Shown here piece by piece: positions 1 through 64,000 of a DNA stretch of 64,000 nt (its first letter is position 1; each line of letters starts with the position of its first letter). Both the position numbers and the translations under genes were made by a program. Source of the DNA: Clarias gariepinus (lineage: Eukaryota); assembly GCF_024256425.1 (NCBI RefSeq), contig NC_071110.1, forward strand, positions 2,252,274 through 2,316,273, written 5' to 3'. Under the pieces are notes generated by a model. It made no database searches. It was not told the origin of the DNA and saw nothing but the letters and a program-made list of their open reading frames with translations.

Positions 1-940
1 TAGTGATGAAGTGCTTTGAGCGCCTGGTCAAGGACTTCATCATTTTATCTCTACCAGACACACTTGACCACTACAGTTGGCTTACCATCAACTGATGATG
101 CTACCCCTTATCTCCTCCACACATCACTTACTCACTTAGACACTAGAAGGGGGAATTATGTTACAATGCTTTTCATCATACTCTTTGTACAAGTATGACT
201 GTGTGGCCACTACCAGCTCCACCACCATTATTAAGTTTGCTGATGACACCGTCGTGGTGGGCCTGATCCATGACAACATTGAGTCGGCCTACCTGAAGGA
301 GATTGGGAATCTGGAGAACTGGTGCTAGAGGAACAACCGCCTTCTAAATGTCAGTAAGACATAGGAGTTGATAGTGGACTTCACAACTAAGCAGGAAAGG
401 AACTACCAGGCCCCCATCATCAACGAGAGCCCAGTGAAGAGAGTGGAGAGCTTCAAATACCTCAGAATAATTTAGTTCACATCACACAGGACCTGTCATG
501 GTCCTGTCACATCAACACCATAGTGAAAAAGGCCCGACAGCGTTTCTACCACCTCAGATGCTTGAGAGACTTCAGACTGCCCTCCAAGGTGCTCAGGAAC
601 TTTTACTCCTGCACCATAGAAAGCATTCTGATGGGAAACATCTCAACCTGACTTGGGAACAGCACCATGCAGGACAGATGAGCTCTACAAAGGGTGGTGC
701 GATCAGCTGAGCGCATTATCCGCACCGAGCTCCCTGACCTGCACTCAATCTACAGCAGGCGGTGCTGGACCATGGTCAGGAAGATTGTAAAGGACCTCAG
801 GCTCCCCAACAATGGACTGTTCTCTCTGTTGAGGTCAGGAAAGCGATTCCGCTCCCTGAGGACCAACACAGAGAGACTGAGGAGAAGCTTCTTCCTGCAG
901 GCAATACGGTCTCTTAATCAGTACACCACACAGTACTGAT
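1..940 (+). mobile_element. Decayed LINE ORF2 3' fragment (reverse transcriptase C-terminus; L2/Rex-Babar-like fish LINE)
   Basis: Three-frame patchwork translation gives KFADDTVVVGLI (RT F/YADD motif) and ...KTxELIVDF... It ends ...RLRRSFFLQAIRSLNQ*, the tail typical of teleost LINE ORF2. Stops and frameshifts between ORFs 16-198, 498-710 and 694-939 mark it as a pseudogenised relic. Confidence 0.6.
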
Positions 941-2082
941 CCATTTTGCACATCCACACACATGGTTTTGCACTCACTGTGGACATTCTGAACATTCACT
1001 TACACTAGTGGCCACTGCACAACTACACATTCGTGGACATTAGTTAAATTACCCAATTACAAGTCACTTTAAATACGTCACTTTCAAGGATATTTGCACA
1101 CCCCCTGGATGTTCTGTTACCCGGATGCACAAGTCACTTTAAACACTTTAAATATGTGACATTTCCATTTATATTCAATTTATTTTCAACTTCATTCCCA
1201 AACAAAAAGTCCATAAATTCTATATCTCTGTATTGTACAGCTGTTTCTTATTTTCTATCTATATATATTTTTTCATATATGTTTCTTATATTGTATATTT
1301 TGTACTGTACTGTACAGTTATGTTATTTTATTTTAATTTGATATTATTCTTTCTTAGTTAAATGTACTTTTTTTTTCTATTCATAGTCTTTTATTTTAAA
1401 ATCAGGGGCAGTTCTCTAAGCATTTTACTGTGTATGACTTTGTATGTGACAAATAATATTTAAATTTAAAAACATATTTTATTTTGTGTTCGGAAGCGCG
1501 TGTGTACAGCGCGTGTGTACAGCTCGTGTACTGTTTCTTATAACACACGTGTGTGCACGCGCGAGTAAAGCAAAAGAAATTCTCAATACAGAGGTGAAAA
1601 AATCCATCTTCTTCCTCAGCTCATCGCTATGTGCGTGTGTGTGCACGCACGTAATTTGACACTGTGCTGTTTCACAAATACTCTTTTGCCTTAATGTCTG
1701 TGTGTGTGTGTGTGTGTGTTTGTAAAGCGGAGGGGGGGTTTAGGGGGTGCTTTATACACACATAAAGACGCACACACTCTTCTCTACACAGAAATTCTGC
1801 TCTGTCGTGAGAGGTAAAGTGCGGTTTATTTGTTTTTTTGTTTTACTTTACAGCAGTGTGGGAGAGAGAGGTTGATTTATGACGGCTGTTTACAGAAGTG
1901 TAGTCCAGTGCGGGAGATGCATTGTAGGTCACGCGAATGCAAGATGTAAGCTTGGATATAGGCTGTTACGCTGTCACAAGCAACATAAAAATAAAGCGGA
2001 GAAGCTTTAATAATTTTAAAGAGAACAACAGCTCGGAGCCGGGAAATCCGTATGCGTGGAGTAATTGCAGAGGCGTGGAGAT

Positions 2083-2260
2083 GCGCCGTAGTAGAGAAAA
2101 CAAGAGCATGGGTCTGAGCCATAAAATCCGTCAGCGTGGCGCCAATGCCGAGACGTTAGGATAAGCCGTAGTCGAGTGAGCGCGAGCGTGGGTCCGAGCC
2201 ATGAAATCCGTCAGCGTGGTGTCAGTGCTGAGTCGTGAGGCTGGGCCGTAGTTGGGAAAC
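2083..2260. repeat. ~80-bp minisatellite, ~2.3 tandem copies
   Basis: Unit gccgtagt(a/c)gag...gagc(g/a)tgggtc(t/c)gagccat(a/g)aaatccgtcagcgtgg(c/t)g... is repeated head-to-tail. Confidence 0.5.
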
Positions 2261-5200
2261 GAAACCTAAAGTTCAAAGCCATTAAATCCAAGAGTAGTAA
2301 TAAATCCAGATATGAGACGAGAGGCAAAAACGAGAAACAAAGCGAGGTCAGTAACATGAAAAGAATCATAAATCACTTAGTGGACAATTTATTACACGTC
2401 GTAGCTGGGAAACGTGGAACGTGGGGTGGATCCGTTGCATGGACGAGGGGAGTAGAAGTCGGACTGCACACGGGTTGATTATCCTGGTTATAGTGAAGGG
2501 TCCGATGAACCGGGGGAGAGCTTGCGTGAAAGAGTCTTCAAGGGAATGTCCTTCATGGCGAGCATGGCTCGATCTCCTACACGGTATCTGGGGGCCTTGG
2601 TGCGATGGCGGTCTGCCTGTTTCTTATACAAGGAGCAGGTTTGTAGCAGAGTTCTTCTAGCGCATAGCCACGTTTGCTTGCAGCGGCGGACGAAGTGTTG
2701 GGCTGACGAATTTTCCTGCTCTAGTTCCTGGGCTTTTATTTAAGGTAAAGTAACTGTCTTTTTTCAGCAGAGCCTCTGTTTTACTGAATAATCCAAGATT
2801 TTTCTTGAATATGTAAGACCTATTGACACCTCTAGATGTACCCCCCCCCATACACACAGCAGACCAAATGTCATCAACATGTCCCTCCCCCAAACTCATG
2901 ACTATATGAGTGACGCACGTGCACTGACATGATTTCCCACAATCCCGTAGCACGAAAGAGAGAAAAGCCATTGTGATCATGTGATACTTGGCAGACAAAG
3001 TGCATGCATGAACTTGCTTATTGAAGTTAAAATTTATTACTAATTTTTGCCTGTCTTACAAAGAGCTTGCAGACTAAGTTACTTACAATCCAAGGATACA
3101 CTGTATTAAGGTTATGGTCAAGTATGTGCACTTCTTTTTAAATTTATTTTGTTGTCTTATTGACAATGCTTTATTCAGATTTTTGAAAAATCTACTAAAT
3201 AAACACTTATTCAAAGTGTCTGATAGCTACAGTAAATTATTGTGTTAAAATTATGGAAATATTGTGACAACCGTAATATCCCGAAAGGCGGGAATTTGCA
3301 AAATTAACTTAATCCGAGTACGCCACCCTGGTGGGGCGCCAAGGGAATACTCCCAATAAAGACACACAAGTAAGCTCCATCTATCAAAGGCAAGAATAAA
3401 GATCAACTGAGACATGGGTAGCAATACAAAAGAGATGTTTTTATTTATTAAAAAACCACCAACAACAACAATTTGCACCCAAGAGACACAGAAGCAATAA
3501 ACAAAAATTTATTAATTAAACACTCCTCAGGAGGGGGGAAGGGGAAATGAAACAGAGACTGACAGGACAAAGCAGGGCAGCTGCAGCTTAGAAAATTGTT
3601 CGAAACCCACCCAAATTCACATCAAATTAAATGCCATGCACTCACTACAAGTAGGGATTGTGTTGGTACACTTGCAATTGGTGAAGCACACACCCCAAAC
3701 GCATGCAGCCAGCCTCCCCTGTCCTGCACCGTGCCTGACTCCTGATCAGAACAATAAGAAAAGAAAAAGAACACAACAACAACATGCACACACGCATCGA
3801 AATAGCACAAAATCTACACAATACACACGAAACAATAATCACATCAAACATAAGGAAAAAATATAAACAAACAATTTCACAGACTCAATAGTATATAGAG
3901 CACCAAGTCGTCTCCCAGTCCTATATACGACCGAGATCGGTGCCTAAACGCACCAAATTAACATAACAAAAAAGGACAACAACAACACAAACATTCGCGC
4001 CGTCACCACATAATACACAGAGCAGACATGCAAAACAATCGGCCACACAAAACAAGAATAAAAGCCAATCAAACACTTACCCTGCCACAATATTATAGCC
4101 CCCATAATGGTAAATTGTGCTTATAATTTGTGATTATGCTTGTGACTGTTGAATCTAATTATGTCAATGTAGGATCAGCAAATATGTTTGTCGATTTACG
4201 GTGGTGGCCAAAGGTATTGAGACACATGTTTACATAAAATTCTCAAACTATAATAAAAAAATAATTGTAATTTTATGCAGTGAAATGGCATTAAAACAAT
4301 CAATATTTGGTATAAAGAGAAAGATCTATAGGTGACTTATGCAACTTACAGAATTGCAACTAAAGACACGCACTGTGGTACTGAGAGAAGACAAAATAAT
4401 GAGATGAAAGACTGTGTGAAAGTGCTGAATGAAGCAAACAAAGAGTCCACAAAGACAGTACAAGTCAAGGCAAGGCCAGGGTACGAAGAGTCATTTCCAG
4501 AAAAGCTTTTCCAACTTTTAGTCCGAATTGTTCTGTTTCACTTGAAACTTTGTGCACTTCTTGGGCTCTTAATAAGAATAGTTTGTTTGTCTACTTATAT
4601 AAAAATTATTATTATTATTATTATTATTATTACTTTTAATCTTTGTTACACAAATGATAGGAAACTTATTTTAAATGACAAATCTAATTACATCCATTTT
4701 ATGTTATTATACAATATTTCATGATGTGGTATGATGTATTATACAGTATTATATTATGTATGACAATATTGCACATTGCACAATGTATATTTATTTGATA
4801 CTATACTGTATCCGTATACTGTATAACACACACTTCTCTCACTAGGGTGAATTCACCTGCTCTTATATATTGTACATTACAGTAAAGGAGTGTCGGCGGT
4901 TTGTTTCTGTAATGTCCGGAAATGTGAAGTGAATCTGCATCGAGAAGCGCAACACTGTAACGCGTTAGTAAGTCTCTGATTATCCTGCGCTAGTGTTTCT
5001 TATCATTTCCACAAACTGTTAAATGATATGTGTTATGCGTGGCTCAGTTTATTTGTTTATTAGTGTTTGCCGAAAAGAATTCGATTTGAAGTGAAGCTGG
5101 AGTTATAAAGTCAGTGTGTAGGTTACTGGTTAGTTAGTTAGTGTCAGTATCTGAACCAACACTTCTTGTGTGCTGTCGAAACATATGACGTCATCAAGAA

Positions 5201-5462
5201 GAAAGTTAAAGGGGAGATGAAAGATGAAAACAGATCCATCCATAAAGCACAGAAATGAGTTTTTCATGAGTTTCATGTTTATTTGTCATGTGTGTAAAAG
5301 TCAGTGACAGTTTTATATAAAAATGCTTGTTGTTAAGCAAATAATAAAATAGATCAGAAGGGAGAGAGAGTTTGTTTACAAATACAATATGTATGTACAA
5401 AATGTGCAGATCTTATTCTAAATAAATATTTATAAATATTTGTTTTTACAGACATAAACACA

Positions 5463-5467
5463 AACAT
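5463..5467. other. Target-site duplication (AACAT), 5' copy of BEL/Pao insertion
   Basis: AACAT lies immediately 5' of the 5' LTR and again immediately 3' of the 3' LTR at 13302-13306. Confidence 0.55.
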
Positions 5468-6043
5468 TGTAAATGTCAGAGATGTGTGTGTTCATATTTA
5501 TACAAAAATTCATTTATATTTGAGTTCATTTGTTTGTAAAATGCTTGATTCATTAATATGATATTCATTGTCATAAAAAGGGTTGATGTTTCTTTAAGAA
5601 AATCCATACTTGAAGTAACAGGTCACTTGTTGTGCATGGAAACCATGGCATTATGGGTAGTACATATATGAAGGCAGAAACGCACATGCTCTACAGCCTG
5701 AAAAGAGAGACGTTTTATCTGCATGGTCTAAGGGCGCACACGGTAATTTATGTTTAACTCTGTTACATTGTGTGTTTATTTTGTGTTCATATCTATTTAT
5801 GTAACAGTGTTTGAAAATTGTGTACATTGAATCAAGTTTTGGACACACGTGTACTTGTATGTCAGTGGACATTCAAATTGAGAGACTGTGAAAAGAGATG
5901 CATGTTTAAATATGCTTATGTTTGCCTTTTGTAGTTTTCACGGTGTCCGCTGAAGAGAGGGAGAGAGAGTCAGAGTTAAATAAACAGCAAAATGACATCA
6001 GTATGAAGCGTGGCTATCATTTTATTAGACCAGTGCAGCTACA
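5468..6043 (+). repeat. 5' LTR (576 bp)
   Basis: Direct repeat of 12725-13301. It starts TGTAAATGTCAG and ends ...CAGTGCAGCTACA. An AATAAA lies near its 3' end. Confidence 0.8.
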
Positions 6044-6547
6044 GTGAAAACGTAACGCCATCACAGTCCACAGCTTGAGGTATTGAACGGCATCGCGTCG
6101 GAGAAGGCACGGCAAGATCGCGGGTGCATCACGTTGAAAAAGACGTCGGAGAAAGACGGAGACACGAGCAGACGCATCACGTCGGAGAAGAGGCCATTTT
6201 ACAGCTAAGGTCAAAAGTACTGCATCGCAACCAGTAGAGGGCGACATTCTTCCGCGGAGATTACAGCCTTTCAGGTATCCTTTCCAAAAGCTTCAGAGAA
6301 CAGTGTTTATTCCATCTTAGAGTTTGGAAGAGATCAACTCCGCAATCAACTGCAGGTTGGACTGTACCATCTTCACATCTACACCTTTTCTTAAAAAAAA
6401 AAAGAGAAGACTGTTTACTGCTTTAATTGGTTTACTATTACAACCTTTCGAATGTTTATGCTTTAGCAGTAATATTATTGTGAAATGTGCTAAGAGTACT
6501 TTTGATCTATGAGTAATTACTTTAAAGTGCTTTGGTAAGCGTTTACA

Positions 6548-9500
6548 ATGTCATTCCATGGGGGAAAATCACAGTGTGGTGAATCAAAAGAGCAAACTGC
6601 GAATATTCAAGCAGAGTTGATTAGACTAACTGAATTATTAGAATCTCAAACTAATGACATAGAAAGGAAAAGATTAGAGTCCCTCATAGGTGATATGCAC
6701 TCTAAGATACAGTCACTTAAAACAGTAATGATCGAATCTACTGCTGTTACTTCAGGAAGAGATGAACCCAGGAAGTCTTCACGAGAGAGAAAGTTAACTC
6801 CAAAAATGCAGGAGCTTAAACAGCAAGATGTTTCTCAAAAGGAGAACAAATTTATCAAGTTGTATGTGAGCTGGAAAGAACAAATTAAAGCTGCACGTGC
6901 CAAAATTAAGTGTGAGTGCTCTGACCAAGACTTAAGTGACCTGATGGATAGTGTAGAAGGAATGGAAACTCAAGTTAAAGATGTGTATGAGCTTATAAGA
7001 TCTCAATCAGTTCCTTCTACTGAGATGCGAAGAAAAATGGATTCTTGTACAGCAGTAACATCAGATATAATGGGTTTAATGAAGGTGCGAATGAGTGAAG
7101 TGGGCCTAGACGAATTTGATGCTGATGCAGAAGATGCAAGAATTCGTATGGTGCTTGACAAAGAATATGCTCAGTCAGTGTACTCATCCACGGGCCCTAG
7201 GTCTATTCGTAGTCACCGTTCAAACAGCTCAGTAGACCAGCAAAGCATCACTGCAAAAAGAGCAGAGTGTGCCGCCCAGTTGGCTGCAAAGCAGGCAGAA
7301 ATAGAGATGGAGGAGGCTATCGCAAATCAAAGGCTAGAACTTAAAAGACTGGAGAATCAGAGAGATCTTCAAGTAATAGCTGCAAAACTCAAAGTGTACT
7401 CTGAAGTTGATTCAGCTGAGTCCAGTAAGGATAGTGTAGCAGCAAGCCGCGAGGTACCAAATTGTCCTTTAGCAGCTTCTAAGGAAATAAAAAAAGAACA
7501 AGCATGTAAGACAGACAATGAGAGACAGACAAACCATGCTAGCAGTGAAGCATCAATAGTACAAGCCTTACATGACACAATGGTTCTTAGTAGACTGCCT
7601 GCACCAGAGCCCTCAGTTTTCTCAGGGGACCCACTCAAGTTCTTAGAGTGGAGAACAAGTTTCAAGGCATTAATAGAGCGGCGATGCACAAATCCAGCTG
7701 ATAAGTTGTTCTACCTACAGAAATATGTCAGTGGTGAGGCACAATCTGTTTTGGAAGGAAGCTTCTACAGAAAGGATGATGAAGCGTATGATCAAGCGTG
7801 GGAAGCACTGAATTCCCGATATGGCCATTCATTCGTAATCCAGCGTGCGTTTAGAGAAAAACTAAACAACTGGCCAAAGATTGGTTCGAGAGAGTCTGTC
7901 AAACTGAGACAATTCAGTGATTTTCTAACAGCCTGCAGCAATGCCATACCACATATCAAAGGCCTTCAGGTGTTAAACGACTGTGAAGAAAATCAGAAAA
8001 TGCTACAAAAACTCCCCGATTGGCTGACATCTCGTTGGAATCGGCATGTTACAGTACAGCTGCGACAATTAGAGGAATACCCTACTTTCAAGGAGTTTGC
8101 TGATTTCGTGGCACAAGAAGCGGAAATAGCATGTAATCCTGTAACATCTTTTAATGCCCTTAAGCTTACTGAAGACAAGTCATCTAGAGAACTTAAGCGC
8201 TCAAAGGCTAATGCATTCTTCACTAATGTGAAGGCATCAGACAAATCAAAAATAGTGACAAAGACATACAATGTAGGAGTAAGAAACTCAGTGGAATCAA
8301 ACAGTGCCAATAAAATCAACACTGTCCCTTCAGTTTCAAACCCAGTCACTTGCAGGTGCTGTGGGGAAAGTCACTCCATTCACAAATGTCAAACGTTTGA
8401 CAGCAAGTCTGTGGAAGACAAAAGAAAGTTCATATTAGACAATAATCTGTGCTTTGGCTGTCTTAGGAGAGGACACAACTCAAAGGATTGCAGGAGCAAA
8501 GCAACTTGTAGTATATGCAAGAAACGTCATCCTACAATACTTCACGAAGACCGCCCATCTCCTGCAGCTGTCACATTTCAGCATGCTATGCAAGTAGAAC
8601 AGAACACGTCTTCTCTTTCTTGTAGCGTTGAGAGTGGTGATGGTGGGAGTACATCGATGATAGTGCCTGTATGGATTTCTTCAACTTCCACTCCTGAAAG
8701 GGAGACCTTAGTTTATGCCCTTCTGGATACACAGAGCAGCAACACCTTCGTGGATAAAGAATTATGTGAGAGGATGGGTGCAATTGCAGAGCCAGTCAAG
8801 TTAAAACTTACCACAATGATGGGAAGGGATTCTATAGTTCAAAGTAAAAGAGTAAGTGGGCTCAGAATTAGAGGGTTTACCTCCCATGGCTTAATAAGTT
8901 TGCCACCTGTCTATACCAGAGACTTCATTCCACTTGAACGTTCTCATATCCCTACCTCAGAAACCGCTAGAAGGTGGAATCATCTGAAAGAAATTGCTCA
9001 GGAAATCCCAATGCTGCTGGATTGTAAAGTAGGACTCCTGATAGGTTACGATTGCTCAAGAGCCTTGGCACCACGTCAAGTCATCACAGGAGGCAATGAC
9101 GAACCGTATGCCATCAGGACAGATTTGGGTTGGAGCATAGTTGGCTCTTCGCACCACATTGCAAAGTCAACTGAAGTCACAGGCCTGTGTCATCGTGTAT
9201 GTGTCAAGGAAGTCCCAATACTGACACCAGCTTCCATCATCAGAGCTCTTGAGTCAGACTTTAGAGAAACAAGTCCAAGGGATAGAAGCATTTCACAAGA
9301 TGACATACAATTCACACAACTTTTGAATGACAAAATTCACAAGAACTCGGAGGGACACCGTGAGATGCCCCTCCCCTTTAAGACACGGCCACAGTTACCT
9401 GAAAATAAGCAGCTGGCTCTGGTGCGTTTGAAGCGCTTGAAAGGAAAATTTGAGAAAGACCAAAAATTTAAGGATGATTATGTCAAATTCATGGCAGACG

Positions 9501-12500
9501 TCTTCAAGGATGGTGATGCAGAGAGAGCCAAACACCAACCTAAGGAAGGAAACGCTTGGTATATACCTCATCAGGGAGTATATCACGCTAGAAAGCCAGA
9601 GAAGATTAGGGTTGTGTTTGATTGCTCTGCCAAATATGGCGGCACTGCATTAAATGATCACTTGTTGACTGGACCTGATCTCATTAATGGGTTAACAGGG
9701 GTGCTCTGCAGGTTTCGCAAATACCCAATCACAGTTATCTGTGATGTAGAAAGAATGTTCCACAGGTTTCATGTGAGCCAGGAAGATAGAGACTACTTAC
9801 GGTTCCTGTGGTGGGAAAATGGCGATACAAACTCCGAGCCAAAGGAGTATCGCATGAAAGTCCATCTTTTTGGCGCAGCATCCTCTCCTGGCTGCGCAAA
9901 TTATGGAATGAAGTATCTTGCATGTCAGAACGAAAGAGAATACCCTGCAGCAGCCAGTTTCATCAAAAGTAATTTCTACGTTGATGATGGGCTCATCAGT
10001 GTGGAAAAGGTGGATGAAGCTATAAGATTAGTACAAGAAGCCCGAAATGTGTGTGCAAAAGGGAAATTACGTCTGCACAAGTTCATCTCAAATGACAGGA
10101 AAGTCATGGAGTCTATCCCTGTCAGTGAGCGAGCCAGTGAAATCCAGGATGTGGAGATCGGTTCTGATGAATTCCCAGTCCAGACAGTGTTGGGAGTTAG
10201 ATGGAATGTAAATAGTGACACCTTTTCATTTAAAGTAGCCTTGGATGACAAACCAGCAACGCGCAGAGGAATCCTCTCAACAGTTGCATCTGTGTTTGAT
10301 CCGTTAGGCTTCCTGGCTCCCTTCATCCTATTAGGAAAGAAAGTTCTACAGGAGATGTGCCAAAGGGGGTTTGAATGGGATGATCCACTCCCCAAAGAGT
10401 TGATGCCACAATGGACCAGCTGGATAAATGATTTGAAGAACCTGCAAAATCTCCAGATTGCAAGATGCTTTGCTCCTGACTCACTAGGGAATGTCCAGAG
10501 GATCGAACTCCATCACTTTTCAGATGCGAGTAGCCATGGCTATGGTCAGTGCTCATATATACGAGTGTTGAGTGAAGACAAAGTCCACTGCTCCTTTGTC
10601 TTCGGAAAGGCAAGGGTTGCACCCACCAAAATTGTGACAATACCTAGACTTGAGTTAACCGCTGCCGTGATCTCTTCAGCGGTGAGTAGCATGTTAAAAG
10701 AGGAGCTGGAGCTTAAAATTGACGCAGAATACTTTTGGACTGATTCAAAGGTAGTCTTGGGCTACATTAACAATGAAGCCCGTAGGTTTCACGTTTTTGT
10801 AGTGAATAGAGTACAAAGAATCAGAGAGACGACTGACCCTGCACAGTGGCATTATGTAGAGACACAGCAAAACCCTGCGGATCATGCTTCCAGGGGTCTC
10901 AAAGTGTCAGAGTTGATCAACTCGAATTGGCTTACTGGACCCAAGTTTCTCTGGGAAAGAGAAATTGTAACAACAGAAACAGCTCCAGAGCTTCTGATTG
11001 GCGACCCTGAAATCAGGGCAACGCAAGTGCTACAAACAGAGGTAGCAAACAATGAAAACTTTCTGGAGAGGTTTCGTCGATTTTCAAAATGGCACACTGC
11101 ATTGAAAGTTGTAGCTCGTATTCAGCAAGTTGCAAGAGACAAGTCAGCTAAACCCATTAATGTTGAAGACATGAGAAATGCTGGCATCAGGCTTGTACAA
11201 TTGGCACAAAGAGATGCCTTCAAGGATGAGATACAAATACTGAGACATGGCAAATTACCACATGGTAATCCATTGTTCCAACTTGACCCAGTACTGCAAG
11301 ATGGTGTTCTCAGGGTGGGAGGACGTTTGAAGAAAGCTTCCTTACCTCTTGACTTGAAGCACCCAGCAATCCTCCCAAGAGATAGTGTGATTACTTGTCT
11401 CATTGTTGATTACTGCCATGAAAAGACTCAACACCAAGGCAGAGGACAGACGCTTAATGAATTGAGAGCAAGTGGTTACTGGGTTGTCGGAGGCAGTAAA
11501 GTTGTGGCAAACCACCTTAAGCAATGTGTGACATGCAGGAGAGCTCGTAGGCCATTAGAGACACAGAAGATGGCAGATCTTCCTGCTAACCGTGTTGACC
11601 CCTCTCCACCGTTCTCATACTGCGGGATGGATTGCTTTGGGCCATTTCTCTGTAAGCAAGGGCGGAAGGGGCATAAGAGATATGGGCTTATATTCACCTG
11701 TTTCTCCTCAAGAGCAATCCACATAGAGATGCTGGAAGATCTAACAACTGATGCCTTCATAAATGCCTTGCGATGCTTTATAGCTATCCGTGGAGCTGTA
11801 AGAGAAATAAGATCGGATCAAGGGACAAATTTTGTTGGGGCGAAAAATGAGCTGACAAAGGCTTTGGAAGAATTAGACCATGAGAGATTGACCGCTTACC
11901 TATCCCAGAAACAATGTGACTTCATTTTGAATGTACCTGATGCCAGTCACATGGGAGGGGTTTGGGAAAGGCAGATCAGAACAATTAGAAACGTTTTAAG
12001 TTGGGCCCTTTCTCAGAGCACTGGAAGATTGGATGATGCATCCTTGAGAACTTTCTTCTACGAAGCCATGTCAATCATAAACAGTCGCCCACTCACCACA
12101 GATACCATCAATGATCCCAAGGGGCTAGAGCCACTTACACCAAACCATTTACTCACCATGAAATCCTCTGTCCCTCTACCTCCACCTGGGAAATTTGTGC
12201 CAGAAGACCTGTATGTGAGGAAAAGGTGGCGAAGGGTACAATATCTGACACAGCAATTTTGGAGTAGATGGAAGAAGGAATACCTGACAAACATCACTCT
12301 CAGACAACGATGGCACTCTCCAAGACGAAATGTCAAGGTTGGAGATGTTGTGATTCTCAAGGAGGAAGAGGTTCCCCGCAATGAATGGAGACTTGGACGA
12401 GTGATTGCTGTTTGTGCAGATGAAGACGGACTGGTGCGAAAGGCCAAAATTCAAATGGGAAGTAGGAAGTTAGGGAAAAAAGGTCAACGACTGACCAATC

Positions 12501-12556
12501 CATCAATTCTGGAACGTCCTGTTCATAAACTAGTGGTACTTGTAGAGAAAACCTAG
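6548..12556 (+). CDS. Gag-Pol polyprotein of the BEL/Pao element (2002 aa, uninterrupted)
   Basis: Three CCHC zinc knuckles lie near nt 8350-8550 (CRCCGESHSIHKC, CFGCLRRGHNSKDC, CSICKKRHPTILHE). A protease-like LLDTQSSNTFV lies near nt 8725. RT motifs are FGAASSPGCANY and FYVDDGLIS near nt 9980. RNase H HFSDASSHGYG lies near nt 10520. Integrase has an HHCC finger (H..H..C..C, nt 11415-11545) and DDE residues (CGMDCFGPF, SDQGTNF). Confidence 0.85.
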   Translation: MSFHGGKSQCGESKEQTANIQAELIRLTELLESQTNDIERKRLESLIGDMHSKIQSLKTVMIESTAVTSGRDEPRKSSRERKLTPKMQELKQQDVSQKENKFIKLYVSWKEQIKAARAKIKCECSDQDLSDLMDSVEGMETQVKDVYELIRSQSVPSTEMRRKMDSCTAVTSDIMGLMKVRMSEVGLDEFDADAEDARIRMVLDKEYAQSVYSSTGPRSIRSHRSNSSVDQQSITAKRAECAAQLAAKQAEIEMEEAIANQRLELKRLENQRDLQVIAAKLKVYSEVDSAESSKDSVAASREVPNCPLAASKEIKKEQACKTDNERQTNHASSEASIVQALHDTMVLSRLPAPEPSVFSGDPLKFLEWRTSFKALIERRCTNPADKLFYLQKYVSGEAQSVLEGSFYRKDDEAYDQAWEALNSRYGHSFVIQRAFREKLNNWPKIGSRESVKLRQFSDFLTACSNAIPHIKGLQVLNDCEENQKMLQKLPDWLTSRWNRHVTVQLRQLEEYPTFKEFADFVAQEAEIACNPVTSFNALKLTEDKSSRELKRSKANAFFTNVKASDKSKIVTKTYNVGVRNSVESNSANKINTVPSVSNPVTCRCCGESHSIHKCQTFDSKSVEDKRKFILDNNLCFGCLRRGHNSKDCRSKATCSICKKRHPTILHEDRPSPAAVTFQHAMQVEQNTSSLSCSVESGDGGSTSMIVPVWISSTSTPERETLVYALLDTQSSNTFVDKELCERMGAIAEPVKLKLTTMMGRDSIVQSKRVSGLRIRGFTSHGLISLPPVYTRDFIPLERSHIPTSETARRWNHLKEIAQEIPMLLDCKVGLLIGYDCSRALAPRQVITGGNDEPYAIRTDLGWSIVGSSHHIAKSTEVTGLCHRVCVKEVPILTPASIIRALESDFRETSPRDRSISQDDIQFTQLLNDKIHKNSEGHREMPLPFKTRPQLPENKQLALVRLKRLKGKFEKDQKFKDDYVKFMADVFKDGDAERAKHQPKEGNAWYIPHQGVYHARKPEKIRVVFDCSAKYGGTALNDHLLTGPDLINGLTGVLCRFRKYPITVICDVERMFHRFHVSQEDRDYLRFLWWENGDTNSEPKEYRMKVHLFGAASSPGCANYGMKYLACQNEREYPAAASFIKSNFYVDDGLISVEKVDEAIRLVQEARNVCAKGKLRLHKFISNDRKVMESIPVSERASEIQDVEIGSDEFPVQTVLGVRWNVNSDTFSFKVALDDKPATRRGILSTVASVFDPLGFLAPFILLGKKVLQEMCQRGFEWDDPLPKELMPQWTSWINDLKNLQNLQIARCFAPDSLGNVQRIELHHFSDASSHGYGQCSYIRVLSEDKVHCSFVFGKARVAPTKIVTIPRLELTAAVISSAVSSMLKEELELKIDAEYFWTDSKVVLGYINNEARRFHVFVVNRVQRIRETTDPAQWHYVETQQNPADHASRGLKVSELINSNWLTGPKFLWEREIVTTETAPELLIGDPEIRATQVLQTEVANNENFLERFRRFSKWHTALKVVARIQQVARDKSAKPINVEDMRNAGIRLVQLAQRDAFKDEIQILRHGKLPHGNPLFQLDPVLQDGVLRVGGRLKKASLPLDLKHPAILPRDSVITCLIVDYCHEKTQHQGRGQTLNELRASGYWVVGGSKVVANHLKQCVTCRRARRPLETQKMADLPANRVDPSPPFSYCGMDCFGPFLCKQGRKGHKRYGLIFTCFSSRAIHIEMLEDLTTDAFINALRCFIAIRGAVREIRSDQGTNFVGAKNELTKALEELDHERLTAYLSQKQCDFILNVPDASHMGGVWERQIRTIRNVLSWALSQSTGRLDDASLRTFFYEAMSIINSRPLTTDTINDPKGLEPLTPNHLLTMKSSVPLPPPGKFVPEDLYVRKRWRRVQYLTQQFWSRWKKEYLTNITLRQRWHSPRRNVKVGDVVILKEEEVPRNEWRLGRVIAVCADEDGLVRKAKIQMGSRKLGKKGQRLTNPSILERPVHKLVVLVEKT

Positions 12557-12724
12557 AGTCAATCTGATTGAAAAGGCTGTTCTTTAGAGTGTTAAGTGTC
12601 ACAAGTTAAACTAGAAGTTTTGAACCAAAAGCTATACTGTATGGTTCAAATTTTTGGTTTGTGAAATTACTAAATTTATTTAAACATTGACAACGTTCAT
12701 CATAAATTAGTAATTTGGTGGGAG

Positions 12725-13301
12725 TGTAAATGTCAGAGATGTGTGTGTTCATATTTATACAAAAATTCATTTATATTTGAGTTCATTTGTTTGTAAAATG
12801 CTTGATTCATTAATATGATAGTCATTGTCATAAAAAGGGTTGATGTTTCTTTAAGAAAATCCATACTTGAAGTAACAGGTCACTTGTTGTGCATGGAAAC
12901 CATGGCATTATGGGTAGTACATATATGAAGGCAGAAACGCACATGCTCTACAGCCTGAAAAGACAGACGTTTTATCTGCATGGTCTAAGGGCGCACACGG
13001 TAATTTATGTTTAACTCTGTTACATTGTGTGTTTAATTTTGTGTTCATATCTATTTATGTAACAGTGTTTGAAAATTGTGTACATTGAATCAAGTTTTGG
13101 ACACACGTGTACTTGTATGTCAGTGGACATTCAAATTGAGAGACTGTGAAAAGAGATGCATGTTTAAATATGCTTATGTTTGCCTTTTGTAGTTTTCACG
13201 GTGTCCGCTGAAGAGAGGGAGAGAGAGTCAGAGTTAAATAAACAGCAAAATGACATCAGTATGAAGCGTGGCTATCATTTTATTAGACCAGTGCAGCTAC
13301 A
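12725..13301 (+). repeat. 3' LTR (577 bp)
   Basis: It differs from the 5' LTR by two substitutions and one 1-bp indel, so identity is ~99.5%. It is preceded by a purine-rich GGTGGGAG (PPT-like). Confidence 0.8.
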
Positions 13302-15403
13302 AACATCTTTGTTGCTTCTGATTATTTCTCCTCTCACGACTTCTCCCTGTAATTATAGGGTGGTTTTCAGCTTAAACTCGTCTACACTCGTGCCTTGTAA
13401 GCCGAACGAGTCAGGCCTTAATCAGTCTGAGCTCGTTTACTATTTATAGAGCATTTTCCAATAAATTTAATATTACCTTTTGTTTCATTACGTATTGTAG
13501 GATTACAAATTTATAAAATGTTAAATCTAGCCTCCAACATAACAGTATATAAACTGAACAAGTTATGTACATTGGGTTTTACATTTTAAGGTAAAGTTGG
13601 TGACATTCTAAGAAGATCAAGTCTTGTACCCCAGGTGTCAGAGACATTAACCTTTTGTCTTTATGTACTTCCTGACCACTGGGTAGGGTCCCAAAGTCAA
13701 TGTGAATGCTAATCTCAAGGCCAGGCTATGCCTTTGTCTCTATGAGAATGTAAAGGTTTGGGTGATACTGTCAGGCTGATTAGATTAGCACCTATGCATT
13801 TAAAAGCCACTGTTATGCTGATGAGATCAGGGCTGGGGAACTTCCGTTACCAGGCTGACTCCTGTACTAGACTATGCTTTGTTTAGATTGTCTCCACCTC
13901 TTTGTATCCCTCCCTCTTGTAAAGTATAAACTCTCCAGAGCGACGTTTTTTCGGTCAGACTTTGATGACTACAGCGACGCTCGGCGAGTTCTCAATAAAG
14001 AGTCATTTCTGCTTGAATGATATCCCAACGTCTCCTGGTCTCTGAAAAAGTTCCCAACAGTATCATAAGCAACTCCATGTCTGGACATTGTCACAAGATC
14101 TTCCTGCCCTGTATACAGGATAAAGTGGTATAGGTGATAAGTGAGTGAGTAAGTGACTGAGAGTGGTAAAAAAAAAAAAAATTCTTACTTAAATAAACCT
14201 ATGCCGCTCATTTTAAAGTAAAATCATAATTTAGTCAGTAGCTCAGAGACAAGTTTTAAAATATACTGTAGCATACAACAGAAACAGTTTAATGATTTTC
14301 TTGTTCCATTTGTTTGCCCTAGCTGGTGTGTTGTTGTTTTTTGCTTTTAAACTAAATATTGGAAATAAAAATATCAGCAAAACAAGTTATCCTTACTTGT
14401 ACAGGCTCAGATACATATCCTACACATAAGTTAGTAAACTTTTAGGACATAAAGTGAAATATTTATGAGAAAGACAATATAAAAGTTTTGTGCGGATTGG
14501 TAAACGTTTGCTTGCACGGTAAACTGGAAGGACCAGAGTTATGCAATACCAGAGAAGAAAGAACACACAGGGATTAGTGTCTGTTATTAAGTGCATGACA
14601 TGACCGTGAAGCTATACAAGCTAATAGTCCTCATTAGTTATGCTTTAGCTAATGATGATGTATAAAATCTCAGGACTGACACAGATACACTGATGGTGCC
14701 TTAAACAAGATATTTAACCCTTAATCGTGCTACTGACTTAATTCTGCTTTTGGATAAATACTCAATACTGCCTGATGACTTTATGAAGGTAAAAAATGAC
14801 CTATTGGCCTTCTTTAAATTTACTCACTGTTTTGTGAATATGTAAATACATTTGATTTTATTTATTGGCTTGACATTGATTCAATTGTATCTTTTTTTTT
14901 TTTTGTTATTCCTCAATTTCAAATGTATAATATTTATGACACTCATACAAGTTAAACACCCAAAAAATAATGTGTAGTTTATAAGTGATTGAACAAAGCA
15001 CAAGGAAAGATGATACTTAAAGTCAACACTTCAATAGAGTTTGTGGCGTCAATTGCTGTGTGAATCAAGAGTGCAAAAGTTTGTGTAACTCTCAGACAAA
15101 ATGAAGATGATGCTTATTTGATTTAAGATTTCATTTATTTTCTTTTATTTTATATTTTTGTATTATTTTAGGAGATAATTGTGAAGCACTACGGTGCATT
15201 TTCTACAAACATTTGCATTTACCCATATTGCTCTGTCAGGTAAACAAAGTCCAAAGGTCTCCACCACTCCCTTCATTGTGCCATTGATTACGTTTCATGT
15301 AATGACAGCACACACTCACTCAAAGCAAACACACTGGCTATATAACCTCTGCTCTTTCTTTCTACTCTTCAGAAACTCTTAGAAAAAAAAAGCTCCTTCA
15401 GAA

Positions 15404-15952
15404 ATGAGGGAAGTCGCGCCGCTCCAGCCGGACCCGAGCCCTGATATGGAGGCTCAGCATAACTCACGCTGCACTGGTCCGAGTCTGGAGAACCAGATCC
15501 TCACCCAGGCCCCATTGTTCCTCCTCCAGCCTCCTTCATGGGCGAACCTGACCTTGTCATGTCCAGCTCTCCGTCCATCCAGCCTGTCCTCTACAGCCTC
15601 GTCCTCTTCTCTGCTGTCCACCTCATCCAGCCTGTCCTCTACAGCCTCGTCCTCTTCTCTGCTGTCCACTTCATCCAGCCTGTCCTCCACAGCCTTGTCC
15701 TCTACCCTTTTGTCCAGCCTGCTGTCCTCCTCTCTGCTCAGCACTGAGAACACTCAGTTGATTTCTAACCCCATTACTGGATCTTCTTTCTGCTCTTCCC
15801 AACCTCTGAGTTTACTGGTTCACAGCACAGCGCCACCCACTGGCCCAGAAGCTCATAAATGTCTCAGTGGTGATCCTGGAGAGACAAAAATAGAGGATGA
15901 TGAAGTGTGCTCCACTGATGATCTCTCGTCATACAGTGAGGAGCTAAATGAG
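15404..15952 (+). CDS. tep1: TEP1 first coding exon (ATG at 15404; S/L-rich N-terminal repeats)
   Basis: ORF from ATG to a GTATG donor at 15953, ending in phase 0. It contains a 48-bp (16-aa) tandem repeat of ~2.7 copies at 15586-15725. Mammalian TEP1 also begins with N-terminal tandem repeats. A 5' UTR exon further upstream is possible. Confidence 0.5.
15586..15725 (+). repeat. 48-bp tandem repeat (~2.7 copies) inside TEP1 exon 1, coding a 16-aa S/L-rich repeat
   Basis: tccagcctgtcctctacagcctcgtcctcttctctgctgtccac(c/t)tca occurs twice exactly, followed by a partial copy. It also creates the spurious antisense ORF 15454-15753. Confidence 0.8.
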
Positions 15953-17861
15953 GTATGTTTTTGCATCAGCTTTAATAATATCCTTAGAAGGTTTATGCAT
16001 TATTTTAAAGACAGGACAGGATTGCTTTTTATTTAAATGTGGGATCAGTGATTTCTTTCGAATTATTAAATTTCTTTTAACCTTTAACAAAATTCTTGCT
16101 AAAACTTCAAGCCACTTATAGTCCACATTCCACAAGGAGGCGTCTCTACTTGGATCTACTTTGGATTTATCTACACTGATTTTTTTTTTTTTCAAAACTA
16201 TGAAATAACATATAGAGCATTAGGCAATTAAGTAACAACAACAGCAACAGTTAGTTGTTATATTAAGACACGAAGGTCAGCTGTTCTGGAACAGTTCTTG
16301 CAAGACCAGTATTGTTAAGTGCATTTGCAAAACCCATCAAGCTCCATGACAAAACTGTCTCTTATGAAGACCTTTCCAAGACCAAAACTGAGCTCTGCTG
16401 CAGAGGAGAAGTTAATTTAGAGTCACCAGCCTCAGAAATCACCAATTAACAACCAGCACCTCAGATTAGAGCCGTTATGAAGCTTTACAGAGCAGAAGTA
16501 GCAGATATACATCTCAATATCAACTGTTCAGAGGAGATTATTGTGTATTTTGGGCGCCCTTTTGGATTGCTCTACAAAGAAATAAAAAACAGGAAAGACC
16601 ATGGATTTATAGGAAGTTTTGAATGGTAGTACAAGTCAACTATTATTATCAACATGTTGCTCCTGAAAATAAAAAGGTCACCTTGATGTAACCACAAGTA
16701 ATGAAACATAACCATTTGTTTCTTTATATTATAGTACCATGAAGTTGTTTGGGATTAATGATACATTTATCACTAGTATCAAGACATTGCTTCAGAGTAT
16801 TATAACATCACTTTGTAGTAATAACTTGCGCTGTAGTATCATTAAGTTGCTTCAGAGAATAATAAGTTATTTTTGAGCTATGATGCCAGCAGTACAAATA
16901 TATTGCTTTTTTGGGTTATGATGTATTGCTCAGGTGTACCAGTAAGGCACTCAGAAGTACCAATAATTCTTTCCAGTGTATTATTATTTTCCTCTGGAGT
17001 AATTATATAATTCAATGAATCATTCTGAAGTCAATCTGGAGTAATGATAATTTGCTCAGTACAAAAATTTAGTTACTTATACTGGTGCCATGATATGAAC
17101 AAAATTAGAATTTGTTTTGGAGTATTATATTTCTTAGTTGTTTCCCAGAAGTAACACTAAGTATGCTTTCTGAAATACTGTTGGGTCAACCCAGAGTCCC
17201 TGTTAGTCATGCTACATGTCTAATTTCCATCTGAGTAACTATACTCAGACTATAAATAGACTGAATTAAACTAACTATAAGTCACTCTTGAACAACCCTG
17301 TCTGCTTCTTCTAAATCGCTTCCATTCAGAGAACTGAAAATATTAATAATATAATATGTCATAAAACCAAATATTATAACAGTTGCAAATAAAAAAGGCC
17401 ACACACAGTGCATCTATCCCAGGTTTAAAGAGTGAAATAATTTGTTATCCAATTAGTGTTAATTTTGTCAACAAAAATAATGATGAAAAATATTTGTTGT
17501 AGACATTATTTCCTGGGACTAAGACGAGACGTCAGGGACATTAGTGAACAATAACAGTGATGAAAGCAGCATGCAATATCGGCTACGAAAAAGGACGAGA
17601 CTAAAATGTGGTTTAAAAAATAAAAAAAATACAGTGTAACCTTGGAATACGAGCATAATTCGTTCCGGGAAGCGGGCTTGTATTTCAAAACACTTGTTAA
17701 TCAAATTGAATTGTCCAATAAGAAATAATGGAAACTCAAATTATTTGTTCCACAACCCAAAAAAAAAAAAAAAAAACTACACAAAATATAAAGAAAAAAA
17801 ATTAAACAAATTAACCTTTACTTTTGAAAAGAATCGCAACAGAGCAGTGTTTCCATTAGAA

Positions 17862-17865
<4 letters not shown>

Positions 17866-17905
<40 letters not shown>
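17866..17905. repeat. (GT)n microsatellite
   Basis: gtgtgt run. Confidence 0.9.
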
Positions 17906-17909
<4 letters not shown>

Positions 17910-18099
17910 CAAGGGGAGGAGAGGAGGAGGGGTGTTTGTTTGTGAAGGCAAGAGGAGGTGTGTATGTGTGTGAAGGGACACGGTGTCCAATGACAAAGTG
18001 CAGGCTGATACAGAGAGGGAGAGAGAAAAGGGATCTTTAACCTCTCTAATAAGAAGGTGGATAATTATACCAGTAAGAGATATGCACTAAGACCCAGCG

Positions 18100-18250
18100 G
18101 GGAGACGATTACCCACAATGCCGCAGCACAAGAGAGAGAAAAGCCGTTGGCTCGGTTGTGATCAAGTGAGGCTTGGATTTTTATAAAAAATCTTTGCTCA
18201 TCTTGCGGAACACTCGCAAACCTTGTTACTCGCAATCCGAGGTTTCACTG
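18100..18250. repeat. Dispersed repeat family (...ctcgcaaaccttgttactcgcaatccgaggtttcactgta...)
   Basis: Related copies lie at 50290-50350, 56040-56135 (inverted) and 17630-17690. The sub-part cccacaat(g/c)ccg(c/t)agcac(a/g)a(a)gagagaaaagcc(g/a)ttg also occurs at 2938-2975. Confidence 0.5.
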
Positions 18251-18711
18251 TATGTGTGACTGTTTCATATATGTGTATACCAGTGTTTCATGTGTGTGTG
18301 CGCATATGTAAAGTTTCATTAAAATAAATATAAATAGCTGAAAACATCATATGAAAAGATAAACTTAAGATAATTATTTTGTGAAAAATGTTTAAAAAAA
18401 AAGGGTATTAGATTGGCTATAGGGTTAATTAATAATAATCTTATTGCAAAAAAGATTATGTATTCATTGACTAAAACTAGACAAAAATACTTAAAGGTTC
18501 CTTTGACTGAAGCTAGACTAAAATGTCCAGACTTTTAGTCAACTAAAACTTGACTAAACAAAAATAGTATAAGATCCACATAAGAACAACATCCTTTATA
18601 ATAATATTATTTCTGCTTAATATTGCATGTAGTTTTTAATGTGATTGATTATAAGAATCTCGATTACATGCAATATAAGAGTGTGTGAAGTCTGTATCTG
18701 TGCTTTTAAAG

Positions 18712-18879
18712 TCCTCGGCTCATGAGGAACAGATGGAGAGTGACGGTGAGTCCCCAGCTGAGATTCCTGTCCTGAGGCTGAATGAGGAGGAGGAGAAGCA
18801 GACGCTTGAGCTGGATGAAGGGTTTGGAGAGTTCGACTCTGGATCAAATGAAGCTGAAGAATTACTGAAGGAAAAGAAG
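18712..18879 (+). CDS. tep1: TEP1 exon 2
   Basis: AG acceptor and GT donor, phase 0/0. Encodes SSAHEEQMESDGESPAEIPVLRLNEEEEKQTLELDEGFGEFDSGSNEAEELLKEKK, resembling human TEP1 ...EEKKGAETQMPS...SGDSES...LQEKK. Confidence 0.6.
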
Positions 18880-19118
18880 GTGGTTTTATACATTTTATTC
18901 TTTTCAGTTTATCTCATTTTAAAAAAACAGAATTTTTGACTCTCATAGTTTTACGCAAGACCCTCCTGTGAGTTGTCTATAGTTTTCTACTGACCCTTTT
19001 GAGCTCTTTAATGCTCTACCATCTACCTCAAAATGAGAATGTGACTAACAACTGGTATTTGCTCTACACAAGACAATCAAGCTGTTTATTTTACTCTGCA
19101 TGTGATTTCTACAATCAG

Positions 19119-19268
19119 TACAAGCTGCTGAATTTGGTCTGCTGCTCCCTGGTCCATAAAAGCCAATCTCCAGGCCAGGTGGACTGGGATAAAGAAGGGA
19201 GTGTGTGGAGTGAAATAAAACTCCTGGGTACCGACATCACCCTGAGCGACCCTGAGTTCCTGCTTAAG
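19119..19268 (+). CDS. tep1: TEP1 exon 3
   Basis: Encodes YKLLNLVCCSLV...SDPEFLLK, matching human MALLSLLCSTLV...EPEFILK. Phase 0/0. Confidence 0.65.
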
Positions 19269-19425
19269 GTATGCTTAAGGTGGTGTGTGTGTGTGCGCGC
19301 ATGTGTGCGTGTGTGTGTGGTGTCTGAGATGTGTCCATAGGGGATGTACTTCATGTTTTTTTGTCTTTAAGATATCTTCAGTTAGTTAAAATTTAAAAAT
19401 TTAAATTTCTGTTTATAACCACCAG

Positions 19426-19590
19426 GTGGCTGTTTACACCAGACAGGAACTAAACATCCGCGTCACAGCCAACTTCCTGCTCGCCCTCGCTGCTTACCTG
19501 CCCAACTCTAAATCACACCTGAGGAGGTATTTCTGCTCCGCCGTGCGGCTGCCGTCCGATTGGCTGGAAGTGACGAGGATATACAGCACG
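19426..19590 (+). CDS. tep1: TEP1 exon 4 (TROVE domain start)
   Basis: Encodes VAVYTRQELNIRVTANFLLALAAYLPNSKSHLRRYFCSAVRLPSDWLEVTRIYST, matching human ...YARQQLNVRNVANNILAIAAFLP..HLRRYFCAIVQLPSDWIQVAELYQS. Confidence 0.75.
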
Positions 19591-21719
19591 GTATGCTGGG
19601 AGTGTTCATTAGAACATATATTTATTTATTTTTTGTTTTGTTTTCTCTGGCTGATGTTAGTCAGTGACCTTTTTGCAGATTCTTTTTAACAACCTATAAA
19701 ATTCATATGGTATTCAGGGAGTGTTATGGAACCACACAATATGGTTTAATGTTATATGCGCAATGCAATAAACAGTTGCTTCGTATGAATGTGAAAAACT
19801 TGATTTGATTTTATAATATGAGATGCATTAAGCGAGTCATGAGCAATGGTAGAGAAAGTGGAGCACTTTGTCATTTTATTCAGAGACTAGTCCTGGGTAG
19901 AGGTAGCTGCAGTAGACATGAGTGGACTAATAAGACATGAGTGGGCTAAAGACACGGATGCCTGAACACAGCAACACAACTGTGCATGCAGTGTTTTAAA
20001 GTGTTGTTTTATATTAGGACATTGACTGCACCATTCTTAAAAAGTTTCTCCTACAAGTTTCTCTAAATGGACAAAATGTGTATTGTCTTATTCTGAACAA
20101 AGTTAAATTAAAAATAAAATTCTGCCAGTAAAAACAGGTTAATCTAATCTCTCAGAAATGCACATCACCAGCACTGTATATTAATGTAGTAGGTTACATT
20201 ACTATTAAAAATGTATGCTGGTTGAAAAGTCTCAAGACTCCATGAGGAAATTAGGCTCGAAGCTCACATGCAATAAAAGCCATCCGTGCAACGGCTCAAC
20301 GTGTACACGTCATAATTTTTTAATTTTATTTTATTGCTTATTTGTCAGACCTTGTCACATGAATGAACTGTGATTAATCAGATTTTTTGGAATGGCCTAG
20401 TCAAAGTCTGGACCTTCGATCAAGATACTCGGGTATGACCTTAAACAAGCATCCATGCTCGAAAACCCTCCAGTGTGGCTGATTTAAAACAATAAAGAGC
20501 AAATGAGAGTGGGCCAGAATTCCTCCACAGTGTATGAAAGTCTCATAGACAGTTATTGCAAACACTCGATAGCAGTTGTTGCCACCAAGGGTGCCACAAT
20601 CAGTTATTAGGTTTAGGTGGCAATTACTTTCTCACATAGGGGCAGTTTTGTTTGGAAAGCTTTCTACCTTAAAAAATCATTTAAACTGCATTTTGTATTT
20701 ACTCTGCTTATCTTTGTACAATAGTTTAAAATTATGTCGGAGGCATGAGGATGCAGTCCGAGTGTTGAATCATCGAAGCTGTGATGATATCCAGCACAAC
20801 AGCACAACCTTGAGCCTGATATTGCTTTTATATAGTTTCACAAACACCATTTATTAACTATTATTTGTTATCAAGGATCAGTTTATTTATTTACCCAGTT
20901 ATTTCGCTTCATCACTACGTATCCTTACACAGCTAATTGAACTAACTAACTATCTAACAGTTAGTGACCAACAGTTCGTGTGAAGGTAGTTTTAAATTCT
21001 TACCAAAAGTATGTAACCAAAAAGTAAAGGGAATAAAACAGGTGGTGGACAGTCCTGCAGATCTCATAAGTATCTTTTTATATTTCCACTTATTCCGCTT
21101 TAGAGAGTCCAATTCCGTTAACTTTCGTAAAAAAAAAGTGCAGTATGTAAGGGGTAAAATCTTTTGTTCCACACACCAAGTAGTGCCTTTGATGTTTGAG
21201 AGGGATTTTGGATTCAACCTTGTTTGGAAGCTGGTTATCTTTGTGGCCCACCTTAGGCATGCATAAAATATAATGGAGGCGATTCGGAATGACTTAGAAG
21301 TGATTACTAATGATACAGTGTCTTAAGGTGACATAACGTTATCAGATGTGTATTCTTGTTAAAAGTGTTTTTGTGACTGCTTTTGAATGGTGGTTTTGGC
21401 AGGCAGCTGTTCTCTCCTCAATACTGTGGACTGTGTACACTTACTGTTACCCACGCTGTGACTGAGAGTTAGTGTAATTAACAATTATTAGAACACACGT
21501 GACATGGAGTGATACATACAGTAAAATATCCTAGTGCTGTAACTGTCTATTATCTCAACCTGTGGAATGGCTCATGTCCAATCAGATTACTCAGTCATAC
21601 AGTAACTAACTGTTATAGTACAGTATAGTATAGTACAGTATAGTATAGTATAGTCTTATACTCTAAAATCTGTAGTGTCAGTGTTTTACTGAGTTCTGTT
21701 TCTTTTCTTGTGGTTTCAG

Positions 21720-21857
21720 TGTTTCAGCAGGTCTCTGCCTTCAGGTCTGAAAAAAGCTCTTGCTGACAAATTCAAGCAGTTCAGCGAGTATCAGCTGGCC
21801 AAGTACAACACGTGCAAACACCGCTGTAAACACATCAAGAACAAAGGCAAAGCAATG
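21720..21857 (+). CDS. tep1: TEP1 exon 5
   Basis: Encodes ...LKKALADKFKQFSEYQLAKYNTCKHRCKHIKNKGKAM, matching human TDKFAQFDEYQLAKYNPRKHRAKRH. Phase 0/0. Confidence 0.7.
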
Positions 21858-21935
21858 GTACACACACAGACACACACACATATCCATTAATATTCCTGTT
21901 CAGATCATTGTTTTACTAATGTTGAGTCCCAACGA

Positions 21936-21959
21936 CTGTGTGTCTGTGTGTGTGTGTGT

Positions 21960-21991
<32 letters not shown>
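21936..21991. repeat. (GT)n microsatellite abutting the exon 6 acceptor
   Basis: gtgtgt run ending ...gtgtacacag|GAG. Confidence 0.9.
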
Positions 21992-21997
21992 ACACAG

Positions 21998-22069
21998 GAG
22001 TTGTCCCCTGAGAAATGGAATGAATGGGCCAAGCTCCTTGCAGCAGAACCTTGTACTCTTAAGGGATAT
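21998..22069 (+). CDS. tep1: TEP1 exon 6
   Basis: AG/GT flanked, 24 codons (ELSPEKWNEWAKLLAAEPCTLKGY). It keeps phase but is weakly conserved. Confidence 0.45.
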
Positions 22070-22662
22070 GTGAGTGTGTTCCTCGTTTCTTTTCTGAGAT
22101 CTGCCTGGATGTTTAGTTCATTATGTTTCATTATGTTTCCTGATTGGTTGGTTAAAGTCTGTGGCTGTTGCATACAAATAAAAGGTTAGATTAGTTTAGA
22201 TTAGATTTTACTATATTATCATTGTGCAAAGTTTATACTGTAAACTAAGCCAATGAAATGCAATCAGCAACTCCCAAGTCAAGTCAAGTGGCTTTTATTG
22301 TCATTTCAACCCTACAGTTGGTCCTACATATAACATAAATTAACAACATAAATTAACAAAACTAACTTGCTAACTAAGACGTAAGTTGACTAGCTGAAAC
22401 ATTTTTAAAACAGATTAGCACTATTAAGTAACAAGGACTGTTTAAGTACTAAATACAGTAGTACTATTTGAAAAAGACAACATAAAGTCCACGTGCAAAC
22501 AGAGCGACAGCACGACAACATGACATAATCAAATACTGTTATAATGAGGTAATGAGATGAGAAACCGTAAACATTTCTTGTTAAATAGCAGCGAAGATAG
22601 AAACGAGTTCTTGTGGAAATAACAGGTAATAAATATTGTACAAAAAGCACAATAACCAGACT

Positions 22663-22717
22663 ATCCATCCATCCATCCATCCATCCATCCATCCATCCAT
22701 CCATCCATCCATCCATG
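22663..22717. repeat. (CCAT)n microsatellite
   Basis: ccatccatccat... run. Confidence 0.9.
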
Positions 22718-22863
22718 TCTCTCTGTCCATCCATCCTTCCAAATGTCAAACTATAAAAGTACTTTTTAAAATATTTAAATAAAACCAAATGTTGGTTTGT
22801 CTTTGGTTTGTGTGTGTGCGTGTATGTGTATGCGTGTCTCTGTGTGTGTGTGTGTGGCTTTAG

Positions 22864-22985
22864 CTAAAATTGGACCAGCGACAATCAGTGGATAAACAAC
22901 AAAAAGAGTTTAACATGAAGAAGCTGATAAAACAACTCCACATTAAAGAGCCGGCAGAGTCGGTCATGAGCATCCTCGGGAAAAA
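22864..22985 (+). CDS. tep1: TEP1 exon 7
   Basis: Encodes ...KKLIKQLHIKEPAESVMSILGKK, matching human KKLVQRLHIHKPAQHVQALLGYR. Ends in phase 2. Confidence 0.6.
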
Positions 22986-23473
22986 GTACGTACTGTAGTG
23001 CTGTGAGTCACACACATGAATTGCAGTCAGGTTTAGTCAGAATTTTAAAGTCAGGTTCAGCAAAAGCAGTCAAAAGTAATAACATGTAGAACACAAAAAC
23101 AGAAGCTCACTGAGACTTTACAGGACAGTAAGTTATAGAAACTAATTGAGAGAAAACACAGAAGAGTTGAAGATCTTGGAGAGAGAGAACCCAGTCACAG
23201 GAAGGGGGTGAGGATGAGAATGAAACACACTCATAGATCCAAACCCAGGGCACGGGCCATAACGGGGATCATGATGTGAGAACCAGGAAATACATCATAT
23301 CATATGTTTTATTTATTAAATATAAAGAGATGGACAAGGAGACGCATGAATACCGAATATCATTACAGAATAAAATACTTTAGAGACACCATCATGGAGA
23401 TTTAGCTGCAGTTGTGTTGAAAAGGGTTTATTAAAGAAGCGATCCAAAGTGAAAGAAATGTGTTAAATTACAG

Positions 23474-23631
23474 GTACCCGGCGGACGTGAGGGCGTTCTG
23501 GCGCAGCGGGCTCAGTGGGGTGTGGCAGAGTGAAAGAGCCAATCAGAGGATGAAACTGAAGCAGCCGGACACGTGGGAGACGCTGCTGAGTCAGAAAGGA
23601 AACAGCGCCACCACCTGGGAAAAACTCATAG
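23474..23631 (+). CDS. tep1: TEP1 exon 8
   Basis: Encodes YPADVRAFWRSG...MKLKQPDTWETLLSQKGNSATTWEKLI, matching human YPSN...RMKLSRPETWERELSLRGNKASVWEELI. Confidence 0.65.
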
Positions 23632-24147
23632 GTCTGAATAATCATTTCTCTGTCTATCTTTTTGATACATTATTTTTTTCATTTATTAAAGAACAGTCTA
23701 TTATACTTTTATCCATTTGTTTAGGAGCCTGTTCTCTACAGCAGGTATAAACAGTCTTTCCCTTCCCAACCTCTCTTCTTTTTTCCCTCTTAAAGTTAAT
23801 AAGACAAAAAAAGCTTTTGCCCTGAAGCTGACTGACAAGTCATTAGTGCTCTCACACTGGAGACTCCTTCTGTAAATGTTAATTTAACATCTCCTTACAG
23901 ATAATCTCACCATATGACAAATAAAACATGCTTTTTAATTCATTTATATGTAGCCTCCACTGTACACGTCCCTGTGAATGAGCTGTAACTATAGAAACCA
24001 TAACCATAAACAAGAACATTACCATAAACCTGTGAACTGCAGCTGCTCTACCATCAGAGCTGCTGTTATAAAGAGTTAATCAACACCTTTCTGATCAAAC
24101 CGAATCCAGAACTCGTGCCTAACCTGAAGTGTGCTGTGTGTTTATAG

Positions 24148-24256
24148 ATAATAACTCTCTGCCCTTCATGGCGATGCTGAGGAACCTGAGGAACATGATC
24201 ACAAAGGGGATCAGCCTCAAACACCACGAGATGATCCTCAAACGACTCAGCTCAAA

Positions 24257-24257
<1 letters not shown>
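24148..24257 (+). CDS. tep1: TEP1 exon 9 (TROVE)
   Basis: Encodes DNNSLPFMAMLRNLRNMITKGISLKHHEMILKRLSSK, matching human NGKLPFMAMLRNLCNLLRVGISSRHHELILQRLQHAK. Confidence 0.75.
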
Positions 24258-24292
<35 letters not shown>

Positions 24293-24358
24293 ACTCTATG
24301 TATGTATAGGTATTTATTCTGATGCATATTAATGAGGTGTGTGTGTTTGTGGTCTCAG

Positions 24359-24437
24359 TCGGCTGTGATTCAGAGCAGACAGTTCCCTTTTCGCTTCCTG
24401 TCAGCGTATAAAGTCATCATGGAGCTCAATAAGTTGG
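24359..24437 (+). CDS. tep1: TEP1 exon 10 (TROVE)
   Basis: Encodes SAVIQSRQFPFRFLSAYKVIMELNKL, matching human SVIHSRQFPFRFLNAHDAIDALEAQL. Confidence 0.75.
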
Positions 24438-24836
24438 GTAAGAATTATTGTAAATGATAAAATAATGAAGCAGTTAATCTGAAAAAAAATCACAAAATCA
24501 TCTTTGCATGACTGTTTATAATTTTTTATTTAACTTCATTAAAAGTACAGTACCTAAGTACAAACATAGGGATAATTAACATTCTTAGTCATATTTTATA
24601 CAAATGTATTTTTTTTATTCTCGACACCTATCCGACCCGTCCTATTATGAAGTTATTTAGGCCAGTCACCAACATTGCACTCAGATTCACTCATGATCAT
24701 GTCTATTTTTATCTCTGGCATAATGCCAGCCTCTCACATCATCCACATGTGTATTTTTGAATAAAAAAAAAAATTAGAATTTAAATTTTTTTTCATCCTA
24801 ACTCCTCACGCTCCTTTGTGTTTTGCTCTTCTTCAG

Positions 24837-25026
24837 CCAGTGCTGGTGTAAAAGAGAAAAACAGTAAGAAGGAAGCCTTATGTGGAGTTTTAAAGAAGAT
24901 GCCAAAGAAAATAAATTCGAGCACTGATTGGTCAACAGCGACCCGGCAGAGGCTGCGTACTACGCTCCGGATTCCTTTCGTCCGTGGGTTATATTACTCA
25001 AAACTCAAAATGCATCAGAAAGCCAG
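24837..25026 (+). CDS. tep1: TEP1 exon 11
   Basis: Encodes ...RQRLRTTLRIPFVRGLYYSKLKMHQKA, matching human RQQLRMAMRIPVLYEQLKREKLRVHKAR. Phase 1 in, phase 2 out. Confidence 0.65.
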
Positions 25027-25427
25027 GTCTGTATATAACAGTGAGTGTTTATGAAACTCTTCCTGTCTTGACCTTTTTATTGCTACTTGCTATGTGTTCA
25101 AGTCAATAAACTGCACTCCTTATAGGCTGCTGAAAGTTATTGGTATAAGTGTCCACAAGAGGGCACTGTGGGCTTAGGGGAGAACTCCTGTGAGTCATTG
25201 TAGGTTGTTATGAGCTTATATTGAGAAGATTTCAGGGAAGAAATCTTCAAGAAGAGGAAAAATGTTTAATGTAGCACATGGGTACATCAACAACACCCTG
25301 TTACACTGAAAAGCAAAACTTTATCACTTTATCTCTTCAGTGGAAAATAATCAGCAAACTTTTTTTTAAGAATTACATGTAGTAGTACTGTAGTTCTATA
25401 ATTGCGAAGTATAGGAAATAATGTAAA

Positions 25428-25700
25428 TGCAGATAATCTGTTCCAGCCACCCAAAAATATTATAATTATATTTTTGCATATAAAAACAACCGAAACATTT
25501 AGTAAATGAAGTAAAATATGAAATAAATAGACATTAAACCTCACTTAACCTTAATTCATGATACCTCTTGGCACCGGCTGCTTTAAAAACTAAACTGAAA
25601 GTGGCTTATCGTCCTTGATAATATTCATGAGACCCATAGTGCTGTCTTCTATAAATCTTGCACAAAATGCAAAAAAATAATAAAACCCCAGATGGAAATT
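25428..25700. repeat. Dispersed repeat, uninterrupted copy (paralog of 39940-40204 plus 41824-41900)
   Basis: Shares ...ccagccacccaaaaatatta...ttgcatataaaaa...ctcttggcaacggctgctttaaaaact...gaaagtggct...cttgcacaaaatgcaaaaaaa... with the copy that hosts the Tc1 insertion. Confidence 0.65.
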
Positions 25701-25920
25701 TTCTTCGTTCATCTCTCCACTGATTAAAACAAGTTTTGATTGGCTAGCAGAAGTACGCACAACCGGATGTTTGCGCAACTGGAAGTACAGGCGACCTGCT
25801 CAGTTGTTCGTATGCCGAGGCAAATTTCTTTTTCAAGAAAAAAATTTTTGTTCCTATGCTGTGTACAGTATTTCCACAGCTTTCTAAAAAATATCTTCTC
25901 TCTCTCTCCCTGTTGCTCAG

Positions 25921-26137
25921 TCCGAGATGCTACACTCCAGAGCTGTTGCAGCGTTACCGTCAGGCCCTGGACAAAGCCGTAGAGATCTCCTGCACGTACA
26001 ACATCCCTCCTCTGTCAGGACACACACTCGTCCTCTTCGGGAGGTGGCTGACATTTCATGGAAAGAAAGGAACTGAATTCTGCATCCCTTCCGAGTCTTC
26101 AGATGGAAGTACGGAGGACACAAACCTCTCAGCTTCG
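25921..26137 (+). CDS. tep1: TEP1 exon 12
   Basis: Encodes PRCYTPELLQRYRQALDKAVEISCTYNIPPLSGHTLVLFG..., matching human EMLNRYRQALETAVNLSVKHSLPLLPGRTVLVYL. GTGAG donor at 26138. Confidence 0.65.
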
Positions 26138-26554
26138 GTGAGAAAAATAAGGAGGACGGGACTATGAACTTGAAGTTAATGCTAAGAAGTTCTTTTTTAT
26201 CTCCAAAACAAGGGTCAAACATAGACAAGACATTTATAACACAACACATATTTGATGGGTTTGCAACCAATCCTAGCTGTACCCTGTCTTGTGCATGAGG
26301 TTCCTTTAGACAGGCTCCTGCCCCCAATGACATATGAGAGGTATATATGAGAGATGGAGGGATTGTGAATTTTATTTTTTTTACAAATCAACAGAAAAAT
26401 CAGTTTGTACTTTGTTACATTTGTAAACCCTAAACATTAAGGCATGGGGTAACTCGCAATCAGTTTAGTCAAACACTCATTATCTTTAAATTTAGATGAT
26501 GAGAAACTTCAGAGGTCACATGACTCAGTTGGTCCTCTCGCTCTGTGCTTTTAG

Positions 26555-26707
26555 GTCTTGGAGGTGGCGGTGCTTCTGGCCATGATGATCTGCTACTGCA
26601 GTGAGCGTGCACGGTTCCTCCTGGCAGGAAGCGACTATTTTGAGGAAGTTCATATTAAGTCAGATGGGCTTTTAGAGAACGTGAGGAAAGTGTCCAAGCT
26701 GCTCACG
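26555..26707 (+). CDS. tep1: TEP1 exon 13
   Basis: Encodes VLEVAVLLAMMICYCSERARFLLAG..., matching human LNYALLLIGMMITRAEQVDVVLCGG. Confidence 0.6.
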
Positions 26708-27000
26708 GTCAGTCATTAAGTTTTTAACATTTGTTTGTGGTCATTTGACGACTGCAAAACTTAAAAAGAAATGCTGAATTGTTTGTGTTGTAATCTCGTA
26801 AGAATATTTTTCTATATCTTATTTAATGACATTTCCTTATTTATATAAGACTAAAGTTATTTTTCCGATTCCAGAACACACATTAACAAAGTGAAAATTA
26901 GAAATGTTCATGTTTCTGATGTTGTAGAAGTTGTAAAATGCTGGAATGTTTGTGGTTAGGATTATTCTAACAACATTTAATAACTCTCTCTCTCTGTCAG

Positions 27001-27069
27001 AAATGGGAGAAGTTACCTTCAGTAGAACACGATAAATTCTTCGACAAGCTTCTTGAAGAGAAAACAAAG
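27001..27069 (+). CDS. tep1: TEP1 exon 14
   Basis: AG/GT flanked, 23 codons, phase-consistent (KWEKLPSVEHDKFFDKLLEEKTK). Confidence 0.45.
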
Positions 27070-27175
27070 GTCTCCCTTTGAAGCCCATATGAACTCTAAT
27101 AGTTTTAACACTTTTAAATTACCTTCAATATAATATTCAGTATCTATGCTCGTGTGGTATTGTTTTATCACTCAG

Positions 27176-27297
27176 GTGGATACCATCATCTTGGTGGGCG
27201 ATTACTCGACTGATTACATGACAGGAGTGGCAGTTCAAAGATTTAGGAGACTGTCCACCCATCAGCCTTTACTGGTGAACATTTTGATCAACCAGTC
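27176..27297 (+). CDS. tep1: TEP1 exon 15
   Basis: Encodes VDTIILVGDYSTDYMTGVAVQRF..., matching human VPVDRVILLGQSMDDGMINVAKQLY. GTAAGT donor. Confidence 0.6.
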
Positions 27298-27594
27298 GTA
27301 AGTTCTGTTCGGGTTATGTTTCATGGGTGTTTCAGGGTATGATATTTACTGCAATGTAGTGACAAGATTTAGAAATGTGCATTGAGGCCACAAAGCTCCT
27401 CATACCTTAGAAATATGCTTATGGTTGGAACAAAAGTTGTCTGGTTTCACATAAAATGTCCTAGTGTTTTTTGTCAACATTTTATTTTTTATATTTGTAA
27501 AAAATTTTACTTAGGATGTGTTTTCTGTTCAAACTAATTCATGTATTTATATTCAGTGATACCAGGTTTCTGCTTTTTTTTTTTTTTTTTTTAG

Positions 27595-27666
27595 TAAAAC
27601 TTTAATTAGAACTGGAGATGATCCTGAAACTGTGACCCTGTGTGGCTTTAGTGAGCAGATCCTCAG
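27595..27666 (+). CDS. tep1: TEP1 exon 16
   Basis: Encodes KTLIRTGDDPETVTLCGFSEQIL(R), matching human NPNDVTLSGCTDAILKFI. Confidence 0.55.
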
Positions 27667-28986
27667 GTAACACCACATTTATGTATAAATTAACGTTACC
27701 ACAGTCTTGTTAATGTGACCGAGCGTTTTTTGCGTTCTTTTCGCTTAAACACTTTGTAATATAAAAAAACAATAAAAAACAAGAGCACACGAAATCCTTT
27801 TTAACTGTTTATTCTCCACCATTCACCAAAACTGAACTCTAACACACACACACAGAAACGCACGAAGAGCAAGGGCACGGAGCTTGCGCACTTCGTGTGT
27901 GTGTGTGAGTGCGTGATGCGTGAAGTGCGTGTATACCATAAAAAAAACACGGACTTCTGGCATTTTCCACTCGCGTTCACACACATATACAGTTTATTAT
28001 ATGTAGTTTGTAAATATTGTTTATATCTTTGTTTGGTTGTTGTGCACCTTTTTCGTTTACTTTATTTAGTTTTGTATAATACACGTTTGCTTTATCTACT
28101 TGTTTGTGTTTGTTCTTTTTGCTCACCGGCCTTTTAACGCAACACCGACACAAAGATAAAAGATCTCTCGATTTTTGTACCCACAGCTAATATAAAATTA
28201 GCTGGTCGTTACACGGTAAAACCGACGCCATCTTTTCTATGTATTGACGCGTCTCCAGAGCCGTCGTTCAGTTATGGTCATGGGCGTTTCGTTTTTCCGA
28301 CACACGCTGTAGCGGTAGACCAGTCATAAATCACCGCGCCATCTGACCAATCACAGCAGTGAGGGCTCACGGAAAGGCGGGGTTTAGACAGACTGAGTCG
28401 ACGAGTCGTTTACAAATCATTTAGAAATGGGGTAAAATTTAATCTATTTTTGGAGAAAATTAAAATGTTTTTTGACCTTGCATACATGTAAACCTGTTTT
28501 AAGAGACTCATTAAGCAATATTAGCAACCTTTAAAATGTCATAATTGGGGCACTTTAAAAATATTATAGCAAATGAAGTTATTTGGGTTCGGGTGTAAAT
28601 GTGAATCAAAGGGGCCAATGTTGTGCTTTGTAACTGTGGTGGAAATTAGATTACCAACTCTGGAGACTTCAAATAGTATCAGAACAAGAGAATAAAACAT
28701 AAAACACATACTGTAACGTTTAAGAAAACAACAGACCTGTTCCTTCGGGTGCTGATAAGCAGACAAGTTACATCTCCTGATGCTGAGTTTCTGTCAACGT
28801 AGATAGATTAAGGCCTTTACTCCCTATAGATCTTCTTTCTTGCACGTACACATATTCCAAGTCTGTAACTCTAATAGGTCAGCCATGATTATGTCGAATT
28901 TTAGTTAGACACACGTAGTCGATTAAAATTTTCTACCACTTAGTTAGCCAGAAAGTTTGTTCACTGGTCATTTTCTTGCCCTGCAG

Positions 28987-29133
28987 GTTCATTTCAGAGC
29001 GCGGGTCCTCCAGATTTTTGGATCACGTGGAGCAAATCGACAAACTGTACAAGATTCCTCCTCCAACAGGTTCTGCCTTAAAACCAGAAAGAAGCAGTGA
29101 CATCATACCCCTACCTGCGGTCCCCAAACTCAG
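28987..29133 (+). CDS. tep1: TEP1 exon 17
   Basis: Encodes FISERGSSRFLDHVEQIDKLYKIPPPTGSALKPE..., matching human FIAEHGASHLLEHVGQMDKIFKIPPPPGKTG. Confidence 0.75.
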
Positions 29134-29190
29134 GTACCTCCACACAACTGAACTAGGAATACCTGAACTTGTGTGTTTAGGGAAAAATGT

Positions 29191-29194
<4 letters not shown>

Positions 29195-29254
<60 letters not shown>
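29195..29254. repeat. (TA)n microsatellite (~30 units)
   Basis: Perfect tatata run. Confidence 0.9.
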
Positions 29255-29259
<5 letters not shown>

Positions 29260-29631
29260 TTTTTTTTAATAGCTAAGACAGAAAGAGGAATATGTTGTGT
29301 ATTGTAGTGAAAGTCTATGACTAAATAAATCTCTAAAACAATTAATTATATTAAACAGAAATGAATACTACTTACCTAATAAATACACAAACAAATTGTC
29401 TTTAGTGATAGTGATGGGAAAGAGGCTCAAATAAAACTGTTTTATATCCAGAAACGGTAAAACTAAGAGGTATAGTAAAATAAATAGACGGGTTAAAGAA
29501 AATAATGTTAAGAAAAAAAGTGTATAAGAGAGAAAGTAGAAAATATCTGGAAAAAGAAAGGGAAAATAAATAATTCTTGAATCAAAAAAAATAAATTTTG
29601 AATAAAAAATGTTTACTTGTTTACTAATTCG

Positions 29632-29880
29632 GCAGCGCGATGGTGTAGTGGTTAGCACTATCGCCTTGCACCTCCGGGGTCTGGGTTTGATTCCCGGCCG
29701 GGGGCAATTCCCATCTCTGTGGGCATGGAGTTTGCATGTTTTCCCCGTGCTTGGTGGGTTTCCTCCCACAGTCCGAAGACATGCAGATTAGGCTAATTGG
29801 TGTTTCCAAATTGCCCATAGTTTGTGAGTGAGTGCGAGTGTATGCCCTGCGATGGATTGGCACCCTGTCCAGGGTTTACC
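29632..29880 (+). mobile_element. tRNA-derived SINE (family A)
   Basis: tRNA-like head ggcgcgatggtgtagtggttagcac...gggtttgattcccggcc and conserved tail ...tgccctgcgatggattggcaccctgtccagggt. A second copy lies at 43805-44045. Confidence 0.7.
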
Positions 29881-30021
29881 CTATAAATAGTTTTTGAGGA
29901 ATTACATTATTTAAAAAAAGTAATTATAAACCAAATATAATTTTTTATTGCTTATTTTTCTCTGAAAGTTAGAGTCTGTGGCAGTAAAAAAGCTTACACA
30001 TTGTCCTCATTCCGTTGTCAG

Positions 30022-30313
30022 GTGGCGTAGCGTGCGTGTCTTCATCTCGTCTACGTTCAGAGACATGCACGGCGAGCGAGACGTCCTGGTCCGCAGTGTT
30101 TTCCCGGAGTTACGGCGGCGAGCGGCTTCCCTCTGCCTCCACCTGCAGGAGGTGGACCTGCGCTGGGGCGTCACTGAGGAGGAATCGGCACGCGCCGCTG
30201 AGATCTGCCTCAGGGAGGTCTGTCGCTCCCATTTGCTGCTGGGAATTCTGGGAGAGAGATACGGCCTGGTGCCTCCTCGGCCCTTGCTGCCTGACCTGCC
30301 TCACTACAGCTGG
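30022..30313 (+). CDS. tep1: TEP1 exon 18 (DUF4062 region)
   Basis: Encodes [35 protein letters not shown]...[14 protein letters not shown]...[13 protein letters not shown]...LPHYSW, matching human [36 protein letters not shown]...[14 protein letters not shown]...GILGSRYGYIPP...HPHFHW. Confidence 0.85.
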
Positions 30314-30783
30314 GTAAGGAAGAGAAAAGAAAAAGTCTTTACTAATCATTGTAATGAGTTATTTACTGACTATTTATTCATGTTGGATTTTAATTGCTGC
30401 GATATTCTGTAGGATGGGTTCTGCTCACAAATCCACATGTTAGTTTTGTAATTTTTGTAATTTAATACAAAATATTTGCTATTGGCTCTGTTGCTTATTG
30501 ATAAATCCACTACAGCTCTAAGTTTATTGATTTGGCTTGATATTTTATCCTTCCTTCAAAATACTTACTACACTTTTTGTAGTTTTTATTTAGAACAGTA
30601 GTGCACAGGCAATATTATTATCATTACACACTTTTTTTTTTTTACTTTTTATTTATGCTATATGTGCTTTTTATTACAATTGTTTTATTTTGGATTTATA
30701 TTGAAGTTGTATGTGATGTAATTTTATAAATGATGTTACGTATAAAATATAAAGATTTATAGCTTTTTAATTGTGTGTGTCAG

Positions 30784-30905
30784 TTGAAGTCGGCTCCTGA
30801 GGGTCTGTCGGTCACAGAGATGGAGATCCGTCAGTTTCAGGCCTTGTTTCCTGATTCTGCTCAGAGCCGCATGTTCTTCTACTTCAGATCTCCTCAGCTG
30901 CTCAG
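30784..30905 (+). CDS. tep1: TEP1 exon 19
   Basis: Encodes LKSAPEGLSVTEMEIRQFQALFPDSAQSRMFFYFRSPQLL, matching human SGRSVTEMEVMQFLNRN...ALIYFRDSSFL. Confidence 0.75.
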
Positions 30906-31764
30906 GTACGGACTCACCTTCTAACCTTCTGCTCTCAGAGACTCAGGACTGGATCTCAACAAGCCTCTGTACTACTCTCAACATGTTTAAATAGCAAAAT
31001 ATCTGAAGAGCAGCATTTTATCTGGTTAATGAAGTATAAATTTGTTACAAAATAAAACGCTCATGCTGTTATAGGAGCATTACCATCCTGAAGCTATATT
31101 ATCATATAGCATAAAACAATTTTATTAAAATCTATAGGTACAATCATATATTATTATATGTTTGTAGTAAATCTTTAAAATTGTAAAACAAAATTTACAG
31201 AATTTTCTCCTCCTTTTAAACCTTAACAGTTTATTTAAAACAACATTACTGTTTTTTTGGAACCTTTATATCATGATAAATATAATCATGATATTTTTTG
31301 ATCACGTCTTGATCTTTAGTTTAATTATAAGTGATTGGGGAGTATGTGACTATTTAATTATTATATGAATAATAAATATAAATAAAATATAGAGGTTGAT
31401 TTTTACAAATGTAAAGGGCCAGAACACACAGGTAGCAGGTGTCAACTTCTCAACAACAGTTCTTTAATGAAGGGTGGGCGGGCAGCAGGCAGCTATAGGT
31501 GAACGGGACTTATAGCTTAGAGGAAAACTACTCACTGGAAGAAGACGAGTGGGCCTTTTAAAAGGCCGTGCAGATGCTGAGTGGGTGATAGTGTTGATCC
31601 ACTTCCAGCCCAGGTGCGTTCCACAGGCCCGCTCCCTTGATAGGTGTGCTCTGCTGTCGGCGCACCTTACTCTATGTGTGTATGTGAGAAGCTCCTGCAC
31701 CAAGTGGGCCACTGTTGCACAAATCAGCTAAATTCATAAAATTATTATTAATATTTTTGTTTAG

Positions 31765-31878
31765 TTCAGTGCCTGAGGCTTGGAGAGACGACTTTGCAGC
31801 TGAATCCCAAAAAAATGCAGCGAAAATGGATGAACTGAAAAAATGGATTAAGAGCAATGACTTTGGAGTGATGGAAAA
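31765..31878 (+). CDS. tep1: TEP1 exon 20
   Basis: Encodes SVPEAWRDDFAAESQKNAAKMDELKKWI..., matching human [28 protein letters not shown]. Confidence 0.75.
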
Positions 31879-32033
31879 GTAAGAACAAGATCTGAATTAT
31901 TAAATTATTATGTTTGTTTAGTAAATTTGGTTTGGCAGTTTTGTGTTTAGTCTCATCTGGTAAACTCAGGGAAGGACACAAGCGTCGTCATTGCGTCGTC
32001 ATGCACTGTAAGTTCTTCTCTGTATGTCTGTAG

Positions 32034-32151
32034 TTACCCGTGTGAGTGGGGCGGAGTCATAGCTGGAAAAGCGTACGTTAAAGCTCTGGAGGATTTTGCC
32101 AAGGCTGTGATGGAGGATCTTTGGTCTGTTATACAGAGGCTTTTTGTTGAG
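32034..32151 (+). CDS. tep1: TEP1 exon 21
   Basis: Encodes [39 protein letters not shown], matching human [39 protein letters not shown]. Confidence 0.85.
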
Positions 32152-32396
32152 GTCAGGCATCAAAATTATATGTTGTTATTTAATACAATACAATTTCAAG
32201 ATAATTTATAAAATCTCTTTTACATAAAGAGTTCAGTTTTAATTAGCATCTTCTTCACTGTGACTGACAGACTGAGAGGCCACACCTCCTTTAGTGGACT
32301 GTCAGGCACAGAGGGTGTATGAACAGTTCTGTGATCAGATGGCCATTATTTCACCCTCCTCAGTGTTCTTGTTCACTGTTTTGACCTGTTGCTCAG

Positions 32397-32585
32397 GAAT
32401 CAGACGAGGCAGATCTGACAGCAGAGATCAAAGAACAGGAAGTGCACCAGGAAGCCCAAAGCCAGCAGTTTTACGGGCGAGCGAAGCTGCTTTCAAAGGC
32501 AAAAGAGAAAATTGAAGAATGTCAGAGGAAAGGTGGGGTTCTGCTGGTGCAGGGCGGGGCCGGAGTCGGCAAAACGGCTTTCATG
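32397..32585 (+). CDS. tep1: TEP1 exon 22 (NACHT P-loop)
   Basis: Encodes ...LLVQGGAGVGKTAFM, matching human SLVTGQSGQGKTAFL (Walker A). Phase 0/0. Confidence 0.8.
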
Positions 32586-32695
32586 GTAACGCTTTGCATT
32601 TTATTTATTGCATATGGCAGCTGACAGGAACAAGTGTCTCACACGTCACAGTCATGTCTCTTTCTCTGTCTCTGTCCCTCTTTTTTTCCTGTCAG

Positions 32696-32892
32696 GCTTC
32701 ATTGGCTCACTCACTCCAAACCCCAGACAAGAGGAAGAAAGTGCCCATGTGTGATGTCATATCCTACTCCACAGCTGCTAGCCAGTCAGCTTCTGGGGTT
32801 GAGCCTCTCCTACGCTGTTTGGTCCAATGGCTGAGGAAGAGGAAGGAGCAGGAGGAGGAGCTTCCTCCCAGCACACCTTACAGGTGAGAGAT
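32696..32892 (+). CDS. tep1: TEP1 exon 23
   Basis: Encodes ASLAHSLQTPDKRKKVPM..., matching human ASLVSALQAPDGAKVAPL. GTGAG donor. Confidence 0.65.
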
Positions 32893-33097
32893 ATGTAGAA
32901 TGTGGAAGTATAACAATTTGAAATAAAAAATAAAGGGTAAGAGTTTCATGCTGGCAAAAAGGAAACCTATGGTCTGTGCCTTTTCTTTGAGAATAAATTT
33001 AATTGTAAAGGAAACAGAATAGGACATGTAATAGAAACCTGTGTTTCTCAGTGTAGTTTTTACAGAATCAGAGAATAAATGCAGTGTGTATTAACAG

Positions 33098-33239
33098 AGA
33101 TCTGCTGTCAGAGTTACTCTCTCAGCTGAAGGAGGTGAAGAAAGGCAGATCTCTGGCTTTACTCATTGATGGAGCAGATCTGGTGCACGATGCTAAAGGG
33201 CAAAGAATTTCTGAATGGATTCCACAACACATTCCAAAG
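33098..33239 (+). CDS. tep1: TEP1 exon 24 (NACHT)
   Basis: Encodes ...LALLIDGADLVHDAKGQRISEWIPQHIPK, matching human VLIIDGADRLVDQNGQLISDWIPKKLPR. Confidence 0.8.
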
Positions 33240-33382
33240 GTTTAGTAACACAAACACACACATATATAATTTACAGATATCTAGGGAAAAATTATATAAG
33301 GATTAAAATACTTTGTGTTTTCCTGTTTTCAGTGAAATAATATAGAGCTGTTTGTGTGATGATGCTGTCTTCAACCTTTTAG

Positions 33383-33562
33383 GGTGTGTGTCTGGTCCTG
33401 AGCGTTACTACAGGTTCAGATCTCCACAACACCATCAGCAAAAGTAAAAGCTGCACTCTGTTTCCTCTGGGGCCGTTACTGCTGCCAGACCGGAGAGAAA
33501 TCGTCGAGAAGGAGCTGAGTGTGTACGGGAAGAAACTGAGTGATTCTGCCTTTAATAACCAG
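33383..33562 (+). CDS. tep1: TEP1 exon 25
   Basis: Encodes GVCLVLSVTTGSDL...LFPLGPLLLPDRREIVEKELSVYGKKLSDSAFNNQ, matching human CVHLVLSVSSDAGL...LALGPLEASARARLVREELALYGKRLEESPFNNQ. Confidence 0.85.
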
Positions 33563-33635
33563 GTCTGATATTACATCACAGAGCAAAATGGGTGTTTGAG
33601 GGAAACAGGGAAACTTCATGTGTTTGTACCTGCAG

Positions 33636-33728
33636 CTCCAGACGCTGCTGATGAAGAAGGGAGCTGCGAGTCCACTGTATCTGCGCTTGGCCTGTGAGGA
33701 GCTCAGGAACTACGCCTCCTTTGAAAAG
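33636..33728 (+). CDS. tep1: TEP1 exon 26
   Basis: Encodes LQTLLMKKGAASPLYLRLACEELRNYASFEK, matching human MRLLLVKRESGRPLYLRLVTDHLRLFTLYEQ. Confidence 0.8.
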
Positions 33729-34178
33729 GTGACACTAACGCTGATGCTCATATTTGTTCTAGAAGACACACATTAAAATCATTAAGGTGCTTTCCTTTGT
33801 GTGGCCATAATAAACTAGTGAAACCATGGCAACTAAATAAAAGACTGCTTTCTAGTGACCGATGTACAACGAATGTAGAGTTGCAAGATGTCATTGTGAT
33901 TGGTTTTGATTGCAGATGATGGCAGTGTTTTATAAAATATTCATTTTAACAGCATATTTGTATTAAACATTACAAATTGTCATCATTGTCATTGCCGTTA
34001 TGAGTTGTTTGAATGAGGATGATTTGTATATAGTGTACGTATGATAGCTCCGAACATGCTCATTTCACTTTAGAAAAGAGATCAGTCAACATTTGTTGTA
34101 ATGTGTTGTAATGATTTTTGCAAGATTTAGTGAAAACTCATACAGTGTAAATCGGCTTAAACCACGTTTCGTTTCCAG

Positions 34179-34311
34179 ATGAAGGAGAACCTTCAGTGTC
34201 TCCCGGTGTCTCTGTGTGAGCTGATTCAGCACAGTCTGATCAGGCTGAACTCTCAGTATGAAGGAACAGGACTCAGCTGGACCCTGGCTGCTCTGACCGT
34301 CAGCTCCACTG
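34179..34311 (+). CDS. tep1: TEP1 exon 27
   Basis: AG/GT flanked, phase 0 in and phase 1 out (MKENLQCLPVSLCELIQHSLIRLNSQYEG...). Weak match to human ...LPATVPLLLQHILSTLEKEHG. Confidence 0.6.
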
Positions 34312-34456
34312 GTATAACTGACCATCCTCATCATCATCATCATCACTAATACATAATAAACACAGTGGTTAAACAGTTATGGACATGTGAATATAATACA
34401 ATTAAATGTACAGGCATTTTGTATTAGCATGTGCTCTGTTGCTCGTCTCTGCACAG

Positions 34457-34616
34457 GTCTGAAAGAGAGAGATCTCTACTTCCTGTTGAACTTGTGCACT
34501 GATCTGAGCTCCACACACACCCCACTGAACTGGAAGGAAGCGATCAAACACGCCAGGAACCCAAAAACCATGGTGCCCATGGCCACGTTCTCTCAGCTGG
34601 CCCGAAACTTACAGAG
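34457..34616 (+). CDS. tep1: TEP1 exon 28
   Basis: Phase-consistent. Encodes LKERDLYFLLNLCTD...NWKEAIKHARNPKT... Confidence 0.55.
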
Positions 34617-34973
34617 GTAGTCAGAGTTGTGCTGTGATTTATAACTAACGAATGAGACGATTGTCTTATAGTGAAATAAATTTTCTTGGGTGCTCTAGGA
34701 GAACACTCAATGTTTTTGCTGAGCCTTATGACACTGTGCTTTCAGAAAAAGTAAAAAAAACATTAAGGTTTTATGTAGAACCCCACCAACAGTGTGTTTC
34801 CCAAATCTAATTAGCTCAAGTGGCACCATTTTAGGATGCTAAGAACACTTAATTATCTTGTATTTTTGAGAAATTTTGTTCCCATAGGGGCTTGTCAGAT
34901 TTCCCTTTATAGAAACCTTTAACGGTTCTTTCTTTTTTTTTTTTTTTTGGTGTTCTGTACTGTTCTGCTGCAG

Positions 34974-35107
34974 TCTGATTGGGTCATCTCTGTCTGTGGA
35001 ACCGGATCAGTCCTTGGTTCTCACAAATCCAGATTTTCAATCAGCGTTTGAGCAACTTTACCTCTCTGATCCAGACGACAGAACCAGAGCGCACATGATT
35101 CTCGCAG
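34974..35107 (+). CDS. tep1: TEP1 exon 29
   Basis: Phase-consistent. Encodes LIGSSLSVEPDQSLVLTNPDFQSAFEQLYLSDPDDRTRAHMILA. Confidence 0.55.
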
Positions 35108-35145
35108 GTAGGACAACATTTTATATTATAGTCTTCACAAAGAGT

Positions 35146-35190
<45 letters not shown>

Positions 35191-35210
35191 GTGTGTTTGT
35201 ATTTTTGTAG

Positions 35211-35299
35211 CTTACCTGTGGGTTCAGTCAGATCCTCATGGACATGACACGTTCCTGCACTGTGACCCGGACACACTCGCACAGCTTCCTGCTCATCTG
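35211..35299 (+). CDS. tep1: TEP1 exon 30
   Basis: Encodes YLWVQSDPHGHDTFLHCDPDTLAQLPAHL, matching human ...FRSCPPEALGDLPYHL. Confidence 0.6.
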
Positions 35300-35387
35300 G
35301 TCAGTGTCTCTTCCTACTGACTCACACACTCCTTTCACACCTTTCCACTGTTACAGAAAATCTCACCGTTTTTATTTTCATCTAAAG

Positions 35388-35502
35388 GTAAAGTCTCGTC
35401 AGTGGGAGCCGATGCATTTCCTGCTTTGCAACTACTACTTCCTGTATGCTAATGTGCATCACGGACTTCTGCACAGCCTGATGGAGAATTATGTTCTATA
35501 TG
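35388..35502 (+). CDS. tep1: TEP1 exon 31
   Basis: Encodes ...MHFLLCNYYFLYANVHHGLLHSLMENYVLY, matching human LLSKFLTNLHVVAAHLELGLVSRLLEAHALYA. Confidence 0.65.
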
Positions 35503-35870
35503 GTAGGGTTTTATAGCAATCCAACATTTTCAAGAGGTTAAAGAGTCCTGTATTAATGCATAAACACTTGACCCTGCCCGGTTATCTTTTATGTTGTCCT
35601 TCCGGCCCTAGCCCCTCATTAATTTTTTTCCCTACACTTTTACTAGAAAAGAGGAACGAATTAAACAAGCCACTCTGTCCTGAAGCATTCGGTACGTTCA
35701 TCTATGCCTCTTCATCTTAGCTGATGCATGCCAGAAATTTAGCTTCAGGTTTTTTTTTTTTCTCACACTGATGTTTACATGACCATATGTCATATATTAA
35801 TAGTTAGCAGTAATATATCTGTACATATCAATACGATTTAACCCCATTATAAACATCGTCATCTCCACAG

Positions 35871-36078
35871 ATGGCTCAGACGAGGTTCTGGCTTGTCTTT
35901 CGTTCCTCAAGCGCCACGCCCCCCTCCTCTGTCATTGGCCAACTCTGTTTGTGCAGCAAGCCCTAAATGAACCAGATGCCTCAGCTGCTCATATCTGGGC
36001 TAAATGTGCAGTCAAGGAAGGAAACATCCATGCTGTCAGATGGATGAACAAGTCCCAAGAATCCCGACAGGAATCTGG
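35871..36078 (+). CDS. tep1: TEP1 exon 32
   Basis: Phase 1 in, phase 2 out. Encodes GSDEVLACLSFLKRHAPLLCHWPTLFVQQALNEPD... Confidence 0.55.
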
Positions 36079-36239
36079 GTAGGAATCACTCTATGCCCTC
36101 TGACTTACTCACTACAATAAAAAAGAAACCAAATTTTTATATAAATGCTGTTAACAGTTTGTTTACTGTTCAGATAACATTATTTTTGTTGTATATTATT
36201 TATTTGTCAGCAGTGTGTAATTCAGTGTTTGTAATTCAG

Positions 36240-36363
36240 CAGTGAGCTGGTTTCCACATTTAAGTGGACTCCATCGTGTGTGTCTCTGAGTCCTACTGGA
36301 CGTTTCATGGCGGTGGGGACAGTATATGGTTCTCTCCATATCTACCATACTCACACTAACCAG
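36240..36363 (+). CDS. tep1: TEP1 exon 33 (first WD blade)
   Basis: Encodes ...VSLSPTGRFMAVGTVYGSLHIYHTHTNQ, matching human VAFSTNGQRAAVGTANGTVYLLDLRTWQ. Confidence 0.7.
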
Positions 36364-36475
36364 GTAACAGCCACAGCTCCATCCTCAGCTCATTTCCTGT
36401 TAGGTATATAATTCTTGTAGAAAGAGAGACAATTTGATGATTCTCCTTTTTGTTGTTTTCTCTCTCTCACAAAAG

Positions 36476-36600
36476 GAAGTGAAGTCACTGATTAGTAATT
36501 GTGACGGGATCTCAGGCTGTGTGTTTCTGGATGATTGTGTTCTGTGGTCAACCTCGTATGATGGCCAGGTGGAGGCGTGGGACATTAACAGTGGCTGCAG
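36476..36600 (+). CDS. tep1: TEP1 exon 34 (WD)
   Basis: Encodes EVKSLISNCDGISGCVFLDDCVLWSTSYDGQVEAWDINSGCR, matching human EKSVVSGCDGISACLFLSDDTLFLTAFDGLLELWDLQHGCR. Confidence 0.85.
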
Positions 36601-38024
36601 GTTAGTGTGTTAGTGATAATATAAAAAAAAAAAAAAACATCACACCAGAGGTGAGTGCCTATGATGTGTTCAGCTGCCAGAGTCAAGAATGAAAATAATT
36701 GAGTTTTAATATATGAAAAAAATATAAACTAATCCAAGCTTCTTTGTAGTATTTATGGTAAGAGATGAACATTATACAAGCAGTGGGAACAAGGACGCCG
36801 CATTATGAGACAGATACCAGATTGATACACCTAATGGATTGGTCTGAAAGGGGATATGAGCTTTTGTCTAAAATTAGTACCAAAAGAGGTCAACTTGCAC
36901 ATGTTGAGTACAGACAAGAGGGCAATAGTAGTCCAGAAACAATACTCATAATTGCAATTTTACAGGCAACATCATATTACAATTTGACCTTATGAAAATT
37001 GGGACAGTGAGACATCATGTAAGTAAATTTGAGGTAATACAATCAACCACTGGATTATGAGTGCTGTGCTGTTTGTGTGTGGTCAATGCTAATGCCTAAT
37101 GCACCATTATGCTGGTAGGCCAAGATGGATGGATAATTCTCTGAGACTTGGTCAAAATAATTGTGCATATAATCATACACACGTTGTTGTCACCACAAAC
37201 ACCACAGTTGTCACCTTACTCACAAAGTACACTTTACTGTACTCACCAAGTACTGAATTAAATCATCTTCAAAGAGACTTATTCAGCAAACAAAAATCCA
37301 GTGCAATGCAAAAGATGTCTATGTGACTTTCCCTGAATGAAAACTATTGGACAGTATCTGCAGACTGTTACAGTACAGAGGACACCAAGCACAGTATACT
37401 GGCTAGAATACTTAGGTAATTGAGTTCTAAGCGCTGGACTTGGGGAAGGAGTGGATTTGTCAAAGTTGTCCTGCCTTCAGGAAACCTAAGTTCGCCCATG
37501 TACTGCATTACCTATTATGATTGACCTTTTTTATGGAACCGACTTCCTGTCGAGGTCCGCAACAGTCCAAGTCTCACAGTTTTTAAATCTCGTCTAAAAG
37601 CCTGTTTGTTTAGACAGGCTTTTATGTAATGCAGTTTTCTGTCTGTTTTGTTTCTAAACCATTGTTCTTATATTTTGACTGTAAGGTGTCCTTGAGTGCC
37701 ATGAAAGGTGCCATTAAATAAAATGTATTATTATTATTAATATTATTATTATTATTATCATCAAAGTAGCCAGGAGGAAAAATTTGCACAACTATGGGCA
37801 GTAGTAATGAAACCATGACCACAGATATCTCCATGGAAAATATAACAATATCAGCACAAGGAGCAGCAAATAGCGCCACCTCACTGTTTATAGGAGAAGG
37901 AGCCGAGTCAAAGGACTTAGGATGACTATAGAAAAATATGAGGAGAAAGTTCAATAAGAAGAACTGAATCGAAAAGTAGAGGTGGAACTCCTAAGCAGGG
38001 TTTCAGACATATTATGGACAAAGC

Positions 38025-38228
38025 ATTACATTACATTAAATTTACAGTATTGGGGAGACATCCTTATCCAGAGCGACTTACATTTTATCTGATTATACAT
38101 CTGAGCAGTTGAGGGTTAAGGGACTTGCTCAAGGTCCCAACAGTGGCAACATGATGGTGGTGGTATGGTTTGACACTGGGATCTCTAATCAGTAGTCCAG
38201 CTGATGTAGGCCTAGTAAGATTAACAGG
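38025..38228 (-). mobile_element. tRNA-derived SINE (family B), minus orientation
   Basis: ...atccttatccagagcgacttaca...gagggttaagggacttgctcaaggtcccaacagtggcaac... is the reverse complement of a tRNA-like head. Confidence 0.6.
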
Positions 38229-38439
38229 GGTTAGCATTTATACAAGTTAGGCCAACTCCCCTATTAAAGACATTATCCCCTACCTCCTGCTAAGTTAAGA
38301 AGAAATAAAACCCATAAAAGAAGGATCAGTAGAACCAGGATCATTGATCCTTGTGAAAAGCCAGTGTACATCCTGATCTTTCCTGTCAGGTCACCCAATT
38401 CAAATGAGTGGAGACTTGTACATGATGTAAGAACAGAAG

Positions 38440-39500
38440 ACTAAGTGGTAGAGGTAGAGTTAACCATAGTACCAAATCCATACACCCTGCTGTCCAACAT
38501 TCCAGAAGACACTAAGTGGTATACAGTCATTGACCTTTGTTCAGCATTTTTCAGCATTCAGCATCATACATGCATACAGCATCACAACATCTGTTTGCCT
38601 TTGCTTGCACGGGGCAACAATATATCTATTTGAGACTTCCACAAGGATATTGTGAGTGCCCTTTGGTGTTTAATTGCATCCTGGTACAAGGTTTGGTGGC
38701 AGTAGACAAAAATAGTATGCTCTAATGAGCCTGACGAGAAGGCAGTGCCTAAAAGGACTAGCTGAGAGAGCTAAAAACAATCATAAGATAAAAAAAGTAG
38801 AATATTTAGGCAGAGTGCTGGAAAAACTACTTGACACATCTCCTCAAATCACATAGAGGTAGTGCTAAAAGCTCCACAACCATAAATGGTAAAGAAATCC
38901 TGTCCATTTTAGGTATGATATTATACAGTTTTAGACTAGATATGTGATTTTGCACTAAAAAGCTTTTAAGAGCCATGATAAAAGATGCATTGGAAAACAA
39001 AAAGCAATGCACTGCTGACATGGACCCCAGAAGCACTGGAAGCATTCGAGCTACTCAAACAGGATTTATGTATAGGTTTGATGTTAGTGAGTCCCCAGAA
39101 CAGTAAATCATTCTATCTGTATGTTTCTAAAAAAAAATAATAATAAACAATATAATACGCAATGGCAGTAATAATGCTGCAGCAGTGACCCAGCAAACAA
39201 CCAATTGCATATTATAGTACATCACTTGAAGGTATTATCAGAGCTATGCCACCATGCTACCAGGGAATAGGCACAGCAGTGTTTGACTACCAAAAAGCTA
39301 CAAGTAACTCAACTATGCTCAGCCCAATCGGCAAAAATAAAATTATTTACATTGGCATATAAACTAATAAAGGATAAGTCTTGTACAGTATATAATAACT
39401 ATAACTGTATAATAAGAAGTCTCCCATTTTTTTATTAGAGGATTGGTTTGACATCCCACAGATATCACAAAAGGTCAATCAGAACAAGAATGGCGTGAAT
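38440..39500 (+). pseudogene. Endogenous-retrovirus-like pol relic (RT to RNase H), frameshifted
   Basis: VPNPYTLLSNIPEDTKWYTVIDLCSAFFSI (retroviral RT box). QYIYLRLPQGYCECPLVFNCIL (the LPQG motif). ...TWTPEALEAFELLKQDLCIGLMLVSPQNSKSFYLYVS. ...AAVTQQTTNCILSTSLEGIIRAMPPCYQGIGTAVFDYQKATS (RNase H region). These lie across shifted frames. Confidence 0.55.
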
Positions 39501-39939
39501 CAATAATCTCTCCTAGAAATTTCAGGAGAGATTTCAAGGCTGGTAACACTGCAGCTGACCATAAGGTCCTCAAACTCAGAATCGGGGACCACAGCCGGTG
39601 TTTCAGGAAGAAAAAGGAAATTAGGAGAGAGACTGAGGAAGAGGGCTGAGAAATAGTACCAACTTCTGCAAAGAGTACAAAAGGACTACACAGTCAGGCA
39701 ACTTCTCAGTTGGATTTTGACCTAAATCAATCTCTCAAACTCATGTTTGGATAATTGTTGCAATAAATTCGGCTTTACTTCAAACAGATCAACTAATTTA
39801 AGACCCATTTCCATATGCTTTACATTAGTTTGTTTTCTATTATGATTAATGAATCAAGTGCAGTGGTATCTCACATATGAATTTATTCAGTTCTTAAGGA
39901 GTAATTTTGTATTGTGAAACGTATTTCCCCATATGACAT

Positions 39940-40204
39940 TATTTAAAAGGAGATCCATTCCAGCCACCCAAAAATATTACCAATGTTACCAATTTTCAAC
40001 CCCATAATAATAACATTTTTGCATATAAAAAATAGTAACATTTAGGAAAATATTAAATAAATAGACAGTAAACTTGACTTAACCTGAATTTATGATTCCT
40101 CTTGGCAACGGCTGCTTTAAAAACTGAAAGTTTTTTAAACTGAAAGTGGCTACTCTTTGTTCTTGCTATCGTTCTAAATAACATTCTTGGGATCCATGGT
40201 GCTA
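39940..40204. repeat. Dispersed repeat (left part), split by a Tc1 insertion
   Basis: Collinear with 25428-25640. Continuity resumes at 41826 (actaaatcttgcacaaaatgcaaaaaa...). Confidence 0.6.
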
Positions 40205-41823
40205 CAGTGGTGTGAAAAACTATTTGCCCCCTTCCTGATTTCTTATTCTTTTGCATGTTTGTCACACAAAATGTTTCTGCTCATCAAAAACTGTTAACTA
40301 TTAGTCAAAGATAACATAATTGAACACAAAATTCAGTTTTTAAATGAAGATTTACGTTATTAAGGGAGAAAAAAAACTCCAAATCTACATGGCCCTGTGT
40401 GAAAAAGTGATTGCCCCCTTGTTAAAAAATACCTTAACTGTGGTTTATTACACCTGAGTTCAATTTCTGTAGTCACCCCCAGGCCTGATTACTGCCACAC
40501 CTGTTTCAATCAAGAAATCACTTAAATAGGAGCTACCTGACACAGAGAAGTAGACCAAAAGCACCTCAAAAGCTAAACATCATGCCAAGATCCAAAGAAA
40601 TTCAGGAACAAATGAGAACAAAAGTAATTAAGATCTATCAGTCTGGTAAAGGTTATAAAGCCATTTCTAAAGCTTTGGGACTCCAGTGAACCACAGTGAG
40701 AGCCATTATCCACAAATGGCAAAAACATGCAACAGTGGTGAACCTTCCCAGGAGTGACCGGCCGACCAAAATTACCCCAAGAGCGCAGAGACAACTCATC
40801 CGAGAGGCCACAAAAGACCCCAGGACGACATGTAAAGAACTGCAGGCCTCACTTGCCTCAATTAAGGTCAGTGTTCACGACTCCACCATAAGAAAGAGAC
40901 TGGGCAAAAACGGCCTGCATGGCAGATTTCCAAGGCGCAAATCACTGTTAAGCAAAAAGAACATTAAGGCTCATCTCAATTTTGCTAAAAAACATCTCAA
41001 TGATTGCCAAGACTTTTGGGAAAATACCTTGTGGACCGACGAGACAAAAGTTGAACTTTTTGGAAGGTGCGTGTCCCGTTACATCTGGCGTAAAAGGAAC
41101 ACAGCATTTCAGAAAAAGAACATCATACCAACAGTAAAATATGATGGTGGTAGTGTGATGGTCTGGGGTTGTTTTGCTGCTTCAAGACCTGAAAGGCTTG
41201 CTGTGATAGATGGAACCATGAATTCTACTGTCTACCAAAAAATCCTGAAGGAGAATGTCCGGCCATCTGTTCGTCAACTCAAGCTGAAGCGATCTTGGGT
41301 GCTGCAGCAGGACAATGACCCAAAACACACCAGCAAATCCACCTCTGAATGGCTGAAGAAAAACAAAATGAAGACTTTGGAGTGGCCTAGTCAAAGTCCT
41401 GACCTGAATCCTATTGAGATGTTGTGGCATGACCCTAAAAAGGTGGTTCATGCTAGAAAACCTTTAAATGAAGCTGAATTACAACAATTCTGCAAAGCTG
41501 AGTGGGCCAAAATTCCTCCAGAGTGCTGTAAAAGACTCGTTGCAAGTTATTGCAAACGCTTGATTGCAGTTATTGCTGCTAAGGGTTGCTGCAACCAGTT
41601 ATTAGGTTCAGAGGCAATTACTTTTTCACACAGGGCCATGTAGGTTTGGAGTTTTTTTTCTCCCTAAATAATAAAAACCATCATTTAAAAACTGCATTTT
41701 GTGTTTACTTGTGTTATCTTTGACTAATAGTTAAATGTGTTTGATGATCAGAAACATTTTGTGTGACAAACATGCACAAGAATAAGAAATCAGGAAGGGG
41801 GCAAATAGTTTTTCACACCACTG
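40205..41823 (+). mobile_element. Tc1-like DNA transposon (~1.6 kb) with terminal inverted repeats and TA flanks
   Basis: Left end CAGTGGTGTGAAAAACTATTTGCCCCCTTCCTGATTTCTTATTCTT and right end ...AAGAATAAGAAATCAGGAAGGGGGCAAATAGTTTTTCACACCACTG form perfect inverted repeats. TA lies at 40203-40204 and 41824-41825. Confidence 0.8.
40582..41643 (+). pseudogene. Tc1 transposase gene with one premature stop (TGA at 40687-40689)
   Basis: MPRSKEIQEQMRTKVIKIYQSGKGYKAISKALGLQ* is followed in the same frame by TTVRAIIHKWQKH...DDE-type Tc1 transposase (315 aa, ORF 40696-41643). The stop is at a CGA to TGA position. Confidence 0.7.
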
Positions 41824-42452
41824 TATGGCACTAAATCTTGCACAAAATGCAAAAAAAAAAAAAAAACCCACTAAAAATGTAAACTTGCTTCGCTTGGCTT
41901 TCCACTGATGCAAACAAGTTGTATGTGCAACTTTGCTGGAGTTCAGTTTAGTTTGTTTTTATCCGCTTGTATGCCCAAAATGCTTTGTATGCTAGGGCAA
42001 ATTTCTTGCAAAATTAGCAAAAAAGCAGAAATTCTTAAGGCTGTTCATTTTCTTAAGGCTGTTCATTTTCTTAAGACTGTTCATTTTCGTAAGGCTGTTC
42101 ATTTTCAGAGGTAATACTGTATTAGTTAATTATTTCCCACAACGTGTTCTAGAAAACATTTGCCAGAATTAGTGTATCAAGCACAGACTTGATCCTATGC
42201 ACCTGGCTAATGCGACATAGAGCAGGTGATTATTCCCCTCAAGCCGCATCTAATTCCTCTGCTCCTCGGGCCTATATGGTTCTTTGCTCTCCACAAACAA
42301 GGGGGTGCTGAAGTGACGCCATCCATTCAGCACTGCGGCAGATGATAAGTCAGGTTTTTTATTTATTATGTAGGCTGCTGTCCTGCCATCACAATGTTTC
42401 ATGTTTAAAGAACTGAAAATAATAAATCTCTGTCTCTGTGTCATTTTCTATA

Positions 42453-42553
42453 GGACGGTCCACCTGACCGCCCACTCCAACAGGATAACAGGATTTGATG
42501 TCAGCTCAGACAGGAAGCACTTGTCTACTGTGTCCTTAGACTTCACTCTGAAG
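42453..42553 (+). CDS. tep1: TEP1 exon 35 (WD), apparent +1 frameshift near 42540
   Basis: Only one frame is open: RTVHLTAHSNRITGFDVSSDRKHLSTVSLD. After an extra C at about 42540-42541, the expected WD motif FTLK appears one frame over and links to VW... at the start of the next exon. Confidence 0.6.
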
Positions 42554-42592
42554 GTTAGAATTGCTCAGATTTAAAGTTTCTTGTATAGCGTA

Positions 42593-42594
<2 letters not shown>

Positions 42595-42626
<32 letters not shown>
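42595..42626. repeat. (TA)n microsatellite
   Basis: Perfect atatat run in a TEP1 intron. Confidence 0.9.
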
Positions 42627-42632
<6 letters not shown>

Positions 42633-42638
42633 GTGTAG

Positions 42639-42794
42639 GTGTGGTCCTCACGTACGGGGAAGCAGGAGGCATCTCTGGAGAACCCCTGCCCTCTAAACTG
42701 TGTGAACTTTGACCCTGAGGGGAGTCTGGTGGCGGTGGGTTGCTGGGACGGAGCAGTGCGAGTGTGGGACTGGATCAAACAGGAGAACTGCATG
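42639..42794 (+). CDS. tep1: TEP1 exon 36 (WD)
   Basis: Encodes VWSSRTGKQEASLENPCPLNCVNFDPEGSLVAVGCWDGAVRVWDW..., matching human LWDTVRGQLAFQHTYPKSLNCVAFHPEGQVIATGSWAGSISFF. Confidence 0.8.
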
Positions 42795-43242
42795 GTAAGA
42801 AGGAAACAGGAAGTGAAGTAATGATTTTGGATATTGGAGTCCTGTTTATCAACGACATGTTACTCTCTCTCACTCTACTCTATCTTTCTATCTATCTTCT
42901 CACTTATATTCTATCCCTTTATTCTGCATAAAAGTTCCTTCTGTTTGTTTTTATCTCTTTTTTTAATCTCCTTTTTCCCCTAATATCACTTTTTTCTTAT
43001 GTCATATCACCCGTTTCTCTTCTTTTCCTTCTTTTAATCTTTTTGTACCCTTTAATTCTGTTTATCACTTTCATTCATTCTCTTTATATCTTTCTATCTC
43101 ATAATCGGTTTCACTTTCTCGCTCTTTTGTCTGCATATTTTCTTTTCCATTTGCCGTTGTTCTTGATCTGTACTGTTTTCTTCTCTTTTTTACCACCTCT
43201 ATATCCTGTTCTCACCTTTTCAATTTTTTCCCTCCCCTACAG

Positions 43243-43461
43243 ACTCTGTCAGGCCACGAGTGCTCAGTACGCAGTGTGTCATTCTCTCCGTCCTCCTCTC
43301 TCTCTCTCCTCTGTTCGGGGGCATTGGATGGAGAGATGAGGTTGTGGTCGGTTCCCGGCGCATCCTGTGTGTGGCGCCTTCATGCTCACCACAGCTCCAC
43401 AGAGGCGCTTCACTTCCTCTGTGATGGAGATTCACTGCTCAGCGCTGGACATGATGGCATG
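43243..43461 (+). CDS. tep1: TEP1 exon 37 (WD), putative GC donor
   Basis: Encodes TLSGHECSVRSVSFSP...LHAHHSSTEALHFLCDGDSLLSAGHDGM. No GT donor keeps the frame. ATG|GCAAGG at 43462 fits the GC-AG consensus and the next exon begins VQLWSG. Confidence 0.55.
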
Positions 43462-43581
43462 GCAAGGACACACACATGCACACACACATGTAGAAAGGTT
43501 TTATACATTTTTTAATAAAATATATATTTTATAATCATATATATTTTATCAATTATATATGTTTGTGTGTATGTGTGTTAG

Positions 43582-43638
43582 GTCCAGCTGTGGTCTGGAG
43601 GTCTTGGGCGCTCAGTTTCCATGTTGGGGGAAGAAAAG
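43582..43638 (+). CDS. tep1: TEP1 exon 38
   Basis: Encodes VQLWSGGLGRSVSMLGEEK, matching human VQVWSGSLGRPRGHLGSLS. Confidence 0.7.
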
Positions 43639-43804
43639 GTATTTCAGGTGTTAATGAGTGAAAATACTCAGTGTCCAGGAGCAAGATGAGCTCAGAGTCT
43701 CCTGTCTGTCTCCCTGTCTGTCTCTCTTTCTGTCTCCCTGTCTGTCTCTCTGTCTGTCTCCCTGTCTGTCTGTTTTTGTCATTTATATGCTTGTTAGTTT
43801 GTTG

Positions 43805-44045
43805 ATGGGCTGTATGGTGGTGTAGTCGGCATTGTCGCCTGGGTCCGTGTTCAATGCCTGGCTAATTCTGCCTCTGTGTGCATGGAGTTTGCAATTGAAA
43901 TTGCCTGTAGTGTGTAAGTGTGTGTATGTGTGCGCCCTGCGATGAATTGGCACCCCTGTCCAGTGTGTACCACGTCTTGTGCCCTATGTTTCCTGGGATA
44001 GGCTCCAGGCCTCCCGCGACCCTGAATACAGGATTAAGCATTATA
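43805..44045 (+). mobile_element. tRNA-derived SINE (family A), second copy
   Basis: tggtggtgtagtcggcattgtcgcctgg... and ...gcgccctgcgatgaattggcacccctgtccagtgtgtacc...ctgggataggctccaggc. Confidence 0.7.
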
Positions 44046-44145
44046 GACAGTGAGTGATTGAGAGTGAGTGAGTCTGTTGATGTTTTTTAGGAGGTGGTCA
44101 TAATGATAATGATCATAAGGATGATAAAGAACGTCTCCATTACAG

Positions 44146-44278
44146 AAGCTGTTGAAATCCTCAGAGGCCAGACAGGAGGTCGTGTCTGAAGCTGCTGCTC
44201 TCTGTGTGGCTGTGAACGGTCACTATGTCGCTGTGGGTTATCATGGAAATGGGCTTAAAATCTACAACAGAGACTCGG
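44146..44278 (+). CDS. tep1: TEP1 exon 39 (WD)
   Basis: Encodes ...AAALCVAVNGHYVAVGYHGNGLKIYNRDSG, matching human ...VALSPDGDRVAVGYRADGIRIYKISSG. Confidence 0.75.
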
Positions 44279-44467
44279 GTACAATTAAACGTCATCCGTA
44301 AACCATCCTAGTGTTTTATATAAGTGAATTATTTACACTTGAAACATTTTTGTCTGTCAAGCTGTAACCTATTCATATAAAGCTACAAGGCTTCGGTTTA
44401 TTTTATAGATGAGTTTTAATTGATTGTAGTAGATTTGATGTATTTATTTAGGACGTGTGTGTTGTAG

Positions 44468-44698
44468 GGAGCTGTGTGTGGTCCACTGAGGACCTGCGTG
44501 TGTCTATGCTGTGTGTGCTCTGGCTGAAGACTGCAGCAGATGATCTCTTGCTTTCTGGAGGGTTAGATCAGCGCCTGCGTCTGTGGAGGAAGCGGAGCGG
44601 ACACAAGGACACAATAACTCTTGCAGCAGTCTTTGGTGTCCAGAAGGGTGCTGTTCTCGCTCTGAACCAGAACATTACTTATGTAGCCTCCGCGTCGG
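44468..44698 (+). CDS. tep1: TEP1 exon 40 (WD)
   Basis: Encodes ...LRVSMLCVLWLKTAADDLLLSGGLDQRLRLW...VASAS, matching human LDVAVSALAWLSPKVLVSGAEDGSLQGW...ASAS. Confidence 0.75.
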
Positions 44699-44878
44699 GT
44701 CAGTACGACAAACTGTCTCAAAGCTGTTATAGCTGCTATGACTAATGTGTCACAATATTAAATGTAACTGTAAATTGTAATTTTTTACACTTTGTGTTGT
44801 TGTTTTTACTTCAAGGTAATTTTATTACATCACTCTTGTTAAAGCTCACTGGTTTTAATCCTGTGTTTGACCACTCAG

Positions 44879-45036
44879 ATGACTTTACCATCGCATTGTG
44901 GTTGAAGAGGGATTTGACTTCTGACCCCTGGGCTGAACCAAGAGCAGTATGTGTCCTGAGGGGTCACAGTGGAGGGGTCACATGTTTGGCCTTCAGTCCA
45001 AAAGGAGATCAGCTGCTTTCAGGAGGAAAAGACACG
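44879..45036 (+). CDS. tep1: TEP1 exon 41 (WD)
   Basis: Encodes DDFTIALWLKRDLTSDPWAEPRAVCVLRGHSGGVTCLAFSPKGDQLLSGGKD, matching human EDFTVQLWPRQLLTRPHKAEDFPCGTELRGHEGPVSCCSFSTDGGSLATGGRD. Confidence 0.85.
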
Positions 45037-45699
45037 GTACACAACACACCAACCAGAACACACTGATTTTCTGTAAGAACACACACAAATTGTATTCATA
45101 AGGTGATTATCATGTAATGGGTGCGACCCTTTTTGCATGGGTGGCACCATAAAGCACAGACACGAGGTGAGGTCTTATGGGAAAAAGGGTAATTTAGGGA
45201 AAATAGGAAAGGAAAGGGTTAAAGGAGGGACGATAGAAAGATAGGGAATGAATGATGTGCACATGCACGTCTGTGGGCGGTGCTCCGCTGGCATGCAGGC
45301 ACAGGCTGGTGAGCGGTGGCATCGGACAGAATGGCAGCATGGGCCCACATGAACAGCATTTCCTGCACAGTTCGCTTGTGCTGGCTCTGCTTTTATGGGA
45401 TGAGCCATCTACCTAGTAAGCTTTGGAGTGAGCAAGGAGCGATATTAGATTTGGGCGCATGCCCATCACAGGCGCACGCAGTGACAATTAGTAGGCTTTG
45501 TTGAAAATGTGTTTCCACCCAGGAGTTGATTAGTTTCCTATAACAGCACATGTCCAAGTGTTTTCCCACTTTTGCCAACAATTGTTATGTTTATTAAAGA
45601 ATGTCATTATATATATATTTTTTTCGCTATATAAAGCTCTCTTTGCAAGACATGGTTCTTAGTGGGATGTCTCTAATAGCAAGCACGACATTCTGACCT

Positions 45700-47350
45700 A
45701 TGCGGTACTTTAGAACTTTAAAGCAGAGGTGACCAGCGTGAGAGAGCATCTGGCTTGGTGTTTTTTAACCCTGGCTGATAGAAGAGGATGAAACTAAATC
45801 TTGAGAAAAATAATGACCATCTGGCTTGACAAGCATTTAGCCTTTTGCCAGTTGGTAAACACTTAAGGTTCCTGTGGCTGGTCCAAACCAGGAACGGGAT
45901 CTCAGCCCCTTCCAGCCAGTCCCTCCAGTCCTCCAAGGCCAACTTAATAGCTAGAAGTTCTGGGTCACCAATATTGTAATTTATTTCTGCTAGGGATAGG
46001 TTATGTGTAAAACACAAACAGGTATGCAGTTTGTTGTCCTGGGATGGGATGGGGATCGTGAGGATAGGAGCGGATGTGAACCTTCTCTTGAGATATGTGA
46101 ATGCCTTTTCTTTTTGTCTTTTCCAATGAAAGTGGGTTTTGATGGAGGTCAGAAATATTCCTGAGAGGTACTTCTTAATGAAGACAGTGATGAAAGATTG
46201 CAAAGACCAGGAAGTTCTGGAGATCTCATTTTAAGGCTGGGGTCAGCCATTTAGTGATGATTACGACTGGATGAGGAATGTCGTGGATGTCTTGTGAAAG
46301 TTGCACATCCAAGCCTTGGCATGCAAATTACTTTCAAGAAGTCTTCGGAGAACCTAACAAACATTAAGACAATACTCCTCCAGGCTGTGAGAAGAGATAA
46401 GGATGTGGTCCAGATGGACCCCGGAGGAGCTGAAAAAGCTGTTGCCACGAGTGAAAAGTAGCTAGAGGTTCTTCAGTCATTTTATTCAGCCCTAAATAAT
46501 TAATACAGAGAGAAAGGGATCCATCTGGTTGGCAGAAACCCTTAAAGCTAGTGAGGAGGTTTGATGTGTAATAGATTGTAGTGAACTCCCATCGAGGGCT
46601 TGGGCTATCCTTCAGCATGTGATTGTTTTTTCCTGCAGTAAAAACATTCTTGTTGAATTCAACAGCATTACTTTTCCTCTGAAGAAATGCATGTTCTGTC
46701 CAGCTGCATGGGCTCTTCTTGATTGTTCTGATGTTGAGGAGGAGGCAAGTGTGTTCTCTTGGGGGATGTCTTTATTGCCTGCCATTTTAAATGTAGGCAC
46801 ATATCAACCGGACCAATTAAGTCTATGAGTCTGTAAAGGGTCTTTAAAAGGTCCATGAGTTCGTGAAGGGTCTTTAAAGGTCCATGTGTCTGTAAAGGTA
46901 CTTAAAACTGGTCTTGTAATGTCAGACAAGGGCGGTCATTCCAACCACTTAAATCTGCTAGGATCTGAAACTTGATAACGTAATCGTAGGTTGAACGAGA
47001 TCCTTGGGTCTCGTCTTAGCACCTTGGTCTACACCTCCCTATCAAAATAGGATTAGATGGAAACCCTCTTCCTTGAAGAATAGAGAATTCCTTGAAGCTG
47101 GTGCAGCAAGAGTCATGAGCATCCCAAGGTGAGGTGCTCCACTTCGTGGCCCTTCCCGTTAGGTGAAGTGAAGACAGGGAATACTAGGAGAGAAGGAGCA
47201 ACATGTGCCCAGCTCCCCCATGCATTGGTTTTGCCAGTAGGACTCCTGTTGGAGGTGTTTGCACCAGGTGCAAGTGCTTCTTGAAGTTGTTGCAATTGGG
47301 CTGTGATGTCAGCAAATGCCTGCTGTGTCATGTGGAGCTTTTGCTGATGT
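45700..47350 (-). pseudogene. Ty3/gypsy-type LTR-retrotransposon pol relic (antisense to TEP1)
   Basis: Minus-strand ORFs encode ...EINYNIGDPELLAIKLALEDWRDWLEGAEIPFLVWTSHRNLKCL...KRLNACQARWSLFFSRFSFILFYQPGLKNTKPDALSRW, the RNase H / integrase junction of gypsy elements. They also encode ...PDGSLSLCINYLGLNKMT (RT). Confidence 0.55.
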
Positions 47351-47627
47351 GCTCCAAGGAATAGCGCCTTGGTTTTTCAAGGCCGATCATCTGGTCAAAC
47401 TCTGTCAGGGAGAGAGAGGTAATATAGGAGGCATGGGAGATCAGATCAAAAAAAGCATGACAATGTGGGAACATTTAAAGAGTGCTTCAAGGAGGTGACT
47501 TGGCCAAAAATGGGGTCATGTGAGGCTGGAGTGGTGCACTGGTAGAATGAATAGAATGTTTTAAGTGCTAGCATTCTTTTATGTTGCACATTTTATTATA
47601 TATTTAACAGTGCTGTGTTTGTGTCAG

Positions 47628-47735
47628 GCTCTGAATGTGTGGAATATAAACTCCTCGCCTCCGTCTCTCTCCTGCGCTTTACCGCACTGTCATGGAGACT
47701 GGATCACCGGATGCGCTTGGACTCCTTCTGCCGTG
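47628..47735 (+). CDS. tep1: TEP1 exon 42 (WD)
   Basis: Encodes ALNVWNINSSPPSLSCALPHCHGDWITGCAWTPSAV, matching human SLLCWDVRTPKTPVLIHSFPACHRDWVTGCAWTKDNL. GTGAG donor. Confidence 0.85.
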
Positions 47736-47958
47736 GTGAGTGTGTGAGGAGTTACAGATATTTCTTGTGAAATTCAACAATTGTACAACACAAATGTACT
47801 GTACATTGAGCTCCAGACGTATTGGCACCTTTTACAAAATTACTCTATGTAAATCATAACATACAGAGTGCACTTTATTATTGATTATAATGCATTTAAC
47901 CCATGGATAAGCAGCTACTAAACAGTGTATTTATAAAGTGGTGTGTGGTTAAGCTTTA

Positions 47959-49233
47959 CAGTGCATTCAGAAAGTATCCACAGCGCATCACTTTTTCCAC
48001 ATTTTGTTATGTCACAGCCTTATTCTAAAATGGATTTAAAAAAAATTCCTCAGAATTCGACACACAACACCCCATAATGACAACGTGAAAACGGTTTACT
48101 TAAGATTTTTGCAAATTGATTAAACGTTTAAAAATTGAGAAAGCACATGTACTTTACATAAGTATTCACAGCCTTTGCCATGACGCTCAAAATTGAGCTC
48201 AGGCGCGTCCTATTTCTCCAATTATCCTTGAGATGTTTCTGCAGCTTAATTGGAGTCCACTTGTGGTAAATTCAGTAGATTTGACATGATTTGGAGAGAC
48301 ACACACCTGTCTATATAAGGACCCACAGTTGACAGTTCATGTCAGAGCACAAACCAAGCATGAAGTCAAAGGAATTGTCTGTAGACCTCCGAGACAGGAT
48401 TGTCTCCAGGCACAAATCTGGGGAAGGTTACAGAAAAATTTCTGCTGCTTTGAAGGTCCCAATGAGCACAGTGGCCTCCATCACCCGTAAGTGGAAGAAG
48501 TTCGAAACCACCAGGACTCTTCCTAGAGCCGGCCGGCCATCTAAACTGAGCGATCGGGGAAGAAGGGCCTTAGTCAGGGAGGTGACCAAGAACCCGATGG
48601 TCACTCTCTCAGAGCTCCAGAGGTCCTCTGTGAAGAGGGGAGAACCTTCCAGAAGGACAACAATGTCTGCAGCAATCCACCAATCAGGCCTACTGTATAT
48701 AGTAGAGTGGCCAGAAGGAAGCCACACCTTAGTAATAGGCACATAGCAGACCTCCTGGAGTTTGCCAAAAGGCACATGAAGGACTCTTAGACCACGAGAA
48801 ACAAAATTCTCATGTCTGATAAGATTCTCTGGCGACTCTACCATATAGGCCTGATTGGTTGGATTGCAGTGTGTGTAGGTGTGTGCCTTTCCAAATCATG
48901 TCCAATCAACTGAATTTACCACAGGTGGACTTCAATTAAGCTGCAGAAACATCTCAAGGATGATCAGGGGAAACAGGATGATCAGGGGAAACAGGATGTG
49001 TCTGAGCTCAATTTTACAAAGGCTGTGAATACCTATGTACTTGTGCTTTCTCATTTTTTTTTTTTTTATATTTTTTGCAAAATTCTCAAGTAAACTTTTT
49101 TCATGTTGTCATTATGGAGTGTTGTGTGTAGAATTCTGAGAAAAAAATGAATTTAATCAATTTTAGAATAAGGCTGTGACATAACAAAATGTGGAAAAAG
49201 TGATGCACTGTGAATACTTTCCCGGATGCACTG
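47959..49233 (+). mobile_element. Internally deleted Tc1-like element (second family)
   Basis: Inverted terminal repeats are CAGTGCATTCAGAAAGTATCCACAGCGCATCACTTTTTCCACATTTTGTTATGTCACAGCCTTATTCTAAAAT and its reverse complement at 49130-49233. The internal ORF keeps only the transposase N-terminus. Confidence 0.7.
48339..48746 (+). pseudogene. Truncated Tc1 transposase (N-terminal paired-like DNA-binding region only)
   Basis: MSEHKPSMKSKELSVDLRDRIVSRHKSGEGYRKISAALKVPMSTVASITRKWKKFETTRTLPRAGRPSKLSDRGRRALVREVTKNPMVTLSELQRSSV... then diverges. The catalytic DDE part is missing. Confidence 0.65.
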
Positions 49234-49274
49234 GAGAAGATAAACCATATTAATACATTTTAACGTATCTGTAG

Positions 49275-49379
49275 ATGAGCTGCTCCAATGACTGCAGGCT
49301 TAAACTGTGGGACATTCAGACAGGAAGTTGCATCAGAGAGGTCTCGACTGCATCCTCTGTGGGCTCGCTGTGCTGCTGG
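49275..49379 (+). CDS. tep1: TEP1 exon 43 (WD)
   Basis: Encodes ...SNDCRLKLWDIQTGSCIREV..., matching human SCSSDGSVGLWDPESGQRLGQF. Confidence 0.75.
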
Positions 49380-49512
49380 GTGAGTCCATGGGTGTGTTCC
49401 TGACAGTAATAACTAAAACAAGGTCACTGAACTGTCCATCTGTCTATCATTCTTATGTGTCTATCTTTCTGTATATTTTCTAACGTCCTGCATATGTCCC
49501 TGTCTTTTAGAC

Positions 49513-49514
<2 letters not shown>

Positions 49515-49568
<54 letters not shown>
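49515..49568. repeat. (ATCT)n microsatellite
   Basis: ctatctatcta... run. Confidence 0.9.
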
Positions 49569-49692
49569 ATTGTCTGTCTGTTTTTGTCTCTGCCTGTCTA
49601 TCTTTTTCTACTAGTTACTATATATATTTAAATATTGTAAATTTATGTGGGTGTAATTATGTACTCTGTGTGTGTGTGTGTGTCGGCTGCAG

Positions 49693-49819
49693 GAGGACTA
49701 TGTGATGTTGGGTTCTGCTGATGGACTGCTGACAGTGTGGAAATCTAATCTTGGAGTAATTGCTGAAATCAAAGCTCATCTTTCCCGCATCCACCACACC
49801 ACTATCATACCTAAACCAG
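49693..49819 (+). CDS. tep1: TEP1 exon 44 (WD)
   Basis: Encodes EDYVMLGSADGLLTVWKSNLGVIAEIKAH..., matching human EEHVVSVSRDGTLKVWDHQGVELTSIPAH. Confidence 0.75.
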
Positions 49820-50105
49820 GTTACTCTCACACACACACACACACACACACACATTATATAGAGTTATACTTACATAAATATCTGAACAAAAATCAGATAA
49901 CCAGTATCAACACACAGACTCACACTTTTGTAAGACACACACGATGTCTCACTTTGCCATTACTTGCTAATTTTCTGCAGCACATCTTCCCGTTCACAGC
50001 CACTCGGCCACGCCCACTGCTGCCATCGTCTCATATCCGCATCAAAAATATAACTGGAATATAACACAAAATTATCATTTATTAGTTTCTTGAATATATT
50101 CACAG

Positions 50106-50185
50106 GACTGGTGAAGAATCCCGAGGACGTCCTGATCGCTACAGCATCTGATGATGGATCTGTAAAGCTCTGGCAACCGCTACAG
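50106..50185 (+). CDS. tep1: TEP1 exon 45 (WD)
   Basis: Encodes LVKNPEDVLIATASDDGSVKLWQPLQ, matching human ...LLVVTVGLDGATRLWHPLL. Confidence 0.7.
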
Positions 50186-50494
50186 GTAAAAACTATCTCA
50201 GATACTGAATTAAACCTGGTCATGAAACAATATCACTAAACTGTTACGTTATCACGGTGGAACCTTTGGGCTACTGTGTAGGACAACTTTGACATAGCTC
50301 GTCTAGCGAAACACTCGCAATCCAGGTTACTCACAGTCCGAGGTTCCACTGTATTTCTATAGTAACAGCTCATAAACACATTTAAAATGTGTGTAATGAT
50401 TAATATGGTAAGGTTTTCTTCAAGGGACATTTATTTAACGTTATTTCCTATGTAGAGTTTGTGCAGCTGTCTCATAATTCATCTCTGTCTGTAG

Positions 50495-50618
50495 GTTGAG
50501 CACCGCAGCACTCTGCTTGGTCACAGTGGAGGTGTTCGTGCTTTAGCGAGCGGCTCTGGTCCACACTTCCTCACTGTGTCTGACGATCGCAGTCTCAGAG
50601 CCTGGAGCGTTAATACAG
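50495..50618 (+). CDS. tep1: TEP1 exon 46 (WD)
   Basis: Encodes VEHRSTLLGHSGGVRALASGSGPHFLTVSDDRSLRAWSVNT, matching human VCQTHTLLGHSGPVRAAAVSETSGLMLTASEDGSVRLWQV. Confidence 0.85.
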
Positions 50619-50826
50619 GTGTGCAGTCTGATCATCATCACCCTTACGTATTTATTTGTGTCTCTGTTTCTATTAGTTTAATATTAAAACATTTACACAC
50701 TCATTTCTGTTTTAATAATGTTATAAAATCCAAAGTTACAGCTTTACCTCTGGGTGTTTCAAAGCAATGACACTGGAGACCACTTTCAGAATGCTTAAAC
50801 ACGTTTATACTTGTGTGTGTGTGTAG

Positions 50827-50957
50827 GCCTGCCCCCCAGAACGATGGAGAGTGTGAGTGCGATGTGTTTCCTGGAGCTGCAGGATGTCCTGGTGTGTGCT
50901 TTCAGCTCCGGCAGACTGGAGATGTGGCAGCAGCTCAATCTCCTTTACTCCAATAAG
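50827..50957 (+). CDS. tep1: TEP1 exon 47
   Basis: Phase-consistent. Encodes LPPRTMESVSAMCFLELQDVLVCAFSSGRLEMWQQ..., matching human IPRSSAAVTAVAWAPDGSMAVSGNQAGELILWQE. Confidence 0.65.
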
Positions 50958-51227
50958 GTGAGTTTAACAAAGCGGCGTGTTTATGATTATCCTCACGTAC
51001 CAAACTACACACGTCACATCGTCACATAGTCATGTGCCAAAGTGGATTTTCGACCTGCTTTATTTAGATCATTAAAATCACCATCATGTAGGTCACACCT
51101 CTGAGGCTATTTTATCTGGAGTATTATAAGTTAAGTGTCTGAGTCAAGGCTTTTTTAACAAACCAATGCTTTTATACTTAAACACTCACTTTATGCTTTA
51201 GGGAATAGAAACTGCAGACTGAAGAAG

Positions 51228-51432
51228 CAGACCAATACATTTATATTTACATTTGGGCATTTGGCAGACGCTCTTATCCAGATCTTATACATCTCATTAT
51301 ACATCTGAGAAGTTGAGGGTTAAGGGCCTTGCTCAAGGGCCCAACAGTGGCAATTTGGTGGTTGTGGGGTTTGAACCTGGGATCTTCCGAACCGTAGTCC
51401 AATGCCTTAACCACTGAGCTACCCCTGGCCCA
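51228..51432 (-). mobile_element. tRNA-derived SINE (family B)
   Basis: ttggcagacgctcttatccag...gggttaagggccttgctcaagggcccaacagtggcaatttggtggttgtggggtttgaacctgggatcttccgaaccgtagtccaatgccttaaccactgagctacccctggccca. Confidence 0.75.
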
Positions 51433-51567
51433 ATAGTCAGACTGATGTTATGAGACAGACAGACAGATGCGATACATATATCAGTTTGTGCCTGTTAATC
51501 AATGTGTCTATATGTCTGATGTTTTTTGTTAATATTCTCTTTGTATAGTATGTGGATATGCATAAAA

Positions 51568-51611
<44 letters not shown>

Positions 51612-51733
51612 TTGAGTGATAGCTGTATCACTGCATTATGCAGTTTGCCAGATGAGCGGTTAGCGGTGGGTTGCACTGATACGTCGGTGAACGTGTGGAA
51701 GCTGGAGAGAGACTCACAGCAGTGTATCACTGG
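51612..51733 (+). CDS. tep1: TEP1 exon 48 (WD)
   Basis: Encodes LSDSCITALCSLPDERLAVGCTDTSVNVWKLERDSQQCIT. Phase 0 in, phase 2 out. Flanked by (GT)n and (CA)n microsatellites. Confidence 0.6.
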
Positions 51734-51734
51734 G

Positions 51735-51735
51735 T

Positions 51736-51792
<57 letters not shown>
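51735..51792. repeat. (CA)n microsatellite directly after the exon 48 donor
   Basis: acacac run. A mirrored (GT)n at 51570-51610 precedes the same exon. Confidence 0.9.
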
Positions 51793-51796
<4 letters not shown>

Positions 51797-52273
51797 TATA
51801 ACACAGCAAGCATGATATGTAAAGGTGCGATTAAGTTATATACTATAATAAATCATTGATAACTAGAGTTTAGAAGGCTCGAGGATCATTCCCTGCTATG
51901 ACTGTGTGTTCTAAAAGTGCAGTTGCATAACAGGAATTGTGTTTTAGTTTATTTATAGTCCACTTTGTTGTGGTTACCAACTGTCAACCGATGTAGACTT
52001 GGGTACAAAACTGTTTATTGTAATTTCAGTCCTAAAACTATTCGAGCGATTTCACTCACAAGCATCATGAAAAAGTGAAATGGTTTGTGCCAAACGCAGT
52101 ACTTGGAAACATCAGTGGATCGGCCCCCAGTAATCAGATGTATCTATAATCAGACCATATGAGACATTCTCAGCAGCAGTTGTTTTTTAATTTAATTTAT
52201 TGACAAATGTAAAAGATAATGACTATTTTTATTTTTATTGTAAATTTTACTGTTTTTCTTTTTTTTATTCCAG

Positions 52274-52420
52274 TCTTTCTAAAGTTCACTCGTACAATCT
52301 GAAGAGCAGTGCGTTGTTCCTGCACTACAGCACCACTCTGCTGGCAGTGCGTGTGGGCGTCAACATTGTCGACATCTTTCCAAATGCACGAGGGAAACAC
52401 CGAAGTACTCAAAGTTCGGA
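52274..52420 (+). CDS. tep1: TEP1 exon 49
   Basis: Encodes ...KSSALFLHYSTTLLAVRVGVNIVDIF..., matching human IWSSAHTFFVLSADEKISEWQVKL. GTAAG donor at 52421. Confidence 0.55.
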
Positions 52421-52438
52421 GTAAGCCAGATCTCTCTT

Positions 52439-52494
<56 letters not shown>

Positions 52495-53525
52495 TTTGAA
52501 CCATTGCATAGTCCCTAAATTAAAACTATTTGCAGTGTAATAGATTTTACTTTAAGACTGCATTAAGACTGGTTAAATTACTGGGCTGCATCAAGCACCG
52601 GAAACAATTAAGTAGACTTAAAATTACTGAAACTGGGTTAAGAAGAGTCCAATGCATTATTAAACCCCGTAAGGACTGAGCTGAATCTTCAACTTTGTGA
52701 AAGACATGTGGTCAAAAAGATCACGAATGGAGGTAAGTTAAACGTGGTAAGATGCATGGTAACATACTGACCTTAGAAATCACAGCTTTGTTTAATAGTA
52801 AGTAAGAAAGTAAATGTGATGAGAACTCAAAGGATCGGGACTGAACTGCTGTGTGTCCATATGAAAACCACTTGTTAGTGAGACTCCACTAGTGTCCACA
52901 GTACAAGCCTCTGGAGACAGTGTTATAATCTGGGGTTGCTTCAGTTGCTCAGGTCTAGACTCAGCAACGTTATGTACAATAAGACAATAAAATGAAGTCA
53001 GCTGACGACCTGAATGTACTGAATGACCTGGTTATCACATCCATGGAGCTTTTCTTCCCTGATGGAACAGGCATATTCCATGATTAATGTTGTGAAATTG
53101 TGGTTCAGGGAGCATGAGGAATCATTTTCACACATGAATTTAAAGCTAAAGGCAGCCAATTTATTTATTTTTTTTGGCCAGGCAGTTGCACTAATATACA
53201 ATTTTTTTGGAAATGTGTGTATTTTTTCCAACTCAGTAACGCAGATATGTAAAAATAAGTAAAATTAGAAATGTAAAAAAAAAAAATAATAAATAAAAAA
53301 AATATATATATAAAATATTTAGCCTAATTATTGTGCTCTTTAGCCTCTTGGTTTTTTACCTTAAAATAGTAATTATTGCGTTCTTGGAGTTTCCTCAGAC
53401 AACCCGCCTAACTAGTGGACCAAAAATAGAACTTTATAAAACGCCATATTGCACTCAGACATGCAATTTTTATCCCTAGTTTTGAGAGTGATTGTTTTTC
53501 TCACACTGAATTGTGTTCATCTCAG

Positions 53526-53625
53526 TTTTCATTTTGATGACCACGTGTTGTGTATTGAGGGAAACGGCGAAGACGGCATGTGGCTGGTGGTGGAAAAGGA
53601 TGACATTCCTGTACTGGCATACCTG
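53526..53625 (+). CDS. tep1: TEP1 exon 50
   Basis: AG/GTGAG flanked, phase 2 in and phase 0 out (FHFDDHVLCIEGNGEDGMWLVVEKDDIPVLAYL). Weak conservation. Confidence 0.45.
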
Positions 53626-53644
53626 GTGAGTTTAGACACACAAG

Positions 53645-53696
<52 letters not shown>

Positions 53697-55381
53697 CAGA
53701 CTATGACTTGTAGTACTCATACAGTGACTTGCAAAAGTATTCATACCTTTTAAAAAATTTCCACATTTTCTCACATTACAACTACAAATATAAATGTTTT
53801 TTTTTTGGATTTTATGTGAAAGACAAACACAAAGTGGGACATAATTATGAAATGGAAGGAAAATAATATATGATTTTTTTAAATAAACATTTTTACTTTT
53901 TACAAATAAATATCTGAAAAGTGTGGTGTCCAGATTTTTGCCCATTCTTCTGTGCAGAATAACACAAGCTCAATTGGATTTAGGTCTGGATTTTGACTGG
54001 GCCATTCTAACACGTGAATATGCCTTGATCTACAAACCCGATTCCAAAAAGTTGGGACACTGTACAAATTGTGAATAAAAACAGAATGCAATGATGTGAA
54101 AGTTTCAAATTTAAATATTTTATTTAGAATACAACATAGATGACATATCAAATGTTTAAACTAAGAAAAAGTATAATTTTAAGGAAAAAATAAGTTGATT
54201 TTAAATTTCATGGCATCAACACATCTCAAAAAAGTTGGGACAAGGCCATGTTTACCACTGTCTGGAATCCAAACTTCTTTTTATAACAGGCTGCAAACAT
54301 GATGTTGTAATTGATGCAGTACTGTATGTGGTCTGGCGTTTTCATGTTGGAAAATGCAAGGCCTTCCCTGGAAGAGACGACGTCTGGATGAGAGCATATG
54401 TCGTTCTAGAACTTGGATATACCTTTCAGCATTGATGGTGCCTTTCCAGATGTGTAAGCTGCCCATGCCACACGCACTCATGCAGCCCCGTACCATCAGA
54501 GATGCAGGCTTCTGAACTGAGCGCTGGTAACACCTTGGGTTGTCCTTGTCCTCTTTAGTCTGGATGACATGGCGTCCCAGTTTCTCAAAAAGAACTTTAA
54601 ATTTTGATTCGTCTGACCACAGAAGAGTTTTCCACTTTTCCACAGTCCATTTTAAATAAGCCTTGGCCCAGAGAAAACGCCTGCACTTCTGGATCATGTT
54701 TAGATGTGTTTTTTTTATAAAAATATTTTTTACCTATAGAGTTTTAGCCGGCAATGGCGAATGGCACGGTGGATTGTGTTCACCGACAATGTTTTTTGGA
54801 AGTATCCCTGAGCCCATGTTGTAATTTCCATTACAGTAGCATTCCCTTAAGTGATGCAGTGCCGTCTAAGGGCCCGAAGATCACGGGCATAACTGTGCTT
54901 TGAAGTTCTCCACAACTTCCCTGACTTGTCTGGCCTGTGTTCCTTGGGCTTCATAATGCTGTTTGTTCACTAATCGTCTCTCAAAAACCTCTGAGAAAAA
55001 AACCTATCTACTAATTGGGTGACTTCTAAATTCTGCAAACCATTCATCATTTTACTTCCACTACATAATTCTGTGCCGCTTTGTGTTGGTCTTTCACATA
55101 AAATCCCAATAAAATACATTTACGTTTGTGGTTGTAACATGACAAAATGTTGAAACATTTAAGGGGTATAAAACATTTGCAAGGTACTACAGTATAAGCA
55201 TATGACTCCTAATTCTGGTTCTCATTCAAGATTAAGACTTATTTATCATTGTATTTGCAGCATCCTCGTTACAAAGGAAAAAAAGGGGAACAAGGAAGAA
55301 AAAGAAAAAGAAAAGGAAAACAAAAAAAAAAAGAAGCTAAAGGGGGGCTGTTGTTAGAAGCAAATGTAAGCCTGAAATCAG

Positions 55382-55792
55382 GTATCGATCAGACGCAGAC
55401 GGAGGAGGGGAAGAAAGACCATCATCATCAGGAGGAGGAGGAAGAAATGCAGGAGGGAGAGGAGGAGCAAGATCATCATCATAAGGATAAAGACACGGAG
55501 GATGAATCGGGGAAGGAGCAAAACCATGATCATCAGGAGGAGGAGGAAATGCAAGAGGAGGAGGAGGAGCATAATCATCATCAGGAGGAGGAGGAGAAAG
55601 AAATGCAGGAGGGAGAGGAGGAGCAAGACTCTCGTCAGGTGGAGGAAGACCATCATCCAGAAGAGGAAGACGATCATCAGGAGGGGGAAGAAATGCAAGA
55701 GGACGAGGAGGAGGACGAGCAAGATCTTCATAAGAAGGAGGAGAAACGTAAAAACAGGAAGTACAGGATCACGGCTGCTGCTTTACATGAAG
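55382..55792 (+). CDS. tep1: TEP1 exon: long Glu/His/Gln-rich low-complexity segment ending ...KRKNRKYRITAAALHE
   Basis: Long open frame in (GAGGAG)n-like DNA. It ends at a GT donor in phase 1, which is what the next conserved exon requires. Its terminus ITAAALHE plus the next exon DLVVCGNSKGHMWFNE resembles human ISITQ...FLCASSDGILWNL. The upstream acceptor is uncertain, and exon(s) between 53626 and 55381 are missing from this model. Confidence 0.45.
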
Positions 55793-55868
55793 GTGTGTTA
55801 ACTTCACACACTTTAGAGCAGCCATAAGGTTATTTTTGTATTTAAATAATTTTTTATGTAATTTGTGA

Positions 55869-55918
<50 letters not shown>

Positions 55919-56287
55919 TGCTTAGGTGATAATGCATCAGTTTGTGATTTATTTTTATTAACATTTCCATGCTGTTAGTTAATTGATAAATAAATAAATG
56001 TAAGTAAATAAAGAAATAAAACAATACTTTATTAATCTAGTAAAATATACACTGGATTACAATGAAACCTTGGATTGCGAGTAACACTTTTTAATACATT
56101 TTGACTAGGTAAACGAACATGTCTTGGTTTGCGAGTACCGAGTATCATGTATCACACTGGTATAATCAACATCCATGCGCGTGTACTGTTTACTATAACA
56201 CCGTGACCACGTGTGCGTGCATAAAACATATTTTAGTTTGTGTGTGAAGGTGCATGATTTTAAGTACTTAGGGTCAACGGTCCAGAG

Positions 56288-56470
56288 CAAAAAAAAAAAA
56301 CAACCATTTACATATTTGGCAGAGGCTCTTATCCAGAGCGACTTACATTTTTATCTTATTATACATGAGGGTTAAGGGCCTCACTCAAGGGCCCAACAGT
56401 GGCAACTTGGTGGTTGTGGAGTTTGAACCTGGGATCTTCCGAACCGTAGTCCAATGCCTTAACCACTAAG
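56288..56470 (-). mobile_element. tRNA-derived SINE (family B)
   Basis: Near-identical to the copy at 51228-51432. Confidence 0.75.
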
Positions 56471-57667
56471 CTACCTCTGGCCAATTAGAGAGAGAGAGAG
56501 CAAAAACTTTAAGAGTGGACAAATCAAAAGTCTGATATGTTCTTAGAAAAAATGAATGAACCGGTGAACTCAGCAACATCCATAGGTCAGGAAGAGCACA
56601 AAAGACAACTAAAGTTGATGATCACAGAATTCTTTCTTTGGTATAAAAAAAAAAACCTCATTCACAACATCTAGCCAAGTCAAGAACACTCTGCTGGTAA
56701 TTGATGATGTGACTGCAGATAAAAGTATCAGGGTGAATTCTGAAATGTATAAAGCTCTACCCTCTGCTCAGATTCCCAACAAACATAGGGAAAGTACCCC
56801 AAGGGACAAAAATGGAATGGAATGGTGTAAAAGAGCAGAGTATTTCACCTGACCTCAACCCACTTGAGCATACTTTTTAGATACTTTACTGAAGACAGAA
56901 ATGAAGGTAGAAAGGCCGACAAACAAACAGTACCTGAATGGCCTGGCAAAGAATCTCAATGGAGCAAAATGCATATGGTAATGTCCATGGGTTCCAGACT
57001 TCAGGCGGTCATTGGCTACAAAGCTTTTGCTTCCAAGTATACATTTTAATTCAATTTTAATGGTAGAGCACATTGAACAATTGACATGGTCACAACGCAG
57101 CTTTACCAGAATAAAAATCCTAGATACAGTATAAATTATTAATATTTCTCTATTATTAAATTATTATATTTATCTCTATTGAGAAAGTCAGAGGTAAGGT
57201 AACTGATCAGAAACAAACAAGAACATCACTGCAGAGTGGAAGGAACTAAAGATCCTGTTGCCAAGGCAGGAAGGACCCTTTAAACATTTTAAATATTATA
57301 AACAAAATAAACAGGTGAAAGATGCAGCCGTTGGTGAGTCACATGCGGAGCTCAAACCATGGCAGAGTAAAGTTAACTTTATTATCATACTGCTTATTGA
57401 AATGATGGAGAGAACATTTTTACTGCAACATCAGACTTTGGTATGTGAAAAATATACCAATGTTCTACAATGTGCAAACACGTTGTAGAAACTTTATTAA
57501 TAAACAAACATTTTAAGTGAAATGAATAATGTGCGTGTGTGTGTGTGTGTGTGTGTATTAAGGTCAGGGTTTGTCTTGCACCCTACCTTTATTCCACCAT
57601 AAACACACTCGTTATGTCAGTAGACACACAATGACACATTCTCTGTATTTTATTGTTTTATCCACAG

Positions 57668-57750
57668 ATCTGGTTGTATGTGGAAATTCAAAGGGTCACA
57701 TGTGGTTTAATGAGACGCCGACCCTGAGCTCCTGGACTCCGAGGAGACGT
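57668..57750 (+). CDS. tep1: TEP1 penultimate-region exon (WD)
   Basis: Encodes (D)LVVCGNSKGHMWFNETPTLSSWTPRRR. GTGAGT donor. It is needed to keep phase with the flanking exons. Confidence 0.6.
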
Positions 57751-58082
57751 GTGAGTCTGACGCTCATCTACGTTGAGAACCTTTTCATATTTTAGCCTTT
57801 CTTTAAAGTTTTATTTAACAAACAGCTTCATTTACTTTTAATCATTTAACACACTCCCTGCTGCTGATTTAGGAGTTAATATTTATGCTATTTATAAAAC
57901 ACCTACGATGGAGACTCTTTTATTTACTAAAAAGTTGTAATTTACACTACTGTCAGAGCTGCAGGTTTAGATTTAAATCATCGTGGTCTGATGGATAAGT
58001 GGACTGTGGTGTAAATATAGAGAGTGGAAAAGTTTAAAGTTCCTGAATCTACACTGAAGTAAATGTGATGTGAATGCTGCAG

Positions 58083-58185
58083 GTGCACAGTGACAGAATC
58101 AGTGTGCTGCGTCTGACGGAGAGCATCATCATCTCAGCCTCGTACGACAGGACCATCAAACTGTGGGACAGGAAGACTAAGAAAC

Positions 58186-58187
<2 letters not shown>
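58083..58187 (+). CDS. tep1: TEP1 exon (WD)
   Basis: Encodes VHSDRISVLRLTESIIISASYDRTIKLWDRKTKKQ, matching human IHSGSVTALHVLPELLVTASKDRDVKLWERPSMQ. Confidence 0.85.
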
Positions 58188-58223
<36 letters not shown>

Positions 58224-58287
58224 CTGTGGTATAGTAATGTGATAGTAATTGTTTAGTGTGTGCTTAATCTCTCTCTCTCTCTCCCAG

Positions 58288-58407
58288 CTTGGCCTGTTTG
58301 TGTGTGACGCTCCAGTCGAGGTTCTGCAGGTGAACCCGAATGACCCGAGTCAGATCGTGTGTGGAGACGCACTGGGGCAAATCTACTTCCTGTCCTGGAA
58401 GGGCTAA
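58288..58407 (+). CDS. tep1: TEP1 terminal exon with TAA stop
   Basis: Encodes LGLFVCDAPVEVLQVNPNDPSQIVCGDALGQIYFLSWKG*, matching the human C-terminus LLGLFRCEGSV...LAVGDVQGNVYFLNWE. Confidence 0.85.
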   Translation, partial: LGLFVCDAPVEVLQVNPNDPSQIVCGDALGQIYFLSWKG

Positions 58408-58594
58408 TTAACATCCTCACACTGCACACACCATCAGTTTAACACTCAACATGCTCTGATTTTGTCACTTTATCACTTTGTACAAGTGCAACTTGGTACA
58501 AAACATAAATGTTTACACACTACACACTTGCACTTAACTTTATGTTGTGCTTACTTTTATGCACTTACCTAGATGTAGTATATGTGAGGGGACA

Positions 58595-58600
58595 AATAAA
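58595..58600 (+). terminator. Candidate TEP1 polyadenylation signal (AATAAA)
   Basis: First AATAAA downstream of the stop, about 190 nt away. Others follow at about 58684 and 58940. The real poly(A) site is unknown. Confidence 0.3.
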
Positions 58601-61600
58601 TTAAAGACCAGGAAAAGGAGCGTTTGTTTGTGAATGTTAGAGAATTTTAATGGTGTTTTTTTTTTTTTTGGATGTAAATGCAAAATAAAATTTACTTAAG
58701 GCCTTCACGTTTAAAAATAATAATAATAAATTGGGATTAAAGATTTAAACTGATGTTGACTTGTGACAAAATTATTTAATCCAATTCAGTTTAAAAGTAT
58801 TTTTGGAAGAATTAAGAAAGTTTAACCCTTTGTGCACGTATGGATTTGTTAAGGCTGATTTTCTGTTTGATTTTCATGGTTTATCAGGGTTCATAGAGAT
58901 CTGTTTGTTTAAATCTAGAGATCGGGCTGCTTTAAGTCTGGAGATTTCTTTCACTTTGGTTAATAAAATTCTTCCTTGAAGGTATAGATCTCTCTGAAGC
59001 CAAAAATGGAATTGTTTTCTGTACTTTGCCTGTAATCGGGTTTGAAAAAATAAAAGAGCATCTGCTGTCATGATTGTTTGTTTATAAGTGTTTGAATCTT
59101 TATCCAGTGATATTAGAAATAAATGGAACATTACAGCTCTTTAGTGAAAGGAGCTCACATTTACTGAAAGCCCAGCGGCACTGGAGAATGTTTCGATTGT
59201 ATTAACAGCATCTGAGACCCAAGAGGCATCCTTTGAGAATGAGGTGATATCATCAGCCAGCTCAAAAATAACGATTTCTTCTTCTGCTTTTGTGATAACT
59301 TACAAGGGGTTAAGTAAAGAAATCACACAGTAACTGAGCACAAATCAGGAATAAGTACAGAGAGACAAGACAACCCTCTCTGACTGATCTAAATTAAATC
59401 TATGAAAGGTGCCAGAACACAATTGAATAGAACAAAAAAGGGAAATTAAATCTAGACATCTCCGAATTGCAAAATCTCCTGTGTTGGACACTTTGTAGAA
59501 ATAAAAAAAAAATAAAATAAAAAAAAACTCAGCATAGTCAGTAGAAATGTCTACATGGGTAATGTTGCTTCAATCTGACTTAAATAATTTCATTTAATTG
59601 TTTACAAGGATACTGATCTAATAATGTGATTACATACTCAAAGCATTTAATTAGAAAAACTTTCTTTGTCGTGTGATTCTGCCTGCTGTAAAGCATTTAA
59701 TCTCCCGGGCATAGAAGAAGAGGAAAAGGAGGGCAAGAGTTGATTTCAAGTCCACCATATAGGAATAGAACCAAAATTTCCCCCACGGAAACTTGCCACA
59801 TCACCTGCCCCCAAGTGGGGCAGCTTTAGTGATGGGGAGTTTGGATCATTTAAGTGACTCGGTTCTTCAAATCTTGTTCATCGAAACGAATCATTTAGTT
59901 CGTTTCATTCTTTTGATCAGAAATAAAATAAAATGTCACATTTTCGAAAAACAGACCCCCAAGACGTATACAGTAGATACACAAACTTGGGCTATAGTTC
60001 CAGTAATTAAAATATTTTAGTGCAGCTAAAAACATATTATGATAAAATGTAAGATTTACTTTGTGATAGAGTTTTATTTTAAAGGAAGAAATCTGATTTT
60101 CCACAATATACACTACAGTGGTCCATTACTGGAATGCAGACTGTTGATTCTTGTTGTAATGCTACAGCCTTATTTCTGACTCTTATAAACCTTTGACACT
60201 GTAAAGCTATATTAGAACTAAGATTATAAACACTTTATTTTGATGGGCTATTTTTTAAAGCAAAATGGTAGGAAATTTAATGTTATTTAAAAATGTATTT
60301 GCTGCACCTCTAAACCTTACAGTCACAATGAAATTATACTTTTTTGCTTTAATTAATTATTGGCATGAATTAGTGACTAAGCACCTAAAAATAGAAATTG
60401 TGTAATGGCTGATTTAATTTAAAAGCTTAATTAAAGGTTGATGAAAAAAATCTTTATAGAATTATAAAGTGTCATGATGCATCAGGATGACTGACTTATC
60501 TTAATAAAATGTTTTATTGTGATTATTTTTTACAAAATACAATGGATTCAATTGCATGCAGCAGCACAGGAAGATTAAGTTCCATTGTATGCATTGCAGT
60601 TTTAATGTTTCTTTAAAAAACAAAGATAAATCAGAATATTTGAGACATTGTACACTATTTTTTAATCAGTATAAAAATGAAATCTTACAACCGATTTAAA
60701 ATTTTACTAAGCACTTTTACTGACATTTAATTAATAATAAGAATTATATAATGATGATGATGATCTTTGCCTGTGTGTATATTTTGGTACACAAGTGTCA
60801 TTGTAGCTTTTTCCATTGTAGAAAAAAAAAACATTGACTGTACTGGTACTTCCAGTAAAATGTGCATTGTGAAGTTTAATAAACATAATATTTAATCATT
60901 AAAACATTTAGCAATATAGTAACAACTAGATAAAATACTGACAGACTCTTAACAGAGTCAAAACACAAACTACAAAACAACTTTTACTACTGGTTTAAAA
61001 ACCCATGTAAGACCCAGTACAGGTTATTTTACACAGTCATGAGTTCTCTGAAATCTTAAAAGTGAAATGAGCCCATCCACTGTGCGATACGAGTTTCTAT
61101 TTGCAAGATACACGGCGTTGAATCCAATGAGAGGTGCCAATGTAGATGAGACCAACTAGCTTTGACTGGTATCAATTTGAGCCTACAGTAGGTGGCTTGG
61201 GTATAACATTGCTATCTTTTGGGATAATAATGAAAAAATCTCAAAGTAAATACAGATGGAGCCACGCCAAATAGCCGCAACCGTGTGAATGGCGTACGGC
61301 TGCCCTATGCACGCCGTAATCCCCCCTCCTTTTCCTTCGAGAAAGGCGTGTCAAGATTTCACAGTAAACACGCCCATTCAAGCCCTATTTATGCATTTAC
61401 CTGGTTCCACCACTAGATGGCGCTTCGTTCTCAAGGACACGTTAACACAAGCCAGCAATTTAGCTGCGCTGAGTGGCAATCACGTGATTTTAACAACCCG
61501 CCCCCACCCCCACCGAACTGACGCTGCCAAACTGCACTAGAGATGAAGATGGCGGCATAATGGACTATTCGCGGTAAGCGGTGTTTTCATTTATAAAATT

Positions 61601-63117
61601 TGTTTGGGATTAGTTTACAGTTTATTTCCCAGTTTAGTTTTTTATCGGCCGTTTTGAAAATCACTGGCAGCACCAGCAGCGGTCAGATGTAACTTTAGAT
61701 AAGTTAATGATCTGTTTACCAAGTCTGGAGTTAACATTACAGCTTACTGTCAGTGTCAAAAACTCACAATGCCACTCCTCTTTAACTAAAAAAGACACTA
61801 AAGCTTCGAAAATACTATTTATGTCCCTATTACAAAAGCTTCACTAACGGTTTAAGAGTGTTTGTGCTCTATAAAAATGCCTTTAGAATCTGACCGCGTG
61901 TTGTCTGGATAAATTCAGCATTTATTTATTCTTTGGGTAAGAGTTAATCTGCAGGTTATTTCTGTGAATATAATGTGATGCAGTTCATGAAGGACACAAG
62001 CTGAGGATAGATGTACAGGAGCGCGTGAGCTAAACGTTTATAACCAGGTGACTTGGCGCGGTAGCGCGAGCGCTTAGTTACCGAGCTGGATAAAAACTCT
62101 GAAGTGTTTATCAGTTAAGGGGGAGGTGTGTGTGGGGAGGTGTGTGTGTGTGTGAGGAGGCGTGGGGGGCTTCAGTACTCGGGAAGTTATAGTTTGGCTT
62201 CAGAGATGAACTAATATATACGAGTGTTATATCGCTTAACTTAATTTGTATGAAAAGCGCATTAAGTAAATTCTCGGTTAATTTAATGCAGACGATAATA
62301 CAGACAGATCGGGGTTAACACTAACAAAGTTCAATGGTTAAAGTTAGCACAGTTTATTTACATTCCAGAATTCCCCAAAACAGTATTTTACACACTCTGT
62401 GGTGTAGGTTTACTAATATCTTTTATATTTATTACAACTAGATATTCTGTAAAGTTTATTTATCTTTGTCTTCACTAAATTCTCCTGTTGTCTTTAATCA
62501 GAGCTCTGCTGTGGAGGATTGGGGGGTCAGACGGATGACGGTTGGCCTTTTGGAGCTACTGGAGGAGCCTGAACAAGCTGCTGAGGGAGCTGTAGGAGGG
62601 ATGACGTCACAGTGCAACAGCTTACTTTCGTTACTAGACTATTTTGTCTGCAAGTGAAATACATCGATGCGTTAATAATTTACACCACGATAACATTACT
62701 GCAGAAGGATCTAGAGACGTGACTTTGAGACGTTCACAGTATATTCGAACCGTAGACAGTGTATATATATATTTTTTAATGTTCAAATTAACGTTTCAGA
62801 GTTGTCATCTGTTTACAGCGTAGGCTGATTTCGTGATTGAGACCCATGGGTTACATTGAAATAATTTTTATTAGTAGTAGTAAGCCAGGCTTTAGTAACC
62901 TTGGATAAATCACAATATAAGCCCTCTCTCGCGCACGCGCTCTCTCTCTTTCTCTCTCACACACAGAGTGGACTTTTCATGCTTCAAGCGGCTGTTTGAC
63001 GTGGCTCCCACTGTATGACCCCACAGCAAACCCGCTCTTGTTTCGTGAGTAAAAAGTCAGGGTGTGCCTCTTTTAGGTGAAATAGCAAAAATAGACACTT
63101 CTGTGTAATTTACCCCC

Positions 63118-63250
63118 TGTAGGGGTAGCTCAGTGGTTAGGGTATTTTATTACTGATTAGATAATCCCAAGTTCAAACCCCAACAACACCAAGTTGCCAC
63201 TGTTGGGCCCTTGATCAAGGCATCAACCCTTAACTGCTTACATGGATAAG
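63118..63250 (+). mobile_element. tRNA-derived SINE (family B) head, plus orientation
   Basis: gggtagctcagtggttagggta...ccaagttcaaaccccaacaacaccaagttgccactgttgggcccttgatcaagg. Confidence 0.6.
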
Positions 63251-63438
63251 GACATAAAATTACTCTGTCAGTAACTCATAGAATTATTATTCTAAATGAG
63301 ACCATAATTGTGACTGCAGCCCTAAGTATGTGGTAACCGTGCTCCTTTTACTTTGGATAAACCATTACCATCGAGAAAAAAAAACCAAACTTTAAACAGA
63401 TGTGAGAGATGGGTCTAACCCATGCATTTAAATTACAT

Positions 63439-64000
63439 TTACTTTAGATCACATAAATTCACAGCTGAGTTATAATAACATATCCTGAACCCAGCGAACA
63501 GAGGCTGAGTGAATGTGGTGCGGACTCTGTGGAGGAGACTCATCGTGTCAGAGATGCTGATAAAGGCCAGAGTTCCTGCACTGTGATCCACATACACTCC
63601 TATCCTGGATGGTGATGGACCTGGGAGCTTAGTCTGAATGTTGTTGTGCCAGAAAGATACAGAAGTAGGATAACATTGCAGATTCCAGGACTTACTGTTG
63701 TATCCAAAATCACACTCTTTACTCTCTCCTTTCCTCCTGATCTCTTTATATGAGACTGATACGTCCACACCCATACCCTTACACTCTACCTCCCAGTAAC
63801 AGCGTCCACACACACTCTCTCGACACAACACCTGAAGCGAGGAGTCAAACCTCTCTGGATGCTGACAGTATTGCTGTGCTTCCTTAACCCGTGTCACTGC
63901 TCTGCTCCTCTCAGACAGAATGAGCTGATCGTGTGCTGTGTTGGGATCCAGAGTCAGATAACGAAAATCTAAAGCGATAAAATGTCCACAGGTTAGATGT
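63439..64000 (-). CDS. B30.2/PRY-SPRY exon of a fish TRIM-like gene (finTRIM / bloodthirsty-like), 3' end with stop; continues past the window edge
   Basis: Minus-strand translation gives ...DPNTAHDQLILSERSRAVTRVKEAQQYCQHPERFDSSLQVLCRESVCGRCYWEVECKGMGVDVSVSYKEIRRKGESKECDFGYNSKSWNLQCY...RIGVYVDHSAGTLAFISISDTMSLLHRVRTTFTQPLFAGF..., the canonical B30.2 of teleost TRIMs. Confidence 0.75.
   Translation of the reverse strand, partial: HLTCGHFIALDFRYLTLDPNTAHDQLILSERSRAVTRVKEAQQYCQHPERFDSSLQVLCRESVCGRCYWEVECKGMGVDVSVSYKEIRRKGESKECDFGYNSKSWNLQCYPTSVSFWHNNIQTKLPGPSPSRIGVYVDHSAGTLAFISISDTMSLLHRVRTTFTQPLFAGFRICYYNSAVNLCDLK

What the first reader, a model, noticed from the sequence alone, without database searches (positions are those of the whole stretch)
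5463..13306. Structurally intact, apparently young BEL/Pao LTR retrotransposon
Its two LTRs differ at only 3 positions in 576 bp (two substitutions and one 1-bp indel). The single 2002-aa Gag-Pol ORF has no stop or frameshift and keeps all canonical domains: three CCHC knuckles, PR, RT with YVDD, RNase H, and an HHCC-DDE integrase. A 5-bp AACAT target-site duplication flanks it. Alternatively, if the LTR ends TA rather than CA, the duplication is the 7-bp CAAACAT. Near-identical LTRs and an unbroken 6-kb ORF together indicate a recent insertion. The element may still be transposition-competent. That is uncommon for BEL/Pao copies in vertebrate assemblies.
Basis: partly seen in the sequence, partly recalled or inferred. 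Interest (0 to 1): 0.6.

Follow-up and report, generated by a model that had tools for sequence, protein, structure and literature searches.

The report
Young intact self-priming BEL/Pao retrotransposon
This is a complete, recently inserted BEL/Pao retrotransposon in a fish genome, which is ordinary for fish, but it and its relatives lack the expected tRNA primer site and appear to start DNA synthesis from the folded-back 5' end of their own RNA.

Summary
Two LTRs (5468-6043 and 12725-13301) differ by two substitutions and one 1-bp indel. A 5-bp AACAT target-site duplication flanks them. One uninterrupted 2002-aa Gag-Pol ORF (6548-12556) carries every BEL/Pao hallmark.

The copy looks undegraded. 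It departs from only 3 of 427 highly conserved columns, all conservatively. Estimated age is about 0.2-0.7 Myr.

The rarity claim fails. Thirteen annotated relatives from ten other fish species and an oyster all have intact ORFs of about 2000 aa. Their LTR pairs are 98.3-100% identical.

One result was unexpected. No tRNA-type primer-binding site follows the 5' LTR. The first 8 nt after it (GTGAAAAC, 6044-6051) are the exact reverse complement of GTTTTCAC (5934-5941). That motif sits in an invariant LTR island at the likely transcription start.

In relatives both sites change together. I found 19 distinct complementary pairs, and RNAalifold recovers the helix on its own. A blind scan hit 19 of 62 metagenome loci against 13 of 310 shuffles.

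This is the architecture of Tf1/sushi self-priming. The ICTV profile describes BEL/Pao as tRNA-primed, and I found no report of self-priming in this superfamily. The transcription start and primer cleavage are inferred, not shown.

The parts
5463..5467 (+). 5' target-site duplication AACAT
   Evidence: Identical to 13302-13306. Relatives also have 5-bp duplications.
5468..6043 (+). 5' LTR (576 nt, TGT...ACA)
   Evidence: It is 99.5% identical to the 3' LTR.
5733..5745 (+). Invariant U3 island GGCGCACACGGTA; function unknown, possibly a promoter element
   Evidence: Invariant in the LTR alignment of five elements from five fish orders, where most of the LTR does not align.
5905..5912 (+). TATA-like TTTAAATA, 22-29 nt upstream of the self-primer motif
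   Evidence: It is not conserved as a clear TATA box in all relatives, so support is weak.
5934..5941 (+). Putative self-primer GTTTTCAC, the inferred 5' end of the transcript (A5933 or G5934); exact reverse complement of 6044-6051
   Evidence: It lies in an invariant 15-nt island, AGTTTTCACGGTGTC. Complementarity and covariation are shown.
5942..5947 (+). Helix 2, 5' strand GGTGTC, immediately 3' of the putative primer cleavage site
   Evidence: RNAalifold pairs it with 5994-5999. Two of its six pairs covary.
5979..5984 (+). Polyadenylation signal AATAAA, which places the R/U5 border near 5995-6010
   Evidence: Conserved as AAATAAA in all five aligned LTRs.
5994..5999 (+). Helix 2, 3' strand GACATC
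6044..6059 (+). Primer-binding site. GTGAAAAC (6044-6051) pairs with 5934-5941. The block GTGAAAACGTAACGCC is conserved in the closest clade. There is no TGG, so it is not complementary to a tRNA 3' end.
6548..12556 (+). Single Gag-Pol ORF, 2002 aa, stop codon included
7619..8047 (+). Gag capsid-like domain (Pfam DUF1759, aa 358-500)
   Evidence: E = 4.5e-12.
8351..8545 (+). Triple Cys-His box (aa 602-666): CX2CX3HX4C, CX2CX4HX4C, CX2CX3HX4H
   Evidence: It matches the Pao-type pattern given in PMC554778.
8702..9055 (+). Protease (aa about 719-836): LLDTQS with D727, and LIG at 831
   Evidence: D727, Q729 and S730 are invariant in 28 relatives.
9707..10078 (+). Reverse transcriptase core (Pfam RVT_1, aa 1054-1177; YVDD at 1144)
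10259..10747 (+). RT connection and RNase H (Pfam 'Peptidase_A17', aa 1238-1400; DAS at 1326, E1369, D1399)
11399..11968 (+). Integrase: HHCC zinc domain (aa 1624-1663) and catalytic core D1695-D1757-E1807, spacing D(61)D(49)E
12221..12541 (+). Integrase C-terminal domain (Pfam DUF5641, aa 1892-1998)
   Evidence: E = 7.3e-26.
12717..12724 (+). Polypurine tract GGTGGGAG, abutting the 3' LTR
   Evidence: The context ...TAATTTGGTGGGAG|TGTAA is conserved in relatives.
12725..13301 (+). 3' LTR (577 nt)
13302..13306 (+). 3' target-site duplication AACAT

Best explanation
The feature is a full-length autonomous BEL/Pao LTR retrotransposon. Its motifs and integrase spacing are Sinbad-like. It inserted into a unique, non-coding site of a teleost genome less than about 1 Myr ago, and nothing needed for another round of retrotransposition appears to be missing.

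Proposed cycle:
1. RNA polymerase II starts in the 5' LTR at about 5933/5934 and terminates after the AATAAA of the 3' LTR.
2. The RNA is translated into one Gag-Pol polyprotein, which the element's own protease (DTQ variant) cuts.
3. Inside particles, the first 8 nt of the RNA (GUUUUCAC) fold back onto the site just downstream of U5 (GUGAAAAC, 6044-6051). A second helix, GGUGUC with GACAUC, stacks on this duplex.
4. RNase H cuts after C5941. The released 3'-OH primes minus-strand DNA synthesis. This is self-priming, as in Tf1/sushi elements, in place of a tRNA primer.
5. The polypurine tract at 12717-12724 primes the plus strand.
6. The HHCC/DDE integrase inserts the DNA and makes a 5-bp duplication.

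Shown here: all sequence parts, their intactness, the complementarity between the two sites, and its covariation across the lineage. Inferred: the transcription start, the RNase H cut, and actual activity.
For: Identity and intactness:
- Anatomy.
- Pfam domains.
- Every catalytic or zinc motif equals the consensus of 80 relatives.
- Only 3 conservative departures at 427 highly conserved columns, against a median of 5 in relatives.
- The two LTRs differ by 2 substitutions in 576 nt, which gives 0.17-0.7 Myr at 1e-8 to 2.5e-9 substitutions per site per year.
- None of the three LTR differences falls in a conserved island.

Self-priming:
- No TGG follows the LTR, so the site is not complementary to a tRNA 3' end. 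ARAGORN and Rfam find no tRNA or other known RNA family in the region.
- The 8-10 nt immediately after the LTR are the exact reverse complement of an LTR motif 94-175 nt upstream of the LTR end in 11 of 12 genomic elements. The twelfth has 7 nt.
- The two sites change together. Examples are GTGAAAAC/GTTTTCAC, GTGAAAAAC/GTTTTTCAC, GTAAGAGCTG/CAGCTCTTAC, GTAAAACT/AGTTTTAC and GTAAAGAACT/AGTTCTTTAC. There are 19 distinct pairs in all.
- The chance of such a match per element is 1-2.6% for 8-mers, 0.65-1.05% for 9-mers, and 0 of 2000 shuffles for the 10-mer.
- 7 of 10 pairs show compensatory change, 95 of 96 core cells are paired, and 0 of 500 shuffles reach this.
- RNAalifold on the natural sequences predicts this helix and a stacked second helix without guidance.
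- A blind scan hits 19 of 62 metagenome loci against 13 of 310 shuffles, P = 5e-12.
- The upstream arm nearly always begins at the A of a pyrimidine-A-G, as an initiator would, and lies upstream of AATAAA.
Against: - There are no transcript data, so the 5' end of the RNA is inferred.
- The window's duplex is only 8 bp, against 11 bp in Tf1.
- The PBS block conserved in the closest clade (16 nt) is longer than the 8 nt that pair, and the extra 8 nt are unexplained.
- The overall folding energy of the R-U5-PBS segment is not unusual (z = -0.44).
- For the more distant elements, the LTR partner site was found by searching for the complement. This favours finding one, although its flanking context was not part of the search.
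- Competence cannot be proven from sequence. The host genome was not available, so copy number and insertion polymorphism are unknown.
- The protease has Gln in place of the canonical Gly. This is invariant in the lineage, so it is probably tolerated.
Confidence: 0.8

Rival explanations
1. The copy is young and looks intact but can no longer retrotranspose. It could carry an inactivating missense change or a regulatory defect, or it could be permanently silenced.
For: Sequence alone cannot show activity. No identical protein is on record in the public gene collection. No second copy lies in the window. Three conserved columns differ: L120I, V774I and A1062T.
Against: The three differences are conservative and fewer than the median of relatives. 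All catalytic motifs, the PPT, the LTR ends, the polyA signal and the primer/PBS complementarity are intact. A 6-kb ORF would not stay open for long without selection or recency.
Confidence: 0.3
2. The complementarity between the LTR motif and the site after the LTR is a structural RNA element, for example for packaging, dimerisation or translation control. The true primer would then be a host RNA such as a tRNA fragment annealing at 6044 onward.
For: The conserved block after the LTR (GTGAAAACGTAACGCC) extends 8 nt beyond the helix. From memory, GUUUUCAC also occurs in the anticodon arm of tRNA-Glu(UUC). Copia-type elements use tRNA halves (PMC6317226).
Against: The site varies among elements, including elements in related hosts: two cichlid elements carry GTGAAAAC and GTAAGAGCTG. 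It always varies in step with the element's own LTR motif. A host primer does not predict this. None of the 19 variants begins with TGG. A tRNA-Glu match would be no longer than the 8 nt self-match.
Confidence: 0.12
3. The near-identity of the LTRs does not reflect recent insertion. It would come from LTR-LTR gene conversion or from assembly collapse of two copies.
For: Gene conversion between LTRs is known in general. The window is a single assembly and read support is unavailable.
Against: The LTRs are not identical; they differ at 3 positions. A perfect 5-bp duplication flanks the element. The internal ORF is also undegraded. The flanks are unique in the window.
Confidence: 0.05

Closest known systems
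Sinbad-group BEL/Pao elements: Sinbad of Schistosoma mansoni, related zebrafish elements, and the mollusc Sinbad/Sparrow/Surcouf clades
   Same: - Domain order Gag(triple Cys-His)-PR-RT-RNase H-IN in one ORF.
- YVDD and DAS motifs, and the LIG protease motif.
- Integrase spacing D(61)D(49)E here against D(62)D(49)E in Sinbad.
- Hosts are fish and molluscs.
   Different: - The protease has LLDTQS, whereas Sinbad has ALLDSGS.
- The best database protein is only 75-76% identical, so this is a distinct family.
- Clade assignment within BEL/Pao was not tested by phylogeny with reference sequences.
- Priming was not described in the Sinbad or mollusc papers.
Tf1/sushi group of Ty3/gypsy elements (Tf1, Tf2, Tj1, sushi-ichi): self-primed reverse transcription
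   Same: - There is no tRNA-type PBS.
- The site next to U5 is complementary to a short segment placed where the transcript should begin.
- A second helix adjoins the primer duplex.
- Self-priming is inferred from LTR/PBS complementarity in the same way as for Tj1 (PMC4600332).
   Different: - It belongs to a different superfamily (BEL/Pao, not a chromovirus).
- The duplex is 8-14 bp, and 8 bp in the window, against 11 bp in Tf1.
- Cleavage and priming have not been shown experimentally here.
tRNA-primed BEL/Pao elements as described in the ICTV Belpaoviridae profile
   Different: The profile states an 18-nt PBS complementary to the 3' end of tRNA-Arg or tRNA-Gly, and replication primed by a host tRNA. 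This element and its lineage have no such site.
Ty1/copia elements primed by tRNA halves, and TAR-lineage copia elements predicted to self-prime
   Same: They are examples of non-canonical priming in another LTR superfamily (PMC6317226).
   Different: They have a different superfamily and domain order. A half-tRNA PBS is constant for a given tRNA and would not covary with the element's own LTR.

Membership tests
BEL/Pao (Belpaoviridae) LTR retrotransposons | Two LTRs of 0.2-1.2 kb, total length 4.2-10 kb, short target-site duplication | tested here: met
   LTRs of 576 and 577 nt, element of 7834 nt, 5-bp duplication. Size ranges are from PMC8742986.
BEL/Pao (Belpaoviridae) LTR retrotransposons | Pol domain order PR-RT-RNase H-IN | tested here: met
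   PR D727, YVDD 1144, DAS 1326, IN HHCC 1624-1663 and DDE 1695-1807.
BEL/Pao (Belpaoviridae) LTR retrotransposons | Family-specific Pfam domains (DUF1759 Gag, Peptidase_A17 region, DUF5641 integrase C-terminus) | tested here: met
   E-values 4.5e-12, 1.1e-49 and 7.3e-26, all above the gathering scores.
BEL/Pao (Belpaoviridae) LTR retrotransposons | Triple Cys-His box: CX2CX3-4HX4C, CX2CX2-4HX4-5C, CX2-4CX3HX4H | tested here: met
   aa 602, 635 and 654. The pattern is from PMC554778.
BEL/Pao (Belpaoviridae) LTR retrotransposons | Protease motifs LLDxG and LIG | tested here: inconclusive
   LIG is present at aa 831. LLD is present, but the G is replaced by Q (LLDTQS). This replacement is invariant in 28 relatives down to 41% identity.
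BEL/Pao (Belpaoviridae) LTR retrotransposons | Expanded integrase spacing DD(45-53)E | tested here: met
   D(61)D(49)E.
BEL/Pao (Belpaoviridae) LTR retrotransposons | [quoted passage not shown] | tested here: not met
   GTGAAAACGTAACGCC follows the LTR with no TGG. The same holds in all relatives examined. This feature is descriptive rather than diagnostic, so membership stands on the protein evidence.
Self-primed LTR retrotransposons (mechanism class, type Tf1/sushi) | PBS adjacent to U5 complementary to a segment within the LTR upstream of the polyA signal | tested here: met
   6044-6051 against 5934-5941, 8 of 8 nt. The same holds in 11 of 12 genomic relatives and in many metagenome relatives.
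Self-primed LTR retrotransposons (mechanism class, type Tf1/sushi) | The two sites covary between elements | tested here: met
   19 distinct complementary pairs. 7 of 10 pairs show compensatory change, and 0 of 500 shuffles reach this.
Self-primed LTR retrotransposons (mechanism class, type Tf1/sushi) | The complementary segment is the very 5' end of the mRNA | not testable with these tools
   No transcript data were available. Indirect support: the arm starts at a pyrimidine-A-G in most variants and lies 38-45 nt upstream of AATAAA.
Self-primed LTR retrotransposons (mechanism class, type Tf1/sushi) | RNase H cleavage of the RNA duplex releases the primer | not testable with these tools
   This needs biochemistry. 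The RNase H residues DAS/E/D are intact.
Tf1/sushi group (Ty3/gypsy chromoviruses) | Ty3/gypsy-type RT and integrase with a chromodomain | tested here: not met
   Pfam and homologue searches place the protein in BEL/Pao. It works like this group but is not a member.

The most novel reading that the evidence does not exclude
A large lineage of BEL/Pao retrotransposons, found in fishes, an oyster and many unnamed metagenome organisms, replicates by Tf1-like self-priming and not by tRNA priming. Self-priming would then operate in a third LTR-retrotransposon superfamily, and the textbook description of Belpaoviridae as tRNA-primed would be incomplete. The window's element would be an intact, testable representative from a vertebrate.
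Probability: 0.6. Interest if true: 0.65.

Novelty: new variant of a known kind. Interest (0 to 1): 0.5.

Why it matters
As an insertion it is ordinary. Young, intact BEL/Pao copies are widespread in teleost genomes.

What matters is the priming signal. Small RNAs from tRNA 3' ends and PBS-binding zinc-finger repressors target tRNA-type primer sites, so an element that primes from its own RNA would escape them.

The result would also bear on whether hairpin self-priming is ancestral or recurrently evolved among LTR elements.

Automated annotators that look for a tRNA PBS will fail to find one in these elements.

The window offers a complete copy with all cis elements intact. It could be rebuilt as a reporter, and compensatory mutations in 5934-5941 and 6044-6051 would test the mechanism directly.

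Tried and rejected
- Exact-sequence look-up of the 2002-aa protein found nothing on record.
- Host identification failed. The DUF4062 exon at 29978-30409 (telomerase-protein-component-1-like by the names of some hits) gave best hits of only 88-89%, to unnamed Logan contigs. The host is a teleost, species unresolved.
- Horizontal transfer was considered because the best hits, all about 75%, come from five fish orders. The identity matrix is star-like, 74-78% between all members, so these are old parallel sublineages with no sign of recent transfer.
- The viral-contig scan found no relatives.
- The tRNA primer was tested and rejected. No TGG follows the LTR, ARAGORN finds no tRNA gene in the window, and Rfam finds nothing above noise in 5400-6700.
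- A tRNA-Glu(UUC) 5'-half primer was considered because, from memory, its anticodon loop contains GUUUUCAC. It was rejected because the match would be no longer than the self-match and cannot explain the other 18 variants.
- The overall folding energy of the R-U5-PBS RNA is not significant (z = -0.44). The case rests on covariation, not on energy.
- I ran eight full-text searches: one on BEL/Pao in fish, one on Tf1 self-priming, and six combining priming terms with BEL/Pao names. I also read six relevant papers. None reports self-priming in BEL/Pao. Subscription-only papers, such as Frame et al. 2001 and Butler et al. 2001, could not be read.
- Loci L062 and L073 turned out to be large duplications and not LTR pairs. 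L084 showed no complementary site.
Full report
**1. Observation**

The repeat finder and a pairwise alignment place two direct repeats at 5468-6043 (576 nt) and 12725-13301 (577 nt). They differ at 5564 (T/G) and 5707 (G/C), and the 3' copy has one extra A after 5777. Both begin TGT and end ACA.

AACAT lies immediately outside both ends, at 5463-5467 and 13302-13306. The 5' LTR also ends CTACA before the internal GTG, and eleven related copies all carry 5-bp duplications.

The only long ORF is 6548-12556, 2002 aa with no stop. A self-BLAST finds no other copy or solo LTR in the window. The insertion flanks are unique in the window.

**2. What it is**

Pfam matches DUF1759 (Gag), RVT_1, Peptidase_A17, Integrase_H2C2 and DUF5641. 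This combination is typical of BEL/Pao polyproteins.

The defining motifs listed for Pao-like elements by Copeland et al. (PMC554778) are present:
- A triple Cys-His box: CX2CX3HX4C at aa 602, CX2CX4HX4C at aa 635, CX2CX3HX4H at aa 654.
- LIG at aa 831.
- YVDD at aa 1144.
- DAS at aa 1326.
- Integrase HHCC at aa 1624-1663.
- Integrase spacing D(61)D(49)E, essentially that of Sinbad, which is D(62)D(49)E.

One motif departs. The protease reads LLDTQS instead of LLD(S/T)G. D727, Q729 and S730 are invariant in 28 relatives down to 41% identity. The substitution is therefore a property of the lineage and not damage to this copy.

The Pfam 'Peptidase_A17' match covers aa 1238-1400. That is the RT connection and RNase H region, not the protease.

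**3. Intactness and age**

I aligned the ORF with 80 full-length relatives. It departs from only 3 of 427 columns that are at least 95% conserved: L120I, V774I and A1062T. The median among relatives is 5.

Two substitutions in 576 nt give 0.17-0.7 Myr, for rates of 1e-8 to 2.5e-9 per site per year. The three LTR differences fall outside the conserved LTR islands.

**4. Is it unusual for a vertebrate?**

It is not. The window is teleost DNA. It holds a DUF4062 exon whose best hits are fish sequences, Tc1/Sleeping-Beauty transposase remnants, a PRY/SPRY exon and many (TG)n runs.

The protein search returned 120 strong hits, and 80 of them are full-length proteins of about 2000 aa from many teleosts. 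I fetched 13 genomic copies from ten other fish species and a pearl oyster. Every one has an intact ORF and LTR pairs 98.3-100% identical. Three Triplophysa copies encode the identical protein.

These copies were selected through annotated intact proteins, so the sample is biased. It still shows that such copies are common.

The nearest proteins are only 74-76% identical to the window's ORF. They are equally distant from each other. The window's element is therefore a separate family within an old, bushy clade, and nothing points to recent horizontal transfer.

**5. The primer-binding site**

The ICTV profile describes Belpaoviridae as primed by a host tRNA through an 18-nt PBS complementary to the 3' end of tRNA-Arg or tRNA-Gly (PMC8742986). 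In the window, the LTR is followed by GTGAAAACGTAACGCC, with no TGG.

The same block follows the LTR in the Oreochromis, Channa, Triplophysa and Astyanax elements, while the rest of the leader diverges.

An alignment of five LTRs from five fish orders is mostly unalignable but contains invariant islands:
- the LTR ends;
- GGCGCACACGGTA (5733-5745);
- AGTTTTCACGGTGTC (5932-5946);
- AAATAAA (5978-5984);
- a block around GACATC.

GTTTTCAC (5934-5941) is the exact reverse complement of the first 8 nt after the LTR.

**6. Covariation**

In more distant relatives the post-LTR sequence differs, and the LTR motif differs with it:

| Element | After the LTR | In the LTR |
|---|---|---|
| Carassius, Eleginops | GTGAAAAAC | GTTTTTCAC |
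| Astatotilapia | GTAAGAGCTG | CAGCTCTTAC |
| Danio | GTAAAACT | AGTTTTAC |
| Pinctada | GTAAAGAACT | AGTTCTTTAC |

In each case:
- the match starts at the first base after the LTR;
- the LTR partner lies 94-175 nt before the LTR end, upstream of AATAAA wherever a canonical signal is present;
- a T-rich run and an A precede it, and GGTG or GATG follows it.

The flanking context was not part of the search.

Statistical checks:
- The chance of such a match in dinucleotide-shuffled LTRs is 1-2.6% for 8-mers and 0.65-1.05% for 9-mers. It was 0 of 2000 shuffles for the 10-mer.
- On a block alignment, the 8 core pairs are formed in 95 of 96 cells. Seven of ten pairs show compensatory change. No shuffle of 500 and no slid control comes close.
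- RNAalifold, run on a plain MAFFT alignment of the natural R-U5-PBS segments, predicts the same 8-bp helix. It also predicts a directly stacked 6-bp helix, GGUGUC (5942-5947) with GACAUC (5994-5999), in which two pairs covary.
- When each RNA is taken to start at the motif, the minimum-energy fold closes with this duplex in all 11 elements tested.

**7. Wider sample**

A metagenome scan returned 79 further loci encoding relatives at 35-58% identity.

Where both LTR ends were defined, five of six such loci showed a complementary pair of 7-14 nt, starting 0-4 nt after the LTR.

I then ran a blind scan. It required an arm of at least 9 nt, a downstream arm starting GT with CA 0-4 nt upstream, and a spacing of 60-320 nt. 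It hit 19 of 62 loci, against 13 of 310 shuffles (P = 5e-12). Many contigs lack the relevant region, so 19 of 62 is a lower bound.

Together there are 19 distinct complementary pairs. The upstream arm nearly always begins at the A of a pyrimidine-A-G and ends in AC. The downstream arm always begins GT.

**8. Interpretation**

The primer must anneal directly next to U5, because that position defines the LTR end. This follows from the established mechanism of reverse transcription.

A host RNA primer does not predict that the site should vary between elements, even within related hosts, in step with a motif in the element's own LTR.

The architecture is that of self-primed elements such as Tf1, Tf2, Tj1 and sushi. 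In those, the 5' end of the mRNA folds back on the PBS and is cut by RNase H (PMC4600332; PMC6317226).

Self-priming has been described or predicted for the Tf1/sushi and Tcn1 groups of Ty3/gypsy and for the TAR lineage of Ty1/copia. In eight full-text searches and six papers I found no mention of it for BEL/Pao. Older subscription papers could not be read.

I therefore regard self-priming as the most likely mechanism, at about 0.7, for this element and its lineage. The transcription start, the cleavage and the priming itself remain inferences.

**9. Weak points**

- The window's duplex is only 8 bp.
- The conserved block after the LTR extends 8 nt beyond the helix without explanation.
- The total folding energy is unremarkable.
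- No RNA data were available.

**10. Verdict**

The claim of rarity does not stand.

The element belongs to a known superfamily but carries a priming architecture not attributed to that superfamily. This is the part worth following up.

Noticed in passing
window 8726-8737 (aa 727-730): The protease active-site motif is D-T-Q-S instead of D-T/S-G. D, Q and S are invariant in all 28 aligned relatives down to 41% identity. A retropepsin-like protease without the glycine appears to be the norm in this lineage.
   Followed up: partly
window 10259-10747 (aa 1238-1400): The Pfam family named 'Pao retrotransposon peptidase' (PF05380) matches the RT connection and RNase H region, which contains the DAS, E and D residues. 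It does not match the protease at aa 719-836. The family name is misleading for annotation.
   Followed up: partly
window 5733-5745: A 13-nt U3 island, GGCGCACACGGTA, is invariant in LTRs from five fish orders that are otherwise unalignable. It shares CACGGT with the island at 5939-5944. Function unknown, perhaps a promoter element.
   Followed up: no
window 6052-6059: The 8 nt after the 8-bp primer helix (GTAACGCC; GTACCGCC in relatives) are conserved in the closest clade but have no partner in the predicted structure.
   Followed up: no
L003, L004, L005 (Triplophysa dalaica): Three copies on three chromosomes encode the identical 1964-aa protein. Their LTR pairs are 100%, 100% and 99.35% identical, and each has its own 5-bp duplication. 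This family looks currently active in that loach.
   Followed up: partly
L013 (Pinctada imbricata, 2046-3482 and 3' copy): A pearl-oyster element is 53% identical in protein to the fish element. It has 1.44-kb LTRs (99.93% identical) and the same primer/PBS architecture, AGTTCTTTAC/GTAAAGAACT. This fits the mixed mollusc and zebrafish Sinbad/Sparrow/Surcouf clades reported in PMC6238403. Horizontal transfer was not tested.
   Followed up: partly
L065 80-219 and 7135-7265: In this metagenome contig the repeated segment is only 131 nt. It begins 4 nt inside the 14-nt putative primer arm, which starts at 80. This could be a truncated 5' LTR, an assembly chimera, or a hint about the RNA 5' end.
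   Followed up: no
L012 (Danio rerio) 2466-2930 and 9593-10052: The LTRs are 100% identical, but the 3' copy seems to lack the terminal CTACA and no target-site duplication is evident. It may be a recombinant or rearranged copy.
   Followed up: no
window 29978-30409, 40696-41640, 45721-46203 (-), 48339-48743, 63442-63897 (-): Genomic context: a DUF4062 exon (telomerase-protein-component-1-like by the names of some hits), two Tc1/Sleeping-Beauty-type transposase remnants, a Ty3-type RT_RNaseH fragment and a PRY/SPRY exon. Nineteen dinucleotide microsatellites, mostly (TG/CA)n, occur across the window.
   Followed up: partly
window 15404-16033: A 210-aa ORF rich in repeated Ser/Leu motifs (SSTASSSSLLSTSSSL) has no Pfam match. 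It is probably low-complexity sequence and not a gene.
   Followed up: no
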